Shown here piece after piece: positions 1 through 37,462 of a stretch of DNA of 37,462 bases. Source of the stretch: Pseudomonadota bacterium (GTDB taxonomy: Bacteria; SZUA-182; DTGQ01). A program made the position numbers and the translations under genes. The stretch covers positions 1 to 37,462 of the forward strand of contig JAUWIR010000001.1 of assembly GCA_030605265.1 (NCBI GenBank). The letters run 5' to 3'. Under the pieces are notes generated by a model. That model was not told the DNA's origin and did no database searches. It saw nothing but the letters and a program-made list of their open reading frames with translations. Within the stretch, counting starts at the first letter, position 1. The number at the start of each line of letters is the position of its first letter.

Positions 1-62
1 ATGTATTTCCTGCTCTACACATTATTTGGATGTAACTTTTAAAAAATAAGGGGAAAAATATC

Positions 63-345
63 ATGGAAAAAAAAATCGCTATCGGCATTGGAAATTACCT
101 TAGGCAAGATGATGGAATCGGCCCTCGAGTAATTGAAGAAATCGGCTTGCGAAATCTAAACATCGGGTTTGATATTGAAGATATTGCTACAGACGGGCTC
201 AGGCTTTTTAAACATTTTACTCCGAAAACAGAGAAAATCGTCATTATTGACTCAGCTTACATGGGCCAAAAACCGGGGAACTATAATGCTCTTTGCCCCA
301 CATGCAGTGACTTCCAAGAAAACCCTGACCCAAATCAGTAAATAG
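63..345 (+). pseudogene. Ni-Fe hydrogenase maturation endopeptidase (HyaD/HybD/HoxW family), frameshifted and 3'-truncated
   Basis: MEKKIAIGIGNYLRQDDGIGPRV... matches the GxGNxxxxDDGxG start of the family, and VIIDSAYMGQKPG matches the D-A..PG block. The ORF stops at 92 aa, whereas the family is about 150-165 aa. The His-containing C-terminal half is absent. A second frame from the CCGGGG run (273-278) reads PGTIMLF...TQISK and stops at 343-345. Confidence 0.55.
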
Positions 346-497
346 TAATTGAAATTAATGAATAATTCAGGTTATGATAACTCTTCCTTTCTATTTGGTG
401 TGCAATTATATTTTCAGTTTACAATTATTCCATGCTCTAAAAATTTTAGGAGATTTAATTTTCTTCGAAGTATATATTTACAAGGGAGTTTTAAAAC

Positions 498-1064
498 TTG
501 AAAATCAAGGTTATTGGAAACAGCATGGCAGGGCTGTTTCTAAACGGGAAAGTATTTAAGGTTCATATAAACTCGGCGGACTTTGACCTAGAGATTGGAA
601 GGGTAATCATTTTAAAAAAGGAGGGAATTCAAGGCTATTCTTTCAGGCAAGCAAAATCGGCCTTCAGAGCTGGGGAAAAAGAAGGAAGAAAAATCCCCGA
701 GCTAATGGAACATTTTTTATTAATACATAGGATTGTAGCCAAATTTAACCTGCAAGGTCGACTTTGCTTATGGGAAAAGGGTGATAACGACCGCTTTCCC
801 AAGGCATGTAAGCTGGAAAATGTTTTAGGGATAGTTACTGATATTGAAGATCATCCAGAGCTTATTACAAAATTGCAGCCTGATTTATGGAGAAAAAGAA
901 ATCGAAAATTATTAAAATTTTATAATATAGTTGGGAAAATATTTGTGGTGATAGAGGGGAGGGAAGGGAATAAAAGGCGGGGATTATTGCAGAAGATACA
1001 ACAAAAAGGTTTTTGGTCTATATTTTATTTTGTTTGTTCCTTGTTTGACTTGAAGGGCAAATAG
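498..1064 (+). CDS. soluble S26B/SipW-like (S24/S26 clan) serine peptidase; candidate leader peptidase
   Basis: TTG start with AGGGAG upstream. VIGNSMAGLF (Ser box), LLIHRIV (His box) and WEKGDND (GDN box) resemble ER/archaeal-type signal peptidases. There is no N-terminal TM segment. The 3' end overlaps the convergent kinase gene by 47 nt. Confidence 0.5.
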   Translation: MKIKVIGNSMAGLFLNGKVFKVHINSADFDLEIGRVIILKKEGIQGYSFRQAKSAFRAGEKEGRKIPELMEHFLLIHRIVAKFNLQGRLCLWEKGDNDRFPKACKLENVLGIVTDIEDHPELITKLQPDLWRKRNRKLLKFYNIVGKIFVVIEGREGNKRRGLLQKIQQKGFWSIFYFVCSLFDLKGK

Positions 1065-1989
1065 CCTGCCAAAAATCCTTATTTTTTTGAAATTTTAATT
1101 CATAAAAAGATACTTCATTAATAAAATCCAGGCTGCTTTGAAATACTCGCTTAGTTAAAAAAGGCTCGCGGGCAAAATATAAAACATTTTCCATCAACCT
1201 GCACAAAGATTCTTTTTTCGACAGCCTCCTTAAGTCTAATCCGGCGCTTTGCTTTAGTTGATAAATCCCTTGAATAGGAGAATAAAAATTTCCTCCTTTT
1301 ATTTCCTGCTCCCCCCAAAAAGGAGTGCTGTAAAGAAGGTAGCGATTTTCAACCTTTCTGATCAGTGAAATTTCATCACTTAAGACTGTATATTTGGTTG
1401 AATGCCTGGCAATGGTAGATTTTCCCGCTCCGGATTTGCCCATAAAAATGTAACCAAGCCCATCCTTTACTACAGAGGCGGCATGCAGTAAGAAGCCTCC
1501 TTCCTGAACCAAAATGAGAGAATAAAGAATTCGTAAAAAAGAATCAAAACTATAAATAGCTGCTCGGTTGATAACCTGGGCAACCCGGCTGTTTAGATTA
1601 ACCTCTCCTTCAAGGTCAGGCCTTCGAATAAAAAATCGATCGTCCCGGTAAGTCACATCTATCCATAACTCTTCATCGAGCGCCTGTTTTCGATTGCCCT
1701 CCTCGAATTGGCGTACATTCATATTTAGTTGCATGATGAGACGATCACGGCATGGAGTGTTTACACCCCTTTCATCTGACGGCACATACCGGCAAGAAGC
1801 AGTAAAGGGTTGATACTTCTCCATGATAAGTTGCATAAATGATGAATCGGCGGATCCTATGGAAATAGGGATACCGCCGATTTGTAATTGAATTGTATAA
1901 GAATTTTCATTTTTTTTATGCGGGGTTTCAGCCTCTATGCCTTTGTGCCTCTGTGCCTCTGTGTTTTCTTTTAACTTGAAATTATTCAT
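1018..1989 (-). CDS. HPr-kinase-related P-loop kinase (like the Ser kinases of lasso/RiPP clusters)
   Basis: GGFLLHAASVVKDGLGYIFMGKSGAGKST resembles the catalytic C-terminal domain of HPr kinase/phosphorylase. Length is 323 aa. The first ~30 codons (MNNFKLKENTEAQRHKGIEAETPHKKNENS) are read out of repeat copy 1901-1979, so the true start is uncertain. Confidence 0.7.
   Translation of the reverse strand: MNNFKLKENTEAQRHKGIEAETPHKKNENSYTIQLQIGGIPISIGSADSSFMQLIMEKYQPFTASCRYVPSDERGVNTPCRDRLIMQLNMNVRQFEEGNRKQALDEELWIDVTYRDDRFFIRRPDLEGEVNLNSRVAQVINRAAIYSFDSFLRILYSLILVQEGGFLLHAASVVKDGLGYIFMGKSGAGKSTIARHSTKYTVLSDEISLIRKVENRYLLYSTPFWGEQEIKGGNFYSPIQGIYQLKQSAGLDLRRLSKKESLCRLMENVLYFAREPFLTKRVFQSSLDFINEVSFYELKFQKNKDFWQAICPSSQTRNKQNKI
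1901..1979 (-). repeat. dispersed repeat family A, copy 1: core GAATTTTCATTTTTTTTATGCGG plus four tandem GCCTYTRT octamers plus TTTTAACTTGA
   Basis: Near-identical over about 80 bp to 5243-5321, and in reverse orientation to 34481-34545. Confidence 0.85.
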
Positions 1990-2012
1990 ATGAATCTATT
2001 TTAAAAGCATTA

Positions 2013-2076
2013 GAATTTTCATTTTATTTATGCTGCCTATCAGCTTAATTTAAAAGCATTGGAATTTTCGGCATCC
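2013..2076 (-). repeat. family A variant copy: same GAATTTTCATTTTATTTATGC core followed by ATCAGCTT words
   Basis: Shares the ~22-nt core with 1901, 2260, 5243 and 34525-34545. It is flanked by the direct repeat TTTAAAAGCATT(A/G)GAATTTTC at 2000-2020 and 2049-2069. Confidence 0.65.
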
Positions 2077-2106
2077 ATCATTAGTCAGTTTATACTCTTT
2101 TAATTC

Positions 2107-2172
2107 ACCATGAAGAACATGAAGAGCATGAAGGTTTATTTATTCCTTCTTTTCCTTCATGTCCTTCATGGT
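2107..2172. repeat. imperfect hairpin built from CATGAAG / CTTCATG words
   Basis: Left arm is ACCATGAAGAACATGAAGAGCATGAAGG and right arm is CCTTCTTTTCCTTCATGTCCTTCATGGT. A sister element lies at 5135-5182. Confidence 0.75.
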
Positions 2173-2259
2173 AAAAAAATAAAAAGCAAAAAAATACCAG
2201 ATTTCTTTCGGAAATAAAATAAAAGTGTATACTACTTTTCGTTCTTTATGAAAGATGCC

Positions 2260-2307
2260 GAATTTTCATTTTATTTATGCTGCTCATCAGCTTATCAGCT
2301 TAATTTA
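2260..2307 (-). repeat. family A variant copy: core plus two ATCAGCTT words
   Basis: GAATTTTCATTTTATTTATGCTGCTCATCAGCTTATCAGCTTAATTTA. Its end provides the TAA stop of the small ORF 2305-2469. Confidence 0.65.
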
Positions 2308-2469
2308 ACTTACACCATGTAATCCTCTTGGGAAAGCATATTTTATACAGGCATCTCCCTTACAGCAAGACAGGGCAAGGGTTTCGAAAACCTCTTCGGA
2401 AACAACCTTCGGCTTTTCATATAGTTTCTTAGTCTTGACAATTTTTTTCTCTATTTTCTTCTTTTCCAT
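2305..2469 (-). CDS. unannotated 54-aa ORF, putative RiPP (lasso-like) precursor peptide: MEKKKIEKKIVKTKKLYEKPKVVSEEVFETLALSCCKGDACIKYAFPRGLHGVS
   Basis: I translated this by hand; it falls below the 60-aa cut-off of the ORF track. The ATG lies 5 nt after the rSAM/SPASM stop, with AGGAGG (2479-2484) 9 nt upstream. It has a Lys-rich leader with YEKPKV (YxxPxL/V), Thr at -2 before Ala32, a 23-aa core with 3 Cys and Asp at core position 8, and a C-terminal Ser. Confidence 0.55.
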   Translation of the reverse strand: MEKKKIEKKIVKTKKLYEKPKVVSEEVFETLALSCCKGDACIKYAFPRGLHGVS

Positions 2470-2474
2470 GTCTT

Positions 2475-3530
2475 TTATCCTCCTATTAATGTTTTATTTC
2501 CTTTTGCCTTAGCCAGCCAGCAAGCGGCGCTGGAATGACCCAACAAGTCGCCGTCTTCAAGATAAGCTAAACCGGGGCATCGAGCACACCAGGATAAATA
2601 ATCACAATTTTTACAACCATGAACATTCTTCATCCGCATTTGGCGAATGTTTAGCATATCCGGTGAATTGTGCCAGATCCAGTTAAAATCGTGATCTCTC
2701 AGATTGCCGGAATTAATGGGCAGTTGCACACAAGGATTGACCTCGCCTTCAGGGGAAATATAACAAATATTATGGCCGGCGCTACAAAGGACGTCATCGT
2801 ATATTTCAGTTATTAAACAAGAAATATTTTCCGGCCTTTCACCTTTTTCTCCACCATAAAAAACCGGATCTTGCAAAACCATTTGCAAATCTTCCTGTGC
2901 TATGCGGTAATTAAGAGTATCTTTATTTCCATCATCCCGCATTGTAATCACCGGATCAAAGGCGCAGCCGGCCCCAAGATCAGTGGCTAAATCATACACT
3001 TTACGATATTCCTTAATATTTTGTCGCATGACGGGACATTTTATCTTTACTGAAATCCCTTTTTCCCGCATTTGCCGAATATTTTTTACAGTCTTTTCCC
3101 AGGATCCGGGAACGCCGGTAATGCCATCGTGTATCTTGGCATTGGCAGCATATAAACTCACGTGTACCTCTTGAAGATGCAGCTTCTGAAAGGCATCTAT
3201 TTCCTTTGTCCCCAACAGGGTCCCATTAGTAAAAACCTTCACTGCAAAATCAAGCGTGCGAGCATAGCGGATAATATCTATTAAATCCTCTCGCAACAAG
3301 ACTTCTCCACCGGATAGGGTCAAGACCAAGCAGCCTGCTTCGGCCAATTGCTCTAAAATCCGATTAATTTCCTCTAAATTTAATTCATGATCAGGAGTTT
3401 TACCTATCCTCCTCTCTCCATCCCTTTTTTCAACACAACAATGAATACATCGAAGATTACATCTCCTAGTCAAATTAATCTGGACGGCAAAGGGGATTTT
3501 TTTCTCCATGGTATGGGCTAAGATATCCAT
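2475..3530 (-). CDS. radical SAM / SPASM-domain peptide-modifying enzyme
   Basis: CNLRCIHC (CxxxCxxC) lies near the N-terminus, followed by GGEVLL. The C-terminal Cys-rich block CSAGHNICYISPEGEVNPC ... CKNCDYLSWCARC is typical of SPASM/twitch auxiliary-cluster domains. Confidence 0.9.
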   Translation of the reverse strand: MDILAHTMEKKIPFAVQINLTRRCNLRCIHCCVEKRDGERRIGKTPDHELNLEEINRILEQLAEAGCLVLTLSGGEVLLREDLIDIIRYARTLDFAVKVFTNGTLLGTKEIDAFQKLHLQEVHVSLYAANAKIHDGITGVPGSWEKTVKNIRQMREKGISVKIKCPVMRQNIKEYRKVYDLATDLGAGCAFDPVITMRDDGNKDTLNYRIAQEDLQMVLQDPVFYGGEKGERPENISCLITEIYDDVLCSAGHNICYISPEGEVNPCVQLPINSGNLRDHDFNWIWHNSPDMLNIRQMRMKNVHGCKNCDYLSWCARCPGLAYLEDGDLLGHSSAACWLAKAKGNKTLIGG

Positions 3531-3539
3531 TTGCTTTGA

Positions 3540-3839
3540 TTAATCCTTTTCTTCTGTCCTATTATCTTGCAGAATCAGCATTCCCTTTGACAATAACTCC
3601 TTCACAAAAGCCTGGCAATCCGTCCTGATTTTTTCATAGTCAACCATTTTATGCTCGTCATGGATAATTGCGGCCATATCTTCAATACTTCTTACTCCAT
3701 CACTTAACTCCCAAATCATTGATCCAATTTCATTGAGGGTATGCAGGGTATTGTCTTCCAAGGTCATGATCACTGCCTGGCCGTCAATTATCCTTGATGC
3801 TGTTTTTTCATTTCTATTTATGTACTTATTATCAATCAT
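3540..3839 (-). CDS. PqqD-family protein (RiPP recognition element)
   Basis: 99 aa. IIDGQAVIMTLEDNTLHTLNEIGSMIWELSDGVRSIEDMAAII follows the PqqD pattern. It sits immediately upstream of the rSAM/SPASM gene, and its start overlaps the upstream gene by 8 nt. Confidence 0.8.
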   Translation of the reverse strand: MIDNKYINRNEKTASRIIDGQAVIMTLEDNTLHTLNEIGSMIWELSDGVRSIEDMAAIIHDEHKMVDYEKIRTDCQAFVKELLSKGMLILQDNRTEEKD

Positions 3840-5073
3840 AAAGAAATCCCCCCTTATTTTCTGTGCATTGCAGCCTCATGATCATTCCTGTTAAAACCAC
3901 GGCAACAAAGGTATTAGCCATAAAGTGAAAATTAAAATCTACCAAGCAATGGATTGAGATAGCTATTAGGCCTCCCATAATTCCCAGCACTAAACTTCGC
4001 AATGTCCTGCTGGGCGCAGTCAAATAACACTTTATACTTTCCTTGAAAATTACTATCATCATCCAAAGAATAAGCAGAAAAGATACCATTCCCCACTCTG
4101 ACATCAATTGCAAATATTCATTATGCGCATAAGTATCTCTAATTTTTTTCTTCAAGTATTTTTCATATACATAGGGAAATGTTCCCGGGCCAGTGCCAAG
4201 AACCGGATAATCATGAATAAGGTCAAGGGTTGCTTGCCAAATTGGCACCCTGCCATTGAATGATTCTATTTCTTTTCTCCTTTTTTGAACAAAAAAGGAA
4301 CTTAGTTGATGATGCACATTATTAAAGCCAAATCCAGTAATAAATAGAAGACACACTAATGCTATTAATAATATCGGAACGAAACTCTTGCCGAGATGTT
4401 GAAATCTATATTTTTTCAAATACATTAATCCCAGTACCATTAAGGCACAAAGTAAAGAAATCCAACCTCCTCTTGAAAGTGTCAGGACAAAGGCTACGAG
4501 CATCATGCAAAGGCCATAGGCAAGAAAAACCTTCTTACCAATATCCATTTCCAAAATTAAAAGAACTATTGCTATTGGGATAATCATCATCAGGAAAGCG
4601 GCCAGATGGTTCGAGTTTGCAAAGGTAGAGGCAAGTTCGTAGCCCAGTCTTCCTTGTGAAGCCCCCAAATATTTAATCAATCCCCAAACAGACAGAAAGG
4701 CCCCTACAGCCATTAGACTGGAGACTAATAGAAAGAGCTGATTTTTTGTTCGTAATTTATTTACCACTGCATAATATACGATAATGTAATCAATAAGTTT
4801 CCAAAAGGCGCCAAAGCTTACAGCAGGCTTTATGGAAAATATGGAAGCAAGGAGAGTTAAACCCACAAAAACCACAATAGGATAATCCAGGGGAGTAGAT
4901 ATAAAATGGCTTTTTTTCTCTACCAGTATCTCCCCAATCCATAATGATAAAAGAATTAAAACCAGGGTATGAACAACACATACGGCCAGCCCTTTTTCTG
5001 TTCCTTTTGCTAATGGAGTGAAAAAGAGGATGCTGATCAGCAGACAGAAAATAAGATTATCGATCTTTTTCAA
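3832..5073 (-). CDS. O-antigen ligase / Wzy_C-family polytopic membrane protein
   Basis: About 10-12 hydrophobic segments. LSRGGWISL and YAHNEYLQLMSEWGMVSF resemble the Wzy_C signature. TTG start. It is translationally coupled to the PqqD gene. Confidence 0.8.
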   Translation of the reverse strand: MKKIDNLIFCLLISILFFTPLAKGTEKGLAVCVVHTLVLILLSLWIGEILVEKKSHFISTPLDYPIVVFVGLTLLASIFSIKPAVSFGAFWKLIDYIIVYYAVVNKLRTKNQLFLLVSSLMAVGAFLSVWGLIKYLGASQGRLGYELASTFANSNHLAAFLMMIIPIAIVLLILEMDIGKKVFLAYGLCMMLVAFVLTLSRGGWISLLCALMVLGLMYLKKYRFQHLGKSFVPILLIALVCLLFITGFGFNNVHHQLSSFFVQKRRKEIESFNGRVPIWQATLDLIHDYPVLGTGPGTFPYVYEKYLKKKIRDTYAHNEYLQLMSEWGMVSFLLILWMMIVIFKESIKCYLTAPSRTLRSLVLGIMGGLIAISIHCLVDFNFHFMANTFVAVVLTGMIMRLQCTENKGGFLYD

Positions 5074-5134
5074 CCGGCTTTCTCTTTGGTTATCTACTAT
5101 GAATGGCCAAGAATTTAACTTTTTATTTTAATCA

Positions 5135-5182
5135 AGAGCATGAAGTCTGATGAAATCTTCATGTCATTCATGCCCTTCATGG
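5135..5182. repeat. hairpin of CATGAAG / CTTCATG words (sister of 2107-2172)
   Basis: AGAGCATGAAGTCTGATGAAATCTTCATGTCATTCATGCCCTTCATGG. It lies between the nucleotidyltransferase stop and the Wzy_C start, next to family A copy 2. Confidence 0.7.
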
Positions 5183-5242
5183 TAATTCCTAAAATTTTAA
5201 AGTTTAAAACTGAGCAATTTTTTATATGCCTTGAACGTTCAG

Positions 5243-5321
5243 GAATTTTCATTTTTTTTATGCGGAGTTCCAGCCTTTGTGCCTCTGTGCCTTTGTGCCT
5301 CTGTGCCTTCTTTTAACTTGA
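5243..5321 (-). repeat. dispersed repeat family A, copy 2
   Basis: GAATTTTCATTTTTTTTATGCGGAGTTCCAGCCTTTGTGCCTCTGTGCCTTTGTGCCTCTGTGCCTTCTTTTAACTTGA. It encodes the last ~20 codons and the stop of ORF 5258-6508. Confidence 0.85.
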
Positions 5322-6508
5322 GGTCTTTTTAAAAGTCGAACAATTGAAAAAAATGGGTTTAATATATACAGAAAATACACCATCCCTGAACTCGGATTAA
5401 TCGAATATCGATAAGCGATAGCTTCACTAGAAGGGAAAAGTGTCCTCAATGCAGATTTCACTATCTGACTAAATCGATCATTCAAAAGGAGAATAAGAAA
5501 AAACTGCCTTAAGTCTGCACTATACGTGCCTCGAATAATTTCTTTTTTGCCTAGAAATTTTTTTAACATCTCAATCCTTTTCATTCGTTCAAACGGCAGA
5601 GTTACTCTCAGAAATTGGCCATTATGGTTAAAAAATCTATTAACCATGAATAGGGCAAAAGAAAAATTACTCCAAAGGCCTATTTTTTTAAGAGACTTTT
5701 CAACATAAAGCCAATCCATCCTCTCTTGATTCAGGACGAGAAATTGATAAAGATCCAGGAATTGTTTTAAATGTATATACTTAGAAGCATGGAGGTCTAT
5801 GATTAAATATAATAATGAATCCTCAATAGAAAAGGAACGAAATCTTTCTCCTTTGAGCTGAATCTCTCTGGCGTTACGCCACCATTGCTTTAAAGGGATA
5901 TGGTAATCTCTTGGTCTGGCTAAGCCCCAATGTAAATCAACGGAAACTCTCATTCCTCTGGGGAGTCGTTTATAAAATTGAAGGTTCCAGCTGTTTTCCG
6001 GGGAATGGTCAGTATCAATATAAGGCACTGGTTCATAGTTTTGGCTTTTGAGTAAATTTTTAGCTGAATCCAGCTCCTCTAATTTCACTAAAAAATCAAG
6101 ATCATTAAAAGACCGTAATTTTTCATCTGGGTATAATTGCCTAGCCCGGTATATTCCTTTAAGAGATATAACATCAATTCCTTTTTTGAAAAATTGAGCC
6201 ATTAAATGATCAAATTCGGAGGATAGAATAATAATTCTGGCCAGATGACTGTGCCATAATTTCTGGAACCTTGATATTACCTCCCTGGGCGTGTTTAACC
6301 AATTTAATCTATTCACTGCATTATAGAGAAGAGGAAAAACATCGTGGAAAAGGGCAAGCTTGATTAAATAATTCCAGTTAACTTTTTCCCGACTCAGAAT
6401 ATCCTTAATATGTCGGTTGGTATCATCTTCCTCATCGGGCGTAATTTGTGGCGTAATTAAGGCAAGGAAAAGCCTTTCTTCAAGGGTAAGATCCAAAAGT
6501 TTATTCAT
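5258..6508 (-). CDS. nucleotidyltransferase-fold protein of the PF14907-like 'uncharacterised nucleotidyltransferase' family
   Basis: SFNDLDFLV and VDLHWGLARP motifs are present. Size is ~400 aa. The gene lies next to PqqD and HprK-like genes, as in lasso tailoring sets. The C-terminal tail KRRHRGTKAQRHKGWNSA derives from repeat copy 2. Confidence 0.65.
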   Translation of the reverse strand: MNKLLDLTLEERLFLALITPQITPDEEDDTNRHIKDILSREKVNWNYLIKLALFHDVFPLLYNAVNRLNWLNTPREVISRFQKLWHSHLARIIILSSEFDHLMAQFFKKGIDVISLKGIYRARQLYPDEKLRSFNDLDFLVKLEELDSAKNLLKSQNYEPVPYIDTDHSPENSWNLQFYKRLPRGMRVSVDLHWGLARPRDYHIPLKQWWRNAREIQLKGERFRSFSIEDSLLYLIIDLHASKYIHLKQFLDLYQFLVLNQERMDWLYVEKSLKKIGLWSNFSFALFMVNRFFNHNGQFLRVTLPFERMKRIEMLKKFLGKKEIIRGTYSADLRQFFLILLLNDRFSQIVKSALRTLFPSSEAIAYRYSINPSSGMVYFLYILNPFFSIVRLLKRPQVKRRHRGTKAQRHKGWNSA

Positions 6509-6512
6509 TGGA

Positions 6513-16599: not shown

Positions 16600-17823
16600 T
16601 CAATTAAAAATATCGTCGAACAATGAAGGGATATTGGAAATATTAAAAGCTTTTTCTATTTTTTCCCTACCTTTTTGCCCCATCCTTATCCTTAACGCGT
16701 CATTTTCGATTAGTCTTTTCAATGCACAAGCAATTTGTTGTGAGTTTTTTTGATCAACAAGAAAACCTTCTTTCCCATTTTCTACTAACTCTGGAATACC
16801 AACTGTTTTAGTCGTAACGACAGGGAGTTTCATGGCCATTGCCTCCATTAGTGACACTGGTATACCCTCCCTCATACCAGCAGAAGTCACTATAGAAGGT
16901 AAAACAAAAATAGAGGCTTTCAATAGATTTTCCTTAACAACATCTTGCGGTTGACGGCCCATAAACGTCACACAATCAGTCAATTTCAAGGAAATATACT
17001 TCTCCATTAATATTTCCTTTTCTCCATCTCCAATAATATCATCGCCTATAATACAGCAATAAAATAAAATATTCGAGTCCCTGAGTATAGAACAAGCTTC
17101 TAGAAGATAATAAAACCCTTTTCTGCCTGTGAGTTGTCCAACGGCTAAAACTACTGGCGGGACAATTTTTGTAATGCCACCTGGACAATAAAAGGCATCA
17201 ATATTAATACCGCAATGAATAATTTTTATTTTCCTATCGAAACTGCGACCATACTTAGAAATTAAGTAATCTTTGTTATACTTAGATATTGTTACAGCAC
17301 TTTTACATCTTAACAATTTCGTCCCTAATATTAAAGGGTCAACATAGATGAGAGATGCATGCATTGTAAAACTATATGGTATGTATAGATATTCCGATAG
17401 GTATATTGCTATTGATGTTGGCCCGGTTAAAAAATGGGCATGAATATGTTCTATTGCCTTTTGCCTAAGCTTTAGATAGATATAACCTGCTTCAAGAAAA
17501 TGATAAAGGAGCTTTATTCTATCACGCCTCCCTTTAATTTCTGTTTCAAAAAAAATACTTTTTAATTGTCTAAACCAAATTCTTGGTTTAAAAAAAATCA
17601 ATACAATCTGAGCTAAAATTTTTTTAATAATTAAGACTTGATCGAGATATGAGGTTGTTTTATATAGCTCTGATGCCTCCTCAGAGACACATTCTTTTCT
17701 CGGTTTTTTCATCGATATAGTAATAATATCGTAACCAGCAGATTTTAACTCTTGAATTTCTCTGTATACGAAGGTAAGGGTTAGTGAGGGAATAGAAGTT
17801 GAAATATAAAGAATCTTTTTCAT
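16600..17823 (-). CDS. GT4-family glycosyltransferase
   Basis: I take the start at ATG 17823 (MKKILYISTS...). GRKGFYYLLEA ... REGIPVSLMEAMAMKLPVVTT..GIPELV is a classic GT4 EX7E region. The 45 codons upstream in the track ORF look non-coding. Confidence 0.85.
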   Translation of the reverse strand: MKKILYISTSIPSLTLTFVYREIQELKSAGYDIITISMKKPRKECVSEEASELYKTTSYLDQVLIIKKILAQIVLIFFKPRIWFRQLKSIFFETEIKGRRDRIKLLYHFLEAGYIYLKLRQKAIEHIHAHFLTGPTSIAIYLSEYLYIPYSFTMHASLIYVDPLILGTKLLRCKSAVTISKYNKDYLISKYGRSFDRKIKIIHCGINIDAFYCPGGITKIVPPVVLAVGQLTGRKGFYYLLEACSILRDSNILFYCCIIGDDIIGDGEKEILMEKYISLKLTDCVTFMGRQPQDVVKENLLKASIFVLPSIVTSAGMREGIPVSLMEAMAMKLPVVTTKTVGIPELVENGKEGFLVDQKNSQQIACALKRLIENDALRIRMGQKGREKIEKAFNISNIPSLFDDIFN

Positions 17824-18027
17824 ATAATTACAACTATTAAAGAATTTTATATAGACATAATTTCTATATGAAATAAAATTTAATGTACGTACTAGAAATA
17901 CCTGCGTTTCATATATTGATAATATATTCCTTGAAGTAGTCCTCCTTGATATGAACAATCAAACCTAAATCTGTTCCATGCATCAATAAATTTAAATAGA
18001 AACATTTGGTCTCTTCTAAGCCTTTTT

Positions 18028-18866
18028 TCATATTTGGCATACAAGATTAGGATAACCCCTCTCTTTCATCATTGAAAAACTTATTTTTTCAATTTCTCTA
18101 ACCATATTAGTTTCCATTTCTAATTGCCACTTTCCTTTATTATTTCGCATTATTGATGTTGTAGATTTTGCATCTCCTAAATTTTCACTTGGTTTGTGTA
18201 AAACAGCCATATTGCTTTCATATTTGACACCAATAAAATCACAAACAGATTTAAGTATACTTGGAGGATTTTCAATCAAGGACTCATAATTAAGCTCATA
18301 GTAATCCTCTTTCAAGTAATTAAAAGCATCCGATCGGCATTTCCGAATAGCATCAGTCCACATTTGAGCAGATCTGAAAGGGTTTTTATTCCAGGCTTTC
18401 ATATTGGAAAGGCAATGATCGCGAACATCTCTGACAATGTGGATAAACAAGGCTTTTGGAAATAATTCTTTGAGTAATTTTATATTTTGCATGTAATGAG
18501 GCGACTTATCTCCCCATATACTTTTACCCTCACATTCTGCGTATAATCTAAAAAAAGTACTTATTACCCCTGCGTATGAAAAAGTATCTATCTTTTCAAA
18601 CCAATATCTTTTATTAACTATATGAGAATATAATGGACCTTTTTTATCATTTTAAAAAATTCAACTTTGCTAATAAATTGGAAAAATGAATTAAAGTTTT
18701 CAGGAACACTTAAATCTCCAAATTTCGATACAGGATCGGCTAAGTGAGGAATGAAACTCGACTCCCAGAAAGGGATCGAAATTTTTGAGTGCTGAGAAAG
18801 AATTGTACGTAATAGTTTTGTGCCCGATCTTGGTCGCCCTACTATAAAAATTGGTCCTTTGAACAT
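18028..18866 (-). pseudogene. sulfotransferase (PAPS-dependent type) split by a frameshift
   Basis: The N-terminal ORF carries IVGRPRSGTKLL (5'-PSB loop). The downstream ORF, extended upstream in frame, reads ...YWFEKIDTFSYAG...WGDKSPHYMQNIKLLKELFPKALFIHIVRDVRDHCLS (3'-PB region). The frames switch within about 18620-18655, which contains a T6 run at 18640-18645. Confidence 0.75.
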
Positions 18867-18908
18867 GTTACTTTCCTAAGGTGTATTATTAGTTGCTTTT
18901 TCCAGATT

Positions 18909-20039
18909 TTATTGCGTAATTTTTTGTAAAATTTCGATTAGTTGTTGAATTACTATTTCAGGTGTATGTTCTTTTTTTATATATGATATTGCATTTTGGG
19001 ACATCCTGTATAGCAAGTCGCTCTGGTCATCGTTGCAAATTTTTTTTAAAACCTTTATGAACTGCTCTTCAGTTTTGACGCTTATGCCAATATTATATTT
19101 TTCAATAACTTGGTCGGGATCAAAAGATGAAAACACAGGTTTACAATTAGACCATGCTTGAAGAAATATATTTGGAAATCCCTCAATTAAAGAGGTACAA
19201 ATTAAAAGATCTGTGTGTTTAAAATAATAATCGATCTCTTCCACAGAAACATAATCAATATGAGTAAAGTTAGATAGACCGTTTTTTTGAGTTTGTATGT
19301 AATCATAAAAAGCGCTGTATTTGCTAGCTTTCCCTCCGATCATGGTAAAATGTATATTTGGGAACTCTTTTGCTATTTTTATATAAATCTCCGGACGTTT
19401 TATTGGGCTAATTGAGCCTACCCATAATACTTTCTTAACTTTTTTATTTTTTTTTAAAATATCTTTATCAGCTAGGTAAGGAAAAGGGATAATATTTTTT
19501 ATCACTTTCGCAGATAAGTTAAAATTTTTAAGCAATAGATTCTTTTGAATATTCGTTTGGCTAAGAACGATATGCGCATTTTTAATGCCATAAGCATATA
19601 TATATTTTTTTATATTAGATTTTATATATATAGTAGTATCCAAATTACAATCCATATCACTGGCTATAGCGTGAATCATTTTTTTTTTAAATATGTTACA
19701 AAATAAAGCAACAAAGCCGCTCTCATATTTTGCACCCCTAAAGTAATATATATCAGCGTTTGCTTTTTTCATTGCCCTGAACAGTTTTAATGTCTGAAAT
19801 ATGTTCTTGATATATTTTAACCCCTCATTCGGGTTGTAAGCTTTTATGAATTCAATTCCTTCGATCCACTCGTTATCTTTTGTTTTATCAGGTTTAACTA
19901 TAAAACAAATTTTCATCCCTCGTCTCTTCAGCTCACGAGCCAGCAAAGATTGTTGAAATTCGGCACCACCTATTGGTTCATCATATATCTGATTTCGAAA
20001 TGCAGAAATCGCATACGTACATATAAAGCAAATTTTCAC
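18909..20039 (-). CDS. GT4-family glycosyltransferase
   Basis: Probable GTG start at 20039 (VKICFICTY...) with GGAG 8 nt upstream. LICTSLIEGFPNIFLQAWSNCKPV is a GT4 E-x7-E-like region. Confidence 0.75.
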   Translation of the reverse strand: MKICFICTYAISAFRNQIYDEPIGGAEFQQSLLARELKRRGMKICFIVKPDKTKDNEWIEGIEFIKAYNPNEGLKYIKNIFQTLKLFRAMKKANADIYYFRGAKYESGFVALFCNIFKKKMIHAIASDMDCNLDTTIYIKSNIKKYIYAYGIKNAHIVLSQTNIQKNLLLKNFNLSAKVIKNIIPFPYLADKDILKKNKKVKKVLWVGSISPIKRPEIYIKIAKEFPNIHFTMIGGKASKYSAFYDYIQTQKNGLSNFTHIDYVSVEEIDYYFKHTDLLICTSLIEGFPNIFLQAWSNCKPVFSSFDPDQVIEKYNIGISVKTEEQFIKVLKKICNDDQSDLLYRMSQNAISYIKKEHTPEIVIQQLIEILQKITQ

Positions 20040-20474
20040 ATGAAAATCTCCCTGGTTTGTAGAGGCGTTTGAGCGTTTTAATACTCCTCCAGCCCCCACT
20101 AATTACAAAATTTCATCTCCATAAAGACGGCGTCCCCTGTAAATTAAGGGCTTTAGATGAATTGTAACTTTATGCTATGACCGTAACCCATTGATTTATC
20201 AAGTGTGATTTCAACCCTTAATTCGCATTTAATCCATACTTATACGCAAGATGCTCATATTTTAACAAACTGTACTTCACACGTTCATCCACATCTATGT
20301 CACACAGGTTGCTATCCTGTGAACAAACGGCCCCTTTCCAGGTTAAAACCCCTTCCTGGATTCCGCTGGCGCAAAGCCCTTTAATCCAAGCGTTAAGTTA
20401 TACGGCCCAGCCCCCGACGGGGTATTGCTTATCAGCAAGAAGATAGGGCAATGTAAAATCAATGAATAAAAGTT

Positions 20475-21887
20475 TCATTCGGATTCTGTATTTTGAAATT
20501 TAAGTCTGATGAGGTTAATATACATGGCGATAATCGGAAAAAGGTGCATATTATGATGATCCGGATAAATTTTTCTTCCGGAAATGGTGCCTGCCAAATA
20601 GTTCAGCAGGCAGACGAACAAAACCCATGCCAGAGGGGAATCTAATTCTTTTGCCAGTGACCATGCTTTTTTCAAAAAGAAAACCAGATAAACCATGACC
20701 AGGGAGAATATAATCAGCCCATTATCCACAAAAAATTCAATAAAGGCATTGTGTGCGCTGTTGGCTTGAAGGATATAGCCTTGGCGATATCGAGGGCTGT
20801 TCATCATGGAAAACCGGCCCACACCTAAAAACAACTGCCTGAGATTATGGAAGCGCTCCATCAATAGGGGCAGCCATATTTTATCTACCCTACCGGTAAG
20901 AACACTGTTCATATCACCTTTTTCAATGCCTGTAGACAACGTCCTTATCAAAAACCCCGGCAACCAGCAAATAAAAATTAAAGCAGACAGACCGATAAAA
21001 GAGAGCATAATGATTCTTTTTTTTAAAAAATAAAGCGTCAATATGATACCACTTAAAAAAACAATGATAGCGCTTCTTGACTGGAGCAATGCGACCGCTA
21101 CAGATGATAGAACGAAATTTGCAACAGAAAGCCTTTTACCAATCACCACTTGCCGGACCAGCAAAGGCGCGACAATAATATAGATACTTCCCACTGAGTT
21201 GTAATGCATTCCGAAAAACTTGCTGATCACATCATTGGTGGCGCCTCTTCCGGCGGTTATGGCTTTGATATTCAGCAAACCCACTATAACAACTGCGCAT
21301 GACAGCATAAAAATGGAATAACAGATTATATCAATGCATCTTTGAATATCTTCTTCTGTCCGAATGTGTTTTAAAATATAAAAAAAGGGGATGATGAACA
21401 AGGCGGGGCGTACCCACTCGGATAATAAATACCTCATGGGTGATCTGTGAAATTTGTCCGGGCCGAACATGACCAGCGTTTGCAAATAGCCAAGAGAGCG
21501 AAAAACCGCAACGCTGAATATTACAAAGTAGCTCGTCAGGAAAATCATACTTTTTTTTTCAATAAGATCTTCATTTTTCAGAAGACTTCCCCCAGAAAAA
21601 AAAAACATCGCAAATGTAAAGGAAGCTATTAAATTAAACGGTTTGGCCCCGGTCAGGCCCATGAGGTTTTTGGAAAAAAAGGGAATGTTGTAAAACGGCA
21701 TAATGAGGAAAAAAAAATAAAGGCTGTATTTTTTATCCCGCACTCCCAACCACGCGATAAAAGGTAGCAGGGCAAGCGCGATTCCTGCTTTTTGACCTGA
21801 AATAATGAGAAAACCGACAATAACGGATAGTAAAATCGTTAAAACGCAAGGTAATAAACTATTTGGAATATGTGTGTTTTTAAGCAT
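20475..21887 (-). CDS. Wzy-type O-antigen/EPS polymerase-like membrane protein
   Basis: About 12 hydrophobic segments. LQSRSAIIVFLSG and NSAHNAFIEFFVDNGLIIF (Wzy_C-like). Confidence 0.75.
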   Translation of the reverse strand: MLKNTHIPNSLLPCVLTILLSVIVGFLIISGQKAGIALALLPFIAWLGVRDKKYSLYFFFLIMPFYNIPFFSKNLMGLTGAKPFNLIASFTFAMFFFSGGSLLKNEDLIEKKSMIFLTSYFVIFSVAVFRSLGYLQTLVMFGPDKFHRSPMRYLLSEWVRPALFIIPFFYILKHIRTEEDIQRCIDIICYSIFMLSCAVVIVGLLNIKAITAGRGATNDVISKFFGMHYNSVGSIYIIVAPLLVRQVVIGKRLSVANFVLSSVAVALLQSRSAIIVFLSGIILTLYFLKKRIIMLSFIGLSALIFICWLPGFLIRTLSTGIEKGDMNSVLTGRVDKIWLPLLMERFHNLRQLFLGVGRFSMMNSPRYRQGYILQANSAHNAFIEFFVDNGLIIFSLVMVYLVFFLKKAWSLAKELDSPLAWVLFVCLLNYLAGTISGRKIYPDHHNMHLFPIIAMYINLIRLKFQNTESE

Positions 21888-21895
21888 ATTGTGCT

Positions 21896-23236
21896 TTATT
21901 CGAGGAGCGAGATTACCGGCCTGTATTTGCCGGTGGGATTAATCACCAGATCCTGCACTTCACTGACTGAAACATTCAGTTCGTAGTTGCTCTCATGCTT
22001 AATCTTTTGTATCAGCGGGCTAATGTCGCTTATCGATGCGCTGCCGCGAAGCTTGAGCCGGAGTTCAATATGGTCGATTGTGTCCTGAATTACCTGTCCC
22101 TGGATGAGCTCCGGATAATCTTTGAAAAAGTGAGGGAACATTTCGCCTGATATCATTCTACCGGACGGGGTTCTTACCAGATCAAGGCTTCTGCCGGTAA
22201 CGTTCTTGAATTGCAGCGATTGCCTTCCGCAAAAACATTTTTGGTCTGTTATCTGCCCCTGGTCCCCTATTCGGTATCGGATGAAGGGGAAGGCATGGTT
22301 TTCCAAGTCTGTAACCAGAATATCACCTTTTCCATACTCATCGGATTTTTCGATTTCAATAATGAATCTTTCCATGTTAATGTGCATACCTGTGTGGGCT
22401 TCACATTCGTGAGCCATGCTCCCAAACTCCCTGGAGCCGTATCGATTGAATACATGGTTTGATATGGTTTCCTGAATAATTTTACGCTGAAAACCATATA
22501 AAACCCCTGCCGAGGAAATCACAGCCGAAATTGAAAGGGGCTTTTTCCCCATAGTTTGCAGATACTTCCCAAACCCGTATAAAATGTTTGAGTAAGATTC
22601 AAGCAAGTATGGCGGATTCCTGAAGAGGTTACGATATTCAGCTTCGAACAATTTATCTCCGGCATTAAAGGCATCGATTGTCCTGAGGTTGTATAAATAA
22701 TTCCACAATAGTTTTTTTAAGTCTTCTGTTGTTTTCTGGACATCAGTGGGCGCCCCCCAGAGTTTTACATGGGGATATCCTTCTTTTTTGCCGCAGGTTT
22801 CAAATCCTCTGAGCGCAAGAGCGGCGGAAACAATTCTGCTATGTCTTGACTGGTAAAACACCAGGGGCTCACCGCTGGAGCCGCCAGTGGCATTTTTGCT
22901 GATTTCAGTTCGGGGATATTTTTCATTGATCAAATTGTTAAAATTTTCGCGGATAGTTCCCTTATCCAAAACCGGAAGGTTTGAGAGCATATCTAAAGTA
23001 AATTTCCGAGGATCTATCCCGGCCTGTGAAAAAATGCGTTGGTAATAAGGGCACCCGTTTGCCGCATTCTCAAAGAGCTGCCTGAGCTTCGTTTGTTGGA
23101 TTTTATATAACTGATCCAAAGACAAATATTCACCTTTTTTTAAATCTAGCGAAGCATTTCTTACCGCCCGGTGCCATTTGTTCAGTCGGCATCTGGCAGG
23201 ATAAATGATTCGGTTGGTTAATTTGGGGGGAAACAT
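21896..23236 (-). CDS. phenylacetate-CoA ligase / coenzyme F390 synthetase-like adenylate-forming enzyme (CapK-like)
   Basis: NATGGSSGEPLVFYQS, FNRYGSREFGSMAHEC and IRYRIGDQG follow the PaaK/CapK family pattern. Confidence 0.75.
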   Translation of the reverse strand: MFPPKLTNRIIYPARCRLNKWHRAVRNASLDLKKGEYLSLDQLYKIQQTKLRQLFENAANGCPYYQRIFSQAGIDPRKFTLDMLSNLPVLDKGTIRENFNNLINEKYPRTEISKNATGGSSGEPLVFYQSRHSRIVSAALALRGFETCGKKEGYPHVKLWGAPTDVQKTTEDLKKLLWNYLYNLRTIDAFNAGDKLFEAEYRNLFRNPPYLLESYSNILYGFGKYLQTMGKKPLSISAVISSAGVLYGFQRKIIQETISNHVFNRYGSREFGSMAHECEAHTGMHINMERFIIEIEKSDEYGKGDILVTDLENHAFPFIRYRIGDQGQITDQKCFCGRQSLQFKNVTGRSLDLVRTPSGRMISGEMFPHFFKDYPELIQGQVIQDTIDHIELRLKLRGSASISDISPLIQKIKHESNYELNVSVSEVQDLVINPTGKYRPVISLLE

Positions 23237-23312
23237 AAGGCATCACATCCAGTCTTCTGAAAGAAATTAATCCTATATTTACGCCATAAAAACAAATTTA
23301 TTATTTACCTTG

Positions 23313-23495
23313 ATCAGACTTCTGACACTCTTTGAATTTCAATGAACATTTCAATTAGGGTAACCCCGTATGTATACTGCGATAGACCCCGAAAAGGGGT
23401 TCCCATGAAATGTTCATTGAAAAATTACTCAAATAAGGTAACATTATTAAGTAATTAATGGAGCACTCCAGAACAGGGATGTCAGAAGTCTGACC
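23313..23495. repeat. nested inverted-repeat element (MITE-like or structured RNA)
   Basis: Outer 13-nt perfect inverted repeat: TCAGACTTCTGAC (23314-23326) with GTCAGAAGTCTGA (23481-23493). Inner 17-nt perfect inverted repeat: TTTCAATGAACATTTCA (23337-23353) with TGAAATGTTCATTGAAA (23406-23422). A central ACCCC-GAAAA-GGGGT hairpin lies at 23386-23400. Confidence 0.7.
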
Positions 23496-23545
23496 AATAA
23501 TATAAGGGCAATAAGTATGATATTATTGCTCCTACCGCTTTAGCT

Positions 23546-24570
23546 TTATTTTAATAATTTTATGGTATCTCCAATTCCTACTAAACTTGGTATTCTTGGA
23601 TTTTCAATGAAATCAAGTAAACGCCTGCCAACATACTTTATTCGTAAATTACTGTTTCCAGCAGAAGTGATTTTATTAATTTTTTTTAAATAGTTATCAG
23701 ATAAATATCTATGAAAATATTTTCTTTTAACTTTTATAGTATTGTCTGTAAAATAATACGGTTTTAATAATTTTTTATGAGTAGATAGATCATAAACTAA
23801 TCCAGCAGAACATTTATTCCATATCCTCTGTTTATATTTGTATATCACAAAGGTATATCTGTTAAATTAAAATTTCTGACAGCATTTAGATCTGGAAATA
23901 TAAAATTACCGAGTCCATAGGCAATTATACTCTGGTTATAATCTTCGACTGGTTGTATAGTATGGGCATGATGGCCTATAATAAGGTCGACACCTAAAGT
24001 TGCAATTTTTCTTGCAAGCCTAATTTACTCTTTTGTAGGATAATTGCAATGCTCTATCCCCCAATGTAACTGAACAAATATTTTATCAACCTTCCCGTTT
24101 AAAAATTTGGTATCTTTTTTTATCAATTCATAATCTATCGGTGCCGGACCAAATTTTAAATCTTTTACCTTAGAAATTTGATCATAATAATGCTTATAGC
24201 AATATCCCAGAATTCCTATTTTCAAATTATCCATATCGAAGATAACTGGGTTATTGTAATTGCCGGCAGACTCACCTGCACCAAAATATTTTATATTATT
24301 TTCTTCAAGAAAATTAATTGTATCAATAAAACCATCATTGCCGTAGTCCATTATATGGTTGTTGGCAAGTGAGACCGCCAGAGGTGGTTGTTTGAAAGTG
24401 CCCTTTAAGAATTTTCCTGAAGATTTTAGTACTACATTACCTTCTATCGGAGTATTACATTCTGTTAAAGGAGCTTCGAGATTACAAATCAAAGGGTATT
24501 TTTCCTATGGTATTTTATAAATTTTGTCTAAATAAACGTCTCCTATGAATAAAATCTTATTAAGTCCCAT
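23546..24570 (-). pseudogene. CapA-family (PGA_cap, metallophosphatase-like) capsule synthesis protein with two in-frame stops and a frameshift
   Basis: ATG at 24570 overlaps the flippase stop. The translation reads MGLNKILFIGDVYLDKIYKIP-TAG(24505-24507)-EKYPLICNLEAPLT...LANNHIMDYG...YPTKE-TAA(24025-24027)-IRLARKIATLGVDLIIGHHAH...GLGNFIFP. It stops at 23845-23847, and a different frame continues to 23546. Confidence 0.7.
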
Positions 24571-25867
24571 TTATTTGCACTCTCCCGGCTAAATAAAAAG
24601 CATGTAAAATAAAAAAAAGGTTCATAATTATCCCTGTAATTGAAAACAGGACGATAACAGGAAAGGCCTTTTGAAAAATATAATACCCGCTTACAATCGC
24701 CACAAACCGAAAAATAATATAAACACAATTAAAATACCAGAGAAAACGCAATTTTTGTTTTATTATATAAATTTGATTAGCCGGTGGATTAACAAATGCC
24801 AGGAATAACCAGGGCGCCAGTGCTTGTGCATATAACCCTGCCTCGCACCACTCTTTTCCAAAAATAAAACCAAATATCCATTTTCCCGATATTGTTAAAG
24901 CAGCAAAGGGTATAATCCCTATTAGAGCAAGCCCTAATGTGGTTTTTTTTAAATTATTGTATTGTTCACCCCCTTTGTTTTCAATTTCAGCGGATTTTTG
25001 AAGAAAAATTTTACTTATTGCCTGAGACATAAGATTAACCGGTCTTCGCAAAATCATATTTGCGAGTCCATATAACCCGACAACCTCTTGAGAAAAAAAA
25101 TACCCAAAAAGAAAAACCGGCAAATTTTGGGATATAGCGTTTATAAAGGCGGTAGGCATATTATAACGTGGAAATTTATTGTATTTACGCGCAACATCTT
25201 TAATTCCAGCTAACGTTACAATGTCCCTAATCTGGGGCAAAACATCTGTCAAAAAAATAACAAGGATTATGCTAGATACAATTGGCCCCACAATATTTCC
25301 AAGAATAAGCCAGAATGCTGTTGCCGGAAGCAGAATCCCTGCACAGATTTTGGTGCCTGCAGTTGCAAATGACATTAATACCGTTGATATGGAAATTTGT
25401 CGGAAGTTCTTTAATCTTGTATGAAGGAAGACAAATATATCTCTGCTGCTTACTGCCAAAACTGCAAAAGGAATAAATAATAGATAGTTTTCGTATCCTG
25501 CAAATCCGCATTTTTCAACTACAATTTTTTTTAAAGGTATAATAAAAAGTAAAAGCAAAAATGAGACAAAAACTGCTACAACCAAAGATAACGCAAAAAG
25601 ATCATATCCATTTTTATCTCTTTTAGGCAACACTATTGCAGTCCTGTATCTGAAACAGGCCATAACAGAAAAAATATTCGCACCCGATTGAATAAAAGTC
25701 ATAATGCCGAAATCTTTAGGCGAATAGAGCCTTGTGATAAGTGGAGCAGCAATAAAACCCACTACCTGAGCAGTAACATTTCCTGCAAGCATAGTTGTCG
25801 TGTTTTGAACAAATTTGCTTTCAGTTATTCGTTTTACAAAAGAAATTCCCAGAATTGCATTCATCAT
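24560..25867 (-). CDS. Wzx-type polysaccharide flippase (MOP superfamily)
   Basis: About 12-14 hydrophobic segments with a Polysacc_synt-like layout. I prefer ATG 25867 or 25864 (MMNAILG...) over the TTG at 25897. Confidence 0.8.
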   Translation of the reverse strand: MMNAILGISFVKRITESKFVQNTTTMLAGNVTAQVVGFIAAPLITRLYSPKDFGIMTFIQSGANIFSVMACFRYRTAIVLPKRDKNGYDLFALSLVVAVFVSFLLLLFIIPLKKIVVEKCGFAGYENYLLFIPFAVLAVSSRDIFVFLHTRLKNFRQISISTVLMSFATAGTKICAGILLPATAFWLILGNIVGPIVSSIILVIFLTDVLPQIRDIVTLAGIKDVARKYNKFPRYNMPTAFINAISQNLPVFLFGYFFSQEVVGLYGLANMILRRPVNLMSQAISKIFLQKSAEIENKGGEQYNNLKKTTLGLALIGIIPFAALTISGKWIFGFIFGKEWCEAGLYAQALAPWLFLAFVNPPANQIYIIKQKLRFLWYFNCVYIIFRFVAIVSGYYIFQKAFPVIVLFSITGIIMNLFFILHAFYLAGRVQINGT

Positions 25868-25920
25868 AATATATTTATTGTATTGAATGAAATACAAAGT
25901 TAAACTTTGTATTCTGTAGT

Positions 25921-26748
25921 TTATTTATATGCGATTAATTTAATTGTCATTAATTTATCAAATATATTAGGGCACAATACATTTGGTAACATACTATACA
26001 AAATCTCAGCTATAAAATTTATTTCACATGGTAAAATTAACGGCTTAATATATTTGTTATGAAATTTTAATGAATATAACCTTCTAAATTTATTAAACCC
26101 TATAGATTTCATAATATTTTTCATTTCTCTATAAGTTGATTCATTGAGATGAAATCCTAATGCCGCACATGCATCAGGGAATTCTTCTTTTGTAATATCA
26201 TGTGGCCCATTAAGCCGATTTGGCACAATAACAATGTATTTTCCTCCAGGCTTCAACACATTAAAAACTTGCTGCAGATGTTCTTTAGCATCTTCTGGAT
26301 GCAAGTGTTCAAACATATCAATGCTGACACATAGGGTAAATTCATTATTACTAAAATGGTCATAGAGTTCGAAAGCTGAACATTGCTTGATTTCTGCGTT
26401 TTTAATTTTGTGCTGGAATAAAATACCTCTAGCTTCCTTTATTGATGGTTCAGATACATCAACTCCTACTATCGAATTAACATAGGGTGCGAGTCCTAAA
26501 CATGTATAGCCGCGTCCACACCCAACTTCTAAGACACGATCATTTTTAGTGGCCATTTTAGACAATAAATAAACCAATTTTTTAGATGTCCCTGCAGTTC
26601 TTTTTTCAGGACTTTTACTTGTAAAACGTTTAATCGCAAGCTTTGAAACGGCGGAATAAGCTTCGCTATATAATTTTCTACGTTCTTCAGTATCACTTTC
26701 ACGCAGAAGTTTAGCATATTCAAATTCTAATTTTTTATAATCCTCCAT
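25921..26748 (-). CDS. class I SAM-dependent methyltransferase
   Basis: VLEVGCGRGYTCLGLA (motif I), VGVDVS and LKPGGKYIVIVPN. Confidence 0.8.
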   Translation of the reverse strand: MEDYKKLEFEYAKLLRESDTEERRKLYSEAYSAVSKLAIKRFTSKSPEKRTAGTSKKLVYLLSKMATKNDRVLEVGCGRGYTCLGLAPYVNSIVGVDVSEPSIKEARGILFQHKIKNAEIKQCSAFELYDHFSNNEFTLCVSIDMFEHLHPEDAKEHLQQVFNVLKPGGKYIVIVPNRLNGPHDITKEEFPDACAALGFHLNESTYREMKNIMKSIGFNKFRRLYSLKFHNKYIKPLILPCEINFIAEILYSMLPNVLCPNIFDKLMTIKLIAYK

Positions 26749-26784
26749 TTATTATTAACTCCCTCAGCGATACAAAAAAATAGG

Positions 26785-26912
26785 GATCTTCCCTCTGCCT
26801 CTGCCTCTGAACTGACAAATTCATCGATAAAGGAAGATCTCTCCATACACAATCACCCCAAAGTTTTAGGATCTCTTCGCGCTACTATACTCGCACAGAT
26901 CCCTTGATGATC
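26785..26912 (-). promoter_or_regulatory. cluster of five GATC-containing direct motifs (RGATCTYTY) upstream of the methyltransferase/flippase operon
   Basis: GATC occurs at 26785, 26836, 26870, 26898 and 26909, each within GGATCTTCC / AGATCTCTCC / GGATCTCTTC / AGATCCCTT / TGATCTTTT. The nearest site is 37 nt from the ATG at 26748. Confidence 0.35.
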
Positions 26913-27136
26913 TTTTGACTTCATTATTCGTGTTAGTCGCCGAATCATGACTCCAAAATCCGACCTTCTCTTCCCTTTTATCCATTATTTTTTCTCATCC
27001 GCAAGCCAAATTTTCCTCTCTTGCTTAAATGGACTCATTTTTTTAACCCATTTCTATCCTATTTTTCATCGCCGATGTCTAATTTTTAAGTTTTCCACAA
27101 AAATATTAAAACTGCTCTCGATTCCAATAAATATGC

Positions 27137-27258
27137 CCTAGTGTCATGTCAACCTTCAAATGTTGAATAAAGTTAAATTTTTTTTTATCTATATTCCTGG
27201 TTGATAATAAAAAAAGACCTTATTATTGTATGACATTACAGCGTTGACTGACACTAGG
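27137..27258. repeat. 16-17-nt inverted repeat flanking an 89-nt AT-rich spacer
   Basis: CCTAGTGTCATGTCAAC (27137-27153) pairs with GTTGACTGACACTAGG (27243-27258), with one indel. Confidence 0.6.
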
Positions 27259-27374
27259 CTCTGGGTATGTAGATTGCTGTTGTCATGCTTTCCCTCTTTT
27301 GTTGAATTGTTAGTTTTTAGAAAGTACATTAAATGATACCTCCCAGGGAAATCGTGACACTTTAATATATCATT

Positions 27375-28349
27375 TTAATGAAGAAAATACGCCTTAATTA
27401 TCGTTGATTCAAGCCCATCTACACATGCCACCCATTTGTTTTGATCAAGTTGATGAGGATCAATTTGATGCATTCCTTTTGAATTCCAGCCTATTCCGCT
27501 AGCTTTCAGTATTGGAGAATCATTTACTTGTTTTTCTGAAAAATTAGTAGTTGTAAGTTCTGTTATTTCGAAAGCCCATATTTGATTCCCATAGGTTGGA
27601 TAGTCATCCTGCGCATACCTAATAATTCGGTTACCAATTACTAAAATTCTACCACCTGGTCTGGCTATGTTTGGATTTGATATGATAGGACTCTTAGGAT
27701 GTTCTTTCCAAGGACCTGTTAAACTATCAGCGTAATAAAGGCTAAGCAAATCATGGCCGGAAGGGTTAGTCTCAGTTAAAATCCACCACTTTCCATCATA
27801 TTGAAATATCGATGTGTCCACATAGTTTCCAATGAGTAAATTTTTCACAAATGACCAATGCGTGGGGAAATTAGTTGCCTTATATAATCTAACCGCATTG
27901 GCTCGACCAGTCTCAGGAATCATATAGTATTCATCGCACCATTTAAAAACGTATGGGTAGGACAAATGAAATGGTTCATCAAGGACTACCTTCTCATAGG
28001 TCCAATTTAAAACGTCATTACTTGTTGCAAGACCTATATCACCTTGATTTGTTTTGTAATTTAAAATCTCAAAAAACATATACCACATAGAGCCTTCCTT
28101 AACCATAAAAGGGTCAGCAACAAATTTCGCTCGTATATCTGTTACATGCTCAGCAGTTAAAACAGGATTCTTAACAGCTTGAGAAGGAGCAAAATCAAAT
28201 GGGGTTTCGCCCGTATAGATTCCTATGGACCATATATTTTGTTTAGAAATGAAAGGGATACCACTTTTTTGAACCTGCATCCCTATGATAAAGCCGCCTG
28301 CTAAAAAAAACAGTAATGTGAAAAAAAAATTTTTATGGTATTTTGTCAT
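27375..28349 (-). CDS. signal-anchored GH43-like five-bladed beta-propeller protein (putative EPS hydrolase/transferase)
   Basis: N-terminal TM segment FFFTLLFFLAGGFIIGM. FVADPFMVKEGSMWYMFFE, HLSYPYVFKWCDEYYMIPE and YVDTSIFQYDGKWWIL resemble the repeated Asp-containing blades of clan GH-F propellers. Confidence 0.5.
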   Translation of the reverse strand: MTKYHKNFFFTLLFFLAGGFIIGMQVQKSGIPFISKQNIWSIGIYTGETPFDFAPSQAVKNPVLTAEHVTDIRAKFVADPFMVKEGSMWYMFFEILNYKTNQGDIGLATSNDVLNWTYEKVVLDEPFHLSYPYVFKWCDEYYMIPETGRANAVRLYKATNFPTHWSFVKNLLIGNYVDTSIFQYDGKWWILTETNPSGHDLLSLYYADSLTGPWKEHPKSPIISNPNIARPGGRILVIGNRIIRYAQDDYPTYGNQIWAFEITELTTTNFSEKQVNDSPILKASGIGWNSKGMHQIDPHQLDQNKWVACVDGLESTIIKAYFLH

Positions 28350-28541
28350 TATTCTTTATAACGTATCTAAGATAAGGGGTATTATAGAGAAGATGCCACA
28401 GCTTCGCCCCCTCGATTCCATTGATCCTTTTGAAATCGACAAGCAAAAATATTTTGTATGTAAATACTATTATTCATAAACTGTTTGATACTGTATGTTT
28501 AATCTTGGTTGTAGTAGTAGTATAAATATATTAAATCCAAT

Positions 28542-29843
28542 CTAATTCAATTCAGCAGATTGATCAGGTTTCTGCTGATGATAATATCCATAATGGTGAC
28601 GATAATAGCCATAGGAATAATATCCGTTCTTCTTCATATCCAGGCGGTTAAGGATAACGCCGTAAATATTTGCCTTCACAGCTTCAAGTTGCTGTTTGCA
28701 CTTTTGCACACCTTTGCGATTAGACTGCCCCACATGCACCACCAAGATTACTCCATCTACTTGTGAAGACAGGATACAGGCATCGCTTACAGCATTAACC
28801 GGCGGGGAATCAAAAATAATGGTATCGAATCGTTCTTTTAAAATACCAATTAACTCTTGTATTCTTCGAGAACCTAATAATTCCGTTGGATTAGAGGGAA
28901 TCGGCCCTGAATTCAAAATTTTCAAGTTATTTACCGGACAATCTTGAAGATATGAAGAAATCTTTTGATCAATAAAAGGGATATTTTCTGTTTTCAGTTT
29001 CAGCTTTTGAATGTTTTGAAAAAATTCATTATTCCCCCATCCATTCCCGCTAATCGAAGAATAACCCTCTAAAAATCTCTCTTCTTTAAAGGAAAACTTC
29101 CCCTGACGCAGTGAATAAATTTGGCGCAACAGCCCGGCAAGGTGAAGTTTTAAGGGCCCCTCAAGATCTTGAGGAGAAATTAAGTTCATATTCATTAATA
29201 TGGTTCCTAATTTTTCCTGAGCATAAACTTGTCTTTTTAAAGCTTTCATTTGCTGATCCGGAGTTATTTTCCCGCTTTCTATCAATAAGTTGCCAATACG
29301 CTCTTCTTCCGGACGATTTTTCCATTGAGCATCTTTCAAATAACCATCATGAAACCGGAGATGGTAAATTTGACCATTCTCTGAAATAGTCAATAAGCCG
29401 CTTTTACCCTGCATATTTAAAATATGAAACAAATCACCTATGCCATATTGAGAAAGGTCTCCTTCAGTCAGATTAGGAGTATATACATCAATCAAAAGCT
29501 TGGTTAATCCTTGATTGCGGTCATGACCAAATACCTTATAGAGGGAAGGCATCCGCAAGTCCGTATCTAGCAGTAAAACTTTTTGTCCTGCCTGGGCCAT
29601 GGTCAGCGCTAGATTAATGGCCATAGTGGTTTTACCTTCTTGAGGAAAGCTGCTGGTTATCAGCAGAAGTTTGCCTGGTTTTTCATTAAAAGAATAATGA
29701 ATATTTGTGCGTAATGTCTTAAAGGACTCACTAAAAGAAGAGGATAAATTCTCATCAATAATTAGGGAATACGACCCATTATTCCTTTTTGATTTTTTTA
29801 AGGTTTCCTTCTGCTTTTCTTCCGGCTCTTTTATCATTTTCAT
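28542..29843 (-). CDS. BY-type polysaccharide tyrosine autokinase with an inserted DUF4388-like plus MshEN-like (putative c-di-GMP-binding) module
   Basis: Walker A SSFPQEGKTT, Walker A' LLLDTDLR, Walker B TIIFDSPP and a C-terminal Tyr cluster YYSYGYYRHHYGYYH are present. About 180 extra residues (122-300) lie between A' and the SGPIPSNPTELL block. Confidence 0.85.
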   Translation of the reverse strand: MKMIKEPEEKQKETLKKSKRNNGSYSLIIDENLSSSFSESFKTLRTNIHYSFNEKPGKLLLITSSFPQEGKTTMAINLALTMAQAGQKVLLLDTDLRMPSLYKVFGHDRNQGLTKLLIDVYTPNLTEGDLSQYGIGDLFHILNMQGKSGLLTISENGQIYHLRFHDGYLKDAQWKNRPEEERIGNLLIESGKITPDQQMKALKRQVYAQEKLGTILMNMNLISPQDLEGPLKLHLAGLLRQIYSLRQGKFSFKEERFLEGYSSISGNGWGNNEFFQNIQKLKLKTENIPFIDQKISSYLQDCPVNNLKILNSGPIPSNPTELLGSRRIQELIGILKERFDTIIFDSPPVNAVSDACILSSQVDGVILVVHVGQSNRKGVQKCKQQLEAVKANIYGVILNRLDMKKNGYYSYGYYRHHYGYYHQQKPDQSAELN

Positions 29844-29845
29844 GA

Positions 29846-31384
29846 TTAACCCTTTTCCACTTCAGGTACAATTCCCAATACCGGCAATTGAAGATATTGC
29901 TGCACATCTTCTTCCGTTTTAATGCTTGTTTCCAAATATTCCAACAAAAAGGACAACCCAATGCCGGACATAAGCCCTAATATAATCCCCAATATAATAT
30001 TCAATTTCTTTTTAGGTTTTATAGGAAATTTAGGCAAGGCAGCAGGTTCTATAAGACGAATATAAGACTTGCCCATACTTTCGTTTATTTGGGTTTCTTT
30101 AAGCTTATTCAGCATAATCTCGTAAAGACTTTTATTTGTTTCAACCTCTCGTTCTAATACTGCGTATTGAAGCTCCTTCTTATTAGTCAGTAGGGCATCC
30201 TTTTCGTAATCCTTAATGGCCTGCAAAAGGGTATCTCCCTTGGACTGAAGAATAGAATCTTCCGTGAGCATACTGTTATAGGCCTTCCGGAGTTTATTAT
30301 CAAATTCCGCTCTCAGGACTTCGATTCTATTGCTTAAATTCAAGCTTTTGGGGTGCTTATTTTTATATTTTGTTTTCAATGCCTTTAGCTCAATCTGAGT
30401 ATCAGTTAACTCTTTGCCGAGTTCTACTAAAATTGGGTCATTTAAAAGATCCGCTCCACTATATTTTTTATTTCTTCTAGACATAATTTTTTCCAATTCA
30501 GCAATACGGGCTTTCATTTCCATCCGCTGCGTTCTTACCTTGAGGTAAGAAGCGCTCACTTCACCAATCTTTTGGGTATTGATATCTTGTTTTCCCTTGA
30601 TGGAAAAAATTTTATTATCATTTTTAAATTTATAAAACCCTCGTTCAGACTCAGCTAATTTATTCTTCATCTCATTGATCTGTAATGAAATCCAATCCAT
30701 AAATTTATTAGCGGCATTAAAGCGGCTGGTAATATCATACTCTATATAGGCTTCCACTAATCCATTGGCTATTTTTTGCGCCCATACAGGGTCCTCATCC
30801 ATTACACTGATATTAATAAAACGGGTGTCCGGGACCTGTTCAGTGGTTATTTTCTCTTTTAGGCTGGAAACCAAGGCAATCATTTCAGAATTCATTTTCT
30901 GCTCGGAAGACAAATCAAAAGTATCTGCTTGCTCATCAACGCTTTGGTTAAAGGATGGAAAGAAATTTTGAATGGTTTCTTTGAATTTTTTTATATTTTC
31001 CCGAAGGGCTATTTTGAAAGGAGATAAACTCTCTATGGCCTGATTTTTCTGTTTTTCATAACGTTCTTTAAATTGAAGGTTCTTGACTGCTCTCTCAAGC
31101 ACGGGATAGCTGGTGATCGTTTTAAACTGGGTATTAAAGGTAAGCTCTTCAGATAAATAACTCTCGTAATCCAGATATTCTAATTCTCTTCCTGTAACAA
31201 TGGATTTGCTCCTCTCCTTATCAATAATCATCTGGGATTGGGCTTGATAGACGGGAGTTAAAGTGTAATTGCCGATTATGACAGTAGTAACTGTAATAAA
31301 TAAGCAGGCAATGATAAGCCATTTGTTCTTGCGTAAGAGATTCAGGTAATCTAGTAAATGCACTTCCTTTTGCACATCATCCAT
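29846..31384 (-). CDS. Wzz/GumC-type polysaccharide co-polymerase (chain-length determinant), partner of the kinase
   Basis: I prefer ATG 31384 (MDDVQKEVHLLDYLNLLRKNKWLIIACLF...TPVYQA, a Wzz motif plus TM1). It has a long coiled-coil periplasmic region and a C-terminal TM, LNIILGIILGLMSGIGLSFLLEYL. The stop lies 2 nt before the kinase ATG. Confidence 0.85.
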   Translation of the reverse strand: MDDVQKEVHLLDYLNLLRKNKWLIIACLFITVTTVIIGNYTLTPVYQAQSQMIIDKERSKSIVTGRELEYLDYESYLSEELTFNTQFKTITSYPVLERAVKNLQFKERYEKQKNQAIESLSPFKIALRENIKKFKETIQNFFPSFNQSVDEQADTFDLSSEQKMNSEMIALVSSLKEKITTEQVPDTRFINISVMDEDPVWAQKIANGLVEAYIEYDITSRFNAANKFMDWISLQINEMKNKLAESERGFYKFKNDNKIFSIKGKQDINTQKIGEVSASYLKVRTQRMEMKARIAELEKIMSRRNKKYSGADLLNDPILVELGKELTDTQIELKALKTKYKNKHPKSLNLSNRIEVLRAEFDNKLRKAYNSMLTEDSILQSKGDTLLQAIKDYEKDALLTNKKELQYAVLEREVETNKSLYEIMLNKLKETQINESMGKSYIRLIEPAALPKFPIKPKKKLNIILGIILGLMSGIGLSFLLEYLETSIKTEEDVQQYLQLPVLGIVPEVEKG

Positions 31385-31510
31385 ATGGTATTTTTCGCTC
31401 TTAGCCAATAGGTTTAAGAAGTTTCGCCTTTTACTTGCACTACTTCTGCAATACAAAAAACCTAAAATCAAATCTTTAAATACAGTCAGATATTGTTACC
31501 ATATTTCTTT

Positions 31511-32398
31511 TTACCAAAAACTTTCCTGAATGTATAAACGGTCTCCTGGTTGTAATTGGATATCCTGCTTTTTACCCTTCTTAATCTTATTTAGATTAAC
31601 TTTGAATACCTGTTGTTGTCTTCCAATATTTCGGGTTAAAATAGTGCGATTAGGAGCTGCGTTTTTTTCAAAACCTCCAGCCATAATACACGCATTAAGC
31701 GCTGAAAGGCCTTTTTGATAATCATAGGCCCCGGGTTTTTTTACATTGCCTGAAATATATACCTGGTGTTTTAAAATATTGCCGTCTTTCTTTCCAGTAA
31801 AAAAGATGATATCGCCTGATCGGACCGGTATATTATAGGTTAAATTTCCTTTTTTAAGCAATTCATCCAAATCTATAGAAACAGGTTTTATTTCTTCAAT
31901 CAAGGAAGAAATATCCTCATTTGAGGATGTTATTTTTCTATGATCACCTGCTTGAAATATATTGATTTGGCTGCCGATATTATCACTTACCCCACCGGCC
32001 CGAGAAATGATTTCCAATAAAGAAGTGGCGCTGGTAAGAGCATAAAGCCCCGGGCTTTTAATTTCCCCCAAAACCAGGACCTTCTGGCTATGATATTCTT
32101 TGATGGCAACATCTACCTGAGGATCAACCAAATAATCGCTTCCAAGCAGATAGGCGATTTTTTCTTTAACTTGAGAAATTGTCAGGCCTGAAATATGTAC
32201 AGTGTCGAGCAAAGGATAATTAATTTTCCCGTCTTGCGCCACTATAACGTCTTTATCCAAATCCGGCTCCCCCCAAACATTAATTTTTAAAATGTCCCCA
32301 GACCCTATATAATAATTATTTTGGCGTCCCAAAATGATGTTGGGAATAAAAAGAAAAAAAGATATTAATAAACCTATGATTAAACTATAAATTTTCAT
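31511..32398 (-). CDS. Wza-type outer-membrane polysaccharide export protein
   Basis: Signal sequence is present. YYIGSGDILKINVWGEPDL...DGKINYPLLDTVHISGLT is a Poly_export motif, followed by SLBB-like repeats. Confidence 0.9.
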   Translation of the reverse strand: MKIYSLIIGLLISFFLFIPNIILGRQNNYYIGSGDILKINVWGEPDLDKDVIVAQDGKINYPLLDTVHISGLTISQVKEKIAYLLGSDYLVDPQVDVAIKEYHSQKVLVLGEIKSPGLYALTSATSLLEIISRAGGVSDNIGSQINIFQAGDHRKITSSNEDISSLIEEIKPVSIDLDELLKKGNLTYNIPVRSGDIIFFTGKKDGNILKHQVYISGNVKKPGAYDYQKGLSALNACIMAGGFEKNAAPNRTILTRNIGRQQQVFKVNLNKIKKGKKQDIQLQPGDRLYIQESFW

Positions 32399-32629
32399 AT
32401 CTTAATATACCCTTCGGCAAGAGCAGCGTTTAGCTGCAAAATTAAATTTTCATTATTTAAAAATTATGAATTTAGAACTGGCTAATATAATGCATATTTT
32501 AGTTATAAGGTAAAAAAGTCTGTTGTCGAGAAAACTTAAAATTAACAAAAAAATATTTTTATTTGTTACCCGTCCCTGACAATCAGAAACAACCGAAGTG
32601 CGCCGTCCTTCATAATAATTATACCCCCT

Positions 32630-34042
32630 TTAATATGCCCCTTCACGCCGCAAGGAAACCCATAAGGTTTTAGTGAGAATAAAAAAATCATACCATAATG
32701 ACCAATTATCAATATATTTTAAATCCAGCTTTACAATCTCATCAAAATTAGTTATGGAATTTCGCCCGCTCACTTGCCATAACCCTGTTAATCCCGGTTT
32801 CATCGATAAGCGGCGTTTATGCCACAGATCATATTTTTCTACTTCATCCAAAGTAGGGGGGCGAGTCCCCACCAAAGACATTTCTCTTTTTAAGACATTG
32901 ATAAACTGAGGCCATTCATCTAAACTAAATTTCCTTAACAATCCTCCAACTTTGGTAATACGGGGATCATTTTTGATTTTAAATACAGCCCCCTCCAATT
33001 GATTCTCCTTCAGCAATTCCTTTTTTCGCTTTTCCGCATCCTGATACATTGACCGAAATTTAAATAGAGTAAAAATGCGGCCATTTTCCCCTATTCGTTT
33101 TTGCTTAAATAAAACAGGCCCCGGTGATTCAAATTTTATGGCCAGACCAATTACCGGATACATTAAAATAAAAATCAAAGAACCGACCAACCCACCGAAA
33201 ATGTCAACCAGGTTCTTTACCATTCCGTCAAGTGGACTTAATTTAATAGGATAATACGTAATCAAGGGTATTCCATCGATATTCCCTAAAAAGGTACTGG
33301 AAATTTTTACTGCAGGATTTGGTATGGCTACATGAGAGGAGATACCCATGGATTCAATATCGAGAATAGTGCTTTTTAAATCAGTAATTGATTTCTCACA
33401 AGGACAAAAAATAACATTATCTACAGCTTCTTTGAATAAAAGAGCTTTCAGATCGTTAAAGCTCCCCCAAATGGGATATTTTTCTACTATAGTTGAAAAA
33501 AGACCTTCATTTTCATTCCCTTCCTTAACAATGCCAACAATTCGAAGGCCCCAATGAATATTTTCTTCAATACTTGATACAATGCGGCAAGTGGCCCCTG
33601 AAAGCCCTACTATCAATGTTCTGCGATAATTGAAACCTCGAAATCGCAAATGATTAAGCATTAGTCTCATCAGCAACCGCCAGAGCGAGTGCAAACAAAT
33701 CAAAATCAAAACAAAATTGACCATGAAAAAGCGACTGAAGTGCTGAATTCGCCAAAAATAGATAACTAAACTGATAGCCATTAAATTTATGCAGTGAGAG
33801 AGAATTATTCGATTCACCGCCTCCCCAAACGTTTTATATCGAAAATCGTATAGTCCATAAGTGGTAAAGCAAACTGGTATAATGATTAATGAAACTATCA
33901 GAATCCAGACCAAGTCTTTAAACATTGGAGTTCCTTGTATTCCAAAGCGGATAGAGATCCCAAGCCAAAAAGATAAGAAAATTATAATGATATCAAAAAA
34001 TATAAGCATTTGCTTAATACCATAGGAATATTGCTTTAACAT
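32630..34042 (-). CDS. undecaprenyl-phosphate hexose-1-phosphate transferase (WbaP/EpsB-type priming sugar transferase)
   Basis: N-terminal TM bundle. PGPVLFKQKRIGENGRIFTLFKFRSM, SLDEWPQFINVLKREMSLVGTRPP and KPGLTGLWQVSGR are present. A strong SD (AAGGAGGGG) lies upstream. Confidence 0.9.
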   Translation of the reverse strand: MLKQYSYGIKQMLIFFDIIIIFLSFWLGISIRFGIQGTPMFKDLVWILIVSLIIIPVCFTTYGLYDFRYKTFGEAVNRIILSHCINLMAISLVIYFWRIQHFSRFFMVNFVLILICLHSLWRLLMRLMLNHLRFRGFNYRRTLIVGLSGATCRIVSSIEENIHWGLRIVGIVKEGNENEGLFSTIVEKYPIWGSFNDLKALLFKEAVDNVIFCPCEKSITDLKSTILDIESMGISSHVAIPNPAVKISSTFLGNIDGIPLITYYPIKLSPLDGMVKNLVDIFGGLVGSLIFILMYPVIGLAIKFESPGPVLFKQKRIGENGRIFTLFKFRSMYQDAEKRKKELLKENQLEGAVFKIKNDPRITKVGGLLRKFSLDEWPQFINVLKREMSLVGTRPPTLDEVEKYDLWHKRRLSMKPGLTGLWQVSGRNSITNFDEIVKLDLKYIDNWSLWYDFFILTKTLWVSLRREGAY

Positions 34043-34173
34043 TTATTCCACCCCTCCTTTTTCCTCACTTGAAACTCCGACCAATAGGAATAAAAAAATT
34101 TGCTTTACAAATTCCCTCGCCTGTTAAAATTCCGCTGATTATGTCCACTAGAGAATAGAATAATGTTGATAAA

Positions 34174-34189
34174 CGCAAAAAAAATGCCA
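34174..34189 (-). promoter_or_regulatory. sigma-54 (-24/-12) type promoter candidate for the sugar transferase / export operon
   Basis: The minus strand reads TTGGCATTTTTTTTGCG. TGGCA and TTGC have exactly the consensus spacing of TGGCACG-N4-TTGCW. The site is about 135-150 nt upstream of the ATG at 34042. Confidence 0.45.
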
Positions 34190-34480
34190 AGTATTAAATA
34201 ATTAGGTAATTAATGTTTCAATATGTTTCTTGTGACTGAACTGATAATTATATTTTGATAAAATTAAATTTTTTTGAGAAGGTATTTGAATCCAAGCAAT
34301 GAAATTAGCTAATTTACCTTACTGTAAATATATTTTCCCTGATCAGGTACTAAACATCTTGGAATCAGCACAGATTGTATAGTTTTTCTTGATGGTGAAG
34401 CAGTTTTTTTTATAGGATCTATTGTCATAAAAAATTGTATGAAAAAAATAAAATTTATACATAAAAAATATGTAACTACT

Positions 34481-34545
34481 CAGGTTCAAAAAAATAGGCA
34501 CAAAGGCACAGAGGTTGTAACTCCGCATAAATAAAATGAAAATTC
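34481..34545 (+). repeat. dispersed repeat family A, copy 3 (opposite orientation, two octamers)
   Basis: CAGGTTCAAAAAAATAGGCACAAAGGCACAGAGGTTGTAACTCCGCATAAATAAAATGAAAATTC is the reverse complement of the 1901 and 5243 type. Confidence 0.8.
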
Positions 34546-34630
34546 CAACCTATTGAATTATTCTCTCGCTAAGGCGCAAAGGACGCAAAGAAAGATATGA
34601 AAAAGATTAGCAAATCAACAATGATAATCT

Positions 34631-34743
34631 CGTAAAAAGTGAAAAGTAAAATGTGAAAAGTCTATATATAGTATGATTTTAAAAATATTTATACCACATA
34701 TAGACTTTTTTTAACTTTTTACTTTTAACCTTTTACTTTTTAC
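34631..34743. repeat. long imperfect palindrome of GTGAAAAGT / ACTTTTTAC words immediately 3' of the PEP-CTERM gene
   Basis: CGTAAAAAGTGAAAAGTAAAATGTGAAAAGTCTATAT pairs with ATATAGACTTTTTTTAACTTTTTACTTTTAACCTTTTACTTTTTACG. It may act as a transcript-end or attenuator structure. Confidence 0.55.
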
Positions 34744-34750
34744 GAATTCA

Positions 34751-35539
34751 TCAACAATACTTCTTTTTAAATCCGATAATGCCAATGATCCCCAAGCCAA
34801 GAAGAAACAAAGCACTTGGCTCTGGAACAGGAGAAGTAGTAGCGCCATCCTTTTCAAAATCCCAATAGTATAGGTCATCAGAATAATCTGAAGTACCAAA
34901 GGGATCATACAAGGAACACCAATAATCAGTAGTGGAGAAAGAGAAACTTTTCGGCACTTCCATTAACTCAGATGAATGCATAATTATTTCTCCTGTGCCG
35001 CCCACAGGGATGGCTGATCCTGTCTGGATATCAGCATCAGATCCAGTCCACCCATAATATTCACCGCGCCAAATATTGTTTAAAACTGTATCTGGTGAAA
35101 GTAAAGGTTGCCAAGAAGTCCCATCCCAGTATTCAGCGTAATTTTGGGATAAACAATCATTAACAGAGACTATATAGCAGCCCGGCTCTCCATTTGGACC
35201 TTCCAGAAGATTAGTTGTCAGGGGAAAACTATCCTCATCATAAACGGGATTTCCCCAATAATCAGTGAATGCTTCAGGGAAAAAACCCAGTACATCTAAA
35301 CCATCGACCCAGCCAAAATTAACAATTATATCATCTGCGTGTAAATCCGCCGGGAACCATATTGCCCATGTCCAGATTGGTAAAGTTTCATTATTATGAA
35401 TAGTATAGGTATAAGTCCAATCTCCACTGCTTCCAGTTATTTCTTCAGTCACCATACTTGTAGCATACGCATTTTGGAAAGTTAAAATTATTACAACCAA
35501 AAGGACAAATATGAAAATTGATCTTACTAGCTCTTTCAT
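34751..35539 (-). CDS. PEP-CTERM sorting-domain secreted protein (exosortase substrate)
   Basis: Signal peptide MKELVRSIFIFVLLVVIILTFQNAYA. The C-terminus SPVPEPSALFLLGLGIIGIIGFKKKYC has VPEP, a TM helix and a basic tail. Confidence 0.9.
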   Translation of the reverse strand: MKELVRSIFIFVLLVVIILTFQNAYATSMVTEEITGSSGDWTYTYTIHNNETLPIWTWAIWFPADLHADDIIVNFGWVDGLDVLGFFPEAFTDYWGNPVYDEDSFPLTTNLLEGPNGEPGCYIVSVNDCLSQNYAEYWDGTSWQPLLSPDTVLNNIWRGEYYGWTGSDADIQTGSAIPVGGTGEIIMHSSELMEVPKSFSFSTTDYWCSLYDPFGTSDYSDDLYYWDFEKDGATTSPVPEPSALFLLGLGIIGIIGFKKKYC

Positions 35540-35546
35540 TATGATT

Positions 35547-35580
35547 CCTTCTCCTTATTCCTTATTCCTTATTCCTTAGG
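35547..35580 (-). promoter_or_regulatory. five tandem AAGG(A) Shine-Dalgarno-like units (heptamer AAGGAAT repeats) in the leader of the PEP-CTERM gene
   Basis: The minus strand reads CCTAAGGAATAAGGAATAAGGAATAAGGAGAAGGAATCATA-ATG. Confidence 0.6.
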
Positions 35581-35711
35581 ATAAGCTTTTAAGATAATTT
35601 TTTTGTGTAAGCTGTTTCCCAATATCCTGAAAATAAATAGGCTTTGGGTCGGCAATTTTAAAATTTTTTTCTCAAAAGCTATAGTAAGATATATTTTTGT
35701 TATAGTCATGT

Positions 35712-35727
35712 AGCATTTTTTATACCA
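35712..35727 (-). promoter_or_regulatory. weaker sigma-54-type promoter candidate for the PEP-CTERM gene
   Basis: The minus strand reads CTGGTATAAAAAATGCT. GG and GC are at the consensus 12-nt register. The site is about 175 nt upstream of the ATG at 35539. Confidence 0.25.
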
Positions 35728-35949
35728 GTTTTTAACCAGTTAAGATAAGGAGGCTCTTCTGTTATAAAAGCTTTTGAAAAATATATGCAGGATGCATTAA
35801 AAGTTATTTGTGTTATGAAAAAACTGAGAGAAGAGGCTGGAATATTATAGTTCTCTTTTTGAAGTTATTTTTCTGAAAAACTATAGATGAAAGGGAACAT
35901 TAAGATGGAGAGCAAGAAATTTTTCTCGAATAAAAATTTAAAACTTCAG

Positions 35950-37134
35950 TTACCCAGCCAAACGGGCCCAGAGGACTGCCTCCTTTGTGGCGCTGCAGCC
36001 ATGGCATCCCATACACCCTGCATTATTGGGTGATATATTGTCAATGGAATTTCTTACTAAAATCTCCCCCAGCTCTTGATACAATTGCAAAACAGTATCT
36101 TCTTTTCCTATATAGGAGGGGGAATAATCCCCCAGACCGGGAGCTCCCACCCGGAGCAAAAGAATTGAGGTTAGCACACCAATCCGGGCTGCTCTTTCAA
36201 TCCCTTTTACGGTCACCTCAAGGTCTTCATCAAATCCGATGATGTCGGTTGTAAATACTTTCCCCCGGCCAAAACAGGAAACCGCCATTTCCCAACTTTT
36301 CATATATTCCTCAGGAGAAAAGGCTTGGGCTTTTCCGGGACAGACCATTTGGCGAACATTTTCATCAAAAGATTCTAAAAATATCCCAATAGTATCAGCA
36401 ACCTGACTTAACTCTTTTAAGAGGGTCTGATCGAAAATAGGCTCTATTTGAACATGAATTGATAAATTTGTTTTTTCTTTTAAAAAGGAAGCAAAGGATA
36501 ACAGCTCTTTCCCTGTTTTTTCAGGAGTATCAATGGTCCCGCTGGTTAAGGTAATTGAGCGGATAGAATTGTTGGTAAGGGCTAATTTTAAAAATTTCAA
36601 ATTCATTTTATCAGGTAAGCGTTTGGGAAGATGAAACTTATCGACTAATAATGAAGTAGTGCAAAATTTACACCCTTGATTCTGCTCCAGATGCTTACAC
36701 CCCCGATATAAACACATAGAATAGGTCTGATAAGGATGAAGCTTGGCTTTTACTATTCTGGCGGTTTTTCGGTCAAACCACCCTCCATGCCAATTAAAGG
36801 GCGCTTCCTCTAAAAAAAGGCCATCATCAGTAAACACTATTTTTCTCTTTTTTGGGTCCTCATCAGATTGTTCTTCTGTCCACCATTTCGCAGGTATTGC
36901 ATGTTCAGCCAGATAATGGTCTTTGGGATAAATAACCAGACTGATCTGGCTCTTATAATTCCCGGGTTCCTCCCCTATATAGCAGTTTACTCCCTGCGGA
37001 CCGGCCCCCCCTTGGATGGATTGAAGATGAATCACTGGAACAGATTCATCTTCAAGGACTATTCCTCTAGAAAGTAGCTTAATCCGATCTTTCAGATTTT
37101 TTAATGCCTTCTCTTTATTATTTTTGGCTTTCAA
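35950..37134 (-). CDS. radical-SAM-like Fe-S enzyme with a non-canonical Cys motif
   Basis: CKHLEQNQGCKFC (Cx8CxxC) sits where a TIM-barrel rSAM cluster loop would be. It is followed by alternating beta/alpha-like segments and a C-terminal CMGCHGC. TTG start with AAGGGA upstream. Confidence 0.45.
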   Translation of the reverse strand: MKAKNNKEKALKNLKDRIKLLSRGIVLEDESVPVIHLQSIQGGAGPQGVNCYIGEEPGNYKSQISLVIYPKDHYLAEHAIPAKWWTEEQSDEDPKKRKIVFTDDGLFLEEAPFNWHGGWFDRKTARIVKAKLHPYQTYSMCLYRGCKHLEQNQGCKFCTTSLLVDKFHLPKRLPDKMNLKFLKLALTNNSIRSITLTSGTIDTPEKTGKELLSFASFLKEKTNLSIHVQIEPIFDQTLLKELSQVADTIGIFLESFDENVRQMVCPGKAQAFSPEEYMKSWEMAVSCFGRGKVFTTDIIGFDEDLEVTVKGIERAARIGVLTSILLLRVGAPGLGDYSPSYIGKEDTVLQLYQELGEILVRNSIDNISPNNAGCMGCHGCSATKEAVLWARLAG

Positions 37135-37156
37135 AACTGTTCCCTTTCTTGTAAGT

Positions 37157-37208
37157 GTTCACAGGTTCAGGGTTCACTGAGTTCACAGTTCAAGGTTCAA
37201 AGTTCAAA
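37157..37208 (+). repeat. array of seven tandem GTTCA(A/C)R heptamer-like units, followed by scattered complementary TGAAC words up to about 37318
   Basis: GTTCA starts at 37157, 37165, 37172, 37181, 37188, 37195 and 37202. The palindrome GTTCAAGTGAAC lies at 37228-37239. TGAAC occurs again at 37284 and 37313. Confidence 0.75.
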
Positions 37209-37462
37209 GTTACCTTTGTTTCATTGAGTTCAAGTGAACATGTAAACTTTTGGACTTTAGTCTTGGGAACCATAAGCCCTAAATGAACCCTAACCCTTTG
37301 CACTCTGAATCCTGAACGGTTACAAAATTTTTTAGTGGATAACTACTTCTCGGCAATTATAAAAATTATTTGTATTGAAAAAAATTCCTCTACTCTAACT
37401 ATTTTTCATTCACAACTTTTTTCTATCAATAGATTTTTTAATACTACCGATATTTATTCTGA

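Follow-up and report, generated by a model that had tools for sequence, protein, structure and literature searches.

A probable peptide-modifying pathway with a radical SAM enzyme, related to the linear polyphosphorylated peptide system

The linear polyphosphorylated peptides (LPPs) are known from the lppA-K-B-S-D-N genes of Paenibacillus alginolyticus (Popov et al., Nat Commun 2026, PMC13381572). LPP loci encode a SipW-like peptidase, a RiPP recognition element (RRE), an HprK-like kinase and an NTP_transf_5 protein, are often found in capsule loci, and contain no cyclase. The LPP leader carries the motifs YxxPxV…FET and is cleaved after FET. The leader peptidase, LppS, has been demonstrated experimentally; it has an S/H/D triad and docks on the RRE protein LppB by an N-terminal helix, and a 45-aa core is released. 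LPPs have been described as restricted to Bacillota (PMC13381572). The precursors of paeninodin and pseudomycoidin end in Ser; they are phosphorylated and the phosphate is then hexosylated, and D134 and D136 of PsmN are needed to hexosylate the phospho-Ser of pseudomycoidin (PMC6993621).

The window, i.e. the whole stretch of 37,462 nucleotides analysed here, contains a gene set which, with a probability of about 0.6, is a RiPP biosynthetic pathway and a radical SAM (rSAM)-bearing relative of the LPP system. Lying inside a polysaccharide-export locus, the set would be for a small modified peptide. The original prediction had described a cluster of seven genes, and an ORF check of the window found all seven at the coordinates and strands below, with domain matches to PF04055, PF13186, PF05402, PF04932 and PF14907.

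498..1064, + strand: SipW-like predicted leader peptidase (archaeal-type signal peptidase I, S26B); TIGR02228, 26 bits
1018..1989, - strand: ScmC-type P-loop kinase-like protein, HprK/PEPCK fold; TIGR04249, 40 bits; PF27840
1901..1979, no strand: 79-nt repeat element flanking cassette genes; second long copy at 5243-5321
2013-2033, 2260-2280 and 34525-34545: repeat core copies
2305..2379, - strand: predicted precursor core (24 aa), LALSCCKGDACIKYAFPRGLHGVS, plus stop codon; three Cys, C-terminal Ser
2380..2469, - strand: predicted precursor leader, Met1-Thr30; Lys-rich N-terminus, Y17-x-x-P20-x-V22, then S24EEVFET30
2475..3530, - strand: radical SAM/SPASM enzyme; PF04055, 90 bits; PF13186, 38.5 bits
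3540..3839, - strand: discrete PqqD-family RRE; PF05402, 50.7 bits
3832..5073, - strand: Wzy_C-family membrane protein (O-antigen ligase/polymerase-like); PF04932, 88.5 bits
5258..6508, - strand: NTP_transf_5 nucleotidyltransferase-fold protein (PsmN/LppN family); PF14907, 160.9 bits

The cassette runs contiguously into the upstream EPS genes. The intergenic distances are -7 nt (UGDH to GT4), 4 nt (GT4 to NTP_transf_5), 184 nt (NTP_transf_5 to Wzy_C), -8 nt (Wzy_C to PqqD), 9 nt (PqqD to rSAM), 5 nt (rSAM to precursor) and 315 nt (precursor to kinase). Wzy_C is assigned to the same operon because of the overlap between its 3' end and the start of PqqD. The peptidase gene faces the kinase gene in convergent orientation, and the two share 47 nt at the kinase 3' end. 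The remaining window is a PEP-CTERM-type EPS locus encoding Wza, Wzz/GNVR, a BY-kinase, a priming transferase, glycosyltransferases, a flippase and a PEP-CTERM protein. Gene fragments, repeats and a second rSAM gene are also present. The predicted embedding in an EPS locus holds for the window and fails as a universal trait, as the cassettes of the related loci L012-L014 lie outside EPS loci. The two long copies of the repeat element are 90% identical, and its 21-nt core is found in five exact copies versus 0.03 expected by chance. Codons 4-30 of the kinase ORF belong to this element; the first ~30 codons do not align with homologues and are disordered in the structural model, and conservation sets in near codon 31 (from about nt 1899 downward). 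In the NTP_transf_5 ORF the final ~18 codons are likewise repeat-derived, and homologues do not align there.

The 54-aa precursor ORF, for which profile searches gave no family match, is a genuine gene on the evidence of synteny, purifying selection and family-wide conservation. A Shine-Dalgarno sequence, AGGAGG, is located 8 nt upstream of the ATG, and dN is 0.05-0.21 with dS saturated. The gene-neighbourhood survey proposed with the original prediction found this conserved small ORF in syntenic position in 18/18 informative related loci. The expectation of a real, Ser-ending precursor was borne out by its family, which comprises 119 representative clusters (E<=1e-3), almost all of about 41-79 aa, with a C-terminal Ser in 109/118 (92%) and Thr in 4 (3%). 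The family consensus is KPYExPxVxSEEVFET/LALxCxK…C…S, the slash separating leader and core. In the leader, Y-14 and P-11 (109/118 each), F-3 (103), E-2 (113) and T-1 (106) are conserved at 87-96%. In the core, C+5 is present in 109/118 and K+7 in 89/118, position +3 is Leu, +4 is Ala, Ser or Thr, and 116/118 members have two or three Cys. Alignment of the close clade showed C35, C36, K37, C41 and the terminal GLHGVS-COOH to be invariant. Cleavage after Thr30 is predicted by analogy with LppA, and the YxxPxV motif is probably RRE-binding. The precursor profile matched no PDB chain at E<=10, and the link to the LPP leader therefore rests on motifs rather than on a significant sequence match.

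The RRE resembles LppB, and the window protein is nearer to it than to any solved lasso RRE. LppB (9x8z, E 8.5e-6) is the best PDB match, with TbiB1 behind. The leader-gripping residues D70/N33/F74/L32/M78 of LppB align with D74/N36/F78/L35/L82, and the Tyr- and Pro-binding residues are conserved. The kinase has ScmC as its best match (TIGR04249, below cutoff), together with a precomputed Pfam assignment to PF27840. Its AF2 model (pLDDT 87.5) gave Foldseek matches to PEPCK (E~1e-8) and HprK/P (E~1e-5), and H169, G-x-S-G-A-G-K-T at 184-192 and D205-E206 are invariant. The suggested fit to the TIGR0435x HPr-rel-A models was not found, HprK_rel_A scoring 26.6 bits where its cutoff is 200, and PqqD models of the HPr-rel-A type giving no match. 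The only match of the peptidase, to TIGR02228, is sub-threshold (cutoff 51.85); its L012 homologue reaches 71 bits, above cutoff, and matches SipW too. The putative catalytic residues are Ser9 (GNSM), His77 (IHRIV) and Asp96/98 (GDND), and the G-x-S-M, H-R-I-V and G-D-N-D motifs show no variation among 13 family members. The N-terminal LppB-docking helix of LppS is missing here, since only 8 residues precede Ser9.

Synteny was compared in close-relative loci (L003, L005, L007, L008, L010 and L011) and in distant cassettes (L012-L014, L015-L018, L020, L021, L023 and L038). The recurring core is the precursor, the SipW-like peptidase, the ScmC-type kinase, the discrete PqqD RRE and the rSAM/SPASM enzyme, and these five are co-inherited across many unrelated metagenomic lineages. 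PqqD and rSAM are present in all 16 loci whose sequence extends far enough; in L010 and L016 no peptidase was found. The peptidase and the rSAM enzyme, predicted as partners, are both called obligate across the related loci. The other two genes are outside the core. NTP_transf_5 often accompanies the core as an accessory: 10 related loci have it, L014 and L018 do not, and the metal-binding motif D136-x-D138 of the protein is conserved in 5 homologues. Wzy_C is a clade-specific accessory gene: L005 and L010 have homologues close to the cassette, and there is none in the cassette of L003 or L012-L014. The window protein scores below cutoff against the IctB family (122 bits) and PEP_O_lig_1 (77 bits).

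The chemistry of the pathway, all of it deduced from the gene content, may proceed in five steps. The PqqD-type RRE would bind the precursor through Y17-x-x-P20-x-V22, as its conserved contact residues suggest, and would present it to the rSAM/SPASM enzyme. The latter would most likely introduce into the 24-aa core at least one crosslink derived from Cys, or a different radical modification; Cys+5, Lys+7 and one downstream Cys are conserved there. The ScmC-type kinase would then phosphorylate one Ser of the core, the near-invariant C-terminal residue being the likeliest, as in paeninodin and pseudomycoidin; the site is a guess here because the LPP phospho-site, core Ser3, is absent. By homology to LppS and LppA, the Ser/His/Asp peptidase would cut off the leader after the invariant F-E-T. 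Finally, NTP_transf_5 may decorate the phosphate like PsmN, probably with a sugar from the surrounding EPS pathway. Even for the model system this role is in doubt, as LppN showed no activity in a heterologous host (PMC13381572).

The alternative that survives best, although unlikely, is a plain LPP-type pathway in which the rSAM enzyme is unrelated to the peptide and acts on an EPS sugar, a cofactor or a tetrapyrrole. The enzyme has CxxxCxxC at Cys24/28/31, nine Cys in its C-terminal half and no fused RRE. Its best NCBIfam matches are the tetrapyrrole enzymes AhbD (168 bits), NirJ2 (158 bits) and AhbC, its PDB matches include cytosylglucuronate decarboxylase, a sugar-modifying rSAM enzyme, and the locus is rich in sugar-tailoring genes and has the second rSAM gene. 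No NCBIfam model reaches its cutoff, however, the tetrapyrrole matches standing at about a third of theirs, and among solved structures its sequence comes closest to two peptide maturases, PqqE (6c8v, E 7e-15, full length) and SkfB. Moreover, rSAM adjoins PqqD and accompanies the precursor wherever enough sequence is available (16/16 loci), the EPS-free L012-L014 included, some family members are PqqD-rSAM fusions, and the core Cys are conserved.

A pathway of the PQQ or mycofactocin type is decidedly unlikely. In it the peptide would serve as a sacrificial scaffold from which the peptidase cuts out a few crosslinked conserved residues (Cys+5, Lys+7 or the C-terminal Ser), and phosphorylation or glycosylation would then turn these into a small redox cofactor or signal. 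The pair of PqqD and a PqqE-like enzyme would fit such a scheme, as would the mycofactocin maturase among the top matches and the few strictly conserved positions of an otherwise variable core. Mycofactocin biosynthesis also uses a peptidase and a sugar-adding enzyme, and most loci have no exporter, the window cassette among them. Against this, the core is hypervariable in length (9-72 aa) and sequence, as is typical of secreted RiPPs, L012 has an ABC exporter, and no dehydrogenase partners recur beside the cassette. The leader and peptidase logic is that of LPP, where a long core is released.

A split lasso cluster, with cyclase and B2 protease elsewhere in the genome and the present genes only tailoring a lasso precursor, is highly improbable. 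In its favour, the leader carries a lasso-type YxxPx[VLI] motif, the lasso chaperone model lasso_PqqD_Bac is the best NCBIfam match of the RRE, the kinase and NTP_transf_5 are typical of paeninodin-type tailoring, the window core has Asp at position 9, and in Bacilli lasso genes lie together with one-third of the LPP loci (PMC13381572). However, even the close clade does not keep an acidic residue within core positions 7-9: L003, L005, L007 and L008 have LALACCKSNAC. The prediction of a lasso-type set of RRE, kinase and nucleotidyltransferase with a lasso-like YxxP leader and no cyclase or B2 protease has stood: neither enzyme was found in any of ~18 related loci, and PF00733 (Asn_synthase) and PF13471 (Transglut_core3) were matched neither by window ORFs of >=90 aa (37 kb) nor by the genes called in L003, L005, L012-L014 and L038. 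A dedicated peptidase already covers leader removal, and the LPPs are a precedent for a cyclase-free pathway. That an LPP-like set and an rSAM/PqqD pair have become neighbours by chance in a mosaic EPS locus, to which the gene fragments and repeats, the interrupting Wzy_C gene and the 315-nt gap (occupied in L003 and L005 by a large gene separating kinase and peptidase from the rest) might point, is ruled out because the five components reappear as a set in ~18 independent loci, in unrelated contexts and differing gene orders.

The rSAM-bearing relative of the LPP system shares parts with several other described systems. PqqD/PqqE, the SkfB/AlbA sactipeptides, the ranthipeptides and MftB/MftC likewise combine a discrete PqqD-type RRE with a SPASM rSAM enzyme, here too presumably acting on a small Cys-containing peptide. 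They are without an HprK-fold kinase, SipW-like peptidase and NTP_transf_5, and none of their curated models was reached. With paeninodin and pseudomycoidin (PadeK/PsmK, PsmN) the cassette shares the HprK-like kinase and NTP_transf_5, a discrete RRE for a [Y/W]xxP leader and the Ser-ending precursor. It differs from them in having a serine peptidase for leader removal and an rSAM/SPASM enzyme in a set with no macrolactam synthetase, B2 protease or conserved ring-forming acidic residue. The nearest profile relative is the SynChlorMet (SCM) cassette, which likewise has an ScmC-like protein, a PqqD homologue and rSAM/SPASM enzymes, two in SCM and one here. Scores against cutoffs, in bits, are 40/125 for ScmC (TIGR04249), 28/100 for ScmD (TIGR04248), 103/400 for ScmE (TIGR04250) and 85/400 for ScmF (TIGR04251). 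A search of a literature library for this older, in silico cassette gave no paper. To our knowledge its precursor has not been identified (TIGRFAMs text), whereas both a precursor family and a SipW-like peptidase were identified here.

The likeness to LPP extends over the TIGR02228-type Ser/His/Asp leader peptidase, the discrete PqqD RRE, the HprK-like kinase, NTP_transf_5, the lack of a lasso cyclase, the frequent EPS/capsule embedding, and the YxxPxV leader with its F-E-T cleavage motif. The novelty claimed for a lasso toolkit without cyclase in a capsule locus is thereby largely pre-empted, such a toolkit being already known from the LPPs (PMC13381572). Unlike LPP, the YxxP-to-FET spacing is 2 residues shorter, without HQ and without Ser at +3, no MsbA-like exporter is found in the window, the peptidase has no docking helix, and the short core of 2-3 Cys ends in Ser, whereas LPP cores are long, variable and phosphorylated on Ser3. 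The kinase is ScmC-type (PF27840), and the hosts are Gram-negative-type, non-Bacillota uncultured bacteria. The rSAM/SPASM enzyme is obligatory here, and none is mentioned in the text of Popov et al. or in its accessible supplements (PMC13381572). The new pieces are this obligatory enzyme, the short Ser-ending core, the ScmC-type kinase and a spread well beyond Bacillota: an rSAM-containing gene set and a conserved peptide, previously undescribed, recur together in many uncultured bacteria.

The seven open reading frames of the cassette at 498-6508 were recovered in the ORF listing of the window, a metagenomic contig, at exactly the coordinates of the original prediction. Their best assignments are as follows.

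Genes of the cassette in the window
498-1064: peptidase; archaeal-type signal peptidase I (TIGR02228), 26 bits, below the cutoff of 51.85
1018-1989: kinase; best NCBIfam match ScmC (TIGR04249), 40.2 bits against a cutoff of 125; precomputed Pfam assignment PF27840 'ScmC'
2305-2469: candidate precursor peptide; no family match in profile searches
2475-3530: radical SAM/SPASM enzyme; Radical_SAM (PF04055) 90 bits, SPASM (PF13186) 38.5 bits
3540-3839: PqqD protein; PF05402, 50.7 bits
3832-5073: Wzy_C protein; 88.5 bits
5258-6508: NTP_transf_5 protein; PF14907, 160.9 bits

The kinase frame had no match in the Pfam profile search, and PF27840 comes only from the precomputed hits. The peptidase gene is convergent with the kinase gene and overlaps it at the kinase 3' end. 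From the UDP-glucose dehydrogenase gene onwards the gaps are -7 nt to a GT4 gene, +4 to NTP_transf_5, +184 to Wzy_C, -8 to PqqD, +9 to the radical SAM gene, +5 to the precursor and +315 to the kinase, a spacing which makes the cassette transcriptionally continuous with the exopolysaccharide (EPS) genes. The remainder of the window is taken up by a PEP-CTERM-type EPS locus with its genes on one strand. It comprises UDP-glucose dehydrogenase, several GT4 glycosyltransferases, two heparinase II/III-like proteins, methyltransferases and a flippase, as well as a BY-kinase, Wzz/GNVR, Wza, a priming phosphotransferase and a PEP-CTERM protein. Neither tRNAs nor Rfam families were found in the window, and promoter and terminator scans of it stayed at background level and were uninformative.

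Further features of the window
63-341: 92-aa N-terminal piece of a hydrogenase maturation protease
9030-11021 and 14562-16565 (-): heparinase II/III-like proteins (PF07940 + PF16889)
11046-11717 and 13862-14581: DVU_1556-like methyltransferases
12554-12853: 99-aa piece of a GFO/IDH-type dehydrogenase
18028-18492: 154-aa C-terminal piece of a sulfotransferase
20475-21887: second, weak Wzy_C-like gene (30 bits)
21896-23236: PaaK/F390-synthetase-like CoA ligase (DVU_1553-like)
24025-24492: 155-aa piece of a PGA_cap protein
28542-29843 (-): polysaccharide tyrosine autokinase (TIGR01007, 199 bits), interrupted by an inserted DUF4388 domain; the insert also holds an MshE-related c-di-GMP-binding motif (NF053729, 46 bits, above the cutoff of 38)
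35950-37134 (-): radical SAM protein without a SPASM domain, the second in the window and unrelated to the first; MSMEG_0568-family-like at 112 bits, below cutoff; adjoining the PEP-CTERM gene at the far end of the locus

The four frames listed as pieces look truncated, and the EPS locus appears to be mosaic or decaying in places. The second Wzy_C-like gene and the CoA ligase gene are contained in a patch (20001-23000) with a GC content of 0.40-0.44, against 0.30-0.35 in the flanks, which may have been acquired horizontally. The heparinase-like genes share the locus with the sulfotransferase fragment; the polysaccharide is hinted to be glycosaminoglycan-like, possibly sulfated or epimerised. 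The motif in the autokinase insert suggests that the EPS chain-length and export machinery is under c-di-GMP control. A short intergenic repeat with the core GAATTTTCATTTTWTTTATGC is present in five exact copies in the window, against 0.03 expected by chance. Long copies lie at 1901-1979 and 5243-5321 and core copies at 2013-2033 and 2260-2280 (+ strand) and 34525-34545 (- strand), and the 79-nt form holds four tandem GTGCCTCT/GTGCCTTT octamers. The copies are found after the NTP_transf_5 gene, after the precursor stop codon, before the kinase gene, and between the gene for the PEP-CTERM protein and that for the priming transferase. Through them the kinase frame is artificially lengthened at its 5' end and the NTP_transf_5 frame at its 3' end. 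The repeat could be a regulatory or REP-like element.

The candidate precursor has proved to be a real gene. A homologous ORF of 54-58 aa is present in all close loci (L003/L004, L005/L009, L007, L008, L010 and L011), which were collected from a few MAGs and metagenome contigs as homologues of the radical SAM enzyme (61-70% identity) and of the kinase (58-69%). The ORF usually follows the radical SAM gene directly. It lies on the other side of the kinase gene in L010, which argues for selection on its presence rather than its position. AGGAGG stands 8 nt upstream of the precursor ATG. In the close-clade alignment the Lys-rich N-terminus is variable, and Y17, P20, S24-E-E, F28-E-T-L-A-L, C35-C36-K37, C41 and the C-terminal G-L-H-G-V-S are invariant. 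In the final 38 codons synonymous change has reached saturation and dN is 0.05-0.21, with dN/dS of 0.04-0.35 where computable.

A profile of three close precursors, searched against 1.84 billion representative proteins, recovered a family of 119 clusters at E<=1e-3, nearly all 41-79 aa long. Counted from the predicted cleavage site after the Thr of F-E-T (Thr is -1), the leader has Y-14 and P-11 (109/118 each), Val, Ile or Phe at -9 and Ser-Glu at -7/-6. Phe, Glu and Thr occupy -3, -2 and -1 in 103, 113 and 106 of the 118 peptides. The cleavage site is followed by A+2 (106/118), L+3 (101/118), C+5 (109/118) and K+7 (89/118), and beyond this conserved start the core is hypervariable and holds one or two further Cys. 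What follows FET has a median length of 22 aa and contains two or three Cys in 116/118 peptides; 109/118 end in Ser and 4/118 in Thr. The two precursor paralogues of L038 (8201-8371 and 11505-11669) differ in their N-terminal leader parts and are identical in the RRE (RiPP recognition element) motif, FET and core sequences (…PYTKPGFVSEKIYETLALGCGKLPGQGGFCNAAPRRS).

Component HMMs were built, and every locus retrieved, 22 of them from a metagenome scan, was scored for gene-neighbourhood co-occurrence, the check proposed with the original prediction. The precursor is present in 18/18 loci having a strong ScmC-type kinase and enough flank (L038 counted), and PqqD and the radical SAM/SPASM enzyme in 16/16 loci with such a kinase and enough sequence. 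The peptidase was found in 15 loci and not detected in L010 or L016; NTP_transf_5 was found in 10 and is absent from L014 and L018. Five core genes are co-inherited, in changing order.

Gene order in the distant cassettes L012-L014 and in L038
L012: ScmC-PqqD-rSAM-precursor-S24 peptidase-B12 rSAM-ABC exporter-NTP_transf_5
L013: precursor-(peptidase)-ScmC-PqqD-rSAM-NTP_transf_5
L014: precursor-peptidase-ScmC-PqqD-rSAM
L038: NTP5-ScmC-PqqD-rSAM-precursor…precursor-peptidase

The ScmC-type kinases of the distant cassettes stand at 30-37% identity. Sugar-nucleotide or EPS genes surround all close-clade cassettes and L038; L012-L014 lie outside EPS loci, so the cassette is self-contained. A genome-collection scan with the kinase alone gave only four close loci, all of them MAGs. 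The loci L024-L036, with kinase scores below 110 bits, have no precursor match and were set aside as other families of weak HprK-like loci. Relatives of the radical SAM enzyme at about 40% identity include PqqD-rSAM fusions. One of these, L037, belongs to a different system having neither ScmC nor the precursor peptide, so that this enzyme family is broader than the cassette; the small ORFs of L037 seem unrelated to the precursor family and are perhaps a toxin-antitoxin pair. In L003 (11424-13514) and L005 (11917-15531) a very large secreted-type protein (696 and 1204 aa) with repeated CHB_HEX_C_1/Fn3_assoc domains is encoded between the precursor and kinase genes, where the window has the 315-nt repeat-filled gap. 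In L012, genes for an extra B12-binding radical SAM enzyme (13014-14654) and for an ABC exporter stand between those for the peptidase and NTP_transf_5, so that an extra modification, e.g. methylation, and export are probable for some family members.

The AlphaFold2 model of the kinase (36 family sequences) has a pLDDT of 87.5, with residues 1-30 disordered. Foldseek matched the model to ATP-dependent PEPCK (E~1e-8) and HprK/P (E 1e-5 to 5e-4), two enzymes with a common P-loop fold. The invariant columns H169, G-x-S-G-A-G-K-T (184-192) and D205-E206 match the HprK signature. The PDB search with the kinase profile returned only generic P-loop matches, so the HprK/PEPCK relation is visible only through the structure model. 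By predicted fold and P-loop signature the kinase is classed as HprK-like, the kind to which LppK, the kinase of the linear polyphosphorylated peptides (LPP), belongs.

Thirteen peptidase family members have the motifs G-x-S-M, H-R-[IV]-[IV] and G-D in common, and GNSM, IHRIV and GDND of the window enzyme, its putative Ser/His/Asp triad, are invariant. Its low TIGR02228 score is due to an insertion of about 35 aa in its clade; the L012 homologue scores 71.2 bits, above the cutoff of 51.85, and matches SipW too. The best solved relative of the PqqD protein is 9x8z chain B (E 8.5e-6), followed by the lasso RRE TbiB1 (2e-4) and 9x90 (0.035). 9x8z is LppB, the LPP recognition element, bound to its leader (PMC13381572). 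When the alignment is mapped onto the numbering of that paper, the hydrogen-bond partner of the leader Tyr in LppB, D70, is matched by D74, and N33, the residue that keeps the Pro kink in place, by N36; F74 pairs with F78, and L32 and M78 of the Val pocket lining pair with L35 and L82. In NTP_transf_5, the conserved D136-x-D138 corresponds to D134/D136 of PsmN, whose mutation abolishes hexosylation of phospho-pseudomycoidin (PMC6993621).

In the radical SAM enzyme, Cys24/28/31 form the CxxxCxxC motif, and the C-terminal half holds nine Cys. Its closest solved sequences are PqqE (full-length match, E 7e-15) and SkfB. No curated NCBIfam model was reached, the top ones, AhbD and NirJ2, standing at about one third of their cutoffs. 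Sactipeptides and ranthipeptides are marked by a radical SAM/SPASM maturase, a Cys-containing core and thioether crosslinks. The cassette has a SPASM enzyme and two or three core Cys, and the maturase models AlbA, StsB and SkfB score 85, 87 and 72 bits against cutoffs of 850, 625 and 300; thioether crosslinks in the core are a possibility. That this enzyme acts on a non-peptide substrate is an explanation weakened by the strict linkage of radical SAM enzyme, PqqD and peptide, which holds even in loci without EPS genes. A cofactor-type pathway is to be listed beside it as a rival.

A split lasso cluster, with its two lasso enzymes encoded elsewhere, is unlikely. The cassette resembles lasso systems in its RRE and in the leader motif [Y/W]xxPx[L/V/I]; the co-occurrence data count against such a cluster. 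The predicted absence of the lasso enzymes was confirmed for the window, where no ORF of at least 90 aa matches Asn_synthase (PF00733, cyclase) or Transglut_core3 (PF13471, B2 protease). Among the tabulated genes of the related loci, PF13471 does not occur; the single PF00733 entry, a faint match to a QueC protein that is no cyclase, lies in L013, 4.6 kb upstream of the cassette. Unlike lasso cores, which have Gly, Ala, Ser or Cys at position 1 and Asp or Glu at 7-9, the cores here have Leu or Met at +1 and mostly Lys at +7 (89/118); Asp9 occurs in the window core alone and is not conserved. Chance juxtaposition of the cassette genes is likewise unlikely in view of their co-occurrence.

In the pathway proposed for the cassette, the PqqD protein would bind the precursor leader via the YxxP motif and the radical SAM enzyme would modify the Cys-containing core. 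The kinase would phosphorylate a Ser, most likely the C-terminal one, although this site is a guess. The peptidase would then cut after FET, to give LALSCCKGDACIKYAFPRGLHGVS in the window, and NTP_transf_5 would put a sugar onto the phosphate. Against this pathway stand the peptidase, which is devoid of the N-terminal helix by which LppS docks on LppB, the missing exporter in the window, and the kinship of the precursor with LppA, which is one of motifs only.

A bolder reading, which we regard as improbable, makes the peptide a ribosomal handle for exopolysaccharide instead of a free product. The peptide would be crosslinked by the radical SAM enzyme and freed of its leader, its C-terminal phospho-Ser would be extended with sugar-phosphate by NTP_transf_5, and an EPS unit or chain linked to undecaprenyl would be moved onto it by the in-operon Wzy_C-family ligase. 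The resulting peptide-phosphoglycan conjugate would prime, cap or anchor the polymer. PilO/PglL-type Wzy_C enzymes glycosylate Ser residues, including the C-terminal Ser of pilin. A handle of this kind would explain why Wzy_C is translationally coupled to PqqD despite a second Wzy_C-like gene in the locus, why the close-clade cassettes are all in sugar-nucleotide or EPS loci, and why the NTP transferase LppN shows no activity away from the glycan context native to it.

Among NCBIfam systems, the nearest neighbour of the peptide-modifying cassette is SynChlorMet, which has ScmC, ScmD and two radical SAM/SPASM proteins, whereas the cassette has one. The SynChlorMet cassette was flagged in silico over a decade ago, without a known substrate, and reportedly no precursor was identified for it. 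Against ScmC TIGR04249, the kinases of L012 and L013 score 39-52 bits, a range that includes the window value, and the broader PF27840 ScmC model matches. The window PqqD has 28.2 bits against ScmD TIGR04248 (cutoff 100), and the radical SAM enzyme 103.5 and 85 bits against ScmE and ScmF (cutoff 400 each). The HPr-rel-A models (TIGR0435x, here TIGR04352 and TIGR04353) named in the original prediction do not fit the locus. HprK-related kinase A (TIGR04352) reached 26.6 bits over 47 residues against a cutoff of 200, and the HPr-rel-A PqqD model was not among the NCBIfam matches of the window at E<=0.01.

The observation of a cyclase-free lasso tailoring kit in an EPS locus holds for the window, and the reading given to it is upheld in part; such a kit has already been published in outline as LPP (Popov et al., Nat Commun 2026, PMC13381572). 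Literature searches on the enzyme combinations of the cassette, SynChlorMet and the peptide motifs gave nothing relevant, and the LPP paper surfaced only via paeninodin and pseudomycoidin. The starting point of the LPP study was a group of atypical lasso clusters within the capsule loci of Bacilli; lasso enzyme genes are linked to only a third of the SpI genes. The conserved LPP set comprises the SipW-like SpI peptidase LppS, the discrete RRE LppB, the HprK-like kinase LppK, LppN and an MsbA-like pump; its domain table includes NTP_transf_5, PqqD and TIGR02228, the models that match the window. LPP precursors follow YxxPxVLxHQxIxFETxxS. Experimentally, LppK polyphosphorylates core Ser3; LppS (triad S29/H68/D93) cuts after Thr-1 of FET and requires LppB and leader F-3, E-2 and T-1, and LppN, an uncharacterised NTP transferase, had no activity in the heterologous host. 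LPPs and paeninodins are stated to be restricted to Bacillota and often co-localised with capsule loci. Neither radical SAM nor SPASM is mentioned in the text or the supplements covered here (all PMC13381572).

Like LPP clusters, the window has a SipW-like Ser/His/Asp peptidase, an LppB-kind RRE, an HprK-like kinase and NTP_transf_5. The relation of the precursor to LppA is drawn from motifs, because the precursor peptide and its profile find no PDB chain at E<=10. Unlike the LPP core set, no MsbA-like ABC exporter occurs among the window ORFs of at least 90 aa, and among the related loci an ABC transporter is present only in L012. The leader differs in its YxxPx[VI]-to-FET spacing, two residues shorter and without HQ. 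In place of the phospho-acceptor Ser+3 stands Leu (101/118), with Ala, Ser or Thr at +4. The core is short, with two or three Cys and a C-terminal Ser, which is the phospho-site of paeninodin and pseudomycoidin. The kinase is of the ScmC type. LPPs are linear and have no crosslinking or cyclising enzyme in their core set, whereas all 16 loci with enough sequence here have the radical SAM/SPASM enzyme. Unlike the Bacillota-restricted LPPs, the cassette occurs in Gram-negative-type bacteria, the window having Wza and PEP-CTERM genes, and the names of homologue hits include Pseudomonadota, Thermodesulfobacteriota, Terriglobales, Methylomirabilota and Elusimicrobiota.

New are the link to a radical SAM enzyme, the large precursor family with its predicted cleavage site, and the phylogenetic breadth. 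If confirmed, they would add a radical-SAM step to the LPP class and extend it beyond Bacillota, contrary to the claim in PMC13381572. For the ScmC/PqqD/rSAM-type cassette the gain would be a precursor together with a leader peptidase and the site at which it is predicted to cut, and over 100 short cores, of about 22 aa with two or three Cys and Ser at the C-terminus, would become available for probing radical SAM function. The association with polysaccharide loci, common to Gram-positive LPPs and Gram-negative-type cassettes, raises the question of a role in capsule or biofilm. The cassette, known here from its genes, is a radical-SAM-bearing, non-Bacillota relative of LPP and a sister of SynChlorMet.

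Follow-up and report, generated by a model that had tools for sequence, protein, structure and literature searches.

The window (the whole stretch of DNA that was analysed, 37,462 nucleotides) contains a small gene on the minus strand, located between the genes for a radical SAM (rSAM)/SPASM protein and a ScmC-like P-loop protein. Genes for a PqqD-family protein, a PF14907 protein and an S26-like peptidase are also present in the window and complete the cassette (Table 1). The window as a whole is a 37-kb PEP-CTERM/EPS locus around this cassette.

The small gene is a 54-codon open reading frame plus stop, read from 2469 to 2305 on the minus strand, with the product MEKKKIEKKIVKTKKLYEKPKVVSEEVFETLALSCCKGDACIKYAFPRGLHGVS. 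The stop codon of the rSAM/SPASM gene (TAA, 2477-2475) and the ATG of the small gene (2469-2467) are separated by 5 nt, and the AGGAGG sequence (2484-2479) falls within the final Gly-Gly codons of the rSAM gene. The first-pass annotation, which proposed a lasso-peptide precursor here, had translated the frame exactly and had correctly placed the start 5 nt past the rSAM/SPASM stop, the perfect AGGAGG 9 nt upstream, the residues Y17, P20, V22, T30, A32, D39 (position 8 of its proposed core) and S54, and the three cysteines C35, C36 and C41 (core positions 4, 5 and 10).

Table 1. Features of the cassette and of the peptide gene, in order of position.
Feature	Position	Strand	Basis
S24/S26 (SEC11/archaeal signal-peptidase-like) serine peptidase, predicted leader peptidase	498..1064	+	NCBIfam, SEC11 profile
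ScmC-like (PF27840) P-loop protein, PEPCK/HPr-kinase fold, predicted peptide Ser kinase	1018..1989	-	PF27840 precomputed
Strong RNA hairpin within the 315 nt that separate the peptide and ScmC-like genes	2104..2175	-	inverted repeat
Peptide gene, predicted precursor (54 aa plus stop)	2305..2469	-	translation, homologs, codon-position bias, family of at least 2,728 clusters
Ser54 codon, C-terminal, predicted phospho-acceptor	2308..2310	-	Ser/Thr ending in family
Putative core, residues 33-54	2308-2373	-	
C35, C36 ... C41 codons, conserved core Cys	2347..2367	-	family conservation
F28-E-T-L-A-L33 codons, near-invariant junction motif, candidate protease site	2371..2388	-	family conservation
Putative leader, residues 1-32	2374-2469	-	
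Y17-E-K-P20-K-V22 codons, Y-x-x-P-x-hydrophobic motif, predicted RRE (PqqD) binding strand	2404..2421	-	family conservation
Radical SAM/SPASM maturase (CX3CX2C plus complete SPASM Cys set)	2475..3530	-	Pfam Radical_SAM + SPASM
Shine-Dalgarno AGGAGG, 9 nt 5' of the ATG, within the rSAM gene 3' end	2479..2484	-	direct reading
PqqD-family RiPP recognition element (RRE; peptide chaperone)	3540..3839	-	Pfam PqqD 2e-13
Wzy_C (O-antigen-ligase-like) membrane protein, between PF14907 and PqqD	3832..5073	-	Pfam 5e-25
PF14907 (NTP_transf_5) nucleotidyltransferase-fold protein	5258..6508	-	Pfam 5e-47

Proteins encoded around the peptide gene

The rSAM/SPASM protein matches the Pfam families Radical_SAM (2e-25) and SPASM (1e-9), and its translation contains the motifs C24-x3-C28-x2-C31 and C-x12-G-x4-C...C-x2-C-x5-C-x2-C...C. 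The nearest sequences in the PDB are PqqE, which is the best match, SkfB, SuiB and CteB, all of them peptide maturases, while comparison with genome contigs returned only distant rSAM proteins of 23-30% identity from Lentisphaerota and Methanobacteria. A defence-system assignment was also tried and rejected, the sole PADLOC result being a generic rSAM resemblance to pVip.

The best NCBIfam match of the PqqD protein is lasso_PqqD_Bac, below its cutoff, and the matches in the PDB are 9x8z_B, TbiB1 and 9x90_B. Judged by sequence, this protein is nearest to the B1-type RREs of lasso-peptide systems.

ScmC-family proteins are named only "hypothetical protein" in every source of the collection. The ScmC-like protein of the window probably begins downstream of about position 1900, since residues 1-30 are of low confidence in the AlphaFold2 model and are absent from homologs. 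The model has a pLDDT of 88.6 and Foldseek matches it only to PEPCK and HprK/P, with modest TM-scores of 0.2-0.46; sequence comparison with the PDB likewise returned P-loop and PEPCK matches only, and profiles match only the P-loop. At the level of motif, the invariant residues H169, K190, D205 and E206 resemble the His-Lys-Asp-Asp of the lasso kinases (PMC9266682).

The S26-like peptidase gene is convergent with that of the ScmC-like protein, their 3' ends overlapping by 47 nt; in distant loci it lies directly 3' of the peptide gene. The NCBIfam model sigpep_I_arch matches the protein at 5.7e-6, the scores of 26-36 bits being below the cutoff of 51.85. A profile of the family finds SEC11C (4e-8) and SEC11A (1e-7), aligned over the catalytic Ser, His and Asp motifs, and S9 (GxSM), H77-R78 and G95-D96 are invariant in eight family members.

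By analogy with PsmN, which adds hexoses to phospho-Ser (PMC9266682), the PF14907 protein is a possible decorator of a phosphorylated serine. The Wzy_C protein matches the NCBIfam model PEP_O_lig_1 below its cutoff. Wzy_C genes are also found near the cassette in the related loci L013 and L030, and the association of this protein with the peptide is uncertain. The cassette proteins all fall below the curated NCBIfam cutoffs, and function can thus be transferred to them only at the level of fold or superfamily.

Coding evidence and the peptide family

The exact peptide is already present in an NCBI/ENA-derived collection as a called gene product without a name. The reading frame is kept in nine close homologs with 57-67% identity. 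Over the last 40 codons, the differences at the first, second and third codon positions are 4/6/25, 8/6/22 and 9/9/27 in three comparisons, with dN of 0.12-0.22 and saturated dS; the synonymous-biased substitution pattern that the first-pass annotation had asked for is thus found, third-position changes being dominant. The peptide ORF is a real gene under purifying selection.

The spacer 3' of the gene contains a hairpin of -42.2 kcal/mol (z -7.4) without a U-tract. It belongs to a dispersed element and is possibly a transcript-stabilising or attenuating structure; a consensus scan found no intrinsic terminator 3' of the peptide gene. The shortness of the frame in AT-rich DNA, together with this hairpin and the repeats just downstream, might suggest that the frame is open by chance, or that what is conserved between the rSAM and ScmC-like genes is a non-coding RNA. 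Such a reading is refuted by the codon-position bias with saturated dS and by thousands of protein-level homologs that share an invariant residue pattern in lineages of 36-75% GC; the canonical ribosome-binding site and the lack of any Rfam match at E <= 0.1 in positions 1-7000 also speak against it, and it can be given practically no credence.

The peptide family comprises at least 2,728 protein clusters in a word-indexed search, and an exhaustive HMMER search gave 119 distant matches. Members are typically of about 50-60 residues, and all matches of both searches are 41-110 residues long, are named "hypothetical" and carry no Pfam domain. None of 86 family members is matched by an NCBIfam model, a model for the peptide is lacking in both Pfam and NCBIfam (June 2026), and no paper on it turned up in a search of the open-access literature, where absence does not prove novelty. 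Open-access searches on SynChlorMet/ScmC, on HPr kinases with radical SAM/SPASM/PqqD proteins and on PF14907 found nothing relevant. For a metagenome profile scan, a 17-sequence subset of the 86-sequence family alignment was used.

The family consensus is (K)PYxKPx[FVI]xSExVFET[LM]AL[AS]C(G)K...C...S. The Y-x-x-P-x-hydrophobic motif of the leader is its most conserved part: among 233 members, the Tyr is present in 232, the Pro in all 233 and a Phe, Val or Ile in 226. The junction motif is nearly as constant, with F in 224, E in 227, T in 217, A in 228 and L in 225 members. The first Cys is found in 233/233 and at least two Cys in 232/233, and three Cys are present in the clade of the window peptide (in 30/233 members overall). 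The peptide ends in Ser in 223/233 members (96%) and in Thr in 5/233. No residue that might serve as a thioether acceptor is conserved family-wide.

Across lineages of 36-75% GC the core varies very little. Such conservation is unusual for an antibiotic-type RiPP, and the product may instead have a cofactor-like or structural role. In one alternative reading, a cofactor or small molecule would be made from the peptide, as happens in the PQQ and mycofactocin pathways, with the rSAM/SPASM-PqqD pair modifying a few residues, peptidases excising them, and the kinase and nucleotidyltransferase decorating the product. The combination of a small peptide, PqqD, a SPASM enzyme and a peptidase is indeed that of PQQ and mycofactocin biosynthesis, the rSAM protein is matched over its full length by models that include those for mycofactocin and PqqE, PqqE is its best match in the PDB, and the invariant C-terminal residue has a counterpart in MftA. 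However, all these matches are far below the curated cutoffs and no PqqB/C- or MftD/E/F-like genes occur in the annotated related loci. Moreover, a pair of conserved Cys is located 7-13 residues before the C-terminus and conservation extends over all of the core of about 20 residues, features that speak for a peptide as the product. A cofactor precursor is considered unlikely.

Gene linkage and the lasso-peptide reading

The neighbourhood of the peptide gene was compared in 14 independent related loci with enough flanking sequence and a GC content of 36-75%; L022 and L030-L038 are the contexts annotated with Pfam. The rSAM/SPASM, ScmC-like and S26-like genes accompany the peptide gene in 14/14 loci each, PqqD in 12/14 (none is found within the examined flanks of the other two) and PF14907 in 5/14. 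A gene for a 395-residue protein 3' of the peptide gene in L019, L021 and L022 matches no Pfam family and was excluded from the PF14907 count. The first-pass annotation had suggested a search for an equivalent small ORF near homologous rSAM/SPASM genes in other genomes, and such adjacency is seen at every one of the 14 loci. The linkage is strict, and the partner proteins are of the folds and families given above.

Several features of the cassette are those of lasso-peptide biosynthesis, in which the Y-x-x-P-x-hydrophobic motif occurs in the leaders (PMC10368454), lasso kinases act on the linear precursor and phosphorylate its conserved C-terminal Ser (PMC9266682), and a B1 RRE accelerates such a kinase (PMC9266682, PMC10368454). 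The first-pass annotation read the window peptide as a lasso precursor that is cut after Leu31 and closed by an Ala32-Asp39 macrolactam, which would place the B2 protease and the C cyclase elsewhere in the genome. The Y-x-x-P-x-V strand is present with a Thr two residues before Ala32, and a PqqD-type RRE accompanies a YxxPxL-type leader with Thr (217/233 members). The RRE is closest to the lasso B1 type (lasso_PqqD_Bac, TbiB1). An HprK-like kinase, PF14907 and the terminal Ser occur together, as they do in the clusters for paeninodin and pseudomycoidin (PMC9266682). The proposal that the terminal Ser is a kinase target is also supported, Ser being the last residue in 96% of members and the HPr-kinase-fold protein always co-occurring.

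The class itself, however, is defined by an ATP-dependent macrolactam synthetase, the C protein, a homolog of Asn synthetase (PMC10368454). Pfam scans of the window ORFs and of the contexts L022 and L030-L038 found neither an Asn-synthetase-like cyclase nor a transglutaminase-like B2 protease, and no gene of either kind was seen in the 14 related loci, some of which are on contigs of 2.0, 2.4, 3.1 and 5.0 Mb. The places of the class-defining enzymes are taken by the rSAM protein and the S26-like peptidase. The proposed acceptor Asp39 is kept only in L012 among the nine closest homologs and is Val or Asn in the other eight, and an Asp or Glu at core positions 7-9 is found in only 38/233 members (16%). 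The Tyr is also at -15 from the proposed cut vs -17 in canonical leaders (PMC10368454), and the Thr and Ala would fit equally well as the -3 and -1 residues of a site for the co-occurring signal-peptidase-like protease. The lasso reading was rejected because no lasso cyclase or B2 protease is found at any locus and the Asp8 acceptor is unconserved, and it is held to be highly improbable. What stands of the original proposal is a small RiPP-precursor-like gene with a predicted RRE-binding leader and a predicted kinase-target Ser; the assignment to the lasso class does not.

The surroundings of the cassette raise another interpretation, in which the peptide is a glycan acceptor or primer of the adjacent polysaccharide pathway and its C-terminal Ser or phosphate takes sugars from PF14907 or from a Wzy_C-type O-oligosaccharyltransferase, tying the peptide to exopolysaccharide assembly. 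TfpO/PilO, a member of the Wzy_C family, glycosylates the C-terminal Ser of pilin. The cassette is located inside a PEP-CTERM/EPS locus of 37 kb with Wzy_C between PF14907 and PqqD, and GT1/GT4/GT87, PMT_2, Wzy_C, DegT and heptose genes flank the cassette in L013, L022, L030, L033 and L035. The hexose transfer to phospho-Ser by PsmN is a precedent for such a step (PMC9266682). On the other hand, glycan genes are not evident beside the operon in L031, L032, L036 and L038, PF14907 is present in only 5 of the 14 loci and Wzy_C in 3, and the rSAM protein and the Cys residues are left unexplained. Glycan attachment, quite unlikely as the full explanation, would therefore be at best an addition to the rSAM-centred model described below.

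Proposed maturation and relation to known systems

The ORF probably encodes the precursor of a leader-guided, rSAM-modified and C-terminally phosphorylated peptide, which would be matured by a widespread cassette of the rSAM/SPASM enzyme, the PqqD RRE, the ScmC-like kinase and the S26-like peptidase. The cassette sometimes includes the PF14907 nucleotidyltransferase. Motif and RRE type suggest that the Lys-rich N-terminus and the Y17-x-x-P20-x-V22 strand would dock on PqqD as a lasso leader does on B1, and the RRE would then hand the peptide to the rSAM/SPASM enzyme for modification of the Cys-containing core. The products of this reaction would most likely be Cys-derived thioether cross-links of the sacti- or ranthi-type, and this is the weakest step of the scheme. 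By analogy with PadeK, ThcoK and PsmK, the ScmC-like enzyme of HPr-kinase fold would phosphorylate Ser54 of the still-linear precursor, after which the PF14907 protein may add a sugar or a nucleotide to the phosphate in a PsmN-like manner. The leader would be removed by the SEC11-like Ser/His/Asp peptidase at F-E-T-[LM]-A-L-[AS]-C, which offers small residues at -3 and -1; the S26-type partner points to cleavage at T-x-A|L or A-L-[AS]|C.

The proposed system is similar to the kinase-tailored lasso systems (paeninodin PadeA/K, ThcoK, SyanK, pseudomycoidin PsmK/PsmN and BsfK) in its B1/PqqD RRE, its Y-x-x-P-x-hydrophobic leader with a Thr near the leader/core junction, the HPr-kinase-fold kinase, PF14907 and the conserved C-terminal Ser. 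Unlike these, it has no cyclase, no B2 Cys protease and no conserved Asp/Glu acceptor, its constant partners are the rSAM/SPASM protein and the S26/SEC11-like peptidase, and it contains a conserved Cys pair.

With SynChlorMet (SCM; TIGR04248-04251, comprising ScmC, ScmD, which is a PqqD, and the two rSAM/SPASM proteins ScmE and ScmF) it shares a ScmC-family protein (PF27840; best NCBIfam match TIGR04249), PqqD and a PqqE-like rSAM/SPASM enzyme. The window proteins nevertheless score 40.2 bits vs a cutoff of 125 for ScmC, 28.2 vs 100 for ScmD and 103.5 vs 400 for ScmE, and in L030 and L032 the SCM models are likewise below their equivalog cutoffs. The window cassette also has one rSAM/SPASM gene instead of two, an additional S26-like peptidase and a strictly linked candidate precursor, whereas to our knowledge the SCM description lists none. 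The GeoRSP and HPr-rel-A systems (TIGR04302/04303 and TIGR04352/04353/04355) are alike in combining PqqD with an rSAM/SPASM protein and/or an HprK-related kinase, a likeness based on weak model matches, all of which fall well short of the cutoffs in the window as in L030, L032 and L022.

Sactipeptide and ranthipeptide systems (SkfB, AlbA, CteB and PapB-type) also pair an rSAM/SPASM enzyme and an RRE with a short Cys-containing core, SkfB and CteB being among the nearest relatives of solved structure. The features shared with them are CX3CX2C with a complete SPASM set and a Cys-containing precursor that adjoins the maturase and the RRE. The window family differs in having only two or three Cys, no family-wide acceptor, kinase and S26-like partners and a conserved core, and its cross-links are predicted ones. 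The resemblance to PQQ and mycofactocin extends to the small peptide, the PqqD-like chaperone, the SPASM rSAM enzyme, the peptidase and the invariant C-terminal residue, but the downstream pathway enzymes are missing from the window system, the matches are below cutoffs and conservation spans a core of about 20 residues.

A more far-reaching hypothesis, tentative and itself rather unlikely, is that the family is a new and very widespread hybrid RiPP class, in which a lasso-type module (YxxP leader, B1-type RRE, HPr-kinase-like kinase, PF14907 and C-terminal Ser) was recombined with an rSAM/SPASM cross-linker and a signal-peptidase-like protease. The product, unusually conserved and phospho(glyco)sylated at its C-terminus, would have its function in the cell envelope or in exopolysaccharide biology, where it might be a glycan primer, an anchor or a regulator, and would not be an antibiotic.

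If the precursor assignment is true, thousands of "hypothetical" genes of 50-60 codons in many bacterial lineages would be precursors of one modified-peptide system, and would provide candidate substrates for ScmC-family proteins and for a large group of unassigned SPASM enzymes. The phosphorylated-lasso module of leader, RRE, kinase and terminal Ser would also be used outside lasso biosynthesis, so that RODEO-style scoring based on YxxP, Thr(-2), PqqD and the kinase could give false lasso clusters. The strong conservation of the core, together with the repeated occurrence in polysaccharide loci, would hint at a physiological role for the peptide.

The peptide gene and its family

The peptide, MEKKKIEKKIVKTKKLYEKPKVVSEEVFETLALSCCKGDACIKYAFPRGLHGVS, begins 5 nt after the stop codon (TAA, 2477–2475) of the rSAM/SPASM gene directly upstream, and its AGGAGG lies within the final Gly-Gly codons of that gene. 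The residue positions given by the first-pass annotation all agree with this translation. The ORF is a real gene and a chance ORF is excluded, because the exact sequence is a called, unnamed product in an NCBI/ENA-derived collection, the frame is kept in homologs, substitutions show codon-position bias and no Rfam family matched the region. All nine close homologs (57–67% identity) retain the intact frame, and over the last 40 codons the pairwise differences at positions 1/2/3 are 4/6/25, 8/6/22 and 9/9/27, with dN of 0.12–0.22 and saturated dS.

A word-indexed search with the peptide recovers only two relatives; exhaustive HMMER with a three-sequence profile recovers 119 proteins at E ≤ 1e-3, nearly all of 41–79 residues, and a profile built from 86 of these reaches 2,728 clusters at the 90% identity level. 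Every cluster is a “hypothetical protein” or nameless, none contains a Pfam domain, and no NCBIfam model is matched by any of the 86 members.

Among 233 members, the leader-motif Tyr is present in 232 and the Pro in all, with Phe, Val or Ile two residues after the Pro in 226. Counts for the residues of the F-E-T-[ML]-A-L motif are Phe 224, Glu 227, Thr 217, Ala 228 and Leu 225. The first Cys is invariant (233/233); exactly two Cys occur in 201 members and three in 30, and the C-terminal residue is Ser in 223 and Thr in five. The 20-residue core of the largest subgroup, L[AS]CGK[IV]xPTQxQCRFNRKNS, is nearly fixed. The clade of the window is a variant with three Cys, and all ten of its members keep the tail [YF]G[FL]PRG[LM]H[GA]VS. 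At the related locus L026 two family genes stand in tandem (1–402 and 467–628) downstream of an rSAM fragment, and therefore more than one precursor is encoded at some loci.

The cassette and its surroundings

The window is a ~37-kb exopolysaccharide locus of the PEP-CTERM type, containing many GT1/GT4 genes together with heparinase-II/III-like, methyltransferase, Wzz/GNVR, Poly_export, Bac_transf, flippase-like and PEP-CTERM genes. The cassette lies at the low-coordinate end of this locus, its genes read from the minus strand apart from that of the convergent peptidase.

Features of the window and of related loci (L numbers)
Feature	Coordinates	Strand	Remarks
PF14907 NTP_transf_5	6508–5258	minus	first in order at cassette end
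Wzy_C	5073–3832	minus	between PF14907 and PqqD
PqqD	3839–3540	minus	between Wzy_C and rSAM/SPASM
rSAM/SPASM	3530–2475	minus	followed by peptide gene
AGGAGG	2484–2479	minus	9 nt upstream of peptide ATG
Peptide gene	2469–2305	minus
Spacer			315 nt, peptide to ScmC-like gene
ScmC-like P-loop protein	1989–1018	minus	after spacer
S24/S26-like peptidase	498–1064	plus	convergent with ScmC-like gene
Dispersed element	1901–1924, 2013–2036, 2260–2283, 5243–5266, 34522–34545		last copy in opposite orientation
CATGAAG inverted repeats	2104–2175, 5156–5181
Second radical SAM protein	35950–37134		394 aa
PEP-CTERM protein	34751–35539		262 aa
Hydrogenase maturation protease ORF	63–341		92 aa; profile positions 3–73 of 145
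Sulfotransferase ORF	18028–18492		154 aa; profile positions 113–215 of 216
PGA_cap ORF	24025–24492		155 aa; profile positions 43–208 of 255
Large secreted or repeat proteins near peptide	L010 2219–5716; L013 8488–11937; L017 5071–7908; L033 6252–9953; L001 320–1675, 2120–3421; L002 2144–2836
395–402-aa protein	L019 8581–9768; L021 8536–9744; L022 8537–9724

The dispersed intergenic element has the core CCGCATAAA[T/A]AAAATGAAAATTC on the gene-sense strand and occurs in five copies against none expected by chance, three of them preceded by tandem 9-mers, AGAGGCACA or AAGGCACA. Its copies bracket the cassette: one follows the PF14907 stop, one directly adjoins the peptide stop, one precedes the ScmC-like gene and one lies within the annotated 5′ end of that gene. 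It may be a promoter, an operator or a MITE. The two inverted repeats are built from CATGAAG units, with six matches against 0.06 expected; the first, between the peptide and ScmC-like genes, forms an RNA hairpin of −42 kcal/mol (z = −7.4) lacking a U-tract, and the second falls in the gap from PF14907 to Wzy_C.

The 3′ ends of the peptidase and ScmC-like genes overlap by 47 nt; in L010 and L013 these genes converge without overlap. At the far end of the locus a second radical SAM protein, with no SPASM match, lies upstream of a PEP-CTERM protein, and this pair appears unrelated to the cassette. The protease, sulfotransferase and PGA_cap ORFs look truncated, since each matches just part of its family profile, and may be pseudogenes or frameshifts.

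Partner proteins, gene linkage and the lasso reading

PqqD matches its Pfam family at 2e-13 and its best NCBIfam match is lasso_PqqD_Bac, under the cutoff. Its closest solved sequences are 9x8z_B (“PqqD family protein”), the lasso B1 protein TbiB1 (5v1u) and 9x90_B (“lasso peptide biosynthesis PqqD family chaperone”), rather than PqqD from the PQQ pathway. The rSAM protein contains CX3CX2C and the full SPASM Cys set, and its closest solved relatives, PqqE, SkfB, SuiB and CteB, are all peptide maturases.

The ScmC-like protein belongs to the precomputed Pfam family PF27840. Its AF2 model (pLDDT 88.6, 56-sequence alignment) matches only PEP carboxykinases (E ~1e-8) and HPr kinase/phosphorylases (E 6e-6 to 3e-4) in a Foldseek search of the PDB. 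H169, the P-loop G-x-S-G-A-G-K190-S-T and D205-E206 are among the residues that never vary, in parallel with the His-Lys-Asp-Asp set reported for lasso kinases (PMC9266682). The first ~30 codons (1900–1989) are overlapped by a repeat-element copy, are missing from homologs and have pLDDT of 44–66; the true start codon is probably downstream of the called one. In the S26-like peptidase the GxSM, HR and GD motifs are invariant, and the family profile aligns them to the signal-peptidase catalytic subunits SEC11C (4e-8) and SEC11A (1e-7), which rank above LexA and bacterial SPase I.

Close relatives (rSAM 60–71% identical) retain the order PqqD, rSAM, peptide, ScmC-like with a convergent peptidase, often with the gene of a large secreted protein separating the peptide gene from the ScmC-like one (L002, L010, L013). 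Distant relatives have a compact operon of peptide, S24/S26-like peptidase, ScmC (PF27840), PqqD and rSAM/SPASM (L030, on a 5.0-Mb contig, L031, L032, L035, L036, L038), preceded in L031 and L032 by ABC-2 transporter genes; L019, L021 and L022 have PqqD, methyltransferase, ScmC-like, rSAM, peptide, peptidase. Among 14 independent loci flanked on both sides by 3 kb or more, and spanning 36% to 75% GC, the rSAM/SPASM, ScmC-like and S26-like peptidase genes are always present, PqqD in 12 and PF14907 in five. Precomputed gene lists alone would have pointed to a false orphan peptide at L037; this exception is ruled out by tblastn, which places the entire cassette (ScmC-like, PqqD, rSAM, peptide, peptidase) at 7854–10539, with gene calls fragmented by frameshifts, apparently because the long-read assembly is rich in them.

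Large secreted or repeat proteins adjoin the peptide gene in relatives, where the window has only its repeat-filled spacer. That of L013 (~1,150 aa) contains CHB_HEX_C, Fn3_assoc and Pur_ac_phosph_N domains, those of L001 and L002 share a “TYTYTIxN...IWxW” motif, and L001 also encodes a protein with a PEP-CTERM-like tail. The peptide system may work together with these neighbours or act on them. In the high-GC clade (L019, L021, L022) the slot after the peptide and peptidase genes, sometimes held by PF14907 in other clades, carries a conserved protein without a Pfam family.

The first-pass annotation took the ORF for a lasso-peptide precursor. The leader does carry the lasso-type Y-x-x-P-x-hydrophobic motif, and the cognate RRE resembles lasso B1. 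Set against the defining features of lasso peptides (PMC10368454), the reading fails on cyclase, B2 protease and acceptor: no ORF in the window resembles an Asn synthetase-like cyclase or a transglutaminase-like B2 protease, lasso B2 or C occurs at 0 of the 14 loci, and Asp8, the proposed macrolactam acceptor, is Val or Asn in eight of the nine closest homologs, with Asp/Glu at core positions 7–9 in only 16% of the family.

Proposed maturation and role

In lasso clusters, HprK-like kinases phosphorylate an “extremely conserved” C-terminal Ser on the linear precursor, after which the PF14907-like PsmN adds hexoses, and such a kinase is accelerated by a B1 RRE (PMC9266682, PMC10368454). By analogy, Ser54 would be phosphorylated by the HprK-fold ScmC-like protein. 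This is the best-supported of the proposed steps, because the terminal Ser, whose importance the first-pass annotation had anticipated, is 96% conserved and strictly co-occurs with the HprK-fold protein. The leader may be removed by a signal-peptidase-type enzyme within the near-invariant junction T-[LM]-A-L-[AS]-C, where the candidate sites T-x-A|L and A-L-[AS]|C (cut at the bar) both have small residues at −3 and −1 and would suit such cleavage. Of the proposed steps, the one catalysed by the rSAM enzyme is least constrained. When a SPASM-plus-RRE enzyme acts on a core that contains Cys, thioethers formed from those Cys would be the default product, but no acceptor residue is conserved family-wide.

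The system is RiPP-like and of a known general type, rSAM/SPASM plus RRE, with a precursor family without an existing model and an unusual accessory set of HprK-fold kinase, S26 peptidase and sometimes PF14907. The SynChlorMet (SCM) cassette and the kinase-tailored lasso clusters are the closest systems, but it belongs to neither. Curated NCBIfam cutoffs (SCM, GeoRSP, HPr-rel-A, lasso, mycofactocin, PQQ) are reached by none of the cassette proteins of the window, L022, L030 and L032, and no description of the system was found in the open-access library searched, which is not proof of absence.

Glycan genes lie near the cassette in the window, L013, L022, L030, L033 and L035, and are absent beside it in four loci. 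Their proximity, together with the unusual conservation of the core, suggests a physiological role for the peptide product, possibly a cell-envelope-related one. The peptide family brought to light here is very large and coherent, and the predictions made for it can be put to direct test.

Follow-up and report, generated by a model that had tools for sequence, protein, structure and literature searches.

A bacterial tyrosine kinase with an inserted PATAN domain and a candidate c-di-GMP-binding alpha-clip in a Wzx/Wzy exopolysaccharide locus

The window, i.e. the whole stretch of DNA analysed (37,462 nt, contig JAUWIR010000001.1 of the Pseudomonadota bacterium assembly GCA_030605265.1), carries the genes and features listed in Table 1. 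Among them is an intact open reading frame coding for a bacterial tyrosine (BY) kinase, the start of which is only 2 nt from the stop codon of the gene coding for a polysaccharide co-polymerase (PCP). The PCP is predicted to reside in the membrane, where it would partner and activate the kinase, and the adjacency of the two genes is common to all five related loci examined. A Wza-like gene is located directly upstream of the PCP gene in four of these five loci, the exception being locus L004, which has no export gene at this place. Since a Wzx-type flippase and Wzy_C proteins are encoded in the window as well, the locus is considered to be Wzx/Wzy-dependent, and the kinase is assigned to the Wza-PCP-kinase module of a Wzx/Wzy exopolysaccharide locus. 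[quoted passage not shown] A PilZ gene located 5 kb upstream in the related locus L005 is the only hint of c-di-GMP in the genomic context.

Table 1 Features of the kinase gene and of the surrounding exopolysaccharide locus; positions are those of the window.
Feature	Residues	Positions (nt)	Strand	Basis or remarks
BY (bacterial tyrosine) kinase gene, 433 aa		28542..29843	-	Cytoplasmic partner in a PCP/kinase pair encoded by two genes
Kinase N-terminal part	1-121	29481..29843	-	Aligned to CapA1B1 41-145 and Wzc 488-586
PATAN domain, first part	127-174	29322..29465	-	Strand, helix, three strands; PF14332
Alpha-clip, MshEN_N-type four-helix bundle	179-243	29115..29309	-	NF053729, AF2, Foldseek
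PATAN closing strand after the clip, GKFSFK	246-256	29076..29108	-	Strand in both models
Linker back to the kinase	257-298	28950..29075	-	AF2, CapB alignment
Kinase C-terminal part	299-401	28641..28949	-	Aligned to CapA1B1 151-266 and Wzc 606-720
C-terminal tyrosine cluster, YYSYGYYRHHYGYY	Y408-Y421	28581..28622	-	Read from the translation
Polysaccharide co-polymerase (Wzz + GNVR, EpsF-like)		29846..31471	-	PF13807 E 6.1e-16, PF02706 E 2.9e-07, TIGR03017 182.8 bits
Wza-like outer-membrane polysaccharide export protein (Poly_export + SLBB)		31511..32398	-	Domain matches
Priming polyprenyl glycosylphosphotransferase (Bac_transf, EPS_sugtrans)		32630..34042	-	PF02397 E 2e-62; TIGR03025 392 bits, above cut-off
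Wzx-type flippase (Polysacc_synt_3)		24560..25897	-	Domain match
Wzy_C proteins		20475-21887 and 3832-5073		Domain matches

The kinase matches the NCBIfam BY kinase model TIGR01007 with 198.7 bits (curated cut-off 108.05) in two stretches split by an insert, and its PDB matches are CapB, Etk, Wzc, VpsO and BceF, with E-values down to 1.8e-42. When compared with solved BY kinases using Foldseek, the AlphaFold (AF2) model gives an E-value of 1.8e-13 and target-normalised TM-scores of 0.82 for CapA1B1/CapA2B2 and 0.68-0.74 for Wzc (3la6). The N-terminal part contains the oligomerisation motif EX2(K/R)X2R (E39..R45), Walker A SSFPQEGKT (residues 64-72, nt 29628-29654) and Walker A' VLLLDTDLRMP (residues 89-99, nt 29547-29579) as well as the GLTKLL helix (residues 112-117), while the C-terminal part carries NLKILNSGPIPSNPTELL, Walker B TIIFDSPPV (residues 341-349, nt 28797-28823) and the DGVILVV and GVILN motifs. 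Across 27 homologues, E69, G70, D93 and D95 as well as G313, D345, P348, G364, G395, L398 and N399 are invariant, and K71 and three tyrosines of the C-terminal cluster (Y409, Y414 and Y418) are nearly so. The cluster, which is located in the low-pLDDT tail of the AF2 model, as expected, is the predicted autophosphorylation substrate. Judging by these motifs, all of which are intact, the gene product is a BY tyrosine autokinase with predicted catalytic activity.

The kinase domain is interrupted by residues ~122-288. In the alignment to CapA1B1 of S. aureus (4jlv), residues 16-120 of the kinase correspond to residues 41-145 of the chain and residues 298-414 to residues 151-266, with ~177 kinase residues standing where CapB has only ~5 unaligned ones. 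The initial annotation of this DNA had already placed a large insert inside a BY kinase, at positions 28944-29480, which correspond to residues 122-300, and this description is borne out; its estimate of about 180 intervening residues was roughly right, given that there are 194 residues between GLTKLL and SGPIPSNPTELL (residues 312-323) compared to ~22 in CapB. The insertion site lies past the helix following Walker A' and alpha4, and ahead of the NLxVLxSG strand. According to a sequence-level mapping to the elements of Wzc, it does not fall within the ring interfaces (alpha2; alpha7 and alpha9) and adjoins alpha4, the rigid-body motion of which separates the open and closed states of BY kinases, as described in the 2022 review of the family.

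The Pfam family PF14332 (DUF4388/PatA_N) matches residues 127-206 in two stretches with an E-value of 3.8e-18 and 66.1 bits versus a cut-off of 25. In the AF2 model the first part of the PATAN domain consists of a strand (127-129), a helix (135-145) and three further strands (149-155, 158-165 and 168-174) with pLDDT values of ~90-95, and its residues D137, F164, G167 and W174 are invariant in the homologue alignment. It is followed by the four helices of the alpha-clip (183-189, 195-208, 212-218 and 224-243), after which, in both AF2 models, a strand formed by residues 249-254 rejoins the PATAN sheet; the GxFxF of this closing strand is conserved among insert-bearing kinases. Since the strand returns to the sheet after the clip helices, and since in free PATAN proteins the Pfam DUF4388 profile is matched end to end (positions 1-121) across the clip, the insert as modelled is one composite module, namely a single PATAN domain with its usual alpha-clip. 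The same two observations rule out an arrangement of two separate inserted domains, DUF4388 and then MshEN. Thus, of the DUF4388-like and tandem MshEN elements proposed initially, both are present, but as parts of one domain and not as separate elements. The linker leading back to the kinase is disordered at residues 259-270 (pLDDT <50) and then forms two helices (271-281 and 289-298); it carries a conserved PF(I/L)xxxI motif with a nearly invariant I295, and the CapB alignment picks up again at residue 298. The insert is modelled as a confidently folded separate lobe (pLDDT ~88-95) with the four helices between the PATAN strands, and the model is that of a complete PATAN domain of ~165 residues spliced into a surface loop of the P-loop domain.

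The NCBIfam model NF053729 ('c-di-GMP_motif, MshE-related') matches residues 182-228 of the kinase with 45.9 bits and an E-value of 3.5e-12, and the helical clip segment alone with 50.2 bits, the cut-off being 38. The motif comprises residues 182-205, a spacer (206-210) and residues 211-234, giving a 24+5+24 arrangement of 53 residues (nt 29142-29300), which is gapless to the model. Two 24-residue copies joined by a 5-residue spacer had been placed at exactly these positions before, and the position-by-position reading of both copies was also correct: motif I keeps R, G3, LI, G10, L21 and Q24, and motif II has K, LG, L6, M7, N10, LI, L17, L21 and H24. The relaxed pattern published for the MshEN_N motif (Wang et al. 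2016) reads [RKPN]hGxxhhxx[GAS]hhxxxxhxxxhxx[QNKRYWST] for either copy, h being a hydrophobic set (LIVAFYWM and others, with Cys added in this analysis). The kinase departs from it at four positions, having K at I11, Q at I17, N at II10 and H at II24. The glutamine at I17 replaces the equivalent of Leu25, which stacks on guanine. By the same definition, position 11 is also violated in 39 out of 63 free PATAN clips, and I10 is violated in NfrB. This glycosyltransferase, c-di-GMP-activated according to NCBIfam and counted among the binders that tolerate deviations, carries P, Q and R at I1, I10 and I24, respectively. As for profile matches in general, the DUF4388 and MshE-type motif assignments are supported above curated cut-offs, whereas the Pfam family initially named for the MshEN part, T2SSE_N (PF05157), has no match in the kinase at E <= 1. 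Only the MshEN_N half is present, the chain going back to the PATAN domain past helix 4 without any MshEN_C (T2SSE_N1).

The best PDB fold match of the clip in Foldseek is MshE in complex with c-di-GMP (5htl_B; probability 1.00, rmsd 1.0 A, 55 columns, 31% identity), followed by PilF GSPII-B with an rmsd of 1.0-1.1 A; the matches span 50-55 residues with 27-32% identity and the E-value of 0.085 is not significant on its own because the match is short. There are also sequence matches of the clip to the N-termini of PilF and PilB, and the PDB fold search with the insert returned no solved PATAN structure. In the AF2 model R182 and K211 are located just outside helices 1 and 3, and the N-terminal ends of the helices are made up of the (I/L)-G pairs, a predicted layout equivalent to the geometry of guanine binding in MshE, where the base is bound by backbone amides at helix N-termini. 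Experiments on related domains indicate how far the motif may vary: GSPII-B of PilF has K or L at position 1 and yet binds c-di-GMP with a KD of 6 nM, and a single Q-to-E change at position 24 leaves binding at 0.5-1 uM. On the other hand, PilF GSPII-A is a motif-bearing non-binder. Its binding is lost through His or Arg at position 24, through Ser at II1 and through Ala at II3, and, with the consensus restored, it is still non-binding where the adjacent structure occludes the site. Taking the motif match and the modelled geometry together, c-di-GMP binding by the kinase insert is plausible.

Relatives were gathered by an exhaustive profile search. At least 67 full-length homologues, sharing 25-65% identity, have this insert in the identical place, so that the kinase-with-insert architecture indicated by the initial annotation is a recurrent one. 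In 20 of the 67 the PCP is fused to the insert-bearing kinase, and split forms occur as well; a misassembly or a chimeric ORF is ruled out because the insert recurs in both forms. All members of the family come from uncultured bacteria, and a six-sequence alignment of the insert led to three genome loci, all in MAGs. NF053729 is passed at E <= 1e-9 by 46 of the 67 full-length homologues. Over 77 kinase-insert proteins, the positions that contact the ligand are still conserved: motif I retains R/K at I1 (70/77), L at I2 (61/77), I6 (77/77) and I21 (61/77) and Q at I24 (55/77), and motif II retains L at II2 (68/77), G at II3 (70/77) and L at II17 (61/77) and II21 (72/77). The family is relaxed at I3 (Ala in 30/77), at I17 (non-Leu in most) and at II24 (His in 44/77), compared with G in 72/74, L in 70/74 and Q in 62/74 free PATAN proteins at the same positions. 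This relaxation could reflect a decay of ligand binding.

The explanation we favour, to which we would give an even chance, is that a catalytically intact BY kinase carries an inserted c-di-GMP-binding PATAN domain, the occupancy of which biases the kinase. In this explanation it is inferred that the ligand binds, in which direction it acts and that it is coupled to oligomerisation. The alpha-clip would take up a single c-di-GMP, and, in view of the deviations from the consensus, the affinity would probably be sub-micromolar to micromolar. Its occupancy would be relayed through the PATAN domain and bias either the open/closed transition of the kinase or the octamer/monomer cycle, and the biased cycle would alter the phosphorylation of the tyrosine cluster and, consequently, polysaccharide polymerisation and export. 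Somewhat more tentatively, and with a little less than even confidence, we suggest that the PATAN/MshEN_N insert is a working c-di-GMP sensor which allosterically gates the octamer/monomer phosphorylation cycle of the BY kinase, being a direct post-translational checkpoint in Wzx/Wzy export, the origin of which would be separate from that of the N-terminal MshEN_N in EpsG kinases. In the literature searched, most subscription journals lying outside the search, there was no characterised case of c-di-GMP binding by any BY kinase or PATAN alpha-clip.

The only experimentally defined activity of a PATAN domain found is partner binding: the PATAN domain of PixE alone binds the N-terminal domain of PilB1 and PilC and is sufficient for output. 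Likewise, the insert might dock the kinase to a partner, such as a regulator, the pilus/motility machinery or a neighbouring kinase protomer, with the alpha-clip being only part of the interaction surface. We consider this explanation to be rather unlikely, even though the motif of the kinase family is relaxed exactly at the ligand-contact positions I3, I17 and II24 and PilF GSPII-A provides a precedent of a motif-bearing non-binder. Many ligand-contact residues for which a helical hairpin has no obvious need (R/K at position 1, the L-G pair starting either helix, and Q at I24) are conserved at 25-65% identity, more than half of the full-length members (the 46 mentioned above) still pass the curated c-di-GMP-motif model, and, beyond the PCP and the Wza-like protein, no conserved neighbouring gene in the five related loci examined is a candidate for the partner.

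Other features direct attention to the way the lobe sits on the kinase. The insert is always at the same surface site, its highly conserved junctions (W174-x-x-R-P and PF(I/L)xxxI) fit tight packing on the kinase, and the pTM of 0.77 for the whole kinase model suggests a defined relative orientation, all of which would also suit a lobe with a constitutive structural or oligomerising role. Such a lobe would stabilise the kinase ring or the contact between PCP and kinase, or set their spacing, without receiving a signal, and would be retained because its removal destabilises the fold. This role seems improbable, as one would not expect most members to have preserved a recognisable ligand signature of two motifs in a pure scaffold and PATAN and MshEN_N otherwise occur in signalling proteins. 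Finally, it is very improbable that the alpha-clip binds another nucleotide (3',3'-cGAMP or another cyclic dinucleotide), the family-specific changes representing a retuned specificity: MshEN does bind cGAMP weakly, according to a figure legend, and the deviations at II24 and I3 are family-wide and consistent, but the guanine-reading elements (the backbone amides after L-G at the helix N-termini and the hydrophobic triads) are retained, and an MshEN_N with another preferred ligand has no precedent in the literature on MshE/PilF-type domains examined.

Classically, direct c-di-GMP control of exopolysaccharide production is known from synthase-dependent systems (Alg44, BcsA, PelD and NfrB). No direct c-di-GMP receptor shown experimentally on the BY kinase, the master regulator in Wzx/Wzy systems, was found in the literature searched. 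The insert-kinase family offers a concrete test case, a soluble, purifiable 433-aa kinase with a sensor candidate built into its catalytic domain, in which members with canonical and relaxed motifs make a natural comparison set and R182, G184, L212 and G213 are mutable positions. In many free PATAN proteins the alpha-clip is an almost perfect match to the c-di-GMP motif, which bears on how PATAN motility regulators work. If the sensor reading is true, thousands of free PATAN proteins, having near-canonical alpha-clips, would represent a large class of candidate c-di-GMP receptors.

Compared with canonical BY kinases (CapB of S. aureus, Wzc/Etk of E. coli, VpsO of V. cholerae and BceF of B. cepacia), the insert kinase has the same fold, Walker A, A' and B motifs, EX2RX2R-type helix, tyrosine cluster and pairing with PCP and Wza, whereas the solved examples have a loop of ~5-20 residues in place of its ~170. 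The 2022 review of the BY kinase family contains no occurrence of c-di-GMP or second messengers. With the MshEN domain of V. cholerae MshE (5HTL) and with GSPII-B and GSPII-C of T. thermophilus PilF the clip shares the 24+5+24 motif and the four-helix bundle; it differs in having neither MshEN_C/T2SSE_N1 nor an attached T2SSE ATPase and in its four deviant motif positions, and its ligand binding is a prediction. For the control of polysaccharide production by MshEN, NfrB from E. coli provides a precedent, being an exopolysaccharide-pathway enzyme with an MshEN-type receptor, and the clip matches the NfrB models at positions 480-537; however, NfrB is a synthase-type GT2 and not a Wzx/Wzy kinase, and it has a C-terminal full MshEN and no PATAN domain.

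The insert shares with PATAN proteins (PF14332; Makarova et al. 2006), such as the response regulators PatA, PixE and PixG, a beta-rich fold interrupted by an alpha-clip. The clip was described as a pair of antiparallel helices that is repeated twice, a repeat which also occurs N-terminally in T2SS/T4P ATPases. Outside the kinases, the whole insert is matched best by free PATAN proteins. In the known PATAN proteins, which act on the motors of type IV pili, the domain is terminal, either on its own or combined with REC or further signalling domains, whereas in the insert kinase it is internal, belongs to a polysaccharide-export enzyme and has a more relaxed motif.

A parallel case was predicted by Wang et al. 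2016, who listed an 'MshEN_N - AAA_31' architecture corresponding to EpsG, a proposed chain-length-determinant tyrosine kinase, and included EpsG of Methylobacillus flagellatus (Mfla_2024) among the predicted c-di-GMP binders. The initial annotation knew of no characterised c-di-GMP receptor built into the kinase of a Wzx/Wzy pathway; indeed, no experimentally characterised case was found, but in view of that listing, which concerned predicted binding, the novelty was overstated. The EpsG-type kinases compared here (NCBIfam TIGR03029; Methylobacillus sp. 12S EpsG, BAC55137; M. flagellatus Mfla_2024), the comparison resting on the TIGR03029 profile and the Mfla_2024 fragment printed by Wang et al., resemble the insert kinase in being CapB-like P-loop tyrosine kinases from EPS loci with an EpsF-like PCP and a fused MshEN_N-type two-motif four-helix bundle. 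The N-terminus of Mfla_2024 scores 46.3 bits with NF053729 versus 45.9-50.2 bits for the insert kinase, and both have deviant residues, among them K at I11 and a His at one of the two positions 24. EpsG has its bundle at the N-terminus (positions ~3-60 of the profile) and lacks a PATAN domain, while in the insert kinase the bundle is within a PATAN domain which is itself within the kinase fold. The TIGR03029 model includes the N-terminal motif of EpsG, and the clip matches its positions 3-53, but internally, at residues 181-231; as the insert kinase scores 106.7 bits with this model versus an equivalog cut-off of 313.8, it is not an EpsG equivalog. The two architectures look like independent fusions. 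The insert kinase is a real, recurrent and previously undescribed variant of the link between c-di-GMP and BY kinases predicted in 2016, which suggests that, counting EpsG-type kinases, MshEN_N modules have been recruited to BY kinases at least twice, and such repeated recruitment argues for the link being functional.

The 433-aa gene product belongs to the BY (bacterial tyrosine) kinases. It scores 198.7 bits on the NCBIfam model TIGR01007 (cut-off 108 bits), its Walker A (SSFPQEGKT), Walker A' (VLLLDTDLR) and Walker B (TIIFDSPP) motifs are intact, and the tyrosine cluster YYSYGYYRHHYGYY is located at the C-terminus. A PDB sequence search retrieved CapB, Etk, VpsO, Wzc and BceF with E values from 1.8e-42 to about 1e-26, all the strong matches being split in two stretches. 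When aligned with CapA1B1 (4jlv), residues 16-120 correspond to chain positions 41-145 and residues 298-414 to positions 151-266, with ~177 residues standing where CapA1B1 has ~5, which confirms the large internal insert proposed in the initial annotation. The AlphaFold2 model of the kinase, built on 27 homologues (mean pLDDT 81, pTM 0.77), overlays CapA1B1 with a target-normalised TM of 0.82 over ~395 alignment columns, and the insert is therefore simply looped out of the kinase fold.

Both domain assignments made for the insert from sequence alone are borne out: Pfam DUF4388 (PF14332), now named PatA_N, i.e. the PATAN domain, matches residues 127-206 (E 3.8e-18), and NCBIfam NF053729 (c-di-GMP_motif, MshE-related; cut-off 38 bits) matches residues 182-228 with 45.9 bits, or 50.2 bits for the helical segment alone. 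The residue-by-residue description of the 24+5+24 tandem motif (residues 182-234) is also correct on the alignment of kinase-insert proteins. What does not stand is the division into two inserted elements. A PATAN domain carrying an alpha-clip insertion, a four-helix bundle of the MshEN_N type, was described as a module in 2006, and the insert is this one known composite module, since in free PATAN proteins the Pfam match covers the whole profile with the clip lying inside it (in P0155, profile positions 1-121 span residues 4-161); it is not a DUF4388 domain followed by a separate MshEN domain.

In the AlphaFold2 model the insert forms a lobe with pLDDT ~88-95, and when modelled alone it has the same secondary-structure elements. 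The first part of the PATAN domain comprises a strand (127-129), a helix (135-145) and three strands (149-155, 158-165, 168-174), followed by the four clip helices (183-189, 195-208, 212-218, 224-243) and a strand (249-254) going back to the PATAN sheet; residues 259-270 are disordered, and two helices then rejoin the kinase. The top PDB fold match of the insert model was c-di-GMP-bound MshE (5htl; probability 1.00, rmsd 1.0 Å over 55 columns, 31% identity), with c-di-GMP-bound PilF GSPII-B at ranks 4, 5, 12 and 18 (~1.0 Å for the crystal structures among these), although for so short a match the E values (0.085 and above) do not reach significance by themselves. No convincing PDB fold match was obtained for the beta part of the PATAN domain.

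The insert-bearing kinase is a family and not a one-off. In a word-indexed protein search, ~30 proteins at 32-65% identity combined the kinase with PF14332, every one of them from a metagenome or MAG. An insert profile searched against 1.84 billion cluster representatives gave 19,682 matches at E <= 1e-3, of which 107 reached E <= 1e-30. Of the best 150 of the 19,682, 50 are BY kinases in which the insert occupies the same position (39 complete, 11 fragments), and 17 of the 50 are fused to a polysaccharide co-polymerase (PCP, Wzz-GNVR; 869-953 aa). The remaining 100 comprise free PATAN proteins, multi-alpha-clip proteins and a GT2 glycosyltransferase in which five clips are present. Among 67 full-length insert-kinase members, all matched BY-kinase models, 20 carry an EpsF-like PCP fusion and 46 matched NF053729 at E <= 1e-9, which approximates its 38-bit cut-off. 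Three proteins of ~1,455-1,490 aa among the very best profile matches (P0122, P0124, P0130) are made up of several tandem PATAN domains, most with an alpha-clip; five DUF4388 stretches were confirmed by Pfam in P0122.

The entire window is one minus-strand exopolysaccharide (EPS) locus. Apart from two small ones, all ORFs of at least 100 aa are on the minus strand; GC content is ~31-40%, and beyond the first 2 kb the GC skew stays negative. These features fit one long co-directional operon-like cluster.

Features of the window and the PilZ gene of a related locus
Feature	Coordinates	Strand	Remarks
Radical SAM/SPASM protein adjoining HprK-related/ScmC-like protein	1021-1989 and 2478-3530	-	left end of window
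Two Wzy_C/O-antigen-ligase-like membrane proteins	3835-5073 and 20478-21887	-	first below cut-off on exosortase-A-associated putative O-glycosylation ligase model (TIGR03097)
Two heparinase II/III-like proteins	9033-11021 and 14565-16565	-	amid glycosyltransferase and methyltransferase genes
Sulfotransferase, two ORFs	18031-18492 and 18621-18866	-	Sulfotransfer_3 (Pfam) profile 1-50 and 113-215; middle absent
Small ORF next to PGA_cap ORF	23549-23848	-	no family match
PGA_cap (capsule synthesis) ORF	24028-24492	-	155 aa only; profile 43-208 of 255
BY kinase with insert, 433 aa	28542-29843	-	28944-29480 = residues 122-300
PEP-CTERM protein, 262 aa	34754-35539	-	terminal sorting motif; head of locus
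Priming glycosylphosphotransferase, Wza-like exporter, PCP		-	
GINT1_N-like protein, methyltransferases, Wzx flippase		-	
GT1/GT4 glycosyltransferases, UDP-glucose dehydrogenase		-	
Stand-alone PilZ-domain gene, 118 aa (locus L005)	4845-5201	+	~5 kb upstream of kinase gene P0014; ~2.4 kb before start of Wza-PCP-kinase block

The PCP gene lies directly upstream of the kinase gene in all five related loci, preceded by a Wza-like exporter gene in four (absent in L004), and a CpsB-type phosphatase gene is present in one of the five, a different locus from L005. No GGDEF, EAL or HD-GYP genes were detected near the kinase in the window and related loci, nor any Rfam family, c-di-GMP riboswitches included, in the window. 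The PilZ gene of L005, whose kinase P0014 is 43% identical to that of the window, is the sole c-di-GMP-related gene observed in the neighbourhood of any kinase of the family. The PCP and the kinase match XrtA/PEP-CTERM-associated models (EpsF, pepcterm_TyrKin) below their cut-offs, and no exosortase gene was found among the window ORFs of at least 100 aa scanned. The break in the sulfotransferase gene reflects a frameshift, pseudogene formation or faulty assembly, and the PGA_cap gene may be truncated. The radical SAM/SPASM and HprK-related/ScmC-like pair resembles a peptide-maturation cassette, apparently unrelated to the EPS genes.

In weighing whether the clip may bind c-di-GMP, positions of the two motif copies are denoted I1-I24 and II1-II24. 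In 77 kinase-insert proteins, copy I retains R (48) or K (22) at I1, L at I2 (61), I6 (77) and I21 (61) and Q at I24 (55), and copy II retains L at II2 (68), G at II3 (70) and L at II6 (71), II17 (61) and II21 (72). The conserved positions are those expected to contact the ligand, which counts for the predicted binding. In the AlphaFold2 model, R182 and K211 immediately precede helices 1 and 3, and the helices start at the (I/L)-G pairs; MshE has the same geometry, its backbone amides reading the guanine Hoogsteen edge. It counts against binding that the window clip departs from the published relaxed pattern at I11 (K), I17 (Q; Leu25 in MshE), II10 (N) and II24 (H). Departures of this kind are tolerated by proven binders: in PilF GSPII-B, which binds at 6 nM, the two position-1 residues are K and L, single Q-to-E changes at position 24 leave 0.46-0.95 µM, and NfrB has P at I1, Q at I10 and R at I24.

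Also against binding, the motif is more relaxed in the kinase family than in the nearest free PATAN proteins (P0155, P0158, P0164 and ~70 more; ~400-430 aa, PATAN at residues 4-170). I3 is G in 40 and A in 30 of the 77 family members versus G in 72 of 74 free proteins; I17 is A in 31, L in 19, V in 10 and Q in 7 versus L in 70; and II24 is H in 44 and Q in 26 versus Q in 62. With Q at I24 in 73/74 and G at II3 in 74/74 as well, the free clips match the c-di-GMP motif almost perfectly on sequence, the NF053729 score of P0155 being 55.5 bits. PilF GSPII-A is a non-binder owing to His or Arg at position 24, Ser at II1 and Ala at II3; Gly to Ala costs ~10-fold, and the domain with restored consensus still does not bind when the site is occluded by a capped helix extension together with contacts between subdomains. 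For the clip of the window kinase the chances of c-di-GMP binding are judged to be about even; binding is more likely for members with canonical residues. A c-di-GMP-receptor function of the insert is a plausible prediction, with these specific reasons for doubt.

BY kinases alternate between a dephosphorylated octameric ring, whose interfaces are alpha2 (EX2RX2R) and alpha7/alpha9, and phosphorylated monomers, and the closed, active and the open, inactive states of the kinase differ by a rigid-body movement of alpha4. In the sequence alignment the insert replaces Wzc residues ~587-605 and therefore emerges after the helix following alpha4, before the strand to the PPNP loop, which would place it outside both ring interfaces, beside the mobile alpha4. 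A change in the PATAN lobe induced by a ligand or partner could shift the balance between open and closed states or the stability of the ring, which would alter phosphorylation of the tyrosine cluster and polymer export; the direction of this effect cannot be predicted.

The insert kinases offer a testable route to the question whether regulators of the Wzx/Wzy pathway are direct targets of c-di-GMP, an interest tempered by the uncultured organisms they come from and by anticipation for EpsG. In a literature search covering few subscription journals, no description was found of a PATAN domain as the module of a BY kinase or of a module inserted within the kinase fold, nor any experiment showing that a BY kinase or a PATAN alpha-clip binds c-di-GMP, so that the claim of the initial annotation to know of no characterised precedent holds for experimentally shown binding and is overstated otherwise. 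The NCBIfam EpsG model holds the MshEN_N motif at profile positions 3-60 and Wang et al. (2016) listed the architecture MshEN_N - AAA_31 (EpsG), with EpsG Mfla_2024 in their predicted c-di-GMP-binding column; therefore the idea that a BY kinase may be fused to a predicted c-di-GMP receptor is not new. On NF053729 the N-terminus of Mfla_2024 reaches 46.3 bits, and the window clip also matches EpsG profile positions 3-60, but the window kinase, with 106.7 bits against 313.8 on the equivalog model, is not an EpsG equivalog, and the EpsG-type and insert-kinase architectures look like independent recruitments.
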